From assembly GCA_010015585.1 (NCBI GenBank), contig ML975159.1: a stretch of 64,000 bases of DNA, one strand, 5' to 3'. Positions 1 through 64,000 of this stretch are shown in pieces. The position numbers and the translations under genes are program-made. This DNA is from Eremomyces bilateralis CBS 781.70. Lineage: Eukaryota. The notes beneath the pieces were generated by a model. The model worked only from the letters and a program-made list of their open reading frames with translations, had not been told where the DNA came from and ran no database searches. Position 1 is the stretch's first letter; the number at the start of each line of letters is the position of its first letter.

Positions 1-378
1 TGGTGGACAAAGTGGGAGGTGGGAAAAGGAAGAGGGGTGTATCAGCCACCACTCACCAGATAGGAAATTGTTAAAATGATAGGAACTAGATCACTATTAT
101 TCTAAAGGCTAGCTACATAGTTAATAGATATGCTAAGTTAGCTAATGAATAATCATAGCATGTAGACGGCTCTCGAGAAGACAGTAGAAGCTGAATCCAT
201 TCTTTGGTGCTCTCATCCAGCCACCCATCCACACGAATACTCTCTCCATTTCTCCCATCCTATTGTCCAGGTGGCTATGGAGATGTCTATTGCACATGTA
301 TGTACCTCCATGCGAATCCCAGTTAATCATACCCTAATTACCTGCCATCGTCATCCAATCCCCAATCTCTCTCGGCTG

Positions 379-384
379 CCTCGG
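379..384 (+). promoter_or_regulatory. CCTCGG, candidate FarA/FarB (Ctf1) fatty-acid response element upstream of PEX3
   Basis: Exact hexamer ~300 bp upstream of the PEX3 ATG. The motif is short and could be chance. Confidence 0.35.
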
Positions 385-681
385 TGCCAGCGATGCTAGC
401 GTGTCCATCGTAGCCGGGACCGGGGAGCTCCAATCGAATCTTGGTTTCCCATCAGAATACATTTGCGGATTCGTTACACGCGATAACTTGTGATCTTCTT
501 GTGGTTCAACTAGACAATCAGTAATCAGTCTTCGTTTGACTTCTGGCTGATTGCACCATACCCTACTCACCTCCCAATCTCTCTCCGTCACTTCCTATCA
601 CCACAGTTGGGCCATTGCCCTCGCCACCACAACCGATGCTGTGAATCCCTTCATCATATCGTTTGCAAGGAAAGAGAAAAC

Positions 682-2988
682 ATGTTAGGAGCTACCCGTC
701 GCTGGTTCAAGCGCAATCGCGCGAACCTCGCCATCGGCGCTGGCGTGCTCGGCGCAGGTTATCTAGCCGGGCAATATGTCGTATCCAAACTCATGGAGGC
801 GAGACAGCGGATGAGCGATGACCGGATCGCCAAGGAGAAGTGCGTTCTCCCATATCTACTCTCCCGTAGTGATGATCGTGGAGTGCACTCGGTCTAACAT
901 CCATCCCAGCCTTCGAAGACGTTTCCAGCAAAACCAGGAAGACTGCTCCTTCACAGTCCTCGCCATCCTCCCCACCGCTACCGAAAACATCCTGGAAGCG
1001 CTCCCCGTCGAAGACACGCTCGCGGAGTTGCAGAAGCAGAAATCGGAGCGCATCGCGAGAAGCGGCGCGGGATCCGAGGCGGCGTCGTCGGTTGGGATCC
1101 TATCCGGGCCGGGCAGTACGACGGATGATGATGCGCGAGGAAGCCTGCCGTCTGGGAGCGAGAGCTTCATGCATACCAGCCAGCTGGAGCAGAGCATAGG
1201 GGACGGTGTGGAGGGGCGGGAAATCCCGCCGCAGCCGCTGAGGTCGAAGAAGAGCAAGTTGCAGCTGTGGGGGGACATGAAAGTAAACTGTAAGATTCCG
1301 TCACTGGATATGGAAGGGAGAGAAAACTAATTTGCTGTGTACAGCGATTGCTAGATCATTTACTCTCCTCTATACTCTGGCGCTTTTGACGCTTCTAACG
1401 CGGATTCAATTGAACCTGCTCGGAAGGAGAAACTACCTTGCCAGCGTGGTATCGCTAGCCGCTCCTCAACGACCAGAACCGCGGATTACACTCGAAGACA
1501 ACGATGACGACAATTTCGAGCGGGCATATGGCAACGACTTCGAGACCAACCGAAAATACCTATCGTTCAGCTGGTGGCTGCTGCATAAAGGATGCAAGGA
1601 TCTCATGGAAACGGTCATTTCCGCCGTGACCGAGGTCTTCGGACCTGTCAACCTAAGAGAAGACATCACATTGCAAAAACTGTCCGAATTGACCATCGAA
1701 GTCCGGAAGAAGGTTGAGGGTGCCACCGAGGAAGAAAGAAGGTATGCAACTCTCATCACCACAATCCGAACCTTGACTAACCCCCCCTAGAACCAAAAAA
1801 TGGCTCCCCTTTCTCCTCCCCCCACCCTCCCACGAAGCCTACCTCCTCCACGAGTCCGGGATGATCTCCCCCTCCTCCTCCCCCACTACCACTGCTTCCA
1901 CCCCCCTCATCTCCCCCTCCCTCCGCCGCCTCCTCGACGAAACCTCCGACCTCATCGACTCCCCCCCTTTCTCCTCTGTCCTCACCCAACTCCTCGACGC
2001 CGGCTTCACCCACCTCACCCACAACAAAATCGCTCCCCAAGCCTTCCGCATCCCCCCCGTCTCCGCCTCCGCCGAGCGCATCGTCGAGCTCGTCGACCCC
2101 GCCAACGCGAAGACCAAGATCGCAAGCACCTTGCCCGTCTACCTGCGGCAGGCGCACGCCATCGGCGCGGGCGATGTCGGCGGCGTCGGTGCGGATCAGG
2201 GTCTCGGGCTTGCGGGCGCGTTGACCGGGGTGAGTGAGGCGGGGACGCAGGCGCCCGGGTCAAATGAGTATTTGGCGGCGATGGAGGCGGTGCGCGAGTT
2301 GGAGGCGTTCGCAGCGGTGGTGTATTCGTCGAACTTCGAGTATGAGGTAGCGGAGGCGGCGCCGGAGGGGGATGTGGTTGGACGGGTGGAGAGGTTGGAG
2401 GTGCCCGGTGGGGTGGAGAGTCGGCCGAGTACGGCGGGGACGGGGATTTGGGGGATGGTTGGAGGTGGTGTTGGGGATGAGAGGAGGGGAGAGGTGGAGG
2501 AGATTGTGGAAGTGGAACCGGAGGAGGTGGTGGGTGGAGAGGAGAGTATGGTGGGTGCGGAGAGTGGGTTTGAGGCGGCGTGGGGGAAGGCGACGATGGC
2601 GAGCGAGGAAGTGATCCCGTTGGCGAAGGAAGAAGCACTGGTGGCGAAGGAGGAAGAGGTGCCAGTCCTAGTTGAGAAGGAGGTGGGACCTGAGGTCGTG
2701 GAGAAGCCTGAAGAGGTGGAGCCTGAGGTCGTGGAGCAGCCTGAGGAAGTGGAACCAGAGATCGTGGCCAAGCCTCAGGTGGAACCTGAAGTCGTGACCA
2801 AACCAGAGGAGTTAGAACCTGAGGTCGTGACCAAGCCGGAAGAGGTGGAACAGGAGGTCAAGAACGTGGAGCCAGTGGTTGTGGACAAGGAGGAGGAGAC
2901 GGAGAGGGAAGTGCACGTGGTGGATAAACACGACGCGGGTAAGGAGGAACAGGAGGTGAAAGTGGAAGGTATCGAAGGCAAGCAGTAA
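682..2988 (+). CDS. PEX3: Peroxin-3 (peroxisomal membrane biogenesis factor), 4 exons
   Basis: N-terminal basic + TM segment (MLGATRRWFKRNRANLAIGAGVLGAGYL). Spliced motif ENLRRRFQQNQEDC, plus LTRIQLNLLGRRNYL and LSFSWWLLHKG, all typical of fungal Pex3. Introns ~840-909, ~1290-1344, ~1742-1790. Confidence 0.93.
2686..2880 (+). repeat. Imperfect ~33-bp coding tandem repeat (PEVVEKPEEVE-like) in the PEX3 tail
   Basis: About 5-6 copies of cctgaggtcgtg...cctgaagaggtgga-like units visible in both DNA and protein. Confidence 0.85.
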
Positions 2989-3452
2989 AGAGTGATGACC
3001 TCCTTTTTCCGATTCCTAGCTCGAAGTAAACTTGAGGGATATCTATCGACGATATCTATCTACGAGTCACTCCACGGTTTAGCCAGTGGATTGGCTCTAG
3101 GGCTATATCCGACTCCTCTGTTGACTACACTTGTATCATAGACACCATACAACTATACTACTGGCAGACCTTTGCTTGATTTGTTACTTTTCCTTGAACT
3201 ATTTCCTCCATCCCATCTGAATACTACCACAGGGACGGGCTCTTGGTAGGAAGATGAATTGAGATGGATGGTCACGTGGAAGAGACGTTCATCTGGAAAG
3301 GCACGCGATTCATCTTCACATGTGAATTTGCATTTCTCGAGGTGCGACCACAACATGAGACAAGTAAGACAAATGACCCACCACGTGACAGATTTTCCCC
3401 AGTGACGTCGGCATCGGATTCGGGTTCGACGTCTCCCGCCCTAGAAAACTTA

Positions 3453-3458
3453 CCTCGG
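3453..3458 (+). promoter_or_regulatory. CCTCGG, candidate FarA/FarB element upstream of FOX2
   Basis: Exact hexamer ~410 bp upstream of the FOX2 ATG. foxA is a known Far-regulated gene in Aspergillus nidulans. Confidence 0.5.
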
Positions 3459-3869
3459 GATCTCTTGCACGCCCACTATCCCTCCCAAACAACTAACAGC
3501 CGCTATTATCTACCTTAGCACCTAGCATCGCGGAATACCCACTGCGGTACTCGGAATTGGTTGTTGCGCGGTTCTGGCCTCTGGTTAATCACGAGCTCAA
3601 TCAATCCGCTTAGCCTACTTCCATCGGATCACCGACCATCCCCGAGACTCTCAGCACAGGCATTTGGCACAGGCATATGTATTAAACCTCGATAGCTCGG
3701 GTGTCCGGTTGTTTCTCTCCCCATTTGAATCAACTTCCTCCTTTTCGCATCAACCTTTTAGCTCCTCACTCCTCCATCATCGTCCTCCTCCTTCATCCCT
3801 TTCATTGTGAGCTCGGTGTTCTGGGCTACAACTTTTGGTTGAATCCAGTATACTTCCACATCCCACATC

Positions 3870-6815
3870 ATGGCTGATCAGCTGAGGTATGACGGCCAGA
3901 CCGTCGTCGTTACGGGCGCCGGTGGTGGCCTCGGAAAGGCGTACGCCACCTTCTTCGGCTCAAGGGGCGCAAATGTCGTCGTGAACGATCTGGGCGGCAC
4001 GTTCAAGGGTGAGGGCGCCTCAAACAAGGTACGTCCGGAGTCTCGTCTCCATCCCGCATTCCAGACAGGATGGGTCGGTACATGACATGTGACGAGTAGC
4101 GGACTGACCGGGTTTTGTGTATAGGCTGCCGATGTCGTTGTTGATGAGATCAAGGCGGCGGGCGGAAAGGCCGTCGCCAACTACGACAGCGTCGAGTTCG
4201 GAGAGAAGATCATCGATACTGCCATTCAGGCGTTCGGCAGGATAGACATCCTGATTAACAACGCTGGTATCTTGCGAGATATCAGCTTTAAGAATATCAA
4301 GGATGAGGATTGGGATCTGATTATGAAGGTCCATGTAACTGGTTCATACAAGGTACGTGGCACTCTAGAGATAGATGGACGAAAAACAGCGGAAACTAAT
4401 GTCCACTCAATAGTGTGCTCATGCCGCGTGGCCCCATTTCAGGAAACAGAAGTATGGCCGCATCATCAACACTGCGTCCGCCGCCGGTCTCTTCGGCAAC
4501 TTCGGACAGACCAACTACTCGGCGGCTAAACTCGCCATGGTCGGTTTCACCGAAACCCTCGCCAAGGAGGGCTTCAAATATAACATCTTTGCCAACGTCA
4601 TCGCCCCGATTGCCGCATCCCGCATGACCGAGACCGTCATGCCCCCAGAGGTCCTCGCGGTCCTCAAACCCAAATGGGTTGTTCCCCTTGTCGCCAACCT
4701 CGTCCACTCCTCCAACAAGACCGAAACTGGCAGCATCTTCGAGGTTGGCGGTGGCCACATGGCCAAGATCCGCTGGGAGCGCTCCAAAGGTTTGCTCCTG
4801 AAGGCCGACCCAGAGACGTACACTCCTGAGTCCATCCTGAAGAAATGGGATCAAGTCAACGATTTCAGCCAGGCCGACCATCCGCAGGGCCCCGCCAACT
4901 TCTTGGAGCTGCTCGAGAATGCGCAGAAGCTGCCGCCGAACGAGCAGGGCCCTAAGGTGGACCTGAAGGGTAAGGTCGTCCTCGTCACCGGAGGTGGTGC
5001 CGGTCTTGGTCGCGCATACTGCTTGCTCTTCGCCAAATATGGCGCTAGGATCGTCGTCAATGACCTCGTCAATCCAGACGATGTCGTCAAGGAGATTCGC
5101 GCTCTGGGCGGCGAGGCTGTCCCCAACAAGGCGAACGTCGAAGACGGCCCCGCGGTCGTCAAGTCCGCCATCGAAGCTTACGGCCGCATTGATGTCCTCA
5201 TCAACAACGCCGGCATCCTGCGCGACAAGGCATTCACAAACATGGACGACAACCTGTGGAACCCGATCATGAACGTGCATCTGCGCGGCACCTACTCTGT
5301 CAGCAAGGCCGCCTGGCCCCACATGCTGAAGCAGAAATACGGCCGCATCATCAACACCACCAGCACGTCCGGCATCTACGGCAACTTCGGGCAGAGCAAC
5401 TACGCCGCCGCGAAGTGCGGTATTCTCGGCTTCTCCCGCGCCCTTGCCCGTGAGGGTGCGAAGTATAACATCTTCGTCAACACCGTCGCCCCTAACGCCG
5501 GCACCCAGCTCACCGCCACCGTCATGCCAGAGGAGATGGTCCAGGCGTTCAAGCCCGACTACGTTGCGCCGATGGTCGCGTTGCTGTGCAGTGACGTGTG
5601 CCCCGAGCCGACCGGCAAGCTGTACGAGATCGGCAGTGGCTGGCAGGCGCAAACCCGCTGGCAGCGGACCGGAGGACACGCGTTCCCTATCGACGTGGAG
5701 CTGACTCCCGAGGAGGTGTTGAAGTTCTGGAAGCCGATCGTCACATTTGACGAACGTGCGGATAACCCGGATGACCAGCAGTCGGGCTTGGCCAGCATCA
5801 TGGCGAACATGTCGAATAAGACGAAGGGTGACAGCGGCGAGAGCGAGACCAATGAGTATCTGGAGGCGCAGAAGAACGCTTTGTCCGCGAAGGCTGAGGG
5901 AACTCCGTTCGATTACGAGCAGAAGGATGTCATCCTCTATAGTAAGTTGCTACATACCCGCCACCCATACCCCATCTCTCCTCTCCCTCAACCGTTTTAT
6001 ATCTGTATACTAATTTCTCACCTCCAGACCTCGGAATCGGCGCCAAGCGCGACGACCTCCCGCTCATCTACGAAAACAACGACAACTTCCAAGTCGTTCC
6101 CACCTTCGGCGTCATTCCCCCTTTCAACGCCGTCTCCCCCTTCAGCATCGGAGACCTCGTCCCCAACTTCTCCCCCATGATGCTCCTCCACGGCGAACAG
6201 TTCCTCGAAATCCGCCAATTCCCCATCCCCACCGAAGCCAACCTCGTCTGTTACCCCAATCTCGTCGAGGTCGTCGATAAGGGCAACGCCGGCGTCGTTG
6301 TCTCTGGCTCCACCACCAAGGACAAGCGCACCGGTAAAGACGTCTTCTACAACGAAAGCACCGTCTTCATCCGCGGCGCCGGTGGCTTCAACGGCGCCAA
6401 GAAGGGCCGCGACCGCGGCCCCGCCACCGCCGCCAACAAGCCCCCCGCCCGCCCCGCTGACAAGGTCGTCACCGAAAAGACCACCGAGGAGCAAGCGGCG
6501 CTCTACCGCCTCTCGGGCGACTACAACCCGCTGCATGTGGACCCCGAGTTTAGCAAAGTCGGCGGGTTCAAGGTGCCGATCCTCCACGGGCTATGCTTCT
6601 TCGGGATCAGCGGGAAGCATATCCTGCAGACGTACGGACCGTTTAAGAACATCAAGGTGCGGTTTGCCGGGTCAGTGTTGCCTGGGCAGACGCTGCGCAC
6701 GGAGATGTGGAAGCAGGGTGGGAAGGTGGTGTTCCAGACGACGGTGGTGGAGACGGGGAAGCTGTGCATTTCGGCGGCGGGAGCAGAGTTGCTTGGGGGA
6801 CAGGGGAAGTTGTAA
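3870..6815 (+). CDS. FOX2: Peroxisomal multifunctional beta-oxidation enzyme (two SDR dehydrogenase domains + MaoC-type hydratase 2), 4 exons
   Basis: Two Rossmann [16 protein letters not shown] motifs, NNAGILRD twice, GNFGQxNY twice, hydratase motif [14 protein letters not shown] and ILHGLC, C-terminal GKL. Introns ~4029-4124, ~4353-4413, ~5942-6028. Confidence 0.97.
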
Positions 6816-7634
6816 GTGGGTACGGATCAGAGGATCCGGTGGGCGTTAAGTGAAGACGGACGTCCATGTACCATGGAGATGAGACACGCGCAGGAAAGCG
6901 GTTCCGGTTGTACTCTTATTGGTCGAACATCTATCTTGGGCATATATGTGGTTTTTGAGCCAGCTTTGCCGTCTTTCTGTTAGCTTGTAAAAAGTTGCAC
7001 ACTTCTTTCCTCCAATCTACCGTTTATTTCTACATGCCTGTGTCGTCATTCGTGATGTGTCTCAACTCTTCTTAGCGCAAGTCCATGCTTCGATGTCATG
7101 AACCGCGTCTGCTAGTCGCCCAACCACTATGGCACTTGGTGGGAGGGCTGGGATATGGGACTGGAGATTGGAAAGAGGCAGTTATCGTGGCAATGGGCCA
7201 AACACGGAATTGAGGAAGCAACGTAAGGGTGCTCGACTTCGTGCCAGAATCGAAATGGAGAGTGCCGACGCGACAATGCTGACGCCTCGCATACCGCTGA
7301 GAATGTCCCTGGCGCTACCTAGGCGTAGATAGGTGCGAGTTGCCCGTTAAGTTTGGGATATGCGGAGTCATCGACTGGTAGGTATATCCGGAGTCCATCC
7401 CCGCGTGTCTGTCCAATAGTGCTGGTAGGACACATATCTCTACAGCTGCGAATAGGCACACTACCATGGAGGGATGAGCTATCTCCCCCATATCCCTGGC
7501 AGTGGTAGGGGGTTGAGATCGGTCAAACCTTTAAGGGCCACCGGTTCACCGGCTCCCCGACAGTAACGAACAGCAGCCTGTAGAAAAAAAAAAATTTAGT
7601 TGGATCTTCCAAATTGCGCAATGTTCTCGATCTA

Positions 7635-9400
7635 CTACACAAGTGTGAATGTGTAGATGTATCTTGCATGCCCATTTTTTACAACCGTCCGTACCGTCCC
7701 GAATCGCTCCGCGGCGAGTGGTTCCACCCCATAGAAGACCGGAGAGTCCTCCGTCGTCAGATCCGGCCGCTTCATTTGAAAGCAACCAAGGCGATGATAC
7801 TCCCTGGCGGACGCTCCAGTGGGTTGAACGAGAAGGCCGACAACGGAAGCGTCCAAACGTCGTAGAGTGCTCCCTACGACAAAGTTCTCGATATCTCTCC
7901 AAATCACAGGACCGTCAAGGGAAGCCCAGGACCAAGTTGGAGCGCGGTACACCTCCTGCCTTTGGATCTTATATTGGAAGTGTGGTCTCCGTAATAAATC
8001 GCTGAAGAATCCCTCCGTCCACAGTCCAGCGAGGTAGCTGCCATGCCTCCCATCTGAAGCCAAAGAATACGCGATCCCAGCAACTGCAGGGAGTTTGTCC
8101 TTTTGGTATGTGAGTGCACATGCGGTGAAGAGTTTCACGATATCCTGCCAAGGGTCACCGATGGTAATAAAATTCTCAGCTGTGGAGCTCTTCTCTGGCG
8201 TAGGTGTGTTCGTTTATAATAGTGCGCGTCCAACGGTTCCATCGGGGTTCCATGTGGAAGTACCTCGCAGGCATATGTGTGGAAACACTCCCAGAACACC
8301 TGTTGCCGAGCAAAATGAATCGAGCGTCTGCTAAGAAATCGTTCCTGAACCACCCAGCCTCGCTTGAGAAGTGGGGCGAACCCTTTGACCATGTTGTAGT
8401 AGGAGTCCGCGTAGACAAGACACGTCCTCGGGCCACTGCTTTCCCCAAACCAGCTGTGTGTGCGTGGTACGCTCACATGACAGGGCTGTAGCACTGAGGT
8501 GCTGCGTCGGAAGAACAGGCCGTGAGAAGAATTCGCTGCCCCCATTGCGGCAATGTTAAAGTAAGATCCACCGTAGACATGGCCCATCTTCTGCGATTCT
8601 ATACGCCAGTCCGCAGGATCGTCCTGTAGAATACAGAGGGAGTCGATCCATATGTAGTCGACACTAAATTTCCTGGCAACAGCGACGGCATCCCGGAAAG
8701 TTTGGGGTAAACCTGTCTCTTCCACACCGGCAGCCAGGCTCGGCTCAGTGGCTATAGTTAGAGCGAGCGGCATCACTTTGCCCCAGCAATGACTCAGAGT
8801 GACATATGAAGAGGATGCGGTTTTTCCAGTGAGAGTATCACCAATTTTTGCCAAGTCATCGGTACAGTGGAGTCGAACCCGACCCGGTATCCGGATGTCG
8901 AGGAGTCGCTTTGGAAGAGTCAATGGGCCTAGTGAAGGATCACAGTAGGGATGATCGGTTGGATTGCATGCCGTAAGCCAATTCGATATCTTCTTGAACG
9001 TCCCCTCGGATTCAGTACAGCTATCTAAATTCGTGGCGACCTCCAAGTTTGGCGGACCAAGAGTATTAGTTGGTTGAGCTGCGTAGTACGTTAGTGTATA
9101 GCTGACGGACAAGCCAAGGACGTTTCCACTCAGTAACAAAACATACCACATTGTGAATCTAGCGGTACGACCAGAAAATCCATCAGTCCTACTCTGATGC
9201 CACTGAAAACATGCCAAAAGCGAAGCACTGAAGACCTTGACCTGGGCTGACTATCACCCTAAGTAGATAGGTGGGCCGTTTCCCATATCCTCCGCCACAG
9301 GTTTCGCACGACGGGAATCATTCAAGCTGATGGCGATTTCAGTTTCCAAATGGGTACAGATATAGCACCCTTGGCGGCGTGATCTCTTCACCCCAGGCAG
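7635..9400 (-). pseudogene. HET-domain (heterokaryon incompatibility, TIR-like) gene with frameshift
   Basis: YVTLSHCWG, LPQTFRDAV, YIWIDSLCILQDD, MGHVYGGS and RGWVVQERFLS in ORF 8135-9217. The C-terminal motifs (DKLPAVAGIA, YLAGLW, YRAPTWSWAS) lie in another frame (7635-8138) with no convincing intron between. Intron ~9079-9146. An upstream GCYIC motif near 9355-9370 is followed by a stop. Confidence 0.8.
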
Positions 9401-10284
9401 TCCTTGTTTGAAGGCTTGACTATCCGAGCGAAATGGAACGGCGAAGATTTTCTAGCAGCATATGGTACACAGAGCACAGAGTTTTCAAGCTCTGCATTGT
9501 GTGCCCCGGTTGGGTTCTTCTTGGTCTTTGTCTCCGAACGCGAAATCCTCTTAATCAATCTTTTAGCTGGAAGAAATTCTGTCATTCTAAATCCTTGCTC
9601 ATCAAACGATTATCGAGGGGCGTTCTTCGATGAAATGTTTCCAAAAGCGACGTCTTAAATAGGCAGTTGATGAACACCGGAACTGAAGCAGCATCCACCT
9701 GCGTAGCACGAAATCTATGCAATTAAACACACCTCATCTCCACGCATTGAGTGGCATAGGGGTGTTCAGGACGTCGAGCAAAGCATCCGTGCCCAACATG
9801 AAGTAGCTTACTTCAATCAACACTATCAAGTTATCTGACGAGTGCTGCCAAGCCTTGGTTTATGGTCCAGCATCTGGTCTCTGCAAGGCTCCAATCTGCG
9901 GTGGCCTTGCTGTAAGTCCGACTTGGAACTGAAGCAATAGACGGGTAGAAGAGCCGCAAGCACGCTCACAGTGCTCGCCTAGCATTAAGATGCAGATGTT
10001 GAGCTCCTCAGCACAATTGAGAAATCAGAAAACTCACGTCCTTACTCGACTTTACGTTGACCCTCTAGATGTTTGTAAATGTGAGGATAGCATTATCATA
10101 TCAAAGCCGTGTCGTGAGGGGAAAATAGGCTAACTGTATATGGAAGGTAAAATAAAAAATACATCACACTAAGCATCTAGCAGCGTAATAAATAACAACT
10201 CAAAACTCCAAAAATTTCGTCGTCCAACGTCTTCCATTTCAGGAACACATTCAACCAAAATGACCAACAAAGCTTGACGACATT

Positions 10285-11213
10285 ATGGCAGCTCCCGAAG
10301 AGTTGCAAAAGGATTTTTTGTCCTTGGACTCTTTCTCAGATGAGGAAGAGCTCAACGACGAACGCATTGCCGAGCTTTTGCTGGAAGCCGAAGCGCGACT
10401 CCGAGAAAAGGCTGTAGCCAAGTTTCCAGAGCGAGCGACAAATGCAACAGGCTCCCGGTTACCGAAGCTAAATCCTGGCTCGATCGAGAAACCGTATGTC
10501 AGTACCGATGGAGGCATTGCCAAAGCAGACTCTGCACGGCTGCTTGACCCGACGCAACGGAAGCTCGCTTCCCAAGTGCGAAAGGTCGAGGATCCGGTGA
10601 TGGTGAAGAAGCGAGAGTTAGAGGTAAGTGGAACCATTTTTCTTTAAATCTCTGCAGTTGAATGAGGATAATATCCATAACATCTTGACGCATGATCTCG
10701 ATCCCATTCTGGGTTCGCCGTGCACTCATGAAAGTTTGAATTCTTTTCATAGTTACTCTGACTCTTTATGCCATACTTCGATGTTTCTTCAAATTATCCT
10801 TGATGACTTTAGCTGACTGCAATCGCTAGACGAAGAAGGCCACAGCCGGTCCTGAGTGGTTCAATCTCCCACGAACCGACCTGACTCCCGAACTCAAGCG
10901 AGACCTTCAGCTTCTTAAGATGCGCAGTGTCCTTGATCCCAAGCGCCACTACCGAAAGGAGACTGGAAAATCCAAAGCCCCGGAGTTCGCGCAAGTTGGA
11001 ACCATCATCGAAGGTCCGACGGAGTTCTTCAGTGCTCGGTTGACGAACAAGGAGCGGAAGAAGACCCTGGTTGAAGAGATCCTCGATGCTGAGCGCGAAG
11101 GCGGCCGGTTCAAGAGGAAATACAACGAAATCCAGGAGAAGAAAATGAGTGGGAAGAGGGGGCATTACAATGCACTCAGAGCGAAGCGAACCAAACAATT
11201 CAAGCGTCGTTGA
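10285..11213 (+). CDS. FCF2: Fcf2 pre-rRNA processing protein, 2 exons
   Basis: Intron ~10624-10829. Spliced TAGPEWFNLPRTDLTPELKRDLQLLKMRSVLDPKRHYRK and QVGTIIEGPTEFFSARL match the Fcf2 domain. Confidence 0.9.
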
Positions 11214-11324
11214 ATTTTTCTTCATGGGATGAAGTCGCCTTTCATGGTTGCGAATGCTCAACCTCTCTTGGACCTATATCCCTGGCAAACACTATTTACA
11301 ATTCGATGGTATGCAGAGAACATA

Positions 11325-12659
11325 TCACGGCTTATGTATATCAGCCAGGATTTGCTTCACGAGAGCCTACTATGGTTAGTTTTGTATTCCCAGTCAACGA
11401 GCGAAATCGTACTAACCTGCATATCTTCAGCAGCGAACCGTCCTGTCTCTAGCACCTCCTCGTGGTTGGCTTTTCCACGACCGAGGAATTCCTCAAGCTC
11501 ATCCTTCCTCATCCCTTGCACTTGCGGATCGTCACCGCGAACGCCTGCCTCAAGAACAGACTTGTTTGTGACAAGGCTGAATGCGAGCACCCGGATACCC
11601 GAGTGCCTTGCAACGGTGATCTCTGGCACTGTTGACATGCCGACAACGTCTGCGCCAAGTGTGCGAAGCATTCGGCATTCTGCTCGGGTTTCGAAGCTGT
11701 GGGGAGTTAGGATACTGCCGCTGAATGGCGCTATATGTTACTTACCTTGGCCCCGCACAGAAGGCATATACGCCCTCATGTAATCGACGTGGATTGCCTG
11801 GGGTACGATCCAGGACGATTTTCCAAGCCGCATGTGCTCGTCGCCGCAGCTCGAGATCGTATGCATCCGACATTGGAGGGAAGCGAACACCGAAGTCTTC
11901 GGCATTGGACCCGCGAAGGGGATGGAAACCAACAATGCCAGCCATGTTCAGGTGCTATGTAGTTGGTCAGCCGGGAGCAATGCGAGAATGGATGAATATG
12001 TTGCTCACATCATTGAGCAGTATTATATCTCCAACATTGTATGTCTGATTGAGTCCGCCGGCGGCATTGGTCACTAGCGAGATTAGCATGAAAAATATGA
12101 GTGCTTGCTTGGCTTATCACACCTATCATGATCTCAACGCCAAGGATCTTGCAAACGCGTGTAGCATATGTTGCCACCCCCATATCGTGGCCTTCGTAGA
12201 AACTAATCAGTCCATAAGCATCGGCTGATAACAGCATTTGACTGATTGAACTGACTGTGCACGTCCAACAAGTAGAACGATCGGCGTACTCGATTCGCCT
12301 ACAGTGCCGAACACAAGCTTTCCGTCATGCCCAGGAACTGTATCAATCTGTCAGGTATCCTGTACAGCCACGAGCTCCATGATCCCTTAACGATCTGTTA
12401 TGGCGCCTGTTGCCGACCCAATGATCGAAGGGGCTGAAAGGCGTTGTAGCAACTTACCAGTACTCTGTGGAAATCCTGGGACATCTTGATACGGTATCTC
12501 CACCTTCAACTCCTGGTTCACGGTATACTGAAGCCCACCCAGCCCGGAGCCGCACACGATTGCTAATTTGGGGTGATGCAACGCCTCCGGCAATCGGGTT
12601 CGCAGAAGTGCAGCCGTCCCCGTCGCACGAACGAACAGTGACTCTGGTTCTGTTGCCAT
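11325..12659 (-). CDS. PNP1: Purine nucleoside phosphorylase, multi-exon
   Basis: [63 protein letters not shown]. The last exon is predicted as [13 protein letters not shown]. Confidence 0.92.
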
Positions 12660-12987
12660 GGTGCGGTCAGAACTGAAATCAATAAGCCTTCAGAAAAAAT
12701 AGGAATACAAAATTCCCATAAGCGACTATCAATCAGTTGATTTTACGTTACATCACTGGTATGTTACATTAATAGGTATGTCCGGAGCAGGCCGATAGGA
12801 ATCTTGGTGCCTGAATAATATTGTTGTTCTGCCTTGGTGCCTAAACCTAAATCCAGATCCCTCCGATCCATCAACTCCAAGAAAATCATCGCGTTTGATC
12901 AACCACGCCTCAATTACAGCCAGATTTCCTGCAGAGGAGGTGAAATATTAGTAAAGGAGCTGCGGGGAAGTACCAATTGCTTCCGTG

Positions 12988-14232
12988 ATGGCTTCTCCAG
13001 TGTGCTTTCGCTGCTCAATACGAGCAGCGCGGGCTGTCAAAGTACGATGCTCCAGTTTCTTGTACCGAAGAGCGCATTCTAACGAATACACCTAGATTCG
13101 ACCATGGGAACTTTCTCGTCCATTAACAGCTCAATTTGCGAGTCTCTCTGTCAATAGCAATAATGGTGCAACCTCCGTTGAAGCAATGGCTGCCCAGTAC
13201 GTGCTCAACGGACCGCAGCATATTGCAACTGCTTACCACCCCAGGCCCACCGCGTCTATTGAGAATGTCTCCAAAACGCCTCGGATGCCCATATCTCATC
13301 CGGACGGTCTCGAAAAAGAAACGGTGGAAACCCTCGAAGAAATGCCCATCCCGAAGAACCTCCAATCTCTCTACTTCCGCCCTCTCCGACGAGCCCCGAA
13401 ATACGGCATCCCGACGTGCAACCTCCAACTCCGCTCCTATAACGTCCGGAACCTCGAGTTCTTTGCCGACTTCGCCATGCGCGCTGCCTACTATCTGGAT
13501 CTGGCCGCACGAGGACCCGTCCCACTTCCCCGAATCACGGAGCGCTGGACCGTCCCTCGAAGTCCGTTCGTGCATAAGAAATCGCAGGAGAATTTCGAGC
13601 GGGTCACGGTCAGGAGGCTGATTCAGATCCAAGATGGACATCCGGATGTGGTGAAGACGTGGTTGGATTATCTACAAGAGCGGGCGTTCCACGGCGTCGG
13701 TATGAAGGCGAACGTATGGGATTATGAGAAGGTGGATTTCACCGAGGGTATGGACCGGCAGGTGGAGTTGGCGAAGACGGTGAGGAAACTGGAGGAGGCA
13801 GAGAGGACGATTGAACAGGGGTTGGCGGGATTGGCGCAGGCCGAGAAGAACATCAAAGCGGATCCGAGCGTCGGAGGCACACTCTTGAAGCTTCTGCGCC
13901 AGAAACAGAGCCTACAGTTCAAACGGGAGGAGTTGAGGAGGCTGGGAACTGGACAGGACGTTAAAGATGAGGCGCGCTTGAAGAAGCGGGCGGATTCTGT
14001 GGACGAACGGCTCCCGAAGCAGATCGTGACGACGAAAAAAGACATCGAAGCGGCGCGGAAAGCTGTCCCGGAGCTGAAGAAGAAGATCAGTGCATTGGAG
14101 GCGACGATGAAGAAGCTCGGTGATAAGGTTGGGACCACCTCTCTCGAAACACCCCAGGAAACAGGACCATCGCAGGAGGCGGTGATGGCGAAGGTCAAGG
14201 AGCTCACTGAGGAGATCGAAGGACGCAAGTGA
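12988..14232 (+). CDS. RSM10: Mitochondrial small ribosomal subunit protein S10 (uS10m) with C-terminal coiled-coil extension
   Basis: [30 protein letters not shown] and [18 protein letters not shown]. Basic presequence-like exon 1 ([18 protein letters not shown]). Intron ~13042-13096. Confidence 0.9.
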
Positions 14233-14814
14233 TCTTATGCAGTCTATTGGTCTGCGAGACGCGCGGGGAGAGGCGGGCATCTGCGAACATCAATGGTTAA
14301 GAGACAATATGCTATGATCTTTCGACTGGATATGCCACTCAGAGGTCGAGAAGGGGTTCGACATGCAAAAGTGAGAGGTATACCTCGAGAAGCTATTATG
14401 GGGGTTGGTTGGGGATGATTGGTATGAGCGGGGTTAGCATGCATTGGCATGAGATTGGCATCGCCCTTCACAGCTTTTATTGTAACATTTGTAACATGCG
14501 TAGGGTAGCGACGGTACGAGCAGTTGTATAGATCCTGTTAGGAGCGCAAATTGTATCATAACTTGTACAATTCATTCCATAACAAGACCTAGATACCTTC
14601 AATCACCGCTACAGGTGGCTTCGATTTGTTATCGATTTTGTATTTATCTTTAACGCTGATACTCCCATACTCGGATCAACCCACACCTCGAAGTGCCATA
14701 ATCTCGCACTATTGATGAAACAATATTCACCCGTTATTTAGACACGTTTCCTATTCACCAGATAGCATCAGACATTAGCAACCCCATTTTCTTCGCTTTT
14801 CATTACTCCATCCA

Positions 14815-15990
14815 ATGGACGACGTCATCTACCTTGATTCGCCGGTTGTGAATGGCGCTGCAGAGTCGCCGACCTCTGAAGACCATTACCTTGTCTACTT
14901 CATCTCAGGGAACCCAGGCTTGATTTCCTATTATACAAAGTTCATGTCCCATCTCCATAAACAGCTACAAAGTCATCACAAGCATGCGAGATTCACAATA
15001 TCAGGCCGTAGTCTTCATGGCTTTGAGGTGCAAGAGAAAAGCAGAATAGAGGGCAAGGAGCCGCCATACAGCCTCAACGAGGTGATTGAACTGGCAGAAA
15101 AAAGTCTCCAAGATCATGCGGGGAAGGCGTCAAGTCAACTTGATGGAAAAAAACCGAAGGTTATCTTGGCTGGTCATTCCGTTGGGGCGTATATCTTGCT
15201 TGAGCTGATCCGGAGGCATCGATCCCGTCTGGCAGAAACCGGTAGCCATGCAGAAGATGAAACAAGAATAGTGGGAGGCATTTGTTTGTTTCCTACTGTG
15301 GCCGATCTACCATCGAGTAAGAGGGGCGCGATATTGAATGTACGGACGATATCAATTATCCAGCGTACACCACCATATACTAATATCCTCAGGCATTGGC
15401 CCGCTTCCACTACGCCTCCGCCGTAGCTATGCTTATACTCACCCTTTTCGCTTCCCTCCTTCCCGCCTCTCTTTCAACCTCCCTCGTCCAGCTTTTTACA
15501 GGCATGCCACCTGACTCCACCACCATCACTGCCGCGTTCATCAAGAGCCCGCATGGCGTCCGTCAGTCGCTCCATCTGGGCCTGGATGAAGTCAAGCAGA
15601 TCACCACCGACAAATGGGACGCGGAGATCTGGGGCGCTGCACACCCCTCTCCCGTGGGGAGGCGGCCAAAGTTGTTTTTTTACTTCGGGGAGAATGATCA
15701 TTGGGTGGCGGATCGGACGAGGGATGATTTGATTCGGATCAGAGGAAGGGGCAAACATGGAGGGGAGGAGGAGTGGAGGCCAAAGATGGAGGTGGATGGG
15801 AAGGGGATTCCGCATGCGTTTTCGATTAGTAAGTGGTGGATGGTTGTGATAGAGGAAGAGCTGACTAGAAGTAGGGCATGGCATTCCGATTGCGGAGAAG
15901 GTCGCGGAGTACGTGGGTGAGATTGTTCAATGCGAGAGGCTTTGGGATAGAACACGGACTGGGCATACCTCGGGGCTTAGAACCATTTAA
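14815..15990 (+). CDS. Lipid-droplet-associated alpha/beta hydrolase (LIDHydrolase/DUF2305 family), 3 exons
   Basis: FISGNPGLISYY, nucleophile elbow GHSVG, LFPT, FYFGENDHWV and IPHAF. Introns ~15340-15392 and ~15829-15874. Confidence 0.85.
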
Positions 15991-16109
15991 CAAGACTAGA
16001 TGAAGAATATATCCTATTCCGATAGACATGTCTAGGCTCTAATCGCTGACATTAACGAACAGACTCTCGACTCCGCATACCTCGCGGACTATAGACCCAA
16101 CTCGCTCAA

Positions 16110-17528
16110 TCAAGTACGATAGTCCCCATTGATCGTTACATACTCATGACTAAAATCACAAGTCCAAAACCTGCACTCACCATCCCTCCCCTGTCCATCC
16201 TTCCCCAGCCTCACCAAAATTTCCAGATCCTCCATCTGCAAAATCTCCGCCGCCCGCGCCTCATCCACACTCTCAGGCTCCCCATCCACCAACAACTTCA
16301 ACTCCGGGCTTCCGTCCGTCGGCACAAAGCTCACGCTCGTCTGAGCCGGGATGACCGAATCTTCCGTCGAGCTTAACCCGGCCGTGTAGCCCGTCGCGCA
16401 GAGGATCCTTCCCCAGTTCGCATCTTTGCCGTAGAGCGCTGTCTTCACTAGTGGCGAACGCGAGATGCTGGAGGCGACGAGGTGCGCATCCGTGTCATTT
16501 AGCGCATTGACCACTCGGATCGTGACGAACTTCGTGGCGCCTTCTCCATCACGAACGACGAGTTTCGCGAGATCCGCAGCGAAGTTCGTAAGGGTAGTCT
16601 GCATAGCGTCGAAATTGGCACGAGATTCGGACGATGCGCTCTCAGATGGAAGGTCGATCGTCGAGCCGCCAGCTGCGCCATTAGCGAGTAATGCAACGGT
16701 ATCGTTCGTGCTCGTGTCGCCATCGATGGAGATGCTATTGAAAGACTTCGCGATGGACTGGCTGAGGAGGGCTTGGAGAGCAGGAGGGGTGATCGGAGCG
16801 TCTGTACAGAGGATTCCAAGAAGGGTGGCCATATTAGGGTGGATCATGCCGGCACCTTTGGTCATGCCGGCAAGGTGATAGGTCTTGCCTGGGCTTGACG
16901 GCAGCGTAAAGGGACGGGAGATCAGCTTGGGGAACGTATCCGTCGTGCAGATGGCGCGGGCAGCTTTCAACCAGTGATCGTGCGTCTGGCCCAAATTCGA
17001 GTGAGCGGCTGGTATTGAGTTGATGATCTTTCGTATGGGCAGCCTTTGTCCGATGACGCCGGTGCTCATGACGACCGTCCTCGAGCCTTTCCCGTCATTT
17101 CCGTGCTCCTCGAAACATTGATCGGTCTGCTCTCCCATCTTGGTTGCGTCCTCAATCCCACCTCTTCCTGTCACCGCATTCGCGCATCCTGAATTGATCA
17201 CCACAGCTCTTACGCCACTTCCGGCTCTGCGCTTCAGCATGTCCCTCGTCACCGTGACCGGCGCGGCTTGGAATTTGTTGGTAGTGAATACCGCCGCGGC
17301 AGAACATGGCGACGATGACGTGATCAACGCAAGATCATCAAATCTGGTATTTGAGGCCTTAACTCCCACATGATGCCCGGTTGCGTAGAATCCCTTTGGA
17401 TATGTGCCGGATATCGGCACATATTTCGCCTTTGATGCGGGGAGGTTGCCTTCTCCCGGTGCAGCATAGTATCGGACAAAGGTTTTCTGTATGGCAGCGG
17501 AGAAGCCGCGGCAACCTGGTCGAGCCAT
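16110..17528 (-). CDS. ARG7: Mitochondrial ornithine acetyltransferase / ArgJ
   Basis: [32 protein letters not shown] (autoproteolytic Thr), [25 protein letters not shown]-terminal [10 protein letters not shown]. Confidence 0.97.
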
Positions 17529-17978
17529 GTTCGCAAAGATCTGAAGGTTCAAGCTTCAATTGAGGAATTGCGCGGTATTAAATAAGTATTTCGAACTCTG
17601 GTGACTCTTATTCGGTGGACCGTGGAGGTGACGTTTATGCGCGTCTGATTGGCTGAAGACCCTGTTGCTGGGTGGACGACAAAGCTTCGTGGAAATGGTA
17701 GTCAAAGGAACAAATTTCCAATTCTTCATGAATCAAAAACGATCTTAGTTTTAATTAGGAAATATGAATTGCTACTCGTAAGCCTGTTCTCGGGGGAATA
17801 CAACGCTTATCATGCTCTCTTTCTCCGCACGAAAGATGGTATGGCATATCCAGATTGTCCAACATGCCCCTATCTCCTCTTGACTCCTTCGTCCTTGCAT
17901 CGCTCCACTCCAATACCTATGATACCTCAAAGGAAAAGGAGTGAGTCAATCCAGTGCCCTCTCTCCGCATCCCCTGTT

Positions 17979-20900
17979 CTAGAAAGAAAAGATCTTTTGG
18001 ATTGAAGCGCGGACCTTTCCCGGTTTCAGGTCCCGTAGATCTATTTTCGCCATGTGTTTAGTTGCAAGGCAAACCAGCAGTTTATAGCTATGGGGTTCAA
18101 ATTCCATAGCTACAATTGGTTCAGAGACAGAATCACGCGGGTCGTGGAATTTTCCTTTGATCCACACGCGAAGACAGCCTGTCCCATTGTAATCGTTCTT
18201 GCATCCACGTCTCCAGGCTACCGCGAAAATGTTGCCATCGAACGATACTGCGGAGGCAGAAATGTGCTCCTCGGGGTCGATACGCCATTCTGCAACTCTC
18301 TTGCCCGCTCGAATAATTTTGATATACGGTCTCGTAACGGTTATATGATTGCTTAGATCCGTGGTGGGGGCGAAATTGAACGATGTCATGAAAGTGTTCC
18401 AGTGCCATACCCGATCCCCTGAGGGCACGTTGTATACGCCGGAGTAGGATGGCCCGCAGACTGCCACTTGATGGCCTTTGGGTGATAGTTCTAGCTGTTT
18501 GACATTGCTGTCCGGGTCCAGCTTGATAACAGTGCAGCCTGAAGTCGCAAATTCTGTCGCGTCGACGCTCTGTTGCTCGTTGAACCAGACAGCAAGTTGG
18601 GTTTGCCCAAGGCCATCTTCGTCGGTTTCTGGAATGTGGAATACCCCAGCAAGAGCGGAGCCATCGTTTTCGGAGAATGCGAGTAGCTTGAGCTTTACGT
18701 CCTTGCTTGAGTCACCCGCTGTTGCCGGCTGAAATTCAAGTGTGCAAATATGTTCTGTAGGCAATCCCCAGATAGTCAATCGGACTTCCCCTGGGAGCTC
18801 CTGCGCAAAGGCGGCCAAAGAGAAGGATCGAGAGAGTACAATCTGCGAAGCCTGAAGGTACTCTTGTTTATGCCAAATGAAGCTGCGCTCCGTTTTTTCT
18901 GGCTCCAGATCAGAATACAACGTTTCAGTGCTCGTCCACTGTAACCCAGTGGCATATTGAGCAAAGCCGATTTCGATCGATCGATAGATGATGACCTGAT
19001 GCGCAGTCGCAAAGTTTAACGCAGTGGTTCTTGCAACTCTAGCTGCACGCGCACCCGTAGCTCTCACGATAAGTAAGGATGGGTGGCAGTGCCTTGCGAT
19101 GCGTTGTCCCGATCTGGCGATCACGGTAGATGTCCCAGGAACGAGAAGGCCGTTGCTCCAATAAAAAGAGTATGCATCGTTACCCTTTTGTTCTACCCAA
19201 GAAGACTTCAATTCGGCAACATCGATGACTCGGCAAATATCACGCCTCGCGCCGTGCTCTTCATGGAATGGTGTCAAGATGTTTTGTTCATGATTTCTCC
19301 ACGAATTTTGGGCGTCTAGATCTCGCTGTTGTACGGGGCGAGGAAAAGTGTCCTGATCTTCGCCTGGAGTAGAACCTTTTGGGACTGGCGGTAGTCGTTT
19401 GATAGGAAGGGATAGTGTGCTAGACGAGCCTTCCGTTTTTGAGTTGCTCCGTTCCAACGGAGACCCAGGTACTAGGTCTCGACTTATGGCTGCAAGTTTC
19501 GCCATCCGGTCATCTCCGGTTTCTTCTTCCTCGTCCGCTGCCGTCACAATAGGGCCAAGTTCTTTATTTGCCCTAATTCCCTGTGAAGCGGCCTTGATTT
19601 TGTCATTGGACAGTGTTGATGGTGATGGTATCTTATTCCTCTCAGGGCTGTTCTCCCCATCGACGTTCGGATCCTGGGATGGAATGACAAGACAGTTCCT
19701 CTGCCAGATCCAGCCAAGACGCTCCTTGCAATCTTGATTCCGTGCCAGCCAAAGGTCATCTTGTTCGCCGAAGATGTCGAAGATCTCGCCCGCCTGGTGT
19801 TTAAGGAAGGGGACTCCTCTATGAGAGCGCTTCTCGGGATCGAACGGTCGTATGCTTGCCACAACATTCAAAATTCTTTGTGGAGGAATGGACTGGATAT
19901 CACGGTTGGAGGAGACATTTGATTTGCCTTTGTTTGGACCCGAAGTGGTCTTGCTTGGAAAATACGGTGGTGACTCGCCCCGTGCAACAGGCTCCGACCG
20001 GATACTGCGTCCCTCGCTACTCACAGAGTCGCTGACTCGGTGGACAGGGGATTCCGTCGGCATGTTGCGGGTGGGAGACTTTGTGGACTCTATCTCCGCT
20101 GTTGCTTCAGGTACGTGTTTGGAGGTTTGAAGTGTCGGCTCAGATGAGATTCTATCGATCTTATTGCCAGTGCGAGTACTTTTTGTCGCAGCCAGCTCGG
20201 CCATCAGTATTTCGTGGGCATCCTCTTGAACTCTTGCTGCTTGCCCCTCAACGCGAGGTTCCTGTTTTGGCCGTTCATCATTCGCTTCATGGACCTGAGA
20301 CTCCAATGGTCCGTATGGGTTTTCGAGTTCTTCAAACGGTTCCACCTCTCTTCGCAAGACTGCTGACTGGAAATTACTCCTAGCCATGTCTCTCTCTTCT
20401 AGTGGATTTGCCGTTGGCAAAGGAGGAACAGGAGGGGGGGCATTAGGCATCGGAGGGGAAGAACCGATACCCAATGAATCATTATTAGCTCCAAACTTGA
20501 ATTGTTCTTCCCGAAGGGCTCGGGCGTCACGCGAGGTTTTGAACGAGTTATCGCAGAGCTCCTGTAATTCATGACTATATTCTTTGGTTGGCGCCCCCGT
20601 CGTTGGCTTTTGATCGACGTTATCATCACCTAGGTGGATGAGGAGGTCTTCGTTCTCTTCCGATACGGGTGGAGGTGAGGAGCCACCAATCCGAATTTCT
20701 TTAGTACCTCTGCCGCTGCTACTACCAGATCTCGTCGAGAGCTGCTGGTCAAACGGGAAATATTGGGACCGTTCATGTAAGGATTTGGCTTTTGCTATCG
20801 TACTCCATCGTCCAGAAGACTCGGGAGAGACCTCCTCCGAAGTATTCGGCGTGTCAAGCAAAGTCAGAGACCTGTAAGGATGATCAGTATTATTACAAAT

Positions 20901-22049
20901 ATTTATGACTGCAACCAAAGCCTTACTGAACTGACTCCAGCGGCATGAAGTCCGAATCTATGTCAGCGAAAGGTCTTATCCAGTCGTGTGATAGGGCCTG
21001 GTCAACTTTGAGCCGCTTCGTCGGGAATGGATGCATAACTGAGACTATGAATGATTGGCCATGATTGCTGACTTGATATGCCATGAGCCGATCATTGGGG
21101 TATTCCACATCGCCTCTGCCGTATTCAAGCTTGGTGCTGGGCCGATCGAAAACCGCTTCCTTCGTAAGCATCTGGTGTGCAATCTCCCCCAATGCCCACA
21201 TATCGGCGGAATAGGCGTCGTATGACGGAGTCTTTCCGGCATCAAGAACTTCGGGGGAGAAAAAGGCTACCGTGCCGGCTAAGATGGAGGAGATACCCTT
21301 CCCATCTGCAATTCGTTTAGAGATTCCAAAGTCCGAAATCTTCACCCACCACTGATTTGGTGGTTCAGATTTGATGAGGATGTTCTGGGGTCGAGAAGTC
21401 ATTAGAAGTGTTCAAAAAAGGGGCAATTAGAGACCAACCGCGGGCTTCAGGTCACGGTGAGCAAAGCCATTGTTGTGCATGAACTCAAGCCCCTCGAGGA
21501 GTTGGAAAGAGATCTCACAAGCTTCATGTTCCGGCAATGTCGCAGCGTTCCAAAGGTAGCTTTGGAGATCCCCATATTCTAAGTATTCCATTGCGATGAA
21601 CAGTGAGCCAACCTCCGGCCCACCATACCAACCGGATGCCTTCACAAAACATCGTTCGTACTGCATTCGATTAGCATTTGCCTCCTCTATATTGATCTCG
21701 TTGGATAGTGTGTACAAACCTTTGGATGGGAAAATTTAGCAATCGCTTCCAGTTCTCTACCGTAATCAATACCAGTGGCTGAGGGGCCAGTCAGAAGGTC
21801 GATCTGCTTCACCGCCCGGAACTTTGGTGGCCCATGACCCTGACTGACAAGTCGCTCTTTGAAAACGGACCCGAAGGCTCCTCGACCAAGTGACGCCTCC
21901 CTCCGCCAGTATTCTCTTTTCGGTTTCGCGCGTCGAGAATGACTCGAATCCGGTACGATATGGAATGTATACCCAGCTTCGACGCCCGTTGGGAGTTTGA
22001 ACTCAGTGACAGCCTCAGTAAGGCCAGAGAATGTTCGCTCAAGCGCCAT
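17979..22049 (-). CDS. Multidomain Ser/Thr kinase: N-terminal kinase + disordered linker + SH3-like domain + C-terminal WD40-like beta-rich region, 4 exons
   Basis: LGRGAFGSV, RAVKQI, ELEAIAKFSH, HRDLKPAN, KISDFG, GTVAFFSPE and DMWALG are intact. Introns ~21661-21719, ~21385-21438 and ~20872-20926 join in frame to the 979-aa ORF. SH3-like stretch at ~19690-19870. WD-like strands (LELSPKGHQVAV, AVSFDGNIFAV, MEFEPHSYKLLV). Confidence 0.85.
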
Positions 22050-22871
22050 GTTAATAGATTCTCTGCATCCTCAAACCCCTCTTAAAGTATCTCTAAGTGT
22101 AAGTGATGATAGATCTACAAATCTTCGAGGAGTATCACATCCGAAATCTTAGTATTGAAGTTTGTAAGGAGTAGCCTCTGTCGCCATATGGTCAAAGTGA
22201 GCTGAGGACATTTGTAGCAACTGTATTCGGTGTTCGATGATCGTCCGGTAGCTGCAACTCTGGAGTTATCTAATTATTCCCGTCATACACCAGAACACAA
22301 TCGGAGGCGCTTCCTGTAGCTGACGGCTATTTCGGACCCCCACCATCGACCTCTCATACACCCTCTTTCCGCTTCTGCGATATCATCCAGCAGAATACGA
22401 ACTGCTGGATATGTCGCCCTCTTATTGGGGGAAGCTCCTGCAAGGCTGAGAATGTGGAGGCTGTGTGCATACTGATTCCGACTCGTGAAACCCAATTGAT
22501 AATCACGCCAGCAAAACGATAATTGCTTACCCCCCAAACCTCCATTGGATGCCCATGGAGTGACCAGAACAGGAAGCCAACAAGTCGAAGTGGTATTTTT
22601 GGCCAGACTCCGGGCCGTTTTTGACTCTACCATTTTGAGCCTCAAGCCGAGCATATATGGTGGATTAGTAACCATCTAGACGCTAGTGCAAGCCGCCCAT
22701 GAGGGACTGTGTCGGCAAGGCTGGAAGCTAATCGCTCGATTCATATGTACCGAACGCTGAACTTTCTTGTACCATGATGAAACACACTTTCAAAAAAGGA
22801 CTGCGGCACTGAATTTAAGCAAACGATTGCAATACACGTTTGGAGCCTTCTTGAGGTCGGAATAAACAACA

Positions 22872-24511
22872 ATGTCAGGCGTCGAATTCGGTCTGGCTGT
22901 TCTAGCTGCGGTTGATATTAGTATTCGGTAAGCAATCTACAGCTGCGTACCAAGCCAGTCCGGCGCTCAATGCCTCTCAAATAGATACGGAAAGTCTCTA
23001 ATCGAAATTTGCACTGCTTTCAAGAATGCCGAAATCGATATTGCAGAGAAATGTCTGCAGGTCAGATACCATTGCACCCGGATCGTCACTCAACTCCAGG
23101 TTCTGAAGAAAGTTTCGAGCCTCGTCAGCAAGGATCAACTGAGAATACATGAAGATATGCTTCTTGTGCTGAAGAGCAAGTTGCAATTAGTTCAAAGCTT
23201 GTTGGATAGTTGCGTGAAAGTTGGACCAAATGGCAAGCAAGAAGTAAAGAAAAAGAAATTTGTACTATTCAAGAGAGACACTTTGCAAAAAGCAGTCGAC
23301 GAGCTGGAAGCCTGGGAGAGCAAATTTGATCCGCTATGGTTTTTGATGATGAAAACAAACGTCCCCGAAATCGACGACGCTCTGAAAGATCCTACCTCAA
23401 TAGAGGGCGGGAATAAGCGCCCGGTCAGCCTCGCTCAAGATCTTCGTAGAGCTCTAAACAGCAACTCCGATAAGACCTCCGGCATTTTCAAACCTCAGAG
23501 CGGTCTCGACTCCGCTGAAATCGAAGATATTCAGAATTCGTCCGCTAAAATCGCTCAACGCCCCGGATCCCACAACCGCCTCGTTCTTGATCGGGTCATT
23601 CCTTATGCGGGATGTGATACAGTCATCATGAAAAAGGACATTCGTGACTTTGCACGAAAGTTGTTCCACGCGGATCCATTGGCGTTTGGCCTGTTGAGTT
23701 GTTATGGAGTGGTTCAGAACAGGGATGTTCCAGGCTCCTTCACAATTGTTTTCCGCATCCCGGAAGGTTCTTGGAAGGCAGACAGTCTTCGAAGCTATTT
23801 GATCGCCGGAGAGACAGAGCAGTCTTACCGAAAGAGACAAGCTTGCGAAAAGTCTCGCAAAGTCTGTTTCCAACGTTCATGCATTCGACTTTGTCCACAA
23901 GAACGTCCGACCAGAAACGATCCTGATTTTGTCGGAGGCCGATGAAGAGATCGGATTAGCATATCTTGTCGGTTTCGAGTCCTTCCGGATGTCTGAAAGG
24001 AGGACTTACCGACAGGGCGACATGAACTTTGAAAGAAACTTGTATAGGCATCCGAATCGACAGGGCCTAAGTCCAATAGAGGGCTATTCCATGCAACATG
24101 ATATCTATAGTCTGGGGGTTTGCCTTTTGGAGATCGGCCTCTGGAAGACATTTATCGAATACGATGAAAAAGGCAATCCCCAACCTTCAGACATTCTTCA
24201 ACTGAAGGAAGCTGCTCTTGGTGTTTCTCAAGCGGTACGTTTAAAGGAGAATATGGTTTCGCTTGCGCGAAAACAGCTGCCACGTTTCCTAGGTACCACA
24301 TACTCAAGCATCGTTATAACTTGCTTGACATGCCTAGATGAAGATAATGACGATTTTGGCGACGACTCAGAGTTCCAGGATGAAGATGGCATCACGGTAG
24401 GAGTTCGATACACGGAAAAGGTGAGCCAGCACCTCAATCTGACACTGCAATTTGAAGCGTTTGCTAATCATCTCGAAGATCATCATGAGACTAAACGACA
24501 TCTTCGTATGA
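22872..24511 (+). CDS. HeLo-like (prion-inhibition) N-terminal domain + pseudokinase (MLKL-like architecture); one frameshift at ~23820
   Basis: Hydrophobic N-terminal helix MSGVEFGLAVLAAVDISIR, then YGKSLIEICTAFKNA after intron 22928-22984. Kinase-fold motifs LAKSVSNVH..FVHKNVRPETIL, AYLVGFESFR, NLYRHPNRQG and HDIYSLGVCLLEIGLW. Final intron ~24421-24478. Frame change at gagc/agtctt. Confidence 0.8.
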
Positions 24512-24979
24512 TAGACAATATATAGCAGTTCCATTTGAATAGCTGTGAGCAAAGAGCAAGACTAAAGTGTAGAAGGTCGAAGGAGGTGAATTGTTCACGG
24601 GTTGCCCATACAAGTAGTCTATTGGATGGCAAGAAAGGTATAACGATGTAGAATCTAAGGAAATTGACTGTGAAGATGCCTCGTGAATGACTCTGGGATT
24701 GTGATGCTGAAGCTGTGAATGCTGCCCGACATCGACATCGAAATTTCGTAGAAAAAAGAAAGAAAGCCTTCGTGCTTGTGGCCTCAGGCATGAAGCGCTC
24801 CCAACGTCATCAAGACCTGATTGGTCAGCTCAACCTCAGACGTCCAAGTCGAATATCTTCTGTATCTCGAGTTCGCCTGCCAAACTTTTGTTTTGCAATA
24901 GCGATCGGATGAAACATACTGGCCACCCTTGGTCCTACCTGCAATTCTGATATCATATCCAGAATTGTAAAGATTTGAA

Positions 24980-26716
24980 ATGGATAGCAACGACGCTATC
25001 GAGAATGAGTCGGAGGCCCTCCGCCAATTCCTGCCCGGTGGGTTTGGAAAGCAGATAACCACTGTTAATGTCGAGGCTCAATTTGAGCAGTCACGGCGAA
25101 TAGTTCAAATCACAGGGAAAGGGCAATCACGGAAGCCGAAGCCTCCATCTCGTGATTCAGATGAGGATGAGGACGATTCCGACGAGGATGACGAAGATGA
25201 GGAAGACGAGTTTCCCGTCTCCCACGAGCTTCTGGTCAAGACGCACGAGAAGGCTGTCACATCAATGGCATTGGATACGTCAGGTTCGAGGCTTATCACG
25301 GGGTCATTAGATTGTACATTGAAGCTTCATGACTTTTCTTCAATGACACCTACTACTGTTCGCGCATTCAAGTCCGTTGATCCTACAGCCACCAAGGCCT
25401 CTGCAAGTTCAGAGACACACCCTATTCATTATGTCGCTTTCAACCCCTTTGCACCGAGTCAAATGTTGGTCGTCTCCGCCACATCCCAACCAAGGATCCT
25501 AGATCGAGATGGCGAAGTGCTCACAGAGTTTGTCAAAGGAGACATGTACCTGCGAGACATGCACCACACAAATGGTCATACCGCAGAAATCACAGGCGGT
25601 GCATGGCATCCGACAAATGCAGAGTCGTTCGTCACTTCCAGCGCAGATGGCACATTGCGTATCTGGGACGTTAACAACAAGCGCAAGCAGAAGGAGGTAA
25701 TCGTTTTCCGTTCGAAAGCACCTGGGTCTGCTGGACGGACGAAGATGACGGCAGTATGCTGGGGTGCTACACCGGATGGAGGCCAAAGTAACCTAGTCGC
25801 TTCCGCGCTTGATGGTTCTTTGGTTATGTACAGCGGAAACGGGCCGCATACGCGACCAGCCGCCGAGATCAGAGATGCACATACACCTGGAACTTGGACG
25901 AGTGGACTTGACATCAGCTCGGATGGAAGACTCGTGGTCACAAGAGGAGGCGACGACACTATCAAGCTTTGGGATACGCGTAATTTCAAGCAGCCAGTGA
26001 ACATTGCGAACCACACGTCAACCTCCACAACATTCCCTACAAGCAACATCCGATTTTCTCCCACCTCCGCGAACGTCATCACCGGCTCCGAAACGGGGGA
26101 CCTATATATCCTCAATCCCGCCACGCTCAGACCCGAGCTGGTCACTCCAGTCACCCCAGGCTCGCCACTCATCACCGTCCAATGGCACAGCAAGCTCAAC
26201 CAGATTCTCACCGGCTCTGCCAACTCCGAAGTCCATGTTCTATTCAACCCGACCCTCTCCACCGCCGGCGCCAAATCCGTCATGATGCGCGCCCCCAAAC
26301 GTCGCCACATCGACGACGACCCCAACAACGTCATGGACCTCAGCCAAGGCCTCTCCAGCGACGCGATCGTCGCTCCAGGCGGCATGAAATCCGGTTCCCA
26401 ATCCGCCATGTCATTCGCGGCACGGCATCCGAACGTCGGGCTCACGGCATCTGGGCGTTCGAGAGATCCGAGGAGACCGCATATCCCCGACACGACACCG
26501 GGCTCAAAAACCCAGCCGGATGAGCAGCATATCAAGAATAGCATACCGCTTAGCGCAATGCGGGATGAGGATCCCAGGGAGGCACTGATGAAATATGCGG
26601 ATAAGGCGAAGAATGATCCGATGTTTACGAAGGCATGGAAGGAGACGCAGCCGAAGACGATTTATGCGGATTTGAGCGATGAGGAGGAGCCGGAGAAGAA
26701 GAAGGCGAAGAGGTGA
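24980..26716 (+). CDS. WD40-repeat protein, WDR70/Gad-1 family
   Basis: Single 578-aa ORF with FVKGDMYLRDMHHTNGH, DGTLRIWD, RGGDDTIKLWD, EDPREAL and AWKETQPKTIY, plus a C-terminal NLS KKKAKR. Confidence 0.9.
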   Translation: MDSNDAIENESEALRQFLPGGFGKQITTVNVEAQFEQSRRIVQITGKGQSRKPKPPSRDSDEDEDDSDEDDEDEEDEFPVSHELLVKTHEKAVTSMALDTSGSRLITGSLDCTLKLHDFSSMTPTTVRAFKSVDPTATKASASSETHPIHYVAFNPFAPSQMLVVSATSQPRILDRDGEVLTEFVKGDMYLRDMHHTNGHTAEITGGAWHPTNAESFVTSSADGTLRIWDVNNKRKQKEVIVFRSKAPGSAGRTKMTAVCWGATPDGGQSNLVASALDGSLVMYSGNGPHTRPAAEIRDAHTPGTWTSGLDISSDGRLVVTRGGDDTIKLWDTRNFKQPVNIANHTSTSTTFPTSNIRFSPTSANVITGSETGDLYILNPATLRPELVTPVTPGSPLITVQWHSKLNQILTGSANSEVHVLFNPTLSTAGAKSVMMRAPKRRHIDDDPNNVMDLSQGLSSDAIVAPGGMKSGSQSAMSFAARHPNVGLTASGRSRDPRRPHIPDTTPGSKTQPDEQHIKNSIPLSAMRDEDPREALMKYADKAKNDPMFTKAWKETQPKTIYADLSDEEEPEKKKAKR

Positions 26717-26988
26717 GGGGGTGTCGGAATGCGTGGAAGCGACATATCGGGCGAAGTCGCCGGTTTGTTCGGATGAGAGGGTAGGATCTGCGCAAGCCGC
26801 ATGGAGGTGGACAGAATGTGGAGAAGGGGAGAGTCAATATGGTCACCGTTGCGTCCTGTAATACAGGTAGCTTCTCCCTTCCCATCTGGATATATATCCT
26901 TGAAGCGGACTAGAGCTATCCTAGTGCAAGGATGTCTCGAGGCAATACGCAAATTGGGCGATTGGACCAGGGAAGCTGCTAACGGAGC

Positions 26989-27718
26989 TCATGAAGGTGC
27001 TGAAAGAACCTCTCTCTGTAACAAACCGCGGTTAGAAATACTCAAATCCCATCTACGGGTACTTGCTTACCACAAACGACTCCAACCCTCGCTCAAACAA
27101 CTCGTTTGCAACACCCATTCCCCCGGGATGCTCTGCTGGCGACAGCGGATTCTTCACCACATACTCGATATACAGATTCAGCCAGATCTGATGAAGCGCA
27201 GCCCGTAGATTCCCGGTGCGCGTATCCGTCAGCATGACAAACTTCAGCCGTGTCAGCGTCTCGAAGTAGTGGAGTTTATATTCGTTGGTGCGGAAGTTCA
27301 TGAAGCTAGAGTATCGCGTTTGTCAGCTCTGTATTCGTATGCTGATCTAGCCGTGTCGACGACCATGCCGTGACCAATCGCGCAATTATAGCGCATTTGA
27401 TTGCGACGTACAAATTGTCTTCTCCCCCGAGGTTCCGACACATGTTCCGCAACGAGAACACGACGCCGAACACAAGCTTCTCGTCATCGGATTTCTGGTT
27501 CGTTCGGCGGGTGAGTGGTTGTGCGGATTCGCCGTTGGTGGCTGCGCTGGAGGTGGATTGTGGTCGTGGCTTCGCAGTCGAAGCGGCCACAGGAGGGGGC
27601 CATTTCTTGCTGTAGATGCATTCGGCTTGAAGAGCCCATTAGTATTCTGGAATATGCGAAAGGTGGGTGTGCTGGACGTACTGTGCCGGTCGAATATATA
27701 GAACGCGTAGACGACCAT
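26989..27718 (-). CDS. BET5: TRAPP complex subunit Bet5 (TRAPPC1), multi-exon
   Basis: MVVYAFYIFDRH, DDEKLVFGVVFSLRNM, FRTNEYKLHYFETLTRLKFVMLTD and LYIEYVVKNPLSP. Confidence 0.92.
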
Positions 27719-28099
27719 GATGTGAACGTGTCCTGTGAGATAGGCTTCGGACAATATGAAGGAGTCAATGGGTATAAATAAACAGTAGCCGGACAAGAGT
27801 CTTCGAAATCTAGGGCTTCCGCTATGTGTATGCCTTTCGCAAGTATGCGGAATTAGAGAAAGGAGCGAACGATGTTAAAGGGGACCGGAGGATCTTGGAA
27901 TTCCGCAAGGATTATCGGCTTTGGCGGGGGAAACTAAAAGGTCGAGAACAATGCGATGCAGTCCTATGAATATTGGCGCTTAAAAATGCCGTCTCTTATA
28001 CCGTAACCTAATAGTGAACGTTATTTGGCCCTCCTAGTTTGACTATATATGTCCTGTTACGTTTATCCAGGACGTATCTGATATCGTCCATATTTCGTC

Positions 28100-30844
28100 A
28101 TGGGTGATACATCAGCCAGCGAGCTTGACCGACCTGGTACACTACCACCCGCATCACCAGTTCCGCTCGCCCATCCACCTCAAGTCAGCAATGTTCGAGT
28201 GCAGAGAACAGAGCAATCCAAGTCTACACAAGATTCGCAGCCCACAGAGCGGATCCATTCGCAGGGAGAAGCCCGGATATTACATCCCTCAGGCAGCGCC
28301 TCGCTGGCTGTTCCTACAACCAGGGACGATGACCACCGTCCCGTGATACGGCATACGTGAGTGTTTATCACATATATTGGTCAGATCGGACGGGAATTGA
28401 TTCTTGTTATAGATCCGAGCCCACATTCCACAGCCCCTTACGGCAACACCGGCGACATGTATCGTCAACAAGGAGAATCAAGGTGCGATACCACCTTCCT
28501 ACGATGCAGCATGTCGTCTAATGCGATATAGGAGACGCTCAATGCCAGATCGGAGCACGAAAGCAGCGGCGAAGACGGAACTGTACAACATCGAATCAAC
28601 CAATATATCATAGAGCAAGAGATTGGGCGTGGATCGTTCGGTTCTGTACATTATGCGATTGATCAATTTGGGAATGAATATGTGAGCGCCCCCTTGTTCG
28701 AAGTATCTTTTGTTTTGCTACAGGCATCTGCGGCATGGGGTAACCATAGACGGAAGTGTTTGGCAAATAGGTTGGCTAATGCTTAGAGTACAGGCTGTCA
28801 AGGAGTTCTCGAAGTCGAGGCTACGAAGGCGGAAGCAATCGAATCTGTTACGAAGACCCAGAGGACCACATGCCCGCCGAGGGTTCAACCTGCCGTTTGG
28901 TCATTCTCAGAAGGGGGATCCGAATTCCCTCGATCTAATTCGGGAAGAGATTGCCATCATGAAGAAGTTGAATCATCACAACTTGGTGTCCCTTGTGGAA
29001 GTTCTGGACGCCCCGGAAGAAGACTCGTTGTACATGGTTATGGAGATGTGCAAGAAAGGGGTCGTGATGCAAGTTGGGTTGGACGAGGTAGCTGACCCGT
29101 ATGACTCAGAGACATGCAGATGTTGGTTCAGAGACATGATCTTGGGCATCGAATATCGTGAGCCAACAGTACCCTCGCATAAAGTACTCCGCTAATACTT
29201 GGACCTAGTCCACGCTCAAGGAGTCATACACAGAGACATTAAACCAGACAACTGCCTGATCGATAAGGACGACGTTCTAAAAATCGTCGACTTCGGCGTG
29301 TCCGAAATGTTCGAGAAAGACCGGGAAATGAAAACCTCAAAGTCTGCAGGATCTCCGGCGTTCATGCCACCCGAGCTATGCGTGCCGAAGCATGGCGAAG
29401 TGTCAGGGCAGGCAGCCGACATATGGTCCATGGGTATCACACTATATTGCCTGCGGTATGGCAAAATTCCTTTTGAGAAAGGAGGGGTTTTGGAACTGTA
29501 CGATGCAATTCGAGATGATCAGGTTGAACTTGGCGACGACTGTGATAAAGACTTCCGTAACATGATGAATTGGATACTCGACAAAGACCCAGCGAAGCGG
29601 ATAACCATGGATGAGCTTAGAGTAAGTCGCATATCATCTTAAGGCTAGCGAAGCATTAATTCGTATAGGAACATCCATGGGTCACGAAACGAGGAGTAGA
29701 CCCCTTACTACCGAAGGAGGAAAACATAGCGACTATGATTGAGGATCCGACAGAGGAGGAATGGAATGCTGCCATCACGGGAAACATGACACATCTTCTC
29801 ACCGTGATGAAGGCAGCAAAGCACTTTAAGAAACTCCTTTTTCGGAAACGCCCCGAACTCATGGAAGGCATCTTCGGCCGCGCCTCACATATCGTCCAGC
29901 CCCCCCTCTCGATCGGTGCAACTGATCGGAGACGGAAGTCGAAAAGTATGGATGTGGACGACCGCGTTGCCGTGGCGGCGGCGCTCGCCACAGAAGGCGT
30001 GCATCGGGACATCATCATTTCGGACGATCTGAAGCGAATGCCGAATGAAGCGGATAGAATCGCAGCAGTAACTCGATTGGAGGAGGAACGGCACAAAGAA
30101 AGCGCAAAGCCACTTCTTGGTTCGGAAGACGCGAGAACATCCGTACCTCCAGAGGGGTCTTCTTCAATTACTGCAACGTCAAGGGAAACTTCACGGCAGA
30201 CGTCGAAATCAAGGGATCAAGATGAAGCATTGTATCCTCCACGACAAGAGAGACCACATGGTAAAGGCCATGCGCACGATTTGCTTGAAGATCTCCTCTT
30301 TCTGAACATCGGTCCCGGGCTTCACTACACCGAGCCTACCCCAGGGCTGGACCAGCCCATGAGCAACGCTCCAATCTCTAGCAGCCCATCGTCCACCTCA
30401 CTCCCCTCAACCATCCCTCATGTACGCTCCAGCCACATCCGCATCCTCTCCGACTCCCCTCCCTCCACCGATTTCAACATCTACGAAGATGCCTACCACA
30501 AAGAAGTCACTCGCATCCTCCAAGACCGCCGCGATCGCCAACCGCGGCTCTACCTGACGCGCCGCGTCGAGGCGAGCAAACGGCTGCGAGAAGATCGGGA
30601 GTTGGCGAAGACCTTCGTGAGTGAGGTGGCGGAGAAGAGCAAGAGCTTGTTGAGCGAGGCGCTAGGGAGGCGGAAAGGGGCAGGTGGGGATGCGGGGAAC
30701 GGCGGTGATGGGATGGCAGAGGCGGTGGAGCAGGTGAAGAGGAAGGCGAGGGAGGACGTACAGGCTGGGGTTGCGGATGGACGGGATGGGGTGGTGAAGG
30801 CGGAGCAATCAGGAGACTCTATAATGGAGGATGTCCAGCCGTAG
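28100..30844 (+). CDS. Calcium/calmodulin-dependent protein kinase kinase (CmkC/Ssp1-like), multi-exon
   Basis: INQYIIEQEIGRGSFG, AVKEFSKSRLR, IREEIAIMKKLNH, HRDIKPDN, KIVDFGVSE, AGSPAFMPPE and HPWVT. Confidence 0.9.
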
Positions 30845-33525
30845 GCGACGTGGTGAGGGAGTATTTTTATATGCTACATTCTAGCAGCAAGTGAGCGGAA
30901 TGAGCGGAATGCAAAAACGCATCAACAACGCGGGTATTGAGTAGATCTACTACCCCTACATCATGAATACCTATACTGATATTGCTTTCAAGTTCACGTT
31001 AGTCACTCACCATGACCAGACAGATTACTTCGGCCCCAGAGTCGCACGAAACACTGATACCAACTGGGCCCAGCAACGCTTCTACGATATTTGAGCTACT
31101 CTTTGTCGCCATGTCCCCCTCAGGCTGTGTCTATGTCTATGCCATCAATGTGATGCATTCCTCCTAAGGTCTCCTGGCATGAGCTGACCGTCGACAGCAC
31201 TTATTCAGCCATCGTTATCGATGGGCCGGTATTGGTGCTGAATTCGGTGGATCGCCACTGAACTCACTGACAGGTATCCATCTTCTCCCGTCCCGTCCCT
31301 GAAACGATGAGATGCATGAACTACACAGGGCCATGTTTGAACCGTCCATGGTATAAACGGGCCCCAAAAAAGTGTCGTCGTCTGCTCTATGAAGGGGAAA
31401 TCTGCAACACCGCTCCTCGTTGTGACCCGGCCCCTCATAGTGTACTGAAGTTCAAAGCCTAGTGAATTCCGCAGCGGAAATGAATTTCCTCGAGACGAAC
31501 TATGGTAAGGCGAGGAGCCCGGATAGTGAGCGGCATGCTATTCTAGTACTGTATATTCAATGCAACTAAACATTGACTATGACAAATACCAAGAAGCTGC
31601 TCTGGGGAGGCTCGAGTTGTGTGCTCAGGGGATAGAGGACTGTATGTCACTAAATCTTATCAAACCGGGAAATGAATCTCTCGTGTGTCATCATACAATG
31701 AGTCGATCCAATCGGACAATCCATGCGATTCGCAATAGATCAGTCGCCCCTGCCCGTCAACGCGGGTGATTTGATGAAGTCCAGGGACTCATTCGTGAAC
31801 TGATTACCCCTGGAGATTGCGTGGAGGGAAGCTTTATGGGTGGTGAAGGAAATGTCTCAGAATCAGCAGGCCCGGCCAACAAGAAATATCTTGACAGGTA
31901 ATATGAATTGACGGAAGAATAACGGAGACCTTGTATAGTGATAGATTGAGTGGGAGAAGCGGCACAGCATCTCGTCACTCGGACTCCGCTCCTGAAGAGG
32001 AAATCTCGATGTACGGATAGTCACATGCCAGGATTCGGGTTTACGCTTTATACGTCGTTCACAGGATGAAATAGGTAGATTAATCTATAATAGACGGTAG
32101 CAGGATGATGAATGGATCATAGTCGTTGTTCAATCAAGAATACGTATCAAGACATATTGGTATCACACATCATGCGGGAAGATGGAGGCTAGGTCAAGCA
32201 GCCGATGTAGCAGGCTTCTCCCTACCCTCATCTTTCCGGAACGATGGTTCGATCGAATATTGCAGCGAGTGACGTCTGGGATCAACTGCGAGGACCAATT
32301 ATGATCACACTGGGTTGAATTGCGCCTTCTTCATTATATAAGTCTGTCTCGGATGTAATGCACAGTAGTATGATAACATCTCTAAAAATCCTGAGGATGT
32401 TATCGTTCTTGGGTTTAGGGACTGGATTTGGCATGTCTTCGCATGTCCTCCGGGAATTCAGATATAAAGTGTTCATCATGGTGATTCTCAAGTCGAAGTG
32501 ACTCTTGCTTGCTTCCGGAATCCTGATGGATTCCAGTCTTGGACCCAATCAACTCCCAGAACGCTCGCACCAACTGTGATACGATAGTCGCTGCCGCATG
32601 ATACGGATATGCATGCGTCGGAAACTGGAGACAATTGAGTTTGTATCGCCTGGCAGCCTCGTGTCTCCCTACATTCATCCCTGGGCGTCGTAGGGTAAGA
32701 AACGGGTAGCCGGTAGCGTCGAAAGATCTGCGCCTTAGGATGAAGACTCGAAGATGAAAGTCGTGGAGCTAGCGAAGGGGATTTGGTTAGGTTGGCCATT
32801 GGCGGGGCAGTGATGGAGAGTGCTATATTTCCGTATTGGTTGATCTGAAATTTCGTTGGTCTGACGCCTTTTAGGTATGGTACGAGGTAGAGGAGGCAGC
32901 GGTTGACCTAGGAAATGCGCAGCGCCCCATCCCACCGTTCACAATCGATGGACCAGTAACAAATGGTTCGTTAAACTAAGTTAATTAGAATAAGTTAATA
33001 GTAATTACCGGAGGTTCGGGTCCAGACTCCAGAGGTAGTCCATATCCTCACTCCTCTGCGTTCGTATCGCCTGCCCCAAACCCTTCCGGCCATTAGGGTA
33101 ATGGTCTGCCGACATCCGACACCATTGTCGTCGTCCTCTTCGAAGCCACCGACATTTTGTTTAGCCTGTTTGTTTGCCGTTCTCGTTTAAGTATCTACAG
33201 CTGCATTGATCATGATATGGCCATGACCACTGTGCAGACTGTAGTTAACTCGTGGGCCGGAGAAGCGAGGATTAATGTTCCAGAAAGCCCGTTTTCAATG
33301 ATTCTAAACCATCCGCTAACGCAGCCGGGACACCTGGGAGACTGCATGAGGAATGGACAGACCAACGCACGTTTCAGCAAGAGGTCCATGAGAGTTGATC
33401 CAGGCGTTAGTGGATTTGCTGTGACCTGTCGGTCCAAATTCGGGGGGTTGACAACGGGTTTGATTCGTTTACATTTTGGATCTTCTCTAACTGGTGTGCT
33501 CTTGGTGGTTAAACCAACATCGCGT

Positions 33526-33556
33526 TAGCTGGTTTCTCCGGGGAGAAAACCAGCTA
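33526..33556. repeat. Short near-perfect inverted repeat (14/15-bp arms)
   Basis: tagctggtttctcc-gg-ggagaaaaccagcta, with one extra A in the right arm. Confidence 0.7.
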
Positions 33557-33729
33557 GTCAGAGGCCAATCCAATCCTCAATTCTCATAGCGTCACCGAAC
33601 CGCTGTCCGGGAATTCGTCCTCTTTCTGGAATCCTTTGGCTTGAGAATTGAGACCCTTAGCTCTCCTCTCTACCCTCATGCCCTGTACGAAGTCCAGAGT
33701 CCAGACACTCTGCAGTGTATGACATGATA

Positions 33730-33770
33730 GTTGCGCGTTGCGCGTTGCGAATCGCGAATCGCGAATCGCG
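33730..33770. repeat. Compound 7-mer tandem repeat, (GTTGCGC)~3 then (GCGAATC)3
   Basis: Directly visible: gttgcgcgttgcgcgttgcgaatcgcgaatcgcgaatcgcg. Confidence 0.8.
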
Positions 33771-36700
33771 GAGATTGGAACAATATTCAAGCCGTCAAGG
33801 CGCTAATACATACAGAGTACGCACTGCGTAGTAGCATTACGAACAACATAAAGCATTGCGACTTGGAATCCTGGAGGCTGGATGTTTTGGCCTTGTGGGT
33901 GCCGATTCGAGTCATTAATCTTGGCGCAGCTGTGATACGGATGCTGCTTGAGGTTTTGTAGTGACGTTATTGACACTTGTGACTTGACAGGTATGCAATG
34001 CAATATGCATGTCTTTCTGGACCGCTTTATGACGATCAAATCTCCGGGAGCCCAGTTTTCAATAGTGATTCTCCAAAGTCCAAGGACTATCCTTTGTTAG
34101 CGCTTCTACAATCGCAGTCACCATAGCCGATATTCCGGTGGTGCGGAGCTTTTACTCGGCGTCGCCGATCGCAGGCAAGGCTGATGAGTGATGGCTCCTT
34201 TCCTTTCCCATCCCGATTCACTAACTCAAGAGTGGTCTCTCAACTCCATTGGCTATTGCGCACGGCACCCGAGATGCGCACAGTGGCAGAGCGGTGTACA
34301 ACTGTACATAGCATTGTCCAAGCGCCATATAGTCGGCTCACGGACTGAATATCCATAGCAACAAAATTTACCAGTCTTCTTGTCTTCATGAAATCTCCAG
34401 AGCGAGTCTGGCGTCGACAAGAGATCGTCGAATCTAAGGAACGGCGCGAAAGCTGGAGAAACAAGGCCCACACGTGGGTTGTAGAGTGTAGACAGGTCAC
34501 CCGTCACAGATGCCGAGATAGCGTGGCTCCCATGTCGTGTCTGGTGTCAGACCACGTGCATTGTGCAATCTATTTCCCTGTCAGACAGCGCCTTAATGCA
34601 TCGATTATGGTTCATGACGGTGCAGATCGTCTTGCTCGAGCACCTCGCTCTTGCAAGGAAGGAGATCTTGAATCTCAAGATCAAACAGATCCGTCGCCTA
34701 GTCTCTGACTCGGAATTTCCTTTAACTTGACGCCTGGCGGTCTTGACACCGGACAAGATGCCTAATCAAGAGAAATCTCCTAACCGTTTCGATCCTTAAC
34801 TCATCATCTGTTGTACTATGTATAAGCAAATATCCTTAGTCTCAGAAACGGTTGACTGTTGAGCAAATGGGCAATCCACTATTACCGGGCCTTAGACGGG
34901 CTGATATGAGCAAGTGAAGCAGCCATCCCGCCTTCACAGACCACCTAAATATCATTGCATCTGGTGAAGCATCAAACTTTGGCCGGCACCTGATGCGTGA
35001 ACAACACCCGAGCCCATGATTCAGGAAACGTTTTTCCATGAACCTTCGTCATTCACTTCCTCGAGCGGTCACTTTCTCGTTGGATCTTCTGGACTCCAAT
35101 GTCTCTATAGTTTATTATGCCACCTGAAAGACCGTACAGGCATCCTCTGTTCCATAGGATCTATTTAGGGCACCTAGCTGGCCCAACGCTAGTGTTTCAC
35201 GAACAAATTCGCGTACGAGCCCTATTAAGACCCTATTTCAAAGCATTGGGTGTCCAAGGGTTAGGATCACGAAGTCTCAAGTCCCCCGCATTCCAATGAC
35301 TTGGTACTTTCGCGCTAACATATCGATGGAACGCGCGAAGAAGGTGAAAGTCTTGGAAAGCCCGTGGTGTTGCCGTTCCAAGGCGTTCCATCATTGTTGA
35401 GGATTGAGTGCTTGCATTAGTTCGAGCGTTAGCTGCGTATCAACTGCTTGCACCTGCATCCGGCCAGTAAGGGCGAGTTCTCGCTAACTACCTTAGCACT
35501 TGCAGGAGGAAACTGGAGAACAAGCCAGATGAAGCTGTTTCGGCTCCCTCATTCCGGCATCTGTGATGGCACAGCTTGACCGCCAAACAACCAAGGTCAG
35601 CTGCCGTTTGACAGTCCATGTTCTGTCTGTTTGGGAGCTTCATTGCTGCCCTGGAGCCTGGGCACCCCACGTTTCTCATGCCTTGCTTCGTCGGCGTCAC
35701 TCCCGATGCACCGGGTAAGATGACGCGGGTCTGAGTGGACACGCCAGTCTATCCCGCTATGATATGCATCACGACGGCAAGAGTGGAGAATAATGATTGA
35801 GGAGATTCCGAGAATCGAAACCGTGGCGTTTCGATCAAGTCAGCTTTTCGTGGTAGCGAGAAACGCAATCAATTACATGATCGTCTCGGGGATGCTTTTA
35901 CCAAGCTTGTCGATATGTTATCGGTCATAAAAGATTGACGATTGTTCTTCATCACGCCTATACGATACCGAATAACCATACCCCGTAGTACTGCTGCTAT
36001 GCAATTCAACCTCAATCGTCGGCCCTGACATGCCGGGGAGCTCTTCATATGATTTGACGTTACAACTCCAGGAGTGACTGACAAGGTATATCTTCTCTAG
36101 CACGATGCTACGTGACGGGGACGCATTGTTCAAACCATACTCAAGGAATATATAGCAAACGGCCTAGAACGTAGGAACGGGGGGATTATGGATCAAGAAA
36201 CAAGGTGGCTCGGACAATTTGACAGCCCATGCATAGCACCAGAAGTGTCTGACATGTGCTTTTCTCTCCATACTCTTCCCCAACACTGGATTGAATTTAA
36301 ATGAGGACCGAATGAGATTACATCGGTGACTGGAACAGCTCAACGCTGCCAAGAAATGAACCACAACTACTGTATGTAGCTACGCTTTGCATTAAACATG
36401 AACTGATCACTGCTCTGCTCCATCCTCCTGAGCGAACTCGCACTGGTGTTCTTGACAGTTGACATGTCCACACTTACAGAAGGCCCTAGTTAGTCAACAT
36501 TCAGTCCATGCTAGTTTTGTCAAGGGCTCATGTTTGACATAGGTTTACAGTTGGAACGTTTGAAGACTGACAGAAGTGGTACAAGTTGACCTGGCGGGCG
36601 AACATAGTCCTATCGCATGATGAATAGAATCGCAAGCATTCTGTCCTCGCTGCGCTTTATACCAGGCTTCATCTCGCGGGCTGAGCTCGTCGCCGTTGGC

Positions 36701-39700
36701 AGGCTAGCCAGATCTGGGGCATTGATTTGACTGTTGGCGGATTTAGAGAACCATCACCGAATTCCTCGAAAGGATTCGCTTTCTTCGCGATTCAAATCGA
36801 TGGCGGTGAGGGTTCAAGGGCAACCCACGAGCCGGATGACATGGAGAGCGAAACCGGAACTGTTTCCAGGCATCGTGTGAGGCGATCTGGACACCAAACA
36901 CTCCATTAGGGAGTAGAGACCAACAGATTTTTCAGCCCAGATTGCCCGTCAGATGAGGAGTTCGCACATATGATAGTCAATCTTTCGCCAATCTTCGTTC
37001 CAAGGGGTTCAGTAGGGCACAACCAGGAATTCTTCGGTTCATCGTCGTCCGTTTGACACACTTAATGTGCCCTGTAGAGGAACTTGCGGCTTTAGTTGCA
37101 GTTAGCGCTACTACTGCATAGTACATACTCATAGAGACAGTGCCTGGGAAGTGAGATACCATCCCAATGCACATCATACTTGAAAGCATGATTCGCATTG
37201 TCCACTTTAAATCGTGGAGTCTCCTATTCTCGATGCAATGATAATGCCACTTCGCCCGTCGCCAAGGCCGGACCTTCGATCACCTCGCCAATATTAACAT
37301 TGGATATTGACTACTCTTTTGGGATACGGAAGTCCGCAGTCCGTAGTCCTGCCCAGTTAATCACATTTCCCGGAAGCGTTCGCATAACGCAATCTATTGC
37401 GCATCCAAGTGGCAATTGGCCGCCAGCCTATCAACACTTTGGGTACCTGGATGTTAACCGTCATCGAGACTCTGGCCATGAACTGGCCAAAGCACTGCCG
37501 CCAGCGTCAGAGAGAGAGGGGGAACAGTGCGCTTAGACGGGCACTAGCACGATACGGCATCCGCCGGGTTCCAGGTCATGACTCGTGAGGCGTGACCTCG
37601 TGGAAGTTGGGGCCTTCTTAACAATGTTCTAGGGTGTATTCCATATCGTTAGTGCCAAGCTCACGATCCTAGCCATTCGAAAGATCTGATTGATTCAGCC
37701 GATCATAAGTATACCAGGAACCATTCCGGTTTTCGCAATAATATTCAACCGCGAGAGTTATCCATGGTGGATTAGTGGGCCGACTAGAGAGCATGTGAGA
37801 AGCGACAGAAGTCAGAATGCTCAAGTGACTTTGCCGCACCGCCAATTGCCCCCGACTCCACAAAGCATTGTGTTTTCCAATATGTCACTTCACAATCTCT
37901 TCGCCGCTTGACTTCGCAGCCGCGCTCATATACTGTACCATAGCGCTGGGTAAGAGACAAACATATACTCGGAACTGCCGACGAGACGAGAATAAAACGC
38001 GGTTCCTTGCACAATTCAGTCTATCTTCAACTCACCCCGCCTGTTCATTTCATTAAGATCTTCGGGTTCTATGGATTTCTCGTGCTCCATGCACATTTCA
38101 TAATAAGCCTGGTCGACTGGCTTTCACGTCGAAGCTCTTGGAGGGACCTCGTGATGGTTGTCAGAGCCATCCAGGAACCGTGACCTGCAGCCTGCAGGCC
38201 GACCAGTGTCTGCAGCAATGAAACATGCCAGCAATATTATTAAATACTAAGGCTGTCAACTGGTAGGCAGGGTACATATATCTCAGCTCAGCCTAACCAG
38301 ATGTGAGACGGCCATTGCCGATTGCGGCCGTCTCTACGTGCAGGCGCATGTTTCTCTGGCGATCTTAGAGTTCGGTTGAGGGGAAGGTGGCTGGGTTTGT
38401 CGCATTGTCAAAAAGCTGATCGAACGATAGGTAGCTGCATCGAATATTGAATTAACTCCCTTCAAGGCTGGCTGGCCACGTTTAACCAAGACCTTGGAGC
38501 CGAGAACAAACCTACCTTAGTCTACACAAGTTACAACCGAATGGAGGTGCTTCACGATGGGTCAAGAAGCAGAAATGGCCTCACGATGCTCCGTCTTTAG
38601 TGCCACGGTCGGAAGCGGCCAAATACGATGCATCAAACACAGCAATTGGTCCCGAATGAGCTGGTGGGTTCGCGGTGAGGCACAGCTGCAGCGAGGATCG
38701 GTGAGCGCTACTGATTTGTATTTATCAGTGCAAACGTCCTAATGTATCCTGAATTCTCACTGTCCCTGGTAGCGAAAGCTGATCTTATGCGGGGTGCCCG
38801 CTGGTTCCTGAAGAAGTTCAGTGTCTATCTGGGACCTAGCGCAGGTCACCCGCGATATCGTAATGGCGGGGCCGCATTTCCATAATTCGCGGCTGTTAAG
38901 GGCCGCCTTTCCATGAACTGGGCACATGAAACGAAAATCGGCTTGCTGGATGGTTCGACTTGGATGCAGAACTTGGTGGCTGGCCAATGGTCTCACCCGC
39001 AATCAGGGGACTAGCGTGTTCCTTTGGGGGCTACTGGCACCGCTAACACTTTAAGGGTGTTCCTTGCAGCGCCTCAGACCCCAGTTCCAACGCGAGAGCC
39101 TAGAGGAGCGAGTTCTGGGGTTCGGCCCTGTTTATGTTGCTAGCTCTAATTTGCTTGCTTGACACGATTCGGGGGCTTGACCTGCAGGGAGGAGAAGTAC
39201 GCTATGCATACGAAAAAGAGGGGATGGATGACAGACCCATGGAGTGCAATGGGGATGTTCATGAAGCCCAGGACGCTTTGTCCCTAATAGCTGCGTGCTA
39301 GACAGTCACCCGTTGGATTCGAGAAATGTGGCGGAAGAGCAGGACATCATAAAGACCAGGCGGGCAATATTAGGATGTCGTTCAAGACCTCCATTTAGAT
39401 ATAGGTACCTTTCGATCCACCTCATATTGGTTCCAAGCTTCCGTACCCTCCAAAGCTCCCATTCTACTTTGTAGAGCACTTGAGACCACTCCCGTCTCCT
39501 TTTTACATTTCATTGCTCCAGCCCTGACACATACATACCTTATACAACTATACTACACAGCACTGGTACCTCAGTGGTACATCGCACCATACCTATACCT
39601 TGTCGCTTCTCTTTTCTTTTGCTCGCTTCGACTCACTGTCACACTGCGCGCGCCTCTTCACACCTGTTCCGTACCTTAATCGGACTTTGACTCTTACCAG

Positions 39701-41261
39701 AGCCGCTCTTCCTCCCTTAAGGCGCCAGCTGCCGGATTGTGATTGACACATTGTCGATTGCGATCCTTGGATTCAAGAAAGACGTCGTGGTCAAACTTGC
39801 GCCACCTCAAACCACGTGGGTGCCCCTAGGCGAGCTTCTCGGTCACCCAAAGGCCTGTCTCGACCACGCTCTTGCGGTCTAGGTTCCCGATATCCCGCAG
39901 GATTCCCCCAGGTTCCCCAACCCTATCAATCGCGGCAATCATCACGGCACCATCCATCACGTCTGGCCGCTCAACTGGATTCTCCTTTTCGCAAACGTCG
40001 GCTTCTGGTTCCTGGATCCCTGGGCGTTCAATTGTGTATGCATCCGTAAACGTCCATTGCATAGAAATATCCCGGGACGCAAAGCAGTCGGCCCGTCGCC
40101 GCAGACAGCGTTTGCACCACCTGCAGAGGGCAGACACACCCCAGGCAGCGCTGTCAGCACCATAGATCCAGGCTCGATTTCGACTGGGGATTACGGGTCC
40201 AAATATCCCAGCCGTTGTGTTTCTGCCGGTCGACATCCCACAGATTCTGCTGCATCTCCGACTGGAGCGGCATAGAATCCCTCCTTAATCGCTTGTTCCC
40301 TCGTCCTTCATAGCTGTGCACGCAGCTCCTCATTCGATTTGTCCTGGTCATTCTTCCTCTTCACCCGTTCCACACAGCGTTCCCCACCTGGAGCTAGAAC
40401 TCTCGGCTCTTTCATAGCCCTGTAGATTACTGCTCTAGTAATCTATCCGTCGCAAGCTATACTGATCGATACTACACACCAACGCGGTCACTAAGCCAGT
40501 CCTTAAAACCACGGGCATACTCCATCCTCGGCCTAGAGATATCGGGCACGTATAGGCCAAAGAAGTCGCCTTGTTAAGATCATCATAAGGTCTAGCCACT
40601 TGGGATCCTTGACGATTGGCTTCTGCAACAACTCCTCGAGAACTCGGGATTAGCCAAGACGAATCGAAGCGAACGACATTTGGACGTGCGGCGACAAATG
40701 AAATCTGAAAATATTCGGAAACGATATCACAACGCCTTCCACAAGCGTCGTACCTACATCTGACCGTTGAAGTCTGCAGTGGGACGAGACACCAAACAAT
40801 CGCATCAAGAGTTTCGACCCGCACATTTCGTCTTCCACACCGTCGCCAACTATTTCGGAGGCACCTGTTCGCTTTTGGTTGTATTATCTCAGTAATGTAT
40901 GCTCACTGCAGCTTTGTTCCAAGATCCTGATATTGATTTTGATGTTCAGCTTATCGCCGACCGCCTGGTATCCGAGAGGATCCTGACAATGCGTCTGAGA
41001 AAGCCAGTTATTCGGCCAGCGGACCTCTAATTCAAATCGCAGAGAGTTGTTGGGTCTGTCATCTTGGACTCGGCCTCGACTCGACTTGTCTCGGCTCCTT
41101 CTTGTCCCTACATCATTCTTGATCGTGCTCGCATATTGCGACCATACCTCAACCTCTCTCCAGAACAGTCAAGATTGTGTCTCTCCTCTTAGAGCCCAGC
41201 CTGGCAACACCCCTCTCCTACACTCACCAGTCCTCGTTGGTTTTCTTTTATTCTCACCGTC

Positions 41262-42968
41262 ATGCTGGTGAGGCAACACCCAGAACAGCCTAGTAGTGTT
41301 GGGCTACCGGGAAGCAGCCCAACCATGGGAATTGCTAGCACATACGGCCCTGATCCTCCCCCGGTTCAAACTACCCACTCTCATGTAAAGGCCCCGGCAT
41401 TATCTCCAACATGGAAAGGCTTTGTCCACACCACGATGGACGCCATGATGATCTTCGAGGCGTGCCTCAGTGGATATCTCCACCATATCCCGCGGAGACC
41501 TCATGACAAGGAGCGTCCTGAGCTGATCACGAGCGGATCATGCTTTGTTTACGAGGAAAATGCCTCTGGAATCAAGAGATGGACCGATGGGATGAGCTGG
41601 AGCCCCAGCCGGATCATGGGCAATTTCCTAGTGTATCGAGAACTCAACCAACCATTTCCTCCTGGCGAAAAGAAACGTGCAAAGCGAAAGCGATCAATGG
41701 CGGACGTTGGAAACGAAGCAAATTACCGGAAGAGCTCAAATTCACCAGACGTCGAGACTCCTGCAAAGGGTAACTGCGCCGAAGATCGACGACTTGTTGG
41801 ATCGTTGATAGACTCGTACGGGTTCAAGAAAGGCGGCTTGATCAAGAAGACACTGAGCATCAGCTCAAATCAGTGCAACCACCACATCATATGCTACTAC
41901 ACACTCGAGGACATCAAAGCTGGAAAATGTCTTCGTCCAGTTCAGCACCCTGACTTGGCACATCTTCGACCACGGCCGTCCCTAGTTGAGGGAACGGCCA
42001 AGTTCAGGTGTCCTCTGAGTGAAGGGCTCGACGATGTCCGGGAGCTGGTGCAGTGGGAGCTCAGTGAGCAGCAACAACAAGAGCAACAGGACGTGAGCAG
42101 CCGGCCAATTGCACAACCACGTCCGCGCTTGAGCATTAGCATGCCAGTGAACTCGTACAATCCACCCCAAGTGGATTACAGCGGACCGATGATGCCTCAT
42201 CAGTCTGTGAATAACCACTCCGCTCAGCAACAAACCCCGGTCGCATGGGCACCATCCCCTCATCCATCGATAGGCATACCAACTACATCTCATAGTATGC
42301 GCGCGTCTCCTACAAGCCACGCCCCTACAGGAGGGAGCATTCCCCCATCGGCCTCAACCTTATCTCCTGTCCATGCGACCATGATTCCAACCCAAGAGGT
42401 TCCGCGGTCAACAGTCAACCATGGATACACCGACTACACTCATAGCCAATATCAAGAGCATATTGCCCAACCAGAAATCCACCACGCACCAGAAAAACAC
42501 CATCAATCTCAATCTCCTAACCTCGGACAATCCGTACTCCACCGCCACTACGCCGTCTCAGTAACGGACACAGACACCTCCTCTTTTGGCGACCCCAACG
42601 AGGTTCCCTTCGATAGCCACTACTATCCACCCTTCCAACAATTCCCCACCTCAACTCCAATTCAGCATCATCTTCAGCTCATCCAAATCAGCACACCAAT
42701 GAAGTACGAGCCCGATCCACGAATTCACGAGATCCCAGACGAGGATGAATACTCAGACCAGGAACTGTCGCCAGTGCATGCATTCCATCCCGTTGTGCAC
42801 ACTCCAACAATGGTGTCGATTCAAACACCAGGTACGGGACCGAGCACGCCATTGGACATGATAGGGGGTCACCTTGCAGGGCCGTACGCGAGTTATTTCT
42901 TCCCTTCGCCTCAGCAACCGATGCCGGTGATGGTTGGACATTATACCCAGTATCCCGTCTCTGGTTGA
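41262..42968 (+). CDS. WOPR (Gti1/Pac2) transcription factor, Wor1/Ryp1/Sge1 subtype
   Basis: TWKGFVHTTMDAMMIFEAC, PRRPHDKER, SGIKRWTDGMSWSPSRIMGNFLVYREL, PFPPGEKKR, LVGSLIDSYGFKKGGLIKKT and HHIICYY. Q/P/H-rich tail. An alternative start exists at 41325. Confidence 0.93.
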   Translation: MLVRQHPEQPSSVGLPGSSPTMGIASTYGPDPPPVQTTHSHVKAPALSPTWKGFVHTTMDAMMIFEACLSGYLHHIPRRPHDKERPELITSGSCFVYEENASGIKRWTDGMSWSPSRIMGNFLVYRELNQPFPPGEKKRAKRKRSMADVGNEANYRKSSNSPDVETPAKGNCAEDRRLVGSLIDSYGFKKGGLIKKTLSISSNQCNHHIICYYTLEDIKAGKCLRPVQHPDLAHLRPRPSLVEGTAKFRCPLSEGLDDVRELVQWELSEQQQQEQQDVSSRPIAQPRPRLSISMPVNSYNPPQVDYSGPMMPHQSVNNHSAQQQTPVAWAPSPHPSIGIPTTSHSMRASPTSHAPTGGSIPPSASTLSPVHATMIPTQEVPRSTVNHGYTDYTHSQYQEHIAQPEIHHAPEKHHQSQSPNLGQSVLHRHYAVSVTDTDTSSFGDPNEVPFDSHYYPPFQQFPTSTPIQHHLQLIQISTPMKYEPDPRIHEIPDEDEYSDQELSPVHAFHPVVHTPTMVSIQTPGTGPSTPLDMIGGHLAGPYASYFFPSPQQPMPVMVGHYTQYPVSG

Positions 42969-45900
42969 CAGCTTTTGGTCCCGACATGGGCTTAATAGCT
43001 TAGCGCAATCCCTATCTCCCCATCCCGTAACGTGCCCCGTTTTCACGTCCTTCCATCCCTTTCTTCTTGATATATGAATTAATGATTTCGATACCCCGGG
43101 CGGTAGTTTGTTGGCTGGCGACTGTGCGTACATTATGGAAGAAGCAAGAAGTTGGTCTGTGAGGAGGCTTGCCTTTCCCACAACCTAGATGTTTCTTGGA
43201 GTTGTATCGGTCAGCAGCAGATGCCACCGTAGATGACGACAGGACGGTGTCACGTTTTCCTGGTTTTTGTATATATGCCTATGCTCTCTCTGGTTGATGC
43301 CCTGACTTTCTCAGTCAACGAATATTGGGTGGTAATTTTGCTTCCTATGCGTCAATCGGTTTTCATTGGAGAGGAGCTCTTGGTATTTTAGTTGCATGAC
43401 GATGGCTATTGAGGGATATGTATATGCGGAGTGGGTGTTTGGTGCATAGAGGCACATAGCTAGCTGGAAATACGATAGTATGAAATGACAAGTTTCTCAA
43501 AGCTGTTCATCGGGATTTCTGTCCCCCAACTGGTTGTCACGACGTATGAAGCGACTAGACGGTGAGTCTTTGCCTAGAATTGACAATTTGCATGAAGACT
43601 CTTAAACTTCAGCAGAACAGGAAGGACGAGAGGGAACAGTTAGCATGGGATATCGCCAAACGCCACTACGAGGATCACAAATTGTAATGAGTTATTTTAT
43701 CAAGAGAACTTGGACTTCAATTCGCTATCATAGGAACTATTAAGATGTTCTCCTAGAATTGAGGTGTCTAACTTGCCAGTCTCTTGACCCTCCCTATCCT
43801 TCACTCCCAAAACGACCAACGACATATCACCTATTCTTCTCGCTCTGCACATCTTTCCTGCCCATAGTCCCAATATTTCCGCCTATATGGTCACCAATTC
43901 AGCTCCAAGCAGGGTAACACCTGCGAAGCCAAACGATGACCGTCTATGATCGCTCCAGACTGGGGGGAAGGGCCTTCTTGTTGACATTGATATTGAAGAA
44001 GTGAATGCAAGAGGAATGGAAAATGAGCTGGTAGAATTCGTCGATGACCTTTTTCGCACTTTTCCATACACGGTGAAGTTCTTGTCGATGTACCGCGGCA
44101 TGGAAAATTTGATTCGTTTGATAGAGGGGTAGGGGTAATTGACGTGGGATCTGATCCCGTGTTGGCCATTGTGATAAATGATCATAATAGTTCTCATGAC
44201 CACATCTGCTGGGGCGGACCTATCGGTCGGCTTGCACAACAAATACCCAACTCAATGGGTTAGTGGCGTCACCCAGCTCAGCATACAGCCAAGATAGCAC
44301 TCCACTGAAGCCTTGTGGGTGACTGTCCTGCATCGTTGTGAATGTGAAAAGACAAAAGTCTCTTCCCTTGTCGAAGACATTAGCATACGAACCGCAATAT
44401 GCGAGGACAAGATTTCTTACAAAGTCAGCAGGAATCAGCCATGGGGGTGTGGGCGGGAGGAGCATCGCCCAAAGATCATTTTATTTTCACACATCGGTCG
44501 CAGCGGACATGATGCTGCCGCTAACTAGCACACTGCATGGACAGCGCGCCATTGTGGCCTCGACACGAATCAAAATGCACTTAGGCATGATATAATGTCG
44601 AACGTTGCGGCAAAATGTGTTTTCGTGCAACTCCACTCGACGACTCCTTCTGGATGGATGAATTAGCACATGATCACGAATACAAAGGGGAGAAAGGTTT
44701 ACCAGCTAACAAGCCATTGAACACCACAAAGGAAATCTGCGACGAGACTTCGTGATGGTGGCTAGGAAAGCTATATTTGTCAGAAGTGTGTCAGAGGTTA
44801 TTGCGGATGCAGTGCGTACCTTGAAGTTAAATCCCTTAATCACCCTGGCACTCTGAAGCTGAGATACCTCTCATTCCGACTGTGAGTCTGGCATGACGGT
44901 CTTGCTTGACAATGAAGCATCCACGCCGCGAATGCCATTCATGTAACTGATACTGAAAAGGAACAGAGGGTTTGAGCAGAGCTGAATATCCCTAGGTAGG
45001 GAGTCTAGATCTGATTTGATGAAGAGTGCGGATGAGAAAGTGTGGAGCGGTATACACTAGGTACAAGAGTAAACGAAACTAAAAAAGAAGGCATGGAATC
45101 CATCAAAACAATGAATGAATGCGATATGGCAGTCATGCCCGGCATTCGATGCACTGAAATGAACATGAAATGCTGTAATCACCAGTGGGCGTTTTGCATG
45201 AAAAGTGCTGGAGATGAGCCTTGTCGGGGATTTTGAAGGTGAATCGCCAGGTGTCTGATAGGAAGACAAGGGCGGACACTGTGAGGATGTCGCAAGGACA
45301 CCCGAAAGGAGAAATGGGCTGGTCGAGCATGCGTTAGCCCTCTATGATATTCGAGTGAAGATCATGACTATTCATGAGAGATCGCTGGTGTCGTTACCAT
45401 GCTTAAGGTGGTTATGGTGACAGAGCGGCGTCTGTCACCGAATCTCTCACCTGTTGGGGAACATCGCCCCAACTGATGCTGTCTCATTCCTTGACGGAGT
45501 GAGTTGTATCCACAGCGGAACACGGTACTTAGAAAAACAAGAACTGGGGTTGTTGATAGTCTCTGCAACTCTGGGAAAAAGGCGTACTGTTTGACACCTC
45601 TTCGAGATAGGATATTGGAAAAAGATACCGGTCGCGATGACTCGATATGGAGTTCGACATAGGCGTATTCGGCGTGCCGGCGGTGAAGACGTTGCAGACA
45701 TCCATCCACATGGAGTGACTGAACGAAAAGCGTGGTCGCAGCGCGTGCTACGATGCTTTACTTAGCGGTGTGAAAATGCAAGGCCTCATACGAGGGCCTT
45801 GTACGGACTGGCGGACAATCGGCGTGTCTCTCGGTTGCGCGTGATGAGATTCATTCGCAGAATCTCGGGAAGTGGTGTTAGCGGTGAATCAGCGTGTCCA

Positions 45901-48900
45901 CCAAATATACCTTCTCTCGGTGAGGTGACATGAAAGATTTTTCTTTCGTGGATCTTTATCAGGCTCAAGATCGAGCACTTACGACGATGCCCAAGTTACT
46001 CTGCAGCGAGAGGTCGGGTGGTGCTTACAGCGAAGCACCGGCGTGAATGAAGAACTCCAAAAGTTTCAGTCGGTCGTCAGCGTATCCTGATGCGATCTCG
46101 GCGGCGTGGTGGGAAAGAACAACATCTTTCACGAATGGTATCTGTCCGCAGACGATTCTATGCGAGTACTGCGGATGCCCTCTAAGAGGGACTGGGAGCT
46201 CTGGAACAGCGCAGAGCTAGAAAAGAATTCGTGGAAGATGTAGTTCGATGTATTGTGTAGTGGAGAGTGGAATTTCCGGGATTGGGTGGAGGCGAGAGGT
46301 TGTGTGCGAAAATTCATCGAAGTGATTCCATCGAGTTTGCGTTTGAAAGTTTGGAAGTTTTCGAGTGAAGGGACTCTCGGCGTGATTGACATTTGCTGTG
46401 AGATTTCTTGCTGGTTGACTCGACAGAGTTGGGTTTCTCGATTCGCTTCGTGGACAGAATTTCCTCTGTGGCGACTTCACCATTTGCCGCCGCATTATTG
46501 TCACCGGAGTTTCCGACATGTGCAAAGAAAAGGATTGAAGTGCTTGATGCCCTCATTTCGAAAGGAGTAAATGAGTCCATTGGTTTCATCTCCGGAGGGC
46601 CTTGGCCGCCATACTCAGCTCAGTCAAAGGTGCAGCTGGAGTAGAGCGAGCGCATTGCGTATAGGTAATATCGCTGTATTAACCACACGAATATAATCTT
46701 TTTTAGCTATAATGTCAGCGCGACGGATGGCCTCGTCACTGGTGACGGAGGTTTGGGATGGCCATAGCGGACCACGTTCAGGAAAAGAGCAGACGGAGAG
46801 GATGAGTCCCGATGGACTCACTCTCGACTTCGGGCATAGACAGGATTGTGGGTTCATCCGTGTGTTTCAAATCGACGGTGAAGAAGAGTTGAAAAGTGAA
46901 AGAATTTGCCCCGAGAGGAACCGCGCAGGGTACACTTGGCCGCCTATCTGAGCTCAATCAAAGCTGCAGCTGAGATAAAACGCGTGAGGGGTCCAAAAAA
47001 AGGCGTCTTTCGGATAGAAATTTGTTTGAGCCATAATCGGAAGCGCGACTGATGGCCTGTCATTGCTAACAGTGGTATTGGGGAGCGGCCACAGCGGACC
47101 ACGTTCAAAAAAAGAAGAACAGTCAAGGAGCATACCAAAAGGCTCATCCCAGCTTCGGTCTTGGCGTGAATTTTAGCTCGTGTCGCGTGGAAGAAAGAGA
47201 TCTTACAGAGAGAGCCTCTGGTTGTGGTCGGAAGGTGAATCTCAGTCCGCGGCTTGCAGTACCTGCGCAGATGGATGGATTCTTCACGTGTACCAACTGT
47301 ATGCTGCAGTCGGCAAGTTCATCGTGATTGACGGGCATCAAAATCACGGAGGCTGGGTTGGAATTAGTCAAGTTGAGATATCAAAATAGCACATTCGACT
47401 CACCTGGACATGAAGCAAACGCTCCTAAGATCGGGGGTTTAAGTGTCGGGGGTCAAAGTTCAACGATGTCCGCTCACAACATATACCCATCATGTGCCCA
47501 TATGAGGGGCTGTGAGCGGACCACCCACGTTTGTTGAAAATGGATATCTAGGGGCAGCCTCAGTCGGCGACGTGGTCAGCACGTAGCAGAGGCCTCGTCT
47601 TAACGCTGACGGGGCTGTGCCTAGCCACACAAGCTAGGGAACTGGGGTGTTCTCAAACACACGGAGCTCGGATGAAAGAGCGTTGGCGAGGGAGTGTTGG
47701 CTGGACGGACGGTTGTGTATCAGAACAGTGCGATGGGCCCGGAAAATTGACAGGACAGTGGGGAGTGGACTTGACTGTGATCGGGGATTGAGTTCGGTAG
47801 GGGGCATGATTAGGCATGATGAAGGAAAGAATTGAAAAATCTTCTCATGCGATCTACGCGGTGCCGGATTCCTGAAATCTAACCGTTCCATAAGCATCTC
47901 TAAACCAGTGACTGCTAGTTGCGGACTCACCAAAGTCGACTAAACCAACGTCTGCCAACAAATGGCCAAGGGAATGAAATCTAGGGACAATGAATCCTCC
48001 ACCCGATTAGAAGGTGAAGTTTCAAAGGCAAACGAGTGAACTATGCACTCGGTTAAATAATGGCCGGGGTGAGATTCAACCGTGTACAAGTACTAGGAGT
48101 CCCAAGTCAGAATACAGGATTGCATTGAAAATCAAAGAGTGAACGAGGCACTCGGTCCAAACGGATGACTTGGGTGAGATATGACGTCGCATACAGGTAC
48201 GGTGACCATGTACGGGTGGTCACTCTAGCAAGTGACGTGCGGAAATGCGGAGATCTGGTTGTAGACCGATGTCGTGTGAAGAGATGGGCAGAACACCAAC
48301 AATGTAGTGAGTCGCCTTCAACACGATATCTTGACCAGGCGCTGTATTGCCTGTCTCGGTGACATCTAGGCCGGAGGAGATGGTGATGTTAATTGAGCTG
48401 TTGAATCAGTAACTGCAGGAATATTAAGGCAGAATAACAAGACTCACCGTGTAGAATGGGTAAGGTATTGTATCTGCGAAGTGTATGCAACGCTCATCAT
48501 CTCAAAGTGAATGCAAATACACGAGAGGTTTGATTGGCAATGTTCTCGCGGCGATAGCTAGACTCGATGAAAAGGCGATATGTATTAACTATCCCATGTT
48601 AGCGTGCACAGTAATATGAAGATGGAATGACGTACAGCTAGCTTCTGTCGCCATTAAGTGACGGAGTTGCTGATGGAGAGAGAACCTTGATCCGAGGGTG
48701 AGCTGGTTACGATCAATCGTCACGTAGTGCTCGTCGCTTGTAACTGTTCCTGTAGCCAATCCGAAGAAATGGGATGGTGTGAACGCTTGGGGGGTTGGAG
48801 TTCGTCTTAGTTTCTCCCTACCGGAGTGGTAGGGATACTTGTCGCCAGCACCGCGAAGAGGTGCGAACTCAGCGCTGGCGGAAATGAAGGCTGCTAGCGG

Positions 48901-48982
48901 CAGAGCCAACAGAAACTGGAAGCTGTAAAGAATGAGTGTTATTAAAGCTGAGCGATGGAGTGAGGAAGTGGTGGGTGTCTGT

Positions 48983-49013
48983 GAGGGAGAGAGGGAGAGA
49001 GGGAGAGAGGGAG
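48983..49013 (+). repeat. (GAGGGAGA)n purine microsatellite
   Basis: gagggagagagggagagagggagagagggag. Confidence 0.8.
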
Positions 49014-51923
49014 GTAAGGAGGTAAACAACATGTTGGGTGAGAAATTTTGACGATTGTGCGAGGAGTTTTGTGTGGGAAGTCAATGATAGAGTCGCTCTC
49101 AAACCAACAAAACATCCCAACACCAAAATAAAAATGCGCACCAAAGCGATCAGCCATACTGCAGGCAACAGAACAGAACAGCTCAGTGAGATAATGATGC
49201 TGATGTCATGCTAATTTGTGGATAGAAGAGAAGATGATGAAATGGAAAATCAGCCCAGAAAAACATACTCTGATGCTTTTAGTGAGATCGTGAGTAAATA
49301 AAACTTTCTGGAGCAGCAGTCGAAAGAGAGGACCAGGCCGGAAGGCCCTCAAAGTGACTAGGATAACAGGTCACAGGGACCTTAAGATTTTGCTACACCC
49401 TCACTGATGGACTAAACTGGTGCGATGAGCAATGGAGAAAGGGGATTTGAAGTGAAACAGTGACTGGCCTCTGAAGATCATGATGTGATGAAATTAGTAG
49501 AAAGTCTGGGTGAAGAGATTGAAGGGAGGGTATCATAGAAAGCGAGGCCAAGGGAAAAATGAGAAAGACGGGTGAGGGAATTTCCAATGTTGATATTCCG
49601 CTTATGTGCGGTCGAAGATGGGGATCCATGCCAATATAGCTGTTAGCATGAAATGAGGCAGAAACCCAAAATATCACCCGACGCAGTGATTGCCATGTTG
49701 GTGCTGAATCTGAGAGTGCTTGAAGGGAGTATAGGAGAGAACAGAAACAGGCGTCAAAACATAAGATCATGGGGTACACCCCAGACCCCTCAGTGCTGAA
49801 AATGAGAATGCAGGTCGACGGAAGTCAGTAAAGATGAGCTGGCCGTGTTCACGGCAACACCTACAGTCCAGTTTAGAACATATAGGCTCGGCTTGGGAAT
49901 GTTGTCGAGATTGGTGGTGTATGGTTTAAGAATGGTGGAACGTTCTAAGAGGGGGATAGAAGCTTGAATCAGTGAAGGACTGGAGAGATACGAAGTTGGC
50001 ATGGAAATATGCGAGCATGTTGAAGGCGGAATATTTCATGGTGATGTAGCATGAGAAGGAAGAGATTTGAAGAGGAAAATGTTCGGTGTGTATGGACAAA
50101 CAAGTGAGAGTGTTGATTGAGAGACGGTTGGTTTATCCTGTCTGCCTGCTCTGATATTTCCGCTGCCATGTCGAGGCTCTGTTGCCTGCGAGAAGTTCAT
50201 TTAAAAAGGTATAGGAATACTGGTATATGAGAAATGAGAGAAGCACAGGATGAATGATTTCTACCCTGTTGATACCATTTCTTGGAGTGCGTTTAACGAT
50301 ATCAATCTCGAGTAGAGCGGTGGACTGAACGGCAGGCTGTTACCTTGGGCAGAAATACTGTTGAGGGCGTTCGAAAACACTGATGTTAAAATGCACCATT
50401 CCTACAGCTATGAAGAAGCATCGTCTATCGATATCCTCCAAATAATTGTAACATCACAAACCTCATGTGAGTTACAGTACTTACCCTCTCCCACATCACC
50501 CTGGAAGACCTACGATACATACTTCCAAACCTCCAAAGACACTGACTTGCACCAAGTCATCATCCATTCCGAAACTCGGACACGCCTTCCCGGATCAAAC
50601 CCAATCGGGCAATCCGATCGCTGTCGGAGTGACAACTCATCGGTCTCGAGGACCTTGCAGATAAGCGTGGACGGGGCATCAGCCCTGTTCTGGCGCAACC
50701 AATGGGAGGATTCAGCTTCATGCGAAGGGGACTGATGGGCTATCGTCACTGAGGCTTACTTCGGGGTTATGGCTACGAGAGTGGATATTCTCTGGACTCG
50801 GTCAGCCTCGTTATGACCGAATTGCCTAGCTTCCCGAACGGCTCTAAAGAGTGAGAGAAGTTGAGGAGACGCGAGATTCATAACGGGAAACGAATATATG
50901 AGAAAGGAGGGGAATAGTTCATCGACGACCCAGGGTCGATCGAGCCCATCGACTTCTGTAGATTCTCTGCGTTGTCAGTAGGCCGGGGTTGCGGAGAATA
51001 TTTCCCTCGTCGTCCTTGCCCGTGACGGCTTCGTTTGATTCTGCGCTGGCCATGAGTGATGGAAATATGCCTGTCAATCTAGCTTAAAAGCATGCAGCCG
51101 CCCTAATCATCGAAGCAGACCTCACCGTCATTGTCCGTACTGATATCGGGGATTCGTAGACCATCTCACGAAGCTGTCCGCATATTGCTCGAACCCCAGG
51201 TCCCTGGTGATACAACCAGTATCAGAGCCGCGACTTTCCATCCGGTACGAAATACACTCGATAGGTTCCTAGTGTGTTTTGCTGATCCGTCCAATCCAGT
51301 TCCAATTTCGCGCCTTGTGGAGGAGTGTCTGATTGCATTCTCATTGGCAGCCGGGACTCGCGCAGGGCTCCAGTCAGAGGCGACCGACCGAAATATTGGT
51401 GGACTGGCCGACCACACATCATCGAATCAGGCATCGCTCATCAACTTGGTTGCCCGGTATGTCCGACTGTAAACAAAAAACGCGTCGATCTAAGATGCGA
51501 CAATTGCGATGGTTCCGCGTCGCACAGATGCGAATGGGGAAGAGAGACGGCCGTTGACATGCCACACAGAAATCTCCGCTCCGCTCCGCTGCCGCCTCCG
51601 CTCGCCCGCTCCATCGCCGATCTGCTGCTCATCGGTTGCTGTTCCCTCCCGCCTCCACTCCCCAGCTTGGTTTCACCACCACATCCCCGAACGACTTCAC
51701 CATCATCGCGCTTCTCTTTCGCAATAACTTCGTCGCGTAACGATTCCATACGAATTCTCCTATCGCACGTTCTCAACGTTCAATCGAATCCCAGCAATCC
51801 ACACCAACCGCGATTCCTCAGCATCGAATTCAGCTCGCCATCCCCCGACCGCTGCTGTAACCCATCGGACGAGCTACAAACACGTCGGACAGAACTGCAG
51901 TCAGCCATTTGAGTCAAGGCGCA

Positions 51924-53100
51924 ATGGACCCTGCAAGCATGCAGGTAACAGGTCAACCCAAACTGCACCAGCAGCAGCAGACGGCTCAATCTTCGCAATC
52001 ACAGAATCCGCGCAAATACGACGGCAAGAACGGCAATCCCAATTACGATACGGACAATGGTGGTCACTATGGTATGAGCTCACTTCGCGAATTTGATATG
52101 CTATTAAGTAGTTCTTTTGCTGACGGTTCATCTCAATAGGTGCAAGTCAACAAGTATGTCACCTGGGAGGTGAAGCGGATAGCTTTGGCTCCGTACCCAA
52201 TGGAATCGTTACTGATTGACTTTGGTTAGATCGCCTTATCTGGGCACGCTCCCAATCCCGAAGTATTTACCGGACACTGGGCAAACGTATCTTATATATT
52301 CTTATATATGCGAAAGAACCAATAGCCTAACCAAATACAGGTCAACCAAGGTCTTACTGGCCACTACCGCGACATCCTCAACACGTACTGGCAACAACAA
52401 GTCACGAAGCTCGAAACCGACGAGCACGACTACAAGATCCACCAGCTCCCCCTCGCGCGCATCAAGAAAGTCATGAAAGCCGACCCGGAAGTCAAGATGA
52501 TCTCCGCTGAAGCGCCCATCCTCTTCGCCAAAGGCTGCGACATCTTCATCACCGAACTCACCATGCGCGCGTGGATCCACGCCGAGGAAAACAAGCGCCG
52601 CACCCTCCAACGCTCCGACATCGCCTCCGCCCTCGCCAAATCCGACATGTTCGACTTCCTCATCGACATCGTCCCCCGCGAGGAGGCCACCTCCCACAAA
52701 CGCTCCCACGCCGCCGCCCAGGCCGCCGCCCAGCACCCCTCCCAGCACGACCAGTCCGCGCACGCCGCCGCCGGCGGGCACCCGAACACGCATCCGAGGC
52801 AGGGCATCGTCCCCCCGCAGGCCGTCGCGCAGCAGACCGGCGTGCATCCGCCGCCGCCGCATCAGATGCCGCCGCCGGAGTACGCGATGCCGGCGCATTT
52901 GCAGCCTGACCAGGAGTATCGGCAAGCACCGGGGATGTATGGAGCGCCGCAGGCAGTGCAGGGTGATCCGGGGGCGCCGTATGGGCAACAGGGGATGGGG
53001 TTTGATCACCAGGTGTATGGGTATGGGATGCCGCCGCAGCAGGTGAGTGGAGATAAGGGTGGGTAGGAAATGGCACCGCTGATGTGATTTGTAGCATTGA
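51924..53100 (+). CDS. HAP5: CCAAT-binding complex subunit HapE/Hap5 (NF-YC), multi-exon; 3' end uncertain
   Basis: [66 protein letters not shown]...[12 protein letters not shown] histone-fold signature. Confidence 0.93.
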
Positions 53101-53729
53101 GTCGATTCCGGGAGATGGGATGTAAGCAGGAAGGGGGATGTGGGATGAGTGGCATGGAGTTCTCTGGAATGGAGTAGCTGTCGTTATCCATACCTGACTT
53201 TGGTACTCACCGCGATGAAAATGACGAGGGAAAATCAGTAGCATGATGGAGGGAATTCAAGAGGTCGAGACTGGGTTTTCTTTTATTTCATTCCCAGTCA
53301 AGTTCTGGGACGGCGCCTTTCACTTCGCGATGGTCAGATTGGAGTATATAGGTCGTATTAGAGGCGTTCGGACCTCGTTAATGACATTGCATGAGTGTAC
53401 ATGCAAATGAATTTCGTCCAAACTCAAACCCATCATTTTCTACGAAGCTTAAGGTAGTATGTAATATACATAGTTAATCGGGACCGTGACAAGTAATACT
53501 CCATCCCATACTCCCTCCAAATGCTAGTCCGGAACCAACCCATCATCCACGCCGCCCTCCGTCCCGAAGGCACCTGGATATCCCGAACTCCCGATCCCAT
53601 CCTAAGGGATAAGTGTACCGCACCACACTGCCGTGGCCCAACAATCCCCGGTCCGGATCTGCCCGAGCCCCCATCCATCCCAAACATCGGACGCAGGGAC
53701 AGAAACGGGCAGATCGATGGCGTGCAGTT

Positions 53730-53735
53730 CCGAGG
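53730..53735 (-). promoter_or_regulatory. CCGAGG (reverse complement of CCTCGG), candidate Far element upstream of MDH
   Basis: Hexamer ~480 bp upstream of the MDH ATG. Could be chance. Confidence 0.3.
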
Positions 53736-54209
53736 CACGCTCACATGCTGGGAGAAGATGGTGGAAGATGGACGATGGGAGGATCCGTTGGCCCATGGAA
53801 TTGGTTTATATTGAGAGACAGGTGCTGTTATGCCAGATGACACGTTTTCTACACACCATAACACAACGATTAATACTGAACCCGTGAAAGCGAAAGTGAA
53901 GGTAACGTGAACAACGCAGCGAACTCCAAACCCCGTGCCGCACAATCGATAACCCCCCACCCCCACATATTGACTAACGTCTGGATATTAATTTCTTCCT
54001 CAACGTCACCCTTCACAACAAACAACCACTCACTACTTCCTTCGCTCCTAGTAGACCACGATCCATATCCGGTCTAATCCCTCATTCCAATCCCTATAAA
54101 CACCTCTATAGCTTTAAAGCTACCACTAAAGGTACGAGACACCTCGTGAAGCATCCTACCCCGCCAATTGAGCCTGTTCGCTGACTGGAACTCTCTTAGA
54201 ACCGTCATC

Positions 54210-55849
54210 ATGAAAGCTGGTTAGTCGTCGGAATTGAACCCCGTCAGCGATATACAGCAGGAATTAACATCGATTAGTCGTTGCTGGAGCCGCTGGTGGT
54301 ATTGGACAGGTACGTTCGCTCATACACGCCGTCCTGCACTTCACTCACTCACCCCCTCCACCAACGCCACACCCCAACAATGAGATATCCATTGAGGTGT
54401 CCCGAAGCTAACAACTACCTCCTCTAGCCTCTGTCTCTCCTCTGCAAGGCCAGCCCGCTCATTGATGAGCTCGCCCTCTACGATGTCGTGAACACCCCCG
54501 GTGTCGCGACTGATTTGTCGCACATCTCCTCCAGGGCGGTAAGTTGAGCTCTCACCCAACCGAGAACCAACGTGTTGCAAAGCATGGTTATGGAACGGAC
54601 GACGACAGCGAGGACAAATTGGCTAATCTCTTATTCCCTCATGTAGAAAGTCACCGGCTTCCTCCCCGCGGACGACGGCATGAAGAAGGCCTTTACCGGC
54701 GCCGACATTATCATCATCCCCGCCGGCATCCCCCGTACGTCCCCTCTCGCTCTCTCCCCCCTCCAAATGCCCCCAACTAACCTACCCCAGGCAAGCCCGG
54801 CATGACCCGCGACCAACTTTTCAACACCAACGCCGGCATCGTCGCCTCCCTGGTCAAAGGCGTCGCGGAATTCGCCCCCACCGCTTACCTTCTGATCATC
54901 TCCAACCCGGTCAACTCCACCGTGCCCATCGCCGCTGAGGTCCTCAAGAAGGCCGGTGTCTTCAACCCCAAGAAGCTGTTCGGTGTCACCACCCTCGACG
55001 TCGTCCGCGCCGAGACCTTCGTCGCGGGTATCACCGGCGAGGCCGATCCCACCAAGCTGAACATCCCTGTCATCGGGGGGCATTCCGGTGAGACCATCGT
55101 GCCACTGTTCAGCCAGGCGACGCCGAAGTTCGAGATCGCCGGCGATGCGTTGGAGAAGTTGACGTACCGTGAGTCCCCCCCTTCCCTTCCCTCTAACACC
55201 CCAATTCCGTCCCACTAACCCACCATCCCACAGGCGTCCAATTCGGCGGTGACGAAGTCGTCAAGGCCAAGGACGGTGCCGGCTCCGCCACTCTCTCCAT
55301 GGCGTACGCGGGCTTCCGGTTCGCGGAGAAGGTCATCCGCGCCGCGAAGGGCGAGACGGGGATCAAGGAGCCGACGTTCGTGTACCTGGCCGGTGTGGAG
55401 GGCGGGAAGGCGATTGCGGAGGCGACCGGGTGCGAGTACTTCTCCGTGCCGGTCGAGCTTGGGGTGAGTTGATACACCGAACATAAAGTCACCTGGTGCC
55501 ACGGGTGTGGGGCTGGGAGGATGGATGGTTGGCTAACTGTTTTCTAGACCGAGGGCGCGGTGAAGGCGACGAACATCGTCGGTGATGCCAACGAGTATGA
55601 GAAGAAGCTTCTCGAGAAGTGCTATGAGGGCTTGAAGGGCAACATTGCCAAGGGCGTTGAGTTCGTCAACACCCCGCCGAAGTGAGTGTCCCCGGCTTCG
55701 ATTTTCTCCCTCATCATCCTCTCCCATATATTCCCAGCTATCCTTCCAACCCCCCTCCCCTCCCTTTCAACCACCACCGCACCCCCACCATTTCTTAAAA
55801 AAGACAAACCTCTGATCACTGACCGCATTGGTCGGCAGATAGATTGTAA
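54210..55849 (+). CDS. NAD-dependent malate dehydrogenase, cytosolic/peroxisomal type (no mitochondrial presequence), multi-exon with alternative C-terminus
   Basis: Spliced [83 protein letters not shown] and [13 protein letters not shown]. Unspliced stop at 55683-55685, spliced stops at 55840-55842 or 55847-55849. 5'UTR intron ~54132-54199. Confidence 0.95.
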
Positions 55850-56248
55850 ATGCCCTCGCCTTCCATTCGGGGTTTCCATCCGCGCCAACACCCACCTCCG
55901 ATCGGTCGGCCCTAATGATTTCGATGAGACTCAAGGACGCCGCACATTTGAGAATGATGAACGAACCCCTGGAATGAACCGAGGCGCATGAGAGAGATGA
56001 TGGATATTTAACGATTGCAGGGATGATGCGAGAAGGGTTTCACGGAGAGAGACATGATGAAGGTGGTCATACGTACAGCTAGCATCAATTCCTCTCTGCA
56101 ATCATCATTCGTGTCGCATTCCCGCCTGACTTCACCCCTCCCATCCCGTTCACACCGCGCCATATCCGGGTCTCTAGCTACACCACCGCAGCCAGTACTG
56201 TATATCCACATTCCCACACACCATCAATATTGCCCTCGGATCCCATCC

Positions 56249-57263
56249 TCATGCCTTCGCACCCACCGTCCGTATCTGGAACGTCGCAGCGGGTATCTCC
56301 TGCGACTCGGCCGACACGCTCGCCGTGATGCCCATGGCCGCGAGCGCGCCGCGGATGATGCCGCCGGGGAAGACGAGGAACTACGGGGAAGGGTTAGTTG
56401 GATAGTGGGGGATGGGGTGGAGGGGAGGAGGGGAAGGGGACGTACGGCTTGGGTTTGCGCTAGCATTCCGTCGCGGCCTTTTTCCATGCTAATGCGGTGG
56501 ATGGGTTTAAAGTTGTTATCTGTGAGGACGAAGATGCCCTGGATCCTTTGGTTAGATGCCTTCCATTGGACAGGGGAGGTAGAAGAAGGGGCTTGTCGGC
56601 GGCGATGGCACTCACGCGGTGGTTGGTCTTTAGGTTGTCGATCTGCTTGCGGAATATGATGCTCCAGACGTCTTTGCAGATGAACTTGATGATGTCCAAT
56701 GGCTCTGTAACCCGAGGTCGGTCGCGTGAGAATCTGCGAAGGAGAGAGAGTTAGTACTATTCCAGCACCAGCCGTCAACGGCTGGTGTTCTGCGCTCCAA
56801 ATCAAATCCCTCCTTCCACAACATCCCCACTCCTCGCTCATCAACTAAGAAAATCACCCACTCACCTCTCCGCAACCCCCAACCCCACCCGATACCCCAA
56901 ACCCTCCAACCTCAAATACGCCGCCTCCCTCAACTCCTCCTCATCCACCCCCCCAACCGCCCCGCCAATCCCCCCCACCCCTCCCCCTGTCAACTCACCC
57001 TTCTCATCCCGTCCCCCCAACTTCCCCCCCGCCCCTCCGCCAATCCCCGTCCCCGCCGTCGTGCTCCCCGTGACGCTCGCGCTCGCCCGCCGCGCGCTCT
57101 TGGATGATGGGTGGTATTGGGCTTCTTGGAGGGCGAGCTCGGCGGAGATGCGGTAGGCCATGGGGACGAGCTCGATGAGGAGGAGGTCGAGGCAGGAGGT
57201 GTTGAGGTAGGCGGCATAGGGGTCGGTGGAGTTGTAGGGGGGGGTGGGGGCTTCGAAGGACAT
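56249..57263 (-). CDS. TRS33: TRAPP complex subunit Trs33 (TRAPPC6), multi-exon
   Basis: [66 protein letters not shown] and [15 protein letters not shown]. Confidence 0.92.
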
Positions 57264-58741
57264 TTTGGAGTGGGGTGGGTGGATGGAGGGTTGATTGGTT
57301 TGTTGAGGCGGTCGGGAGGGTGGGAGGGTCTATTTGCGAGAGAATGGGTATTGTGGTTAAGGTGGGCTCCTTGGGTATTGGGGTCAGTTCGTCGTGGTGC
57401 TCAGAGATGGAGCTCTAGTGTAGGTCGGTTCGGGGCTGCGGGAGCTACTTTAAGGAACAATTCATACGAGGTCGATCGGTACGAGTTGGAGGAGGTCGAA
57501 AAGGACTTGTTGGCGTGCAATTACTCGGAATATGAGCGCAAGGTAGGTTATCGGCATATCTGAACTGTACAGAATTCCGTTGTCGATTTCAGTTGCGACG
57601 TTAAGACCTGACCGCTGCAATATTCCACGCTGTATCTGGACGCGTTTCCGGCCTATTACCTAGTCAAAAGTACGCGTATTTTATTACGGTACTAACTTCC
57701 AATGGATATGATAATACCTTAGTCAGCACAGTCCATGAAGGGTTGGGATTTCAACCTCTCAGTCTACACGTAACTTCATCCTTAACTTCATCCTCGCCTC
57801 ATTCCCGTGGCGACAGGCTTATTTCATACCCCACAGATACACAGGAATTGAGGGGGTCTGGAAACGTTAATGTTTGTGGGAGTGACCATAAAGGAGGCAA
57901 TCCAAGGAATGGATATGGGCAATAGGAACAGACCTGACCTTATTCCGTACTATTCCCTGGATTATTCTAGTCCTCTAATGCACGATCCTAGGATTATATT
58001 ACAGGCTGAGGCCTCCTCACGATGACCACGAATGAGCCGATGGTTAAATAGATCATCATTTGAGGGTTCATCGATTATTCCAACGCGGCAGGTTCAAAGT
58101 CGCATATCTCAAATCCCCATATCCAGAACAAACGGGCAGGTGGATCAGGATATATTTCTGGCTACTCTGATATTTCGTGTTGCAATATCTCCAACATTCA
58201 TTTTGAGGTCACTACTAGGTACTATCTTCGGAAAGGTCTCTTTTTTTTCAACTGTCCTTGTTTCATTATCATCATACTTAAGTCCCAGCACAAAACCGAT
58301 ATGAATCTCTGAGCAGACCAAAAGAGTGTATTACTAAAGAACCATCATCTGAGTCAACGTCCCAAGTTTGTCGCGCAAATAGAACTAAAAAGATGCGTCT
58401 TAGCTCTCCCAACCTGCTACTAATCAAGTCATCACACTGTTTTACGCTATTTATCTGAACTTAGCAAAGAACTCGGTTTCAAGACCTCCCTCCACAATCG
58501 ATTACAGTTTCTCCCTTTTAGAAGATTTGTCTTCGTTCTGATTTTAACAATGCTCCGCTACGCTACGTAATCATACATTTCGTTAATCAAGGCTGCATCT
58601 GGGTATCTCGGAGAGACAATTTCTGAAAAATGGCTGCTCGCAAGGTTTTGGCAAACAGAAGTATTCCATGTCGACCGGCGACGAATCCAACTTTTGCTAC
58701 GCTCATCCCAACTAACCGTCTTGCTTTGCTCGCATCTGAGC

Positions 58742-59560
58742 CTACCTAGACGCTAAAGCGACATGCGTGTTGTGGCAAACACCGTATATGTGTTTCTTTA
58801 GCTCTACACATTCCTCCATGAGATATATAGCATCCTCGAGTCGACCATGATATTCCCAGGCAATGGCAATCTTCTCCATCGTCAAAACAATGTCCGGGTG
58901 CTTTGGGCCAAATACCGTCTTGCTCATCTCCGTCAATGGTATCAACAGCTCAGCCGATTGGTCCCATCGGTGTCGATGCTGGCAGGCTACCGCCAGCTCG
59001 GCCATGCTCGATAGTGTGTCTCGATGCTCCAGTCCGAGCACACCCTTGAAATGGTCTACCACTGACAACTACACCTATTCGGCCTGGTTCAATTTGTCGG
59101 CTTGCCTCGAAAGCGTTGCTGCCAGTTTGGAATGTAGAGCTATGTATGGGGATGATCAGGCGTAAGAACCCTCTTGCTTATTTCTACCAATTGAATATTC
59201 AATTGTTCGTTCCGTACCCAAATGCCCTAATTGCGCTATACCGTCCCGAGGTCGGCCATGCTACTTAATCTCATAGGATGATCAAATCCATTCACCCTTG
59301 TGCTTGATTCCATTACTTGCCATAATTACGGCATTGTCGAAGATAACCAGCCATCTCTCGTCTGCCTCGTCCCGGCTGGACAGCCGCCGTAATATGACCT
59401 TGATTATGATTAAGTCGATCCAAGCAAATCCTTGGGCTTCGATTCGTTCTACTGGAATCTTCAGCTCCCGAGCACAGTTTTCAAAACTAGATCGCACTCG
59501 CTCCAGATTTGCAGTATCGACCCATAAACTTGGATTATACCGGTGGCTGTGGGCCTTGAT
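58742..59560 (-). pseudogene. Degenerate NB-ARC/TPR NLR-like fragment
   Basis: LWVDTA and WLVIFDNA (NB-ARC Walker-B region). Fungal NLR-type TPR repeats VLGLEHRDTLSSMAELA and VFGPKHPDIVLTMEKIA. Broken by stops and large internal loss. Confidence 0.7.
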
Positions 59561-60446
59561 ATGCTGCAGTACTCCTGCCGAAGTTAATGCATACCTTTCT
59601 GCTCAATTGAAGGCGCTGCTCCTGGATGAACTCCACCATCGCTTCAGGTTAGTCGCCAGGAAATTCAGCAGAACACCGATGCGCTCCATGGACATAGGAT
59701 TACTGGCGAAAATATAGTTCCGTCTGAAGATCCCAATATTTACCTTATTTGGGAGTACGACAAGTCCATGTTAAGCCTCTCCTTATCCGCTTGCTAAATC
59801 GCGGCTTTGTGTGCGACATCTTGCCTTGGCGGAGAGAGAGGAAGCAAACTCCAACAGTACTCGCGCTGAATCAGTGAACACGAACTTCGATCGGCCAATT
59901 GCAGTGAGATTCTTGCGATCCTATGCATTTCTAATACAACATCGTCTCGATTATACCCTGGCGAAGGAATCTCATCTCCTTCCAGATGACGTCGACCGGA
60001 TCAAATGGTCGATATTTATCCACCACTTCCGCATCATTGAAGACGACTAGGCCGCGAAGCGCTATTATCATGGACAGCTACGCCTAACGAGGCTGAACTG
60101 GGCCGTTCGCCTTTCCCACCCTCAGCACACCTTTACGGCCTGGTTCTACCAAATTAATTACTGGTCTATCACAGCGTATATCAAGCGGGTGTCTCTCTTA
60201 CACTCTTGTTCATATTTTCGAGCAAGATCCTTGCTCTTTTGTCGGCACAGGTTGTACTCTCAGTGCCGCCAGATGGACTGTGGTTTAGGGCGGCCAGTGA
60301 ACCTAGCATACGGTATATGTTCCCAGCTTTTGGGTGTTCTCTATCAGTGTTCTGCAGTTGTCCGCAGTTTTCCGGGTACTGCTTCTAGGCATTCCTCTTG
60401 CTATGCTGATAGCATAGATTTCGTGGGGGTTCCGACAGTGATGTAA
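59560..60446 (+). pseudogene. Disrupted DUF6601-like membrane protein relic
   Basis: AVRFLRSYAFLIQHRLDYTLAKESHLLP...W..F...*AAKRYYHGQLRLTRLNWAVR resembles the fungal DUF6601 family. In-frame TAG at 60048-60050 and further frameshifts. Confidence 0.6.
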
Positions 60447-60613
60447 AAATGCACAGGCTACAAGTCATAGTATTGAATATCAAAGTCATCTAAGACTAGA
60501 AAGAAGACAGTGCAAAAGTAAAAATGGGAGGGGCGGTCTTTACAACCAGTTATGGTATTCGTCCCCTCACTAAATTTGTTTTTTTCCGCCAGGCAGCTCA
60601 TTAGCCTTTAACC

Positions 60614-60988
60614 TCACGTAGCTTCATGCCACTTAGGGACCCCAGCTGGGTCGCCAGTCACCCTCATTGCCCAGAATCTTTCCCGTTCCCAAGTGGGCTC
60701 CTTGACTGAATCGCATGTCGAATTCATGCAGTAAGCCAAAGTTGTCAAGAAGGGAAGGTCGCCAGCGCGGCATTCTGGTGATGTGGGTCCTGGTCCATGA
60801 GAGTGGCCAGCGGAATGATCCCCAGCCGTACATGTCAGTGGAGCGCTGGAGATAGAGTTATAACAAGCGAACCCGCATTTCAGTACATACCACTCAAATC
60901 CATAGCCCGGAAAGTATGGAGACTCAAGGTGCTGAGAAATGGATCGTTGAAAGAGGGCAAGTCGACTGACGAGAAATGGTAGCTTCAT
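60614..60988 (-). pseudogene. Truncated N-terminal Cys-rich ectodomain of a ferric-reductase-like gene
   Basis: Signal-like start MKLPFLVSRLALF, then PGYGFEWY..CGFAC and TSPECRAGDLPFLTTLAYCMNSTC..ERFW, resembling Pezizomycotina FRE N-termini. No TM/FAD/NAD domains follow. Confidence 0.5.
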
Positions 60989-62612
60989 GATGTTTTCCAG
61001 TGCAATACTGTTCTTGACGTAGTCAACATGAACTATCAAAATTTGAACAAGGATACAAGAGAAAGACTTGGAAAATCGGTTCGTTTATAACAATCCTCTG
61101 GGGTTAGCAAGGCTGCCTGGTGAGGGTGGTAGAGTACTTCCATTGCTGCAGGAGTGGCATGCTCCATGGTGATAAACCCAGGAAACCACATTAAATCGCA
61201 TTGTGGGCGTTGAATGCGGATATTATGAGGGGATTTCTTCCCCCCATCATATAATTGGCAACTAACTAGCTCTACGCATGAAGACTGGATGGCTTCGTGA
61301 GAAACTCTCAAAGGAATCGCTCCTTGTTGAGATGTGGCGTCGATCTAGCTCAAAGGTGAGGGAACAACTGGTCTTGCGGCATTAAAGAATACAAAGAACG
61401 ACTGACAAATGACGCTGGGTTCATGCTCAATGTTTGTCGAGTACAGCTTCAACACGCGTTTGAGATATGAAATGGAGAGAATCCCAATGGCTCATGACCA
61501 TTTGAGGCGTCTGGTATGCCAGGGTAGCTTCAGCCAACTGTGATGAGGCGTTTCGCTGCCCAGGTCTTGTCGCGTCTGTTTCCTTGCTAGGAGCATATTT
61601 GCGCATGTTAATACGCAGCCAAGAAACCGTACTGGGGTCACAGAATATCTTGAGGACCTTGCCACTTGCAATACTCTACAATCACTCCACACGTGCGGAA
61701 ATACTACGCGGCGATATCTCATTCGGTCATCTTAGCTATATATAGAGGAAGGATGGCAGTTTCGGGTTAAAACACACCGACTAGAAATATAAGCCTCAAC
61801 CATGGGCGGAGGGCTACACCATTAAAGAAACGAGGAGGGGAGTTAATTTGTGAAAAAAAGGGGATTCGAGAGAACAGAAGTGGGAGATATATATAGTTAT
61901 GGATAGTTATGGTTTTCATAACTAAACACACATGAGTGCAGTCGGCAGCTTGCTTGCCAACGGCGCTTCTAACCCAAGGTGTGCTGCTAAACCATGCCTT
62001 ATGCTAACCGAGTTCTCTACAATAAAGATTTCCACGGAGAACTCATAAACCCGAAGGAACTCTAAAGCGAACCTGTCTTTACGTCCAGAATCGACTGCTG
62101 AAATGCGATATTCTGGTGCCATGGGGGCTGTAGATGGCTGCTGCGAATTCGCCGAATCTTGCCACCCGAGCAGTTGTCTGCTTAAGGTTGCTAGCTGCGA
62201 TTGAGCTGGCTCCACATTGGATATTAATGTATGAAGTATGAACCAACTCGATTAATAATGGAAGTGTGCATGATTACGCGTATAGGCCGGCGAGTTCCGC
62301 CTCTTACGGGCGATTCTCATAGATGTATCTAGAGAGTGAAGAATCTAGGATGTTCTTAGAATGCCCTGGATTGCTGTACACCTAGGCAAGGGAAGTGGAT
62401 GATAGGGAAGTTCAGTTGAAGACATAGGATCTCCCAGTTGTGTAGCTCGCAGCGGTTTAGAATTCAAAGCTTGCAATCTATAGCATTGATGGTAGTGATA
62501 CAAACGCGAAATATTATTCTAGGAAGACAATTTTGTACTCTATTTTACCGCCGCATCCCTTTTGTCCTTTTCCTTGCCCAGGTGCTTCGAAAACGCCTGG
62601 CAAAATGCACTC

Positions 62613-64000
62613 TTACTTCGCCGCGAACTGGCTCTTCGCTCGCAACGTGGCTCCGTAGAAATAAAGGATATACACTCCAGCAGCACACCCAACGGTCAGC
62701 CCCGCCAACAACGAGACGCCGCGATCGATGCCCAGGTTATGGTACAGCGGGCTGGAGAAATGGATCGACCCCGCCGCGAGCGACGACCGGGCGAGGTCGT
62801 TCCCCGCGAACAGCGATGCGGCGTACTGGGGGTAGGAAAAGGGGAGGTACACGAAGATGCACTGGATGATGATGAGGATTCCGGCGGTGAATATTCCGAC
62901 GCCGATGACGGAAACGACCCAGTGGATGGAAGGGGAGGAGGTCCACGCTGAATGTGGGAGTTAGCGGATTCTAACGGACGGATGGGAGGTGGGACTTACC
63001 GAAGATGAAAAGGCCGGCGGGAACGAGGAAAGCGGAGAAGAGCCCGGGGATTAGACGGTGTTCGGGGGCACCGAGGCCGTTCTTGAGGATTTCGGGCTCG
63101 ACGAACCAGTATATGTAGGACCAGTAGACGATGAGGGCGACAAGGGTACCGATGGGGATGGAGAGGAATACAAGGCCCGTCTGGCCTTGATTGAAGCCAT
63201 ACATTCCCATGTATACCAGCGGAAAGGACTCGAAGAACGAGTAGTAGATACCGTAGATGAGTGCAGTGTAGACCGCAGTAAATGCAATGCTAGGGTCCAG
63301 TAGCATGAGCTGCATCGGTCGCCAAAGGCTCTCTATGACGATATCGTTCACGGTCATTTTCGCTTGGTCAATCTCGCCCTGGCTTTTCAGCCGGTTCTCT
63401 CCCGTTAGAGCGCGGATCCGATCCGCACGCCGGAAGAGGATGTTGGGGGTGGAGGTCTCGGGGAGGAAGAGGAACATGGCCAGACAGATGGGCCCTGCCA
63501 GCCAGAGTAACTCCCACTGGGTCCATCGCCAGCCCTTGACCGGGACACTGAAGCCCCCGATGATGGGACCGAGAGAAGGACCGCATGTGGCTATCAAGGA
63601 CCACAAAGAAATTACATACGGCATCTTCATGAAAGAGAACATGTCTTGTAAACTGGCGCCGCCTGTCGCGAGGCAGGGAGACCCGAAAAAGCCTTGGAAG
63701 AACCGTGCGGCGATGAGTCCGGAGAAGTTGCGGGTGAGGGCAGCGGGGATGAGCATGAGGACGAAGATCAGGAAACTGACCATGTACGGCGGGTTACGAC
63801 CAACGGAGGGCATCTCGCTGATTGGGGAGAATATCATGGGACCGATTCCGTAGGCGAGGACGTACATCGACAGGCCCAGTGACACTTTTTGAACGGAGAC
63901 ATCGAATTCTTCGATGACGCCATTGTAACTGGCCGTGAATATAGAGCTGCCCTGTAAATGAAATTAGGAATTGCACATAGCGATCTAGATATGGTCGGGT
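62613..64000 (-). CDS. MFS multidrug transporter, DHA1 family (5' end outside window)
   Basis: GLSMYVLAYGIGPMIFSPISEMPSVGRNPPY, RFFQGFFGSPCLATGGAS, WRWTQW, LPETS, YSFFESFPLVY, PEHRLIP and YAASLFAGNDLARS. Intron ~62951-62999. Confidence 0.93.

What the first reader, a model, noticed from the sequence alone, without database searches (positions are those of the whole stretch)
17979..24511. Head-to-head kinase-sensor / HeLo-pseudokinase pair: candidate fungal RIPK3-MLKL-like cell-death module
Seen: two divergent genes share an ~820-bp intergenic region (22050-22871) and are inserted between the conserved genes ARG7 and WDR70. Left is a catalytically intact Ser/Thr kinase (GxGxxG, AVK, HRD, DFG) fused to SH3 and beta-propeller-like interaction domains. 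Right is an N-terminal hydrophobic helix + HeLo-like helical domain fused to a kinase fold with HKN in place of HRD and GFE in place of DFG, followed by S/T residues (GFESFRMSERRT). Known: HeLo/HELL domains (HET-S, HELLP) are membrane-disrupting death domains related to the MLKL four-helix bundle. MLKL is a pseudokinase with GFE at the DFG position, activated by RIPK3 phosphorylation of its activation loop. Inference: a two-gene, amyloid-independent sensor-kinase to executioner-pseudokinase immunity or allorecognition system.
Basis: partly seen in the sequence, partly recalled or inferred. Interest (0 to 1): 0.88.

Follow-up and report, generated by a model that had tools for sequence, protein, structure and literature searches.

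The report
Fungal kinase plus MLKL-like gene pair
An active protein kinase gene and a neighbouring gene for a helical-bundle protein fused to a dead kinase sit head to head here and in many other filamentous fungi, which resembles the kinase-and-executioner pair that drives necroptotic cell death in animals, although the executioner-like copy in this genome is broken by a frameshift.

Summary
The window matches Eremomyces bilateralis CBS 781.70. Two divergent genes share an 823-bp spacer. The left gene encodes a 1300-aa active Ser/Thr kinase, and RNA contigs support two of its introns. The right gene encodes an N-terminal four-helix bundle, linker helices and a pseudokinase (HKN for HRD, GFE for DFG). 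It carries a frameshift that is present in both DNA and RNA contigs.

The key test, recurrent linkage, passes. Of 40 evaluable non-redundant metagenome loci encoding the pseudokinase family, 29 have a homologue of the left kinase head to head within 0.4-1.3 kb, 4 have it in another arrangement and 7 have none. The partner kinases keep their catalytic residues. Their C-termini vary (WD40, ANK, TPR, KA1, SH3, unknown), and some carry internally conserved 126-bp repeats like those of fungal NLR sensors.

The N-terminal domain is HeLo-like by language-model features and is a helical bundle in AlphaFold models. No Pfam HeLo model hits it, and the structural matches are weak. The partner kinase is CAMK-like, not RIPK-like.

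Function (phosphorylation, killing) is untested. I found the HELL-plus-kinase architecture mentioned in one review. I found no paper that describes the gene pair.

The parts
17979..22049 (-). Left gene: a 1300-aa Ser/Thr kinase with a long C-terminal extension. Exons 22049-21720, 21660-21439, 21384-20927 and 20871-17982; stop codon 17981-17979.
   Evidence: The spliced CDS is 3900 nt with no internal stop. Introns 21385-21438 and 20872-20926 are spliced out in RNA-type contigs of run X3 and not in the DNA runs. Exon 4 is one collinear RNA contig piece, 17900-20869. Intron 21661-21719 is inferred from GT..AG and the reading frame only.
20947..21911 (-). Catalytic kinase domain of the left gene (about aa 47-330, interrupted by two introns), with an intact G-loop, beta3 Lys, alphaC Glu, HRD, DFG and APE-type Glu.
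   Evidence: Pfam Pkinase hits. Motif positions G55/G57/G60, K81, E99, H178-R-D180, N185, D202-F-G and E229. The intronless L068 homologue is closest to RAD53, CaMK1 and CHK2, E = 3e-25 to 1e-22.
19437..20870 (-). Middle of the left protein (about aa 338-815), with no recognisable domain.
   Evidence: No Pfam family at E <= 0.1. No homologue found. The SH3-like segment has no significant similarity to partner SH3 segments.
17982..19436 (-). C-terminal 485 aa of the left protein, an orphan region and a possible beta-propeller.
   Evidence: 0 hits among 1.84 billion representative proteins. Language-model neighbours are WD40/ANAPC4_WD40 clusters at 0.90-0.92, a lead only. No tandem DNA repeats.
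22050..22872 (.). 823-bp spacer shared by the two divergent genes.
   Evidence: Sequence. One RNA-type contig of X3 runs through it, 21729-22927. In the 29 head-to-head loci the gap between the two tblastn matches has a median of 666 bp and a range of 399-1313 bp.
22873..22928 (+). Right gene exon 1: 18 codons plus two bases, encoding the hydrophobic start of helix 1 (MSGVEFGLAVLAAVDISIR once joined to exon 2).
   Evidence: Sequence. Identical N-terminus in the annotated protein P0003. The intron 22929-22985 is spliced in an X3 contig. An intron at this position, just before RYGK, recurs in nearly all 80 loci.
22986..23453 (+). Right gene: the rest of the N-terminal helical-bundle domain plus linker ('brace'-like) helices (protein residues 20-175).
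   Evidence: AlphaFold model of this stretch: pLDDT 81, long helices 17-46, 49-75 and 89-113 plus shorter ones. The full-length homologue model has helices 3-29, 36-65, 68-95 and 116-139, then 143-181. HeLo clusters are the nearest neighbours by features, 0.95.
23454..24420 (+). Right gene: pseudokinase domain. It is read in frame 0 up to the break and in frame +1 after it. It contains FVHKNVRPE (HRD position) and GFESFRMSERRT (DFG position plus activation segment).
   Evidence: Read-through with X at the break. Alignment to the family. In the homologue model the kinase fold spans residues 186-521, with Z 20-22.5 to MerTK, HER2, BRAF, IRAK and RIPK2.
23808..23826 (+). Frameshift (net +1) that breaks the pseudokinase gene in this strain.
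   Evidence: Frame 0 meets a stop at 23946-23948, and the family-like sequence continues in frame +1. The deposited gene model P0003 bridges the break with 14 residues unlike the family. No inserted or deleted letters in DNA runs X1 and X2 or in the RNA-type run X3.
24421..24511 (+). Predicted last intron (24421-24478), then the final short exon (24479-24508, IIMRLNDIFV) and the stop codon (24509-24511).
   Evidence: Splicing gives the family's conserved C-terminal end, as in P0003 and its homologues. The one RNA-type contig over this place is collinear, that is, unspliced.

Best explanation
This locus is one instance of a conserved two-gene module of filamentous ascomycetes.

Gene A encodes a catalytically competent CAMK-like Ser/Thr kinase. 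Its C-terminus differs from copy to copy: WD40, ankyrin or TPR repeat arrays, KA1, SH3, or an orphan domain as here. It looks like a ligand-sensing part.

Gene B is transcribed divergently from a spacer of about 0.4-1.3 kb. It encodes an MLKL-like protein: an N-terminal four-helix bundle of the HeLo/4HB kind with a hydrophobic first helix, then linker helices, then a pseudokinase. The pseudokinase has lost the G-loop, the beta3 lysine, the catalytic Asp (H-K-N) and the Mg-binding Asp (G-F-E/D). It keeps an invariant Arg and a near-invariant Thr in its activation segment.

The most likely mechanism (inferred, not shown) is as follows. The sensor domain of A detects a cue. A's kinase domain then phosphorylates the activation segment of B's pseudokinase. 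This releases B's helical bundle to act on membranes and kill or arrest the cell. That would be an amyloid-independent, NOD-independent counterpart of the fungal NLR/HeLo and protease/gasdermin clusters, and a functional analogue of RIPK3 acting on MLKL.

In this strain both genes are transcribed, but B carries a frameshift inside the pseudokinase domain, so the module is probably defunct here.
For: Shown:
- Gene B belongs to a large family. 1838 proteins scored E <= 0.001 among 8000 candidates, with named members from five classes of Pezizomycotina.
- Linkage. The 80 metagenome loci collapse to 62 clusters, of which 40 have at least 1.5 kb upstream. Of those 40, 29 have a homologue of kinase A head to head, 4 have it within 3 kb in another arrangement and 7 have none. 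Four further short-flank clusters show the kinase N-terminus head to head at the contig edge, and two (L029, L066) show the kinase just downstream on the same strand.
- Over all 80 loci there are 50 kinase hits in the 339 kb within 3 kb of gene B, against 2 hits in the 436 kb further away.
- An unrelated kinase in the window scores only about 53 bits, against 116-321 bits for the head-to-head partners with a full kinase match.
- Partners share intron positions with the window's kinase, after FSxxK and after DLKP.
- Partner catalytic residues are kept: beta3 Lys in 33 of 33 aligned, HRD Asp in 31 of 35, DFG Asp in 35 of 35.
- In 119 family members of gene B: H 119, K 119, N 107 (Asp in 1); G 119, F 118, E 76 / D 26; Arg363 in 119; Thr369 as T in 116 and S in 3; D/E at the beta3 position.
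- Partner C-termini, in 24 loci: WD40 in 7, ANK in 1, KA1 in 1, weak SH3 in 2, a second kinase in 1, and nothing recognised in the rest. One more has TPR.
- 126-bp repeat arrays reach 87% (L074, WD40) and 85% (L055, TPR) matches. This is the trait reported as enriched in fungal NLR sensor repeats (PMC4986451, passages read).
- Distances among partner kinases and among their pseudokinases correlate: Mantel r = 0.61, with 0 of 2000 permutations as high, over 27 pairs.
- Fold. The homologue model has pLDDT 84.9 and four long N-terminal helices, then linker helices and a kinase fold. Mouse MLKL 4btf is rank 4 in Foldseek and is the only listed hit aligned over 534 columns; the others span about 300-364.
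- The N-terminal 175 aa is nearest to Pfam-HeLo clusters, at 0.95 and 0.92. Its structural neighbour cluster carries HeLo in 32% and DUF7580 in 29% of members.
- Among 48,161 chains, the top 24 for the N-terminal model include NRG1.1 CC-R (Z 9.1), MLA13 (8.3), a wheat resistosome (7.7) and AtMLKL3 residues 10-121 (7.5).
- Both genes are transcribed and spliced.
Against: - No Pfam HeLo, Helo_like_N or SesA hit in 0 of 12 or 0 of 64 family proteins; the two sets overlap.
- Foldseek finds nothing at E <= 0.001 for the N-terminal model.
- The VIA Z values of 7.5-9.1 lie in the range the tool calls common for helical bundles. Unrelated bundles score as high or higher, for example 8snb at 10.6 and IncA at 9.8.
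- That N-terminal model lacks the first 19 residues.
- In Foldseek, MLKL's E-value (1.4e-7) is no better than that of ordinary kinases.
- The partner kinase is CAMK-like, not a RIPK or TKL relative, so the likeness to RIPK3-MLKL is analogy only.
- 7 of 40 evaluable clusters lack a partner and 4 have other arrangements.
- The loci are unnamed metagenome contigs, so taxon sampling is unknown. The Mantel correlation would also arise from shared species history.
- The window's gene B is frameshifted in DNA and RNA contigs, and its last intron is unspliced in the one RNA contig.
- By my recollection of CAMK-group preferences (Arg at -3), the conserved Thr is not in such a context.
- No experiment on phosphorylation, binding, membrane action or death exists for any member, as far as my searches show.
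Confidence: 0.55

Rival explanations
1. The pair is a conserved kinase/pseudokinase signalling unit with no role in cell death. The pseudokinase would be an allosteric partner or scaffold of the neighbouring kinase, as in other kinase-pseudokinase pairs. Its N-terminal helices would be an oligomerisation or localisation coiled coil.
For: Linkage and co-divergence show only a functional tie, not its nature. No HeLo-type Pfam hit in either scan (0 of 12; 0 of 64). Structural matches of the bundle are within the generic range, and unrelated bundles score as high.
Against: Language-model neighbours of the N-terminal part are HeLo clusters at 0.95, and a neighbouring cluster of the same architecture carries Pfam HeLo in 32% of members. 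Several death-domain bundles (NRG1 CC-R, MLA13, AtMLKL3) appear among the top 24 of 48,161 chains. The partners carry NLR-type WD40/ANK/TPR arrays with internally conserved repeats, which fits sensing better than housekeeping signalling.
Confidence: 0.2
2. The pseudokinase protein is a HeLo-type executioner, but the kinase restrains it rather than triggers it. The kinase would act as a guard or antidote whose loss or inhibition unleashes death, or the pair would be an allorecognition (het) locus whose allelic mismatch kills.
For: The same anatomy and linkage apply, and the direction of control cannot be read from sequence. The partner sensor domains are highly variable and this genome's is an orphan, as expected for fast-evolving recognition genes.
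Against: Nothing here tells activation from inhibition. No population data on polymorphism were available. A pseudokinase-only frameshift with an intact kinase, as in this strain, is compatible with either direction.
Confidence: 0.15
3. The adjacency is fortuitous or reflects only a shared bidirectional promoter, without the products acting on each other.
For: 7 of 40 evaluable clusters have no partner and 4 have other arrangements.
Against: 29 of 40 clusters are head to head. There are 50 hits within 3 kb against 2 hits in the larger remainder of the flanks. Partner and pseudokinase distances correlate, r = 0.61. Intron positions are conserved in the partners.
Confidence: 0.03

Closest known systems
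Animal necroptosis pair RIPK3 and MLKL
   Same: The executioner-like protein has an N-terminal four-helix bundle, linker helices and a pseudokinase with degenerate catalytic motifs. Full-length mouse MLKL 4btf aligns over 534 columns. A catalytically intact kinase is the presumed upstream partner. The activation segment carries conserved Ser/Thr.
   Different: The partner kinase is CAMK-like (RAD53/CaMK1/CHK2 are the best hits), not a RIPK, and a RHIM was not looked for. Here the two genes are adjacent and divergent. The partner carries WD40/ANK/TPR or other C-terminal domains. No sequence-level link of the bundle to MLKL was found. Phosphorylation and killing are untested.
Plant MLKLs (AtMLKL1-3, wheat Pm13)
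   Same: The order HeLo-type bundle, brace, pseudokinase. The AtMLKL3 N-terminal domain (6ka4_A, residues 10-121) matches the window's N-terminal model at Z 7.5, rmsd 3.7 over 105 residues. The plant proteins are described in 10.1101/681015 (abstract and passages read).
   Different: No neighbouring sensor-kinase gene is mentioned in the passages of the plant papers that I read. The match strength is within the generic range for helical bundles.
Fungal NLR / HeLo (HET-S, HELLP, HELLF) amyloid-signalling gene clusters
   Same: A two-gene cluster of a repeat-bearing sensor (WD40/ANK/TPR, partly with internally conserved repeats) and a HeLo-type membrane-targeting executioner (PMC12881547 sections read; PMC4986451 passages).
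   Different: No NACHT/NB-ARC domain appeared in the 39 partner ORFs scanned. The executioner's C-terminus is a pseudokinase rather than a prion-forming motif. The signal would pass by phosphorylation rather than amyloid templating.
Fungal gasdermin / protease two-gene clusters (HET-Q1/HET-Q2 type)
   Same: An enzyme fused to WD40/ANK/TPR repeats is encoded next to the pore-former it is thought to activate (PMC12881547, passages).
   Different: Here the enzyme is a kinase rather than a protease, and the executioner is a helical bundle plus pseudokinase rather than a gasdermin.
'HELL domain fused to kinase/pseudokinase' architecture noted in a 2025 review; Pfam DUF7580
   Same: [quoted passage not shown] DUF7580 matches the family's kinase-like part weakly.
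   Different: The passages I read mention no neighbouring kinase gene. 'DUF7580' occurs in 0 papers of the library. The window's protein scores 19.6-22.2 bits, under the 27-bit cut-off.

Membership tests
MLKL-like architecture (4HB/HeLo bundle - brace - pseudokinase) | N-terminal four-helix bundle | tested here: inconclusive
   AlphaFold models show four long helices (3-29, 36-65, 68-95, 116-139), and the same in the window's own stretch. Foldseek gives no hit at E <= 0.001. VIA gives Z 7.5-9.1 to NRG1 CC-R, MLA13 and AtMLKL3, within the generic range for bundles.
MLKL-like architecture (4HB/HeLo bundle - brace - pseudokinase) | Linker ('brace') helices between the bundle and the kinase fold | tested here: met
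   Helices 143-148, 153-162 and 168-181 precede the kinase fold in the homologue model. This rests on the model only.
MLKL-like architecture (4HB/HeLo bundle - brace - pseudokinase) | Kinase fold lacking the catalytic residues | tested here: met
   Kinase fold with Z 20-22.5 over residues 186-521. Catalytic Asp present in 1 of 119 members, DFG Asp in 0 of 119; D/E at the beta3 Lys position and no G-loop.
MLKL-like architecture (4HB/HeLo bundle - brace - pseudokinase) | Activation by phosphorylation of the pseudokinase by an upstream kinase, followed by membrane permeabilisation | not testable with these tools
   Only circumstantial evidence: a conserved neighbouring active kinase and a conserved activation-segment Thr.
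Pfam HeLo (PF14479) / Helo_like_N (PF17111) / SesA | Match to the family HMM | tested here: not met
   0 of 12 (E <= 10) and 0 of 64 (E <= 1) family proteins match; the two sets overlap. Language-model features do point to HeLo clusters (0.95, 182 of 256 features), and a neighbouring cluster has HeLo in 32% of members, so distant kinship remains likely.
RIPK3 / RIP kinases | Kinase domain of the RIPK (TKL) lineage | tested here: not met
   The intronless partner L068, 40% identical to the window's kinase, is closest to RAD53, CaMK1 and CHK2, E = 3e-25 to 1e-22.
RIPK3 / RIP kinases | RHIM amyloid motif | not tested
   No search for a RHIM-like motif was run.
Eukaryotic protein kinase, catalytically competent (left gene) | G-loop, beta3 Lys, alphaC Glu, HRD Asp, Asn, DFG Asp | tested here: met
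   All are present in the window's protein, and nearly all are present across the 35 partner kinases examined. Pfam Pkinase hits.
Fungal NLR (STAND) sensors | Central NACHT or NB-ARC nucleotide-binding domain | tested here: not met
   No such Pfam family in the 39 ORFs following partner kinase domains or in the window's 992-aa ORF. Only the repeat part (WD40/ANK/TPR) is shared.
Pfam DUF7580 (PF24476) | Score at or above the curated cut-off of 27 bits | tested here: not met
   The window scores 22.2 and 19.6 bits. Among 64 family proteins, 2 pass the cut-off (L033 at 27.7 and L079 at 30.9) and about 20 more give weaker hits.

The most novel reading that the evidence does not exclude
Filamentous ascomycetes would carry a third, previously undescribed class of two-gene regulated-cell-death or immune modules. 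A NOD-less sensor-kinase (a CAMK-like kinase fused to fast-evolving WD40/ANK/TPR or orphan domains) would switch on an adjacent HeLo/4HB-pseudokinase executioner by phosphorylation. That is a fungal counterpart of the RIPK3-to-MLKL step. It would mean that kinase-gated MLKL-like executioners either predate the split of fungi, plants and animals or arose repeatedly.
Probability: 0.45. Interest if true: 0.9.

Novelty: new variant of a known kind. Interest (0 to 1): 0.8.

Why it matters
Fungal regulated cell death is currently explained by two routes: NLR-to-HeLo amyloid signalling and protease-to-gasdermin cleavage. Whether fungi have the phosphorylation-gated step that defines necroptosis has been open. 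A 2025 review noted only that some HELL domains are fused to kinase/pseudokinase domains, and it called for broader study of fungal HeLo/4HB proteins (PMC12881547).

A conserved, divergently transcribed sensor-kinase/pseudokinase pair makes that question directly testable, because the candidate activator and substrate sit side by side. The pair also offers many natural variants of the sensor domain. It would extend the 'sensor next to executioner' logic that fungi share with bacterial defence islands.

The broken copy in this genome shows that the module can be lost.

Tried and rejected
1. Whole genome: none is held for this window. Records behind metagenome loci cannot be searched either, so copy number per genome and synteny of ArgJ/WD40 were not tested.
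2. Complex prediction: the intronless L068 kinase (residues 36-341) with its neighbour's pseudokinase domain (182-531) gave 'no answer', ipSAE 0.00 in both runs. The handed-in alignments were not used. This is no evidence either way.
3. Short relatives of the N-terminal 175 aa: 0 hits.
4. Relatives of the left C-terminal 963 aa: 0 hits. Relatives of its last 485 aa among 1.84 billion representatives: 0 hits.
5. Foldseek on the N-terminal model: no hit at E <= 0.001. Animal MLKL and HET-s do not appear among the 50 VIA rows shown. This does not exclude them.
6. The full-length model searched with VIA listed kinases only, so it says nothing about the bundle.
7. An intronless N-terminus of the family for folding: none found. 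The intron before RYGK is nearly universal, so the domain model lacks 19 residues.
8. The first kinase alignment (A4) misplaced the exon-1 fragments and was discarded. Several 'single-HSP' partner kinases turned out to contain in-frame introns.
9. SH3: no support for the window's segment.
10. No RNA holder was listed by the run search. Run X3 was only guessed to be RNA, and I treat it as RNA because it alone shows three GT..AG / CT..AC joints at my intron positions.
11. Earlier findings of this scan: nothing by sequence or by words.
12. PMC4790977 (the HELL/MLKL paper cited by the review) is not held, so I could not check whether it mentions the architecture or the pair.
13. The four-letter step GGAG=X hit two in-frame places and was dropped in favour of CAGT=X.

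Full report
**What is there**

The region holds two divergently transcribed genes. The left gene lies on the minus strand. I built its model from the sequence: exons 22049-21720, 21660-21439, 21384-20927 and 20871-17982. The CDS is 3900 nt and encodes 1300 aa without an internal stop.

The right gene starts at 22873. A 56-nt first exon encodes MSGVEFGLAVLAAVDISIR. An intron follows (22929-22985), and then a long exon. The spacer between the two start codons is 22050-22872, 823 bp.

The flanking ORFs are an ArgJ enzyme (E = 4.7e-138) and a WD40 protein. The best database match of the right protein is hypothetical protein P152DRAFT_514695 of Eremomyces bilateralis CBS 781.70 (E = 8.8e-282). The two are identical except where the deposited model splices around the break. 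So the window is that genome or a near-identical one.

**The break**

The right reading frame changes from frame 0 to frame +1 between about 23808 and 23826. Frame 0 runs into a stop at 23946-23948. The sequence that matches the family (SLTERDKLAKSLAKSVSNVHAFDFVHKNVRPETIL...) continues in frame +1. No intron can account for this.

Laying public runs on 17900-24700 showed no changed, inserted or deleted letter in two DNA runs or in a third run from another sample and study. The DNA runs may be the source of the assembly, so they are not independent.

Only the third run shows joints, at 20869>20925, 21384>21439 and 22926>22984. These are exactly my introns 3 and 2 of the left gene and intron 1 of the right gene. 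I therefore treat that run as RNA. It follows that both genes are transcribed and that the frameshift is present in the transcript too.

The right gene is thus genuinely broken in this strain. The predicted last intron (24421-24478) yields the family's conserved C-terminal end when removed. It is not spliced in the single RNA contig that covers it.

**The right protein and its family**

Reading through the break with X and searching gave 1838 proteins at E <= 0.001 among the 8000 candidates scored. They are 430-635 aa long and 40-49% identical to the query. Named members come from Dothideomycetes, Eurotiomycetes, Lecanoromycetes, Leotiomycetes and Sordariomycetes.

Pfam sees only weak kinase-family hits and weak DUF7580 hits. 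A profile search of solved structures hits the C-lobes of B-Raf, RAF1, LIMK1 and PERK (best E = 5.5e-7).

An AlphaFold model of an intact member (P0004, with 119 sequences in the alignment) has pLDDT 84.9. It shows four long helices (3-29, 36-65, 68-95, 116-139), three shorter helices (143-181) and then a kinase fold. The kinase fold superposes on MerTK, HER2, BRAF, IRAK1/4 and RIPK2 at Z 20-22.5 over residues 186-521.

Across 119 members:
- The HRD position reads H (119), K (119), N (107); Asp occurs once.
- The DFG position reads G (119), F (118), E (76) or D (26).
- The beta3 lysine position holds D or E.
- There is no glycine-rich loop.
- The activation segment keeps an invariant Arg and a Thr (T in 116, S in 3).

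This is a conserved pseudokinase, not a decayed kinase.

**Is the N-terminal domain HeLo/4HB-like?**

The evidence is mixed but leans to yes.

For:
- The nearest language-model neighbours of residues 1-175 are two clusters in which 93% and 98% of members carry Pfam HeLo (scores 0.95 and 0.92).
- The nearest structural neighbour is a 513-aa cluster with HeLo in 32% and DUF7580 in 29% of members.
- Full-length mouse MLKL (4btf) is rank 4 in Foldseek and is the only listed hit aligned over 534 columns, that is, collinear across bundle and kinase fold.
- In an exhaustive comparison of the window's own domain model with 48,161 chains, the top 24 include Arabidopsis NRG1.1 CC-R (Z 9.1, rmsd 2.9, 98 residues), barley MLA13 (Z 8.3), a wheat resistosome (Z 7.7) and the AtMLKL3 N-terminal domain (Z 7.5).

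Against:
- No Pfam HeLo, Helo_like_N or SesA hit in either scan: 0 of 12 and 0 of 64 family proteins, the sets overlapping.
- No short relatives were found.
- No Foldseek hit at E <= 0.001 for the domain model.
- The tool itself warns that Z below about 13 is common among helical bundles, and unrelated bundles rank as high.
- That model lacks the 19 residues of exon 1, because an intron at that place is nearly universal in the family.

**The decisive test: linkage**

I fetched 80 metagenome loci that encode family members and searched them with the window's kinase domain. After collapsing near-identical loci, 62 clusters remain and 40 have at least 1.5 kb upstream.
- In 29 of the 40, a homologue of the left kinase lies head to head. 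The gap between the matches is 399-1313 bp, median 666 bp.
- In 4 it lies within 3 kb in another arrangement.
- In 7 none is seen.
- Four clusters with shorter flanks show the kinase's N-terminus at the contig edge in the same orientation, and two show the kinase just downstream on the same strand.

Over all 80 loci there are 50 kinase hits in the 339 kb within 3 kb of the pseudokinase gene, and 2 hits in the 436 kb beyond.

The partners are specific relatives:
- The head-to-head partners with a full kinase match score 116-321 bits, against about 53 bits for an unrelated kinase elsewhere in the window.
- They share two intron positions with the window's gene.
- They keep the catalytic residues: beta3 Lys in 33 of 33 aligned, HRD Asp in 31 of 35, DFG Asp in 35 of 35.
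- Distances among partner kinases track distances among their pseudokinases (Mantel r = 0.61, with 0 of 2000 permutations as high, 27 pairs). Shared species history would contribute to this as well.

**The partner's variable end**

The window's C-terminal 963 aa have no detectable relative anywhere, no Pfam family and no tandem repeats. Only a language-model lead points to WD40-type propellers for the last 485 aa.

In 24 other loci, the ORFs that follow the kinase domain carry:
- WD40 propellers in 7 loci
- ankyrin repeats in 1
- KA1 in 1
- weak SH3 in 2
- a second kinase domain in 1
- nothing recognisable in the rest

One tandem-arranged partner carries TPR_10/TPR_12 repeats.

The repeat arrays have a 126-bp period. 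They reach 87% (L074, WD40), 85% (L055, TPR) and 73% (L058, WD40) nucleotide matches between copies. [quoted passage not shown] No NACHT or NB-ARC domain was seen.

The kinase domain itself is CAMK-like. The intronless partner L068 is closest to RAD53, CaMK1 and CHK2 (E = 3e-25 to 1e-22).

**How it most likely works**

Shown:
- a conserved, mostly divergent gene pair
- an active kinase with interchangeable putative sensing domains
- an MLKL-like order of helical bundle, linker and conserved pseudokinase
- transcription of both genes here

Inferred: the kinase phosphorylates the pseudokinase's activation segment on sensing a cue, and this frees the bundle to attack membranes. The direction of control (activation or restraint), the cue and the outcome (death, arrest or something else) are open.

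The likeness to RIPK3-MLKL is functional analogy. The kinase is not a RIPK. The bundle's kinship to MLKL is at most distant.

In this strain the pseudokinase gene is frameshifted, so the module is probably inactive.

**What is known**

[quoted passage not shown] It describes NLR/HeLo and protease/gasdermin two-gene clusters (PMC12881547; passages and section 18 read).

In the passages returned by my term searches within the papers I opened, I found no mention of a neighbouring sensor-kinase gene. Those papers were PMC10197012, PMC9815663, PMC5485727, PMC12258605, PMC8778642, PMC5374152 and 10.1101/681015. The listings of my seven library searches also showed none. 'DUF7580' occurs in no paper of the library.

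The original HELL/MLKL paper (PMC4790977) is not held, subscription journals are mostly missing from the library, and I read no supplements. The claim 'not in print' is therefore limited to these searches.

**Verdict**

The SH3 call and the propeller call are not. The interpretation passed the computational tests that could be run, most clearly recurrent linkage with variable partner domains. It remains unproven at the level of function.

I rate it a new variant of a known kind: a sensor-next-to-executioner cluster with a kinase/pseudokinase link. Interest is high.

Noticed in passing
window 24421-24478: The predicted last intron of the right gene must be removed to give the family's conserved C-terminal end. 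It is retained in the only RNA-type contig that covers it (X3 record 13, collinear over 22984-24700). Contigs keep only the dominant form, so the extent of splicing is unknown.
   Followed up: partly
window 21729-22927: One RNA-type contig of run X3 runs through the whole 823-bp spacer, from exon 1 of the left gene into exon 1 of the right gene. This could mean overlapping divergent 5' leaders, a long leader of one gene, or DNA carry-over.
   Followed up: no
window 21960-22049 (-); loci L068, L065, L017, L010, L018, L026, L058, L066: Partner kinases share a short motif ahead of the kinase domain: LPDLVRDSKLET, VPDIVRLSQLDT or SDLVADSKLDT. The window's version is LTEAVTEFKLPT. It is specific to this kinase family in the sequences I saw and could be a docking or regulatory element.
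   Followed up: no
L007 and L024: These two loci have pseudokinase genes at least 95% identical. The partner kinase is on opposite strands upstream: 8279-9276(-) in L007 against 7456-8450(+) in L024. This suggests a local inversion or an assembly difference. Likewise L003 clusters with L041 but shows no kinase hit upstream.
   Followed up: no
L041 6041-6820 (-): A second protein-kinase domain (Pkinase E = 4.8e-27) lies in the ORF that follows the partner kinase's own C-terminal ORF. The partner there may be a tandem kinase, or a further kinase gene may be adjacent.
   Followed up: no
L064 4028-5674 (-): An ORF with a weak HET-domain hit (E = 2e-4, 22.2 bits, just under the cut-off) lies about 2.7 kb beyond the partner kinase. 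This hints that the pair can sit among other incompatibility-type genes.
   Followed up: no
window 28947-29435 (+): Another protein-kinase-like ORF is only 28-31% identical to the left kinase, so it is not a paralogue of the module.
   Followed up: no
window 44001-50000: GC skew rises to 0.14-0.27 over 6 kb, the strongest in the window. I did not look at it.
   Followed up: no
window 17982-20870 (-): A 963-codon open, transcribed exon has no detectable homologue. Even the genome's own annotated protein was not returned by two searches. Either the deposited gene model omits this exon or the databases lack it.
   Followed up: partly

Follow-up and report, generated by a model that had tools for sequence, protein, structure and literature searches.

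Work by Freitag in 2012 is said to have found cryptic forms of the peroxisomal signal PTS1 on fungal GAPDH and PGK. Cryptic PTS1s on animal MDH1 and LDHB were described by Stiebler 2014 (PMC4207609). The systems closest to the locus presented here are the malate dehydrogenase (MDH) genes of two other fungi. In Yarrowia lipolytica, the last intron of MDH2 (YALI0E14190g) has acceptors 4 nt apart, and localization experiments placed the form spliced at the distal acceptor in peroxisomes (Kabran et al. 2012, PMC3372373). That paper calls the 4-nt acceptor choice unique to Yarrowia and reports no clear peroxisomal label for wild-type tagged MDH2 (sections 3.3 and 3.4). In Aspergillus fumigatus, as described by Hurtig et al. 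2020 (PMC7491326), the last MDH intron is either retained or removed at one of two 3′ sites separated by 4 nt. Splicing at the proximal one yields the same protein as retention, with no change beyond the wobble base and the stop codon, and use of the distal UAG adds one residue, which creates a putative PTS1. The same source puts the age of the arrangement at more than 590 million years. Saccharomyces cerevisiae supplies the same two compartments from two unspliced genes, MDH2 and MDH3, instead of one spliced gene (PMC7491326). Its Mdh3 is reported to recycle peroxisomal NADH by a malate/oxaloacetate shuttle (PMC3798809, PMC9549241).

A cytosolic-type MDH gene of the Dothideomycete Eremomyces bilateralis is located in the window, which is the whole 64,000-nt stretch of DNA that was analysed. 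In the gene, a 5′ UTR intron is followed by seven coding exons and a last intron (Table 1). The encoded protein scores 410.8 bits against TIGR01772 (NAD-malate dehydrogenase, eukaryotic/gammaproteobacterial type; cut-off 273.05), and the motifs GAAGGIG, IPRKPGMTR, SNPVN, DVVRA and GGHSG are intact. Its PPK form is identical to the E. bilateralis malate dehydrogenase record P0001 (328 aa), which stands alone in its cluster. A search of the protein for a presequence, a PTS2-like motif or an N-terminal extension found none; the last is precluded because an in-frame TAA precedes the ATG in the spliced leader. The gene very probably supplies both a cytosolic and a peroxisomal NAD-malate dehydrogenase through tandem acceptors in the last intron, a conserved ascomycete MDH arrangement of the kind described in Yarrowia and A. 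fumigatus.

Table 1 Features of the E. bilateralis MDH gene (positions in the window).
Feature	Position	Strand	Basis
5′ UTR intron, 68 nt	54132..54199	+	joint in run X1; leader sequence
Coding exon 1, ATG at 54210	54210..54219	+	RNA joints and translation
Coding exon 2, GAAGGIG nucleotide-binding loop	54278..54309	+	RNA joints and translation
Coding exon 3	54428..54538	+	RNA joints and translation
Coding exon 4	54647..54734	+	joint in run X2, loose ends in X1; translation
Coding exon 5, RKPGMTR loop continued, SNPVN, DVVRA, GGHSG	54791..55168	+	RNA joints and translation
Coding exon 6	55234..55463	+	RNA joints and translation
Coding exon 7, last two bases open the Lys328 codon	55548..55681	+	RNA joints and translation
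Donor GTGAGT of last intron, GT at 55682-55683	55682..55687	+	sequence, RNA joints
Second candidate branch site TCTGAT	starts 55811	+	sequence
Predicted branch site ACTGAC with its A at 55822, common to both acceptors	55818..55823	+	sequence; branch use inferred
Proximal acceptor CAG, 157-nt intron, product PPK*	55836..55838	+	joint 55681^55839
TAG with two roles, stop in the proximal form and acceptor in the distal one, 161-nt intron	55840..55842	+	joint 55681^55843; orthologues
Coding part of last exon, distal form: Lys wobble base, Leu, TAA, giving C-terminal PKL	55843..55849	+	joint and translation

The GT of the last intron's donor coincides with the third base of the Lys328 codon and the first base of the TGA that stops the unspliced form (55683-55685). 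Downstream of the branch site the order is CAG (ending at 55838), a single A, TAG (ending at 55842) and attgtaa. From the predicted branch A the distance is 16 nt to the proximal AG and 20 nt to the distal one, and both values lie in the 10-20 nt range shown by the seven remaining introns of the gene. Translation over exons fixed by RNA gives PPK* (328 aa) when the intron is retained, PPK* (328 aa) with the proximal acceptor and PPKL* (329 aa) with the distal acceptor. The first-pass annotation had placed the donor at 55682 over the stop, a CTGAC branch site and acceptors at 55838 and 55842, with the same three products; every one of these coordinates and ends agrees with the present analysis. 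Within the 64 kb, both strands included, the tandem motif HAG-R-HAG-R-(Leu/Met)-stop is found a single time, and it appears in 0.06% of 5000 dinucleotide shuffles of the 300 nt downstream, a figure that applies to a motif defined post hoc. The tandem acceptor arrangement is more than a product of chance. Because the motif was defined after the data had been seen, the orthologue comparison described below is the stronger test. The AG dinucleotides at 55737 and 55803 were also considered as acceptors and rejected, since the respective products would end in TIS and SDH, neither has a branch site at the usual distance, and no joint supports them.

Two public runs, X1 and X2, matched the locus and were used as assembled contigs; that they are RNA was assumed rather than taken from their records. 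The X1 contigs contain eight GT..AG joints over 53900-56300, namely both last-intron joints and six others, and X1 therefore holds spliced transcripts of the gene. The joint 55681^55839 (157 nt skipped, PPK*) has a nominal depth of 5948 and the joint 55681^55843 (161 nt skipped, PPKL*) a nominal depth of 5320. For each joint there is a single contig, whose shorter flank has 26 letters. Contig depths do not gauge how abundant an RNA is, and the proximal/distal depth ratio is not a measurement. Thus, both junctions proposed by the first-pass annotation are present in X1. Both splice forms exist and neither is obviously rare in this one run of contigs. The retained form was not seen in X1, where contig depth is 0 over 55682-55762; contigs drop rare forms, and this depth is no evidence that intron retention is absent. 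Run X2, which derives from a relative (share 0.06), contains only the joint between exons 3 and 4 and stops short of the last intron.

Conservation was assessed by querying metagenome loci with a DNA pattern of the last coding exon that included neither donor nor acceptor. At least 114 loci matched. Among the matches listed, one lacks a stop and the remaining 113 group into 75 clusters; for 71 of these the score against this MDH exceeds that against the mitochondrial paralogue, three are too short upstream to score and one (L092) scores slightly lower. Since the clusters are related to one another, they do not represent independent events. A donor over the stop (AAG followed by T) is found in 60 of the 75 clusters listed. 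In 50 of these 60, again among the matches listed, there is an acceptor, 30-330 nt downstream, whose use appends a single Leu and a stop (xKL*), compared with a mean of 2.3 and a maximum of 7 in 200 rounds of shuffling. A tandem acceptor pair 4 nt apart, whose conservation the first-pass annotation had proposed as a check, occurs in 39 of the 60 donor clusters (matches listed; shuffled mean 0.045, maximum 1 in 200 rounds). The distal acceptor is TAG in all 39 tandem clusters listed, and the product is always extended by exactly one Leu and a stop. The residue at position −3 in the 50 listed xKL clusters is A in 21, Q in 15, P in 10, S in 2 and T in 2. By these comparisons, the splice arrangement is conserved in the MDH of filamentous ascomycetes.

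The remaining listed clusters vary. No simple xKL acceptor is found in 10 of the 60 with the donor, and of the 15 that lack AAG-T several resemble spliced transcripts, the rest ending in PPS or PPQ and lacking the arrangement. Eight clusters (L018, L024, L025, L031, L106, L109, L034 and L086) end in PPS* or PPQ* and have no xKL acceptor; in these lineages the switch may be gone, or another route may be used. Variant distal products, identified by script or by eye, occur in four clusters: L021 keeps the tandem sites and its reading continues past KL, L075 gains AKL through a three-residue extension, L060 may end in AML and L045 in PKF. Contigs of relatives include clean spliced forms of both kinds, proximal (L014, L048 and L081) and distal (L040 and L099). 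At the protein level, records P0118 and P0119 share 328 identical positions and end in PPSS and PPSRL, respectively, 10 full-length Phyllosticta MDH members end in PPTK (5), PPTN (2) or PPTKL (3), and Yarrowia records end in PPAN, PPAK or PPAKI. Lys is the terminal residue in 83 of the 110 homologues with an intact C-terminal motif, and the pattern used recognized PTS1-like tripeptide ends in 2 of the first 120 homologues. Thus, among the matches listed, most genomic loci examined encode a PTS1-like end by way of the MDH splice and few protein records show any.

The Eremomyces MDH is identical to Yarrowia Mdh2 at 232 of 328 positions. The two genes (Yarrowia data from PMC3372373) are alike in being orthologues, in belonging to genomes with two MDH genes each, in using both sites comparably and in gaining a PTS1 or PTS1-like end from the distal site. 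Their C-termini differ, being PAN/AKI in Yarrowia and PPK/PKL in Eremomyces, and peroxisomal localization was shown in Yarrowia whereas the evidence here consists of RNA and sequence. The first-pass annotation had named Yarrowia MDH2 as a precedent for alternative acceptors, and the publication bears this out. The resemblance to A. fumigatus is closer still, with tandem sites 4 nt apart, a proximal product equal to the retained protein and a distal UAG that adds one residue. However, the proximal site is CAG in Eremomyces and AAG in A. fumigatus, and the retained mRNA is described as the most abundant form in A. fumigatus (PMC7491326) whereas 55682-55762 is uncovered in the contigs of one Eremomyces run. 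The intron-retained mRNA occurs in A. fumigatus and Lipomyces and has been lost in Yarrowia, and is thus an optional trait. With the other cryptic-PTS1 enzymes the gene shares a central metabolic role, a hidden (here putative) PTS1 and a single-gene origin. Animal MDH1, in contrast, belongs to a different MDH family and relies on stop readthrough. Readthrough was rejected as a PTS1 source in Eremomyces, where none of the three stops, when read through, leads into a short PTS1 tail.

Canonical PTS1s follow the consensus (S/A/C)(K/R/H)(L/M), and the proline at −3 places the distal MDH form outside it. Nonetheless, the description of PKL as PTS1-like by the first-pass annotation is supported by experiments in Histoplasma, also a member of the Pezizomycotina, in which mNeonGreen-PKL goes to peroxisomes and the tripeptide is thus sufficient for import (PMC13343957). 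Two Histoplasma enzymes, the acetate-CoA ligase FatD and urate oxidase, end in PKL and are Pex5-dependent (PMC13343957). PKL is also compatible with the PTS1 search pattern printed in PMC4207609. The two peroxisomal-proteome tables of PMC13343957 that mention 'malate' list malate synthase and not MDH; this proteome scores enrichment over cytosol, and a dual-located enzyme may be missed by it. The E. bilateralis genome contains PEX13. A literature search, with most subscription papers outside its reach, found no fungal test of QKL, no report on the E. bilateralis MDH and none on the localization of a distal MDH form in a filamentous ascomycete. Although the switch is preserved with little change across filamentous ascomycetes, the signal it yields is often non-canonical. 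A speculative possibility is that QKL, PKL and TKL are general fungal PTS1s missed by current predictors or, alternatively, weaker signals favoured to set the amount of peroxisomal MDH, and that the relative amounts of retained, proximal and distal mRNAs are likewise tuned by lineage. The idea of such tuning comes from the near-even split seen here as against the retention-dominated mRNA of A. fumigatus.

In the preferred reading, one gene serving two compartments, the last intron begins within the final Lys codon, and from what is predicted to be a single branch point the spliceosome takes the first AG or else the TAG that follows at a distance of four bases. Choice of the first AG leaves TAG as the stop and the end PPK, as in the unspliced reading, and choice of the second removes TAG and adds one Leu to give PKL; both outcomes are seen at the RNA level. 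By analogy with the Histoplasma and Yarrowia experiments, PKL would act as a non-canonical PTS1 carried into the peroxisome by PEX5. The imported enzyme would, as in yeast, reoxidize NADH by the malate/oxaloacetate shuttle, overlapping other shuttles, and may serve the glyoxylate cycle. Alternatively, the distal form could be made and yet not be imported in this fungus, PKL being a decayed AKL and NAD+ being recycled by, for example, GAPDH/GPD isoforms. The non-canonical tripeptide with its proline would fit this, as would the apparent loss of the signal in some orthologues (L021, which reads past KL, and the PPS/PPQ clusters without the arrangement), the lack of a reported phenotype in Yarrowia (PMC3372373) and the missing MDH in the Histoplasma tables (PMC13343957). 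However, PKL is sufficient for import in Histoplasma, 10 of the 50 xKL clusters listed yield it, so that it is no one-off decay, and the Leu-stop beyond the distal site has been kept although it is 3′ UTR in the other forms. Failure of import is accordingly considered quite improbable.

Acceptors that lie in tandem within a few bases of each other are often leaky, and the use of both AGs might be ordinary splicing noise with no selected function, the more so as contig depths cannot measure levels. This is the least credible of the alternatives, highly improbable in view of a tandem pair in 39 of the 60 donor clusters listed against a shuffled mean of 0.045, a product of exactly one Leu and a stop in every tandem cluster listed, and the published use of such sites in Yarrowia (PMC3372373) and A. 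fumigatus (PMC7491326). Orthologue conservation thus appears to have largely refuted it. A further question is whether the peroxisomal isoform is the NADH shuttle required for FOX2 beta-oxidation, as the first-pass annotation had proposed in deriving both compartments from one gene. The single-gene part of that proposal has gained support, as both acceptors are used and no separate PTS1-bearing MDH was found among the best candidates in the genome. The Mdh3 shuttle of S. cerevisiae (PMC3798809, PMC9549241) and a FOX2-like gene ending in GKL in the same window are compatible with a requirement. However, PMC3372373 reports that Yarrowia strains with the cytosolic form only grow normally on oleate, tributyrin and triolein, that losing either single MDH2 form leaves growth on oleate and other lipids unimpaired, and that the splice ratio on oleate (1.5-2.0) is near that on glucose (1.7-2.2). 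The GAPDH, GPD and MDH shuttles of fungal peroxisomes overlap in function (PMC9549241), and the FOX2-like gene is 49 kb distant, a shared window showing no link. A strict requirement is therefore unlikely, and the claim of need went beyond the evidence because Yarrowia strains with a single form have no oleate defect.

The alternative splice of the E. bilateralis MDH is real, conserved and expressed. Its mechanism is already published, for Yarrowia (PMC3372373) and in nearly identical form for A. fumigatus (PMC7491326), and no new mechanism is described here. The first-pass annotation knew of the Yarrowia case, but the three-form pattern it put forward had already been reported for A. fumigatus. 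What the locus adds is that a mechanism known from Yarrowia, Lipomyces and A. fumigatus now takes in a Dothideomycete, for which there is junction evidence, together with dozens of other fungal loci. It also calls for an annotation correction, as the public record holds the 328-aa PPK form only and the distal form is missing, as had been predicted. The xKL ends across orthologues provide a natural series for testing the rules of fungal PTS1s.

Searching the E. bilateralis genome, which may be incomplete, for other MDH genes yielded among the best candidates a single further MDH that carries an N-terminal extension, ends in KENP and appears to be of the mitochondrial type; none of the candidates scored was a separate MDH bearing a PTS1. 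Two further loci of the LDH/MDH superfamily, L122 and L123 (G000:C20 and C22), resemble L-lactate dehydrogenases and end in RGEL and KYDV, with no PTS1. The FOX2-like multifunctional beta-oxidation gene of the window (~3870-6815, + strand) encodes two SDR domains and a MaoC domain, and its terminal GKL is another non-canonical PTS1.

Directly upstream of MDH is a histone-fold ORF (52326-53066, + strand), whose product resembles the HAP5/NF-YC subunit of the CCAAT-binding factor. A Stemphylium record, P0097 (748 aa), combines PF00808/PF00125 and MDH domains in one protein; it is probably a gene-model fusion and hints at the same gene order. Downstream, a convergent gene (~56200-57330, − strand) presumably encodes the TRAPP subunit Trs33. 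The label of the Chaenotheca MDH record P0112, 'Trafficking protein particle complex subunit 33', suggests that the MDH neighbours are conserved. One X1 contig spans 55843 to beyond 56300, and the 3′ ends of MDH and the convergent gene may overlap.
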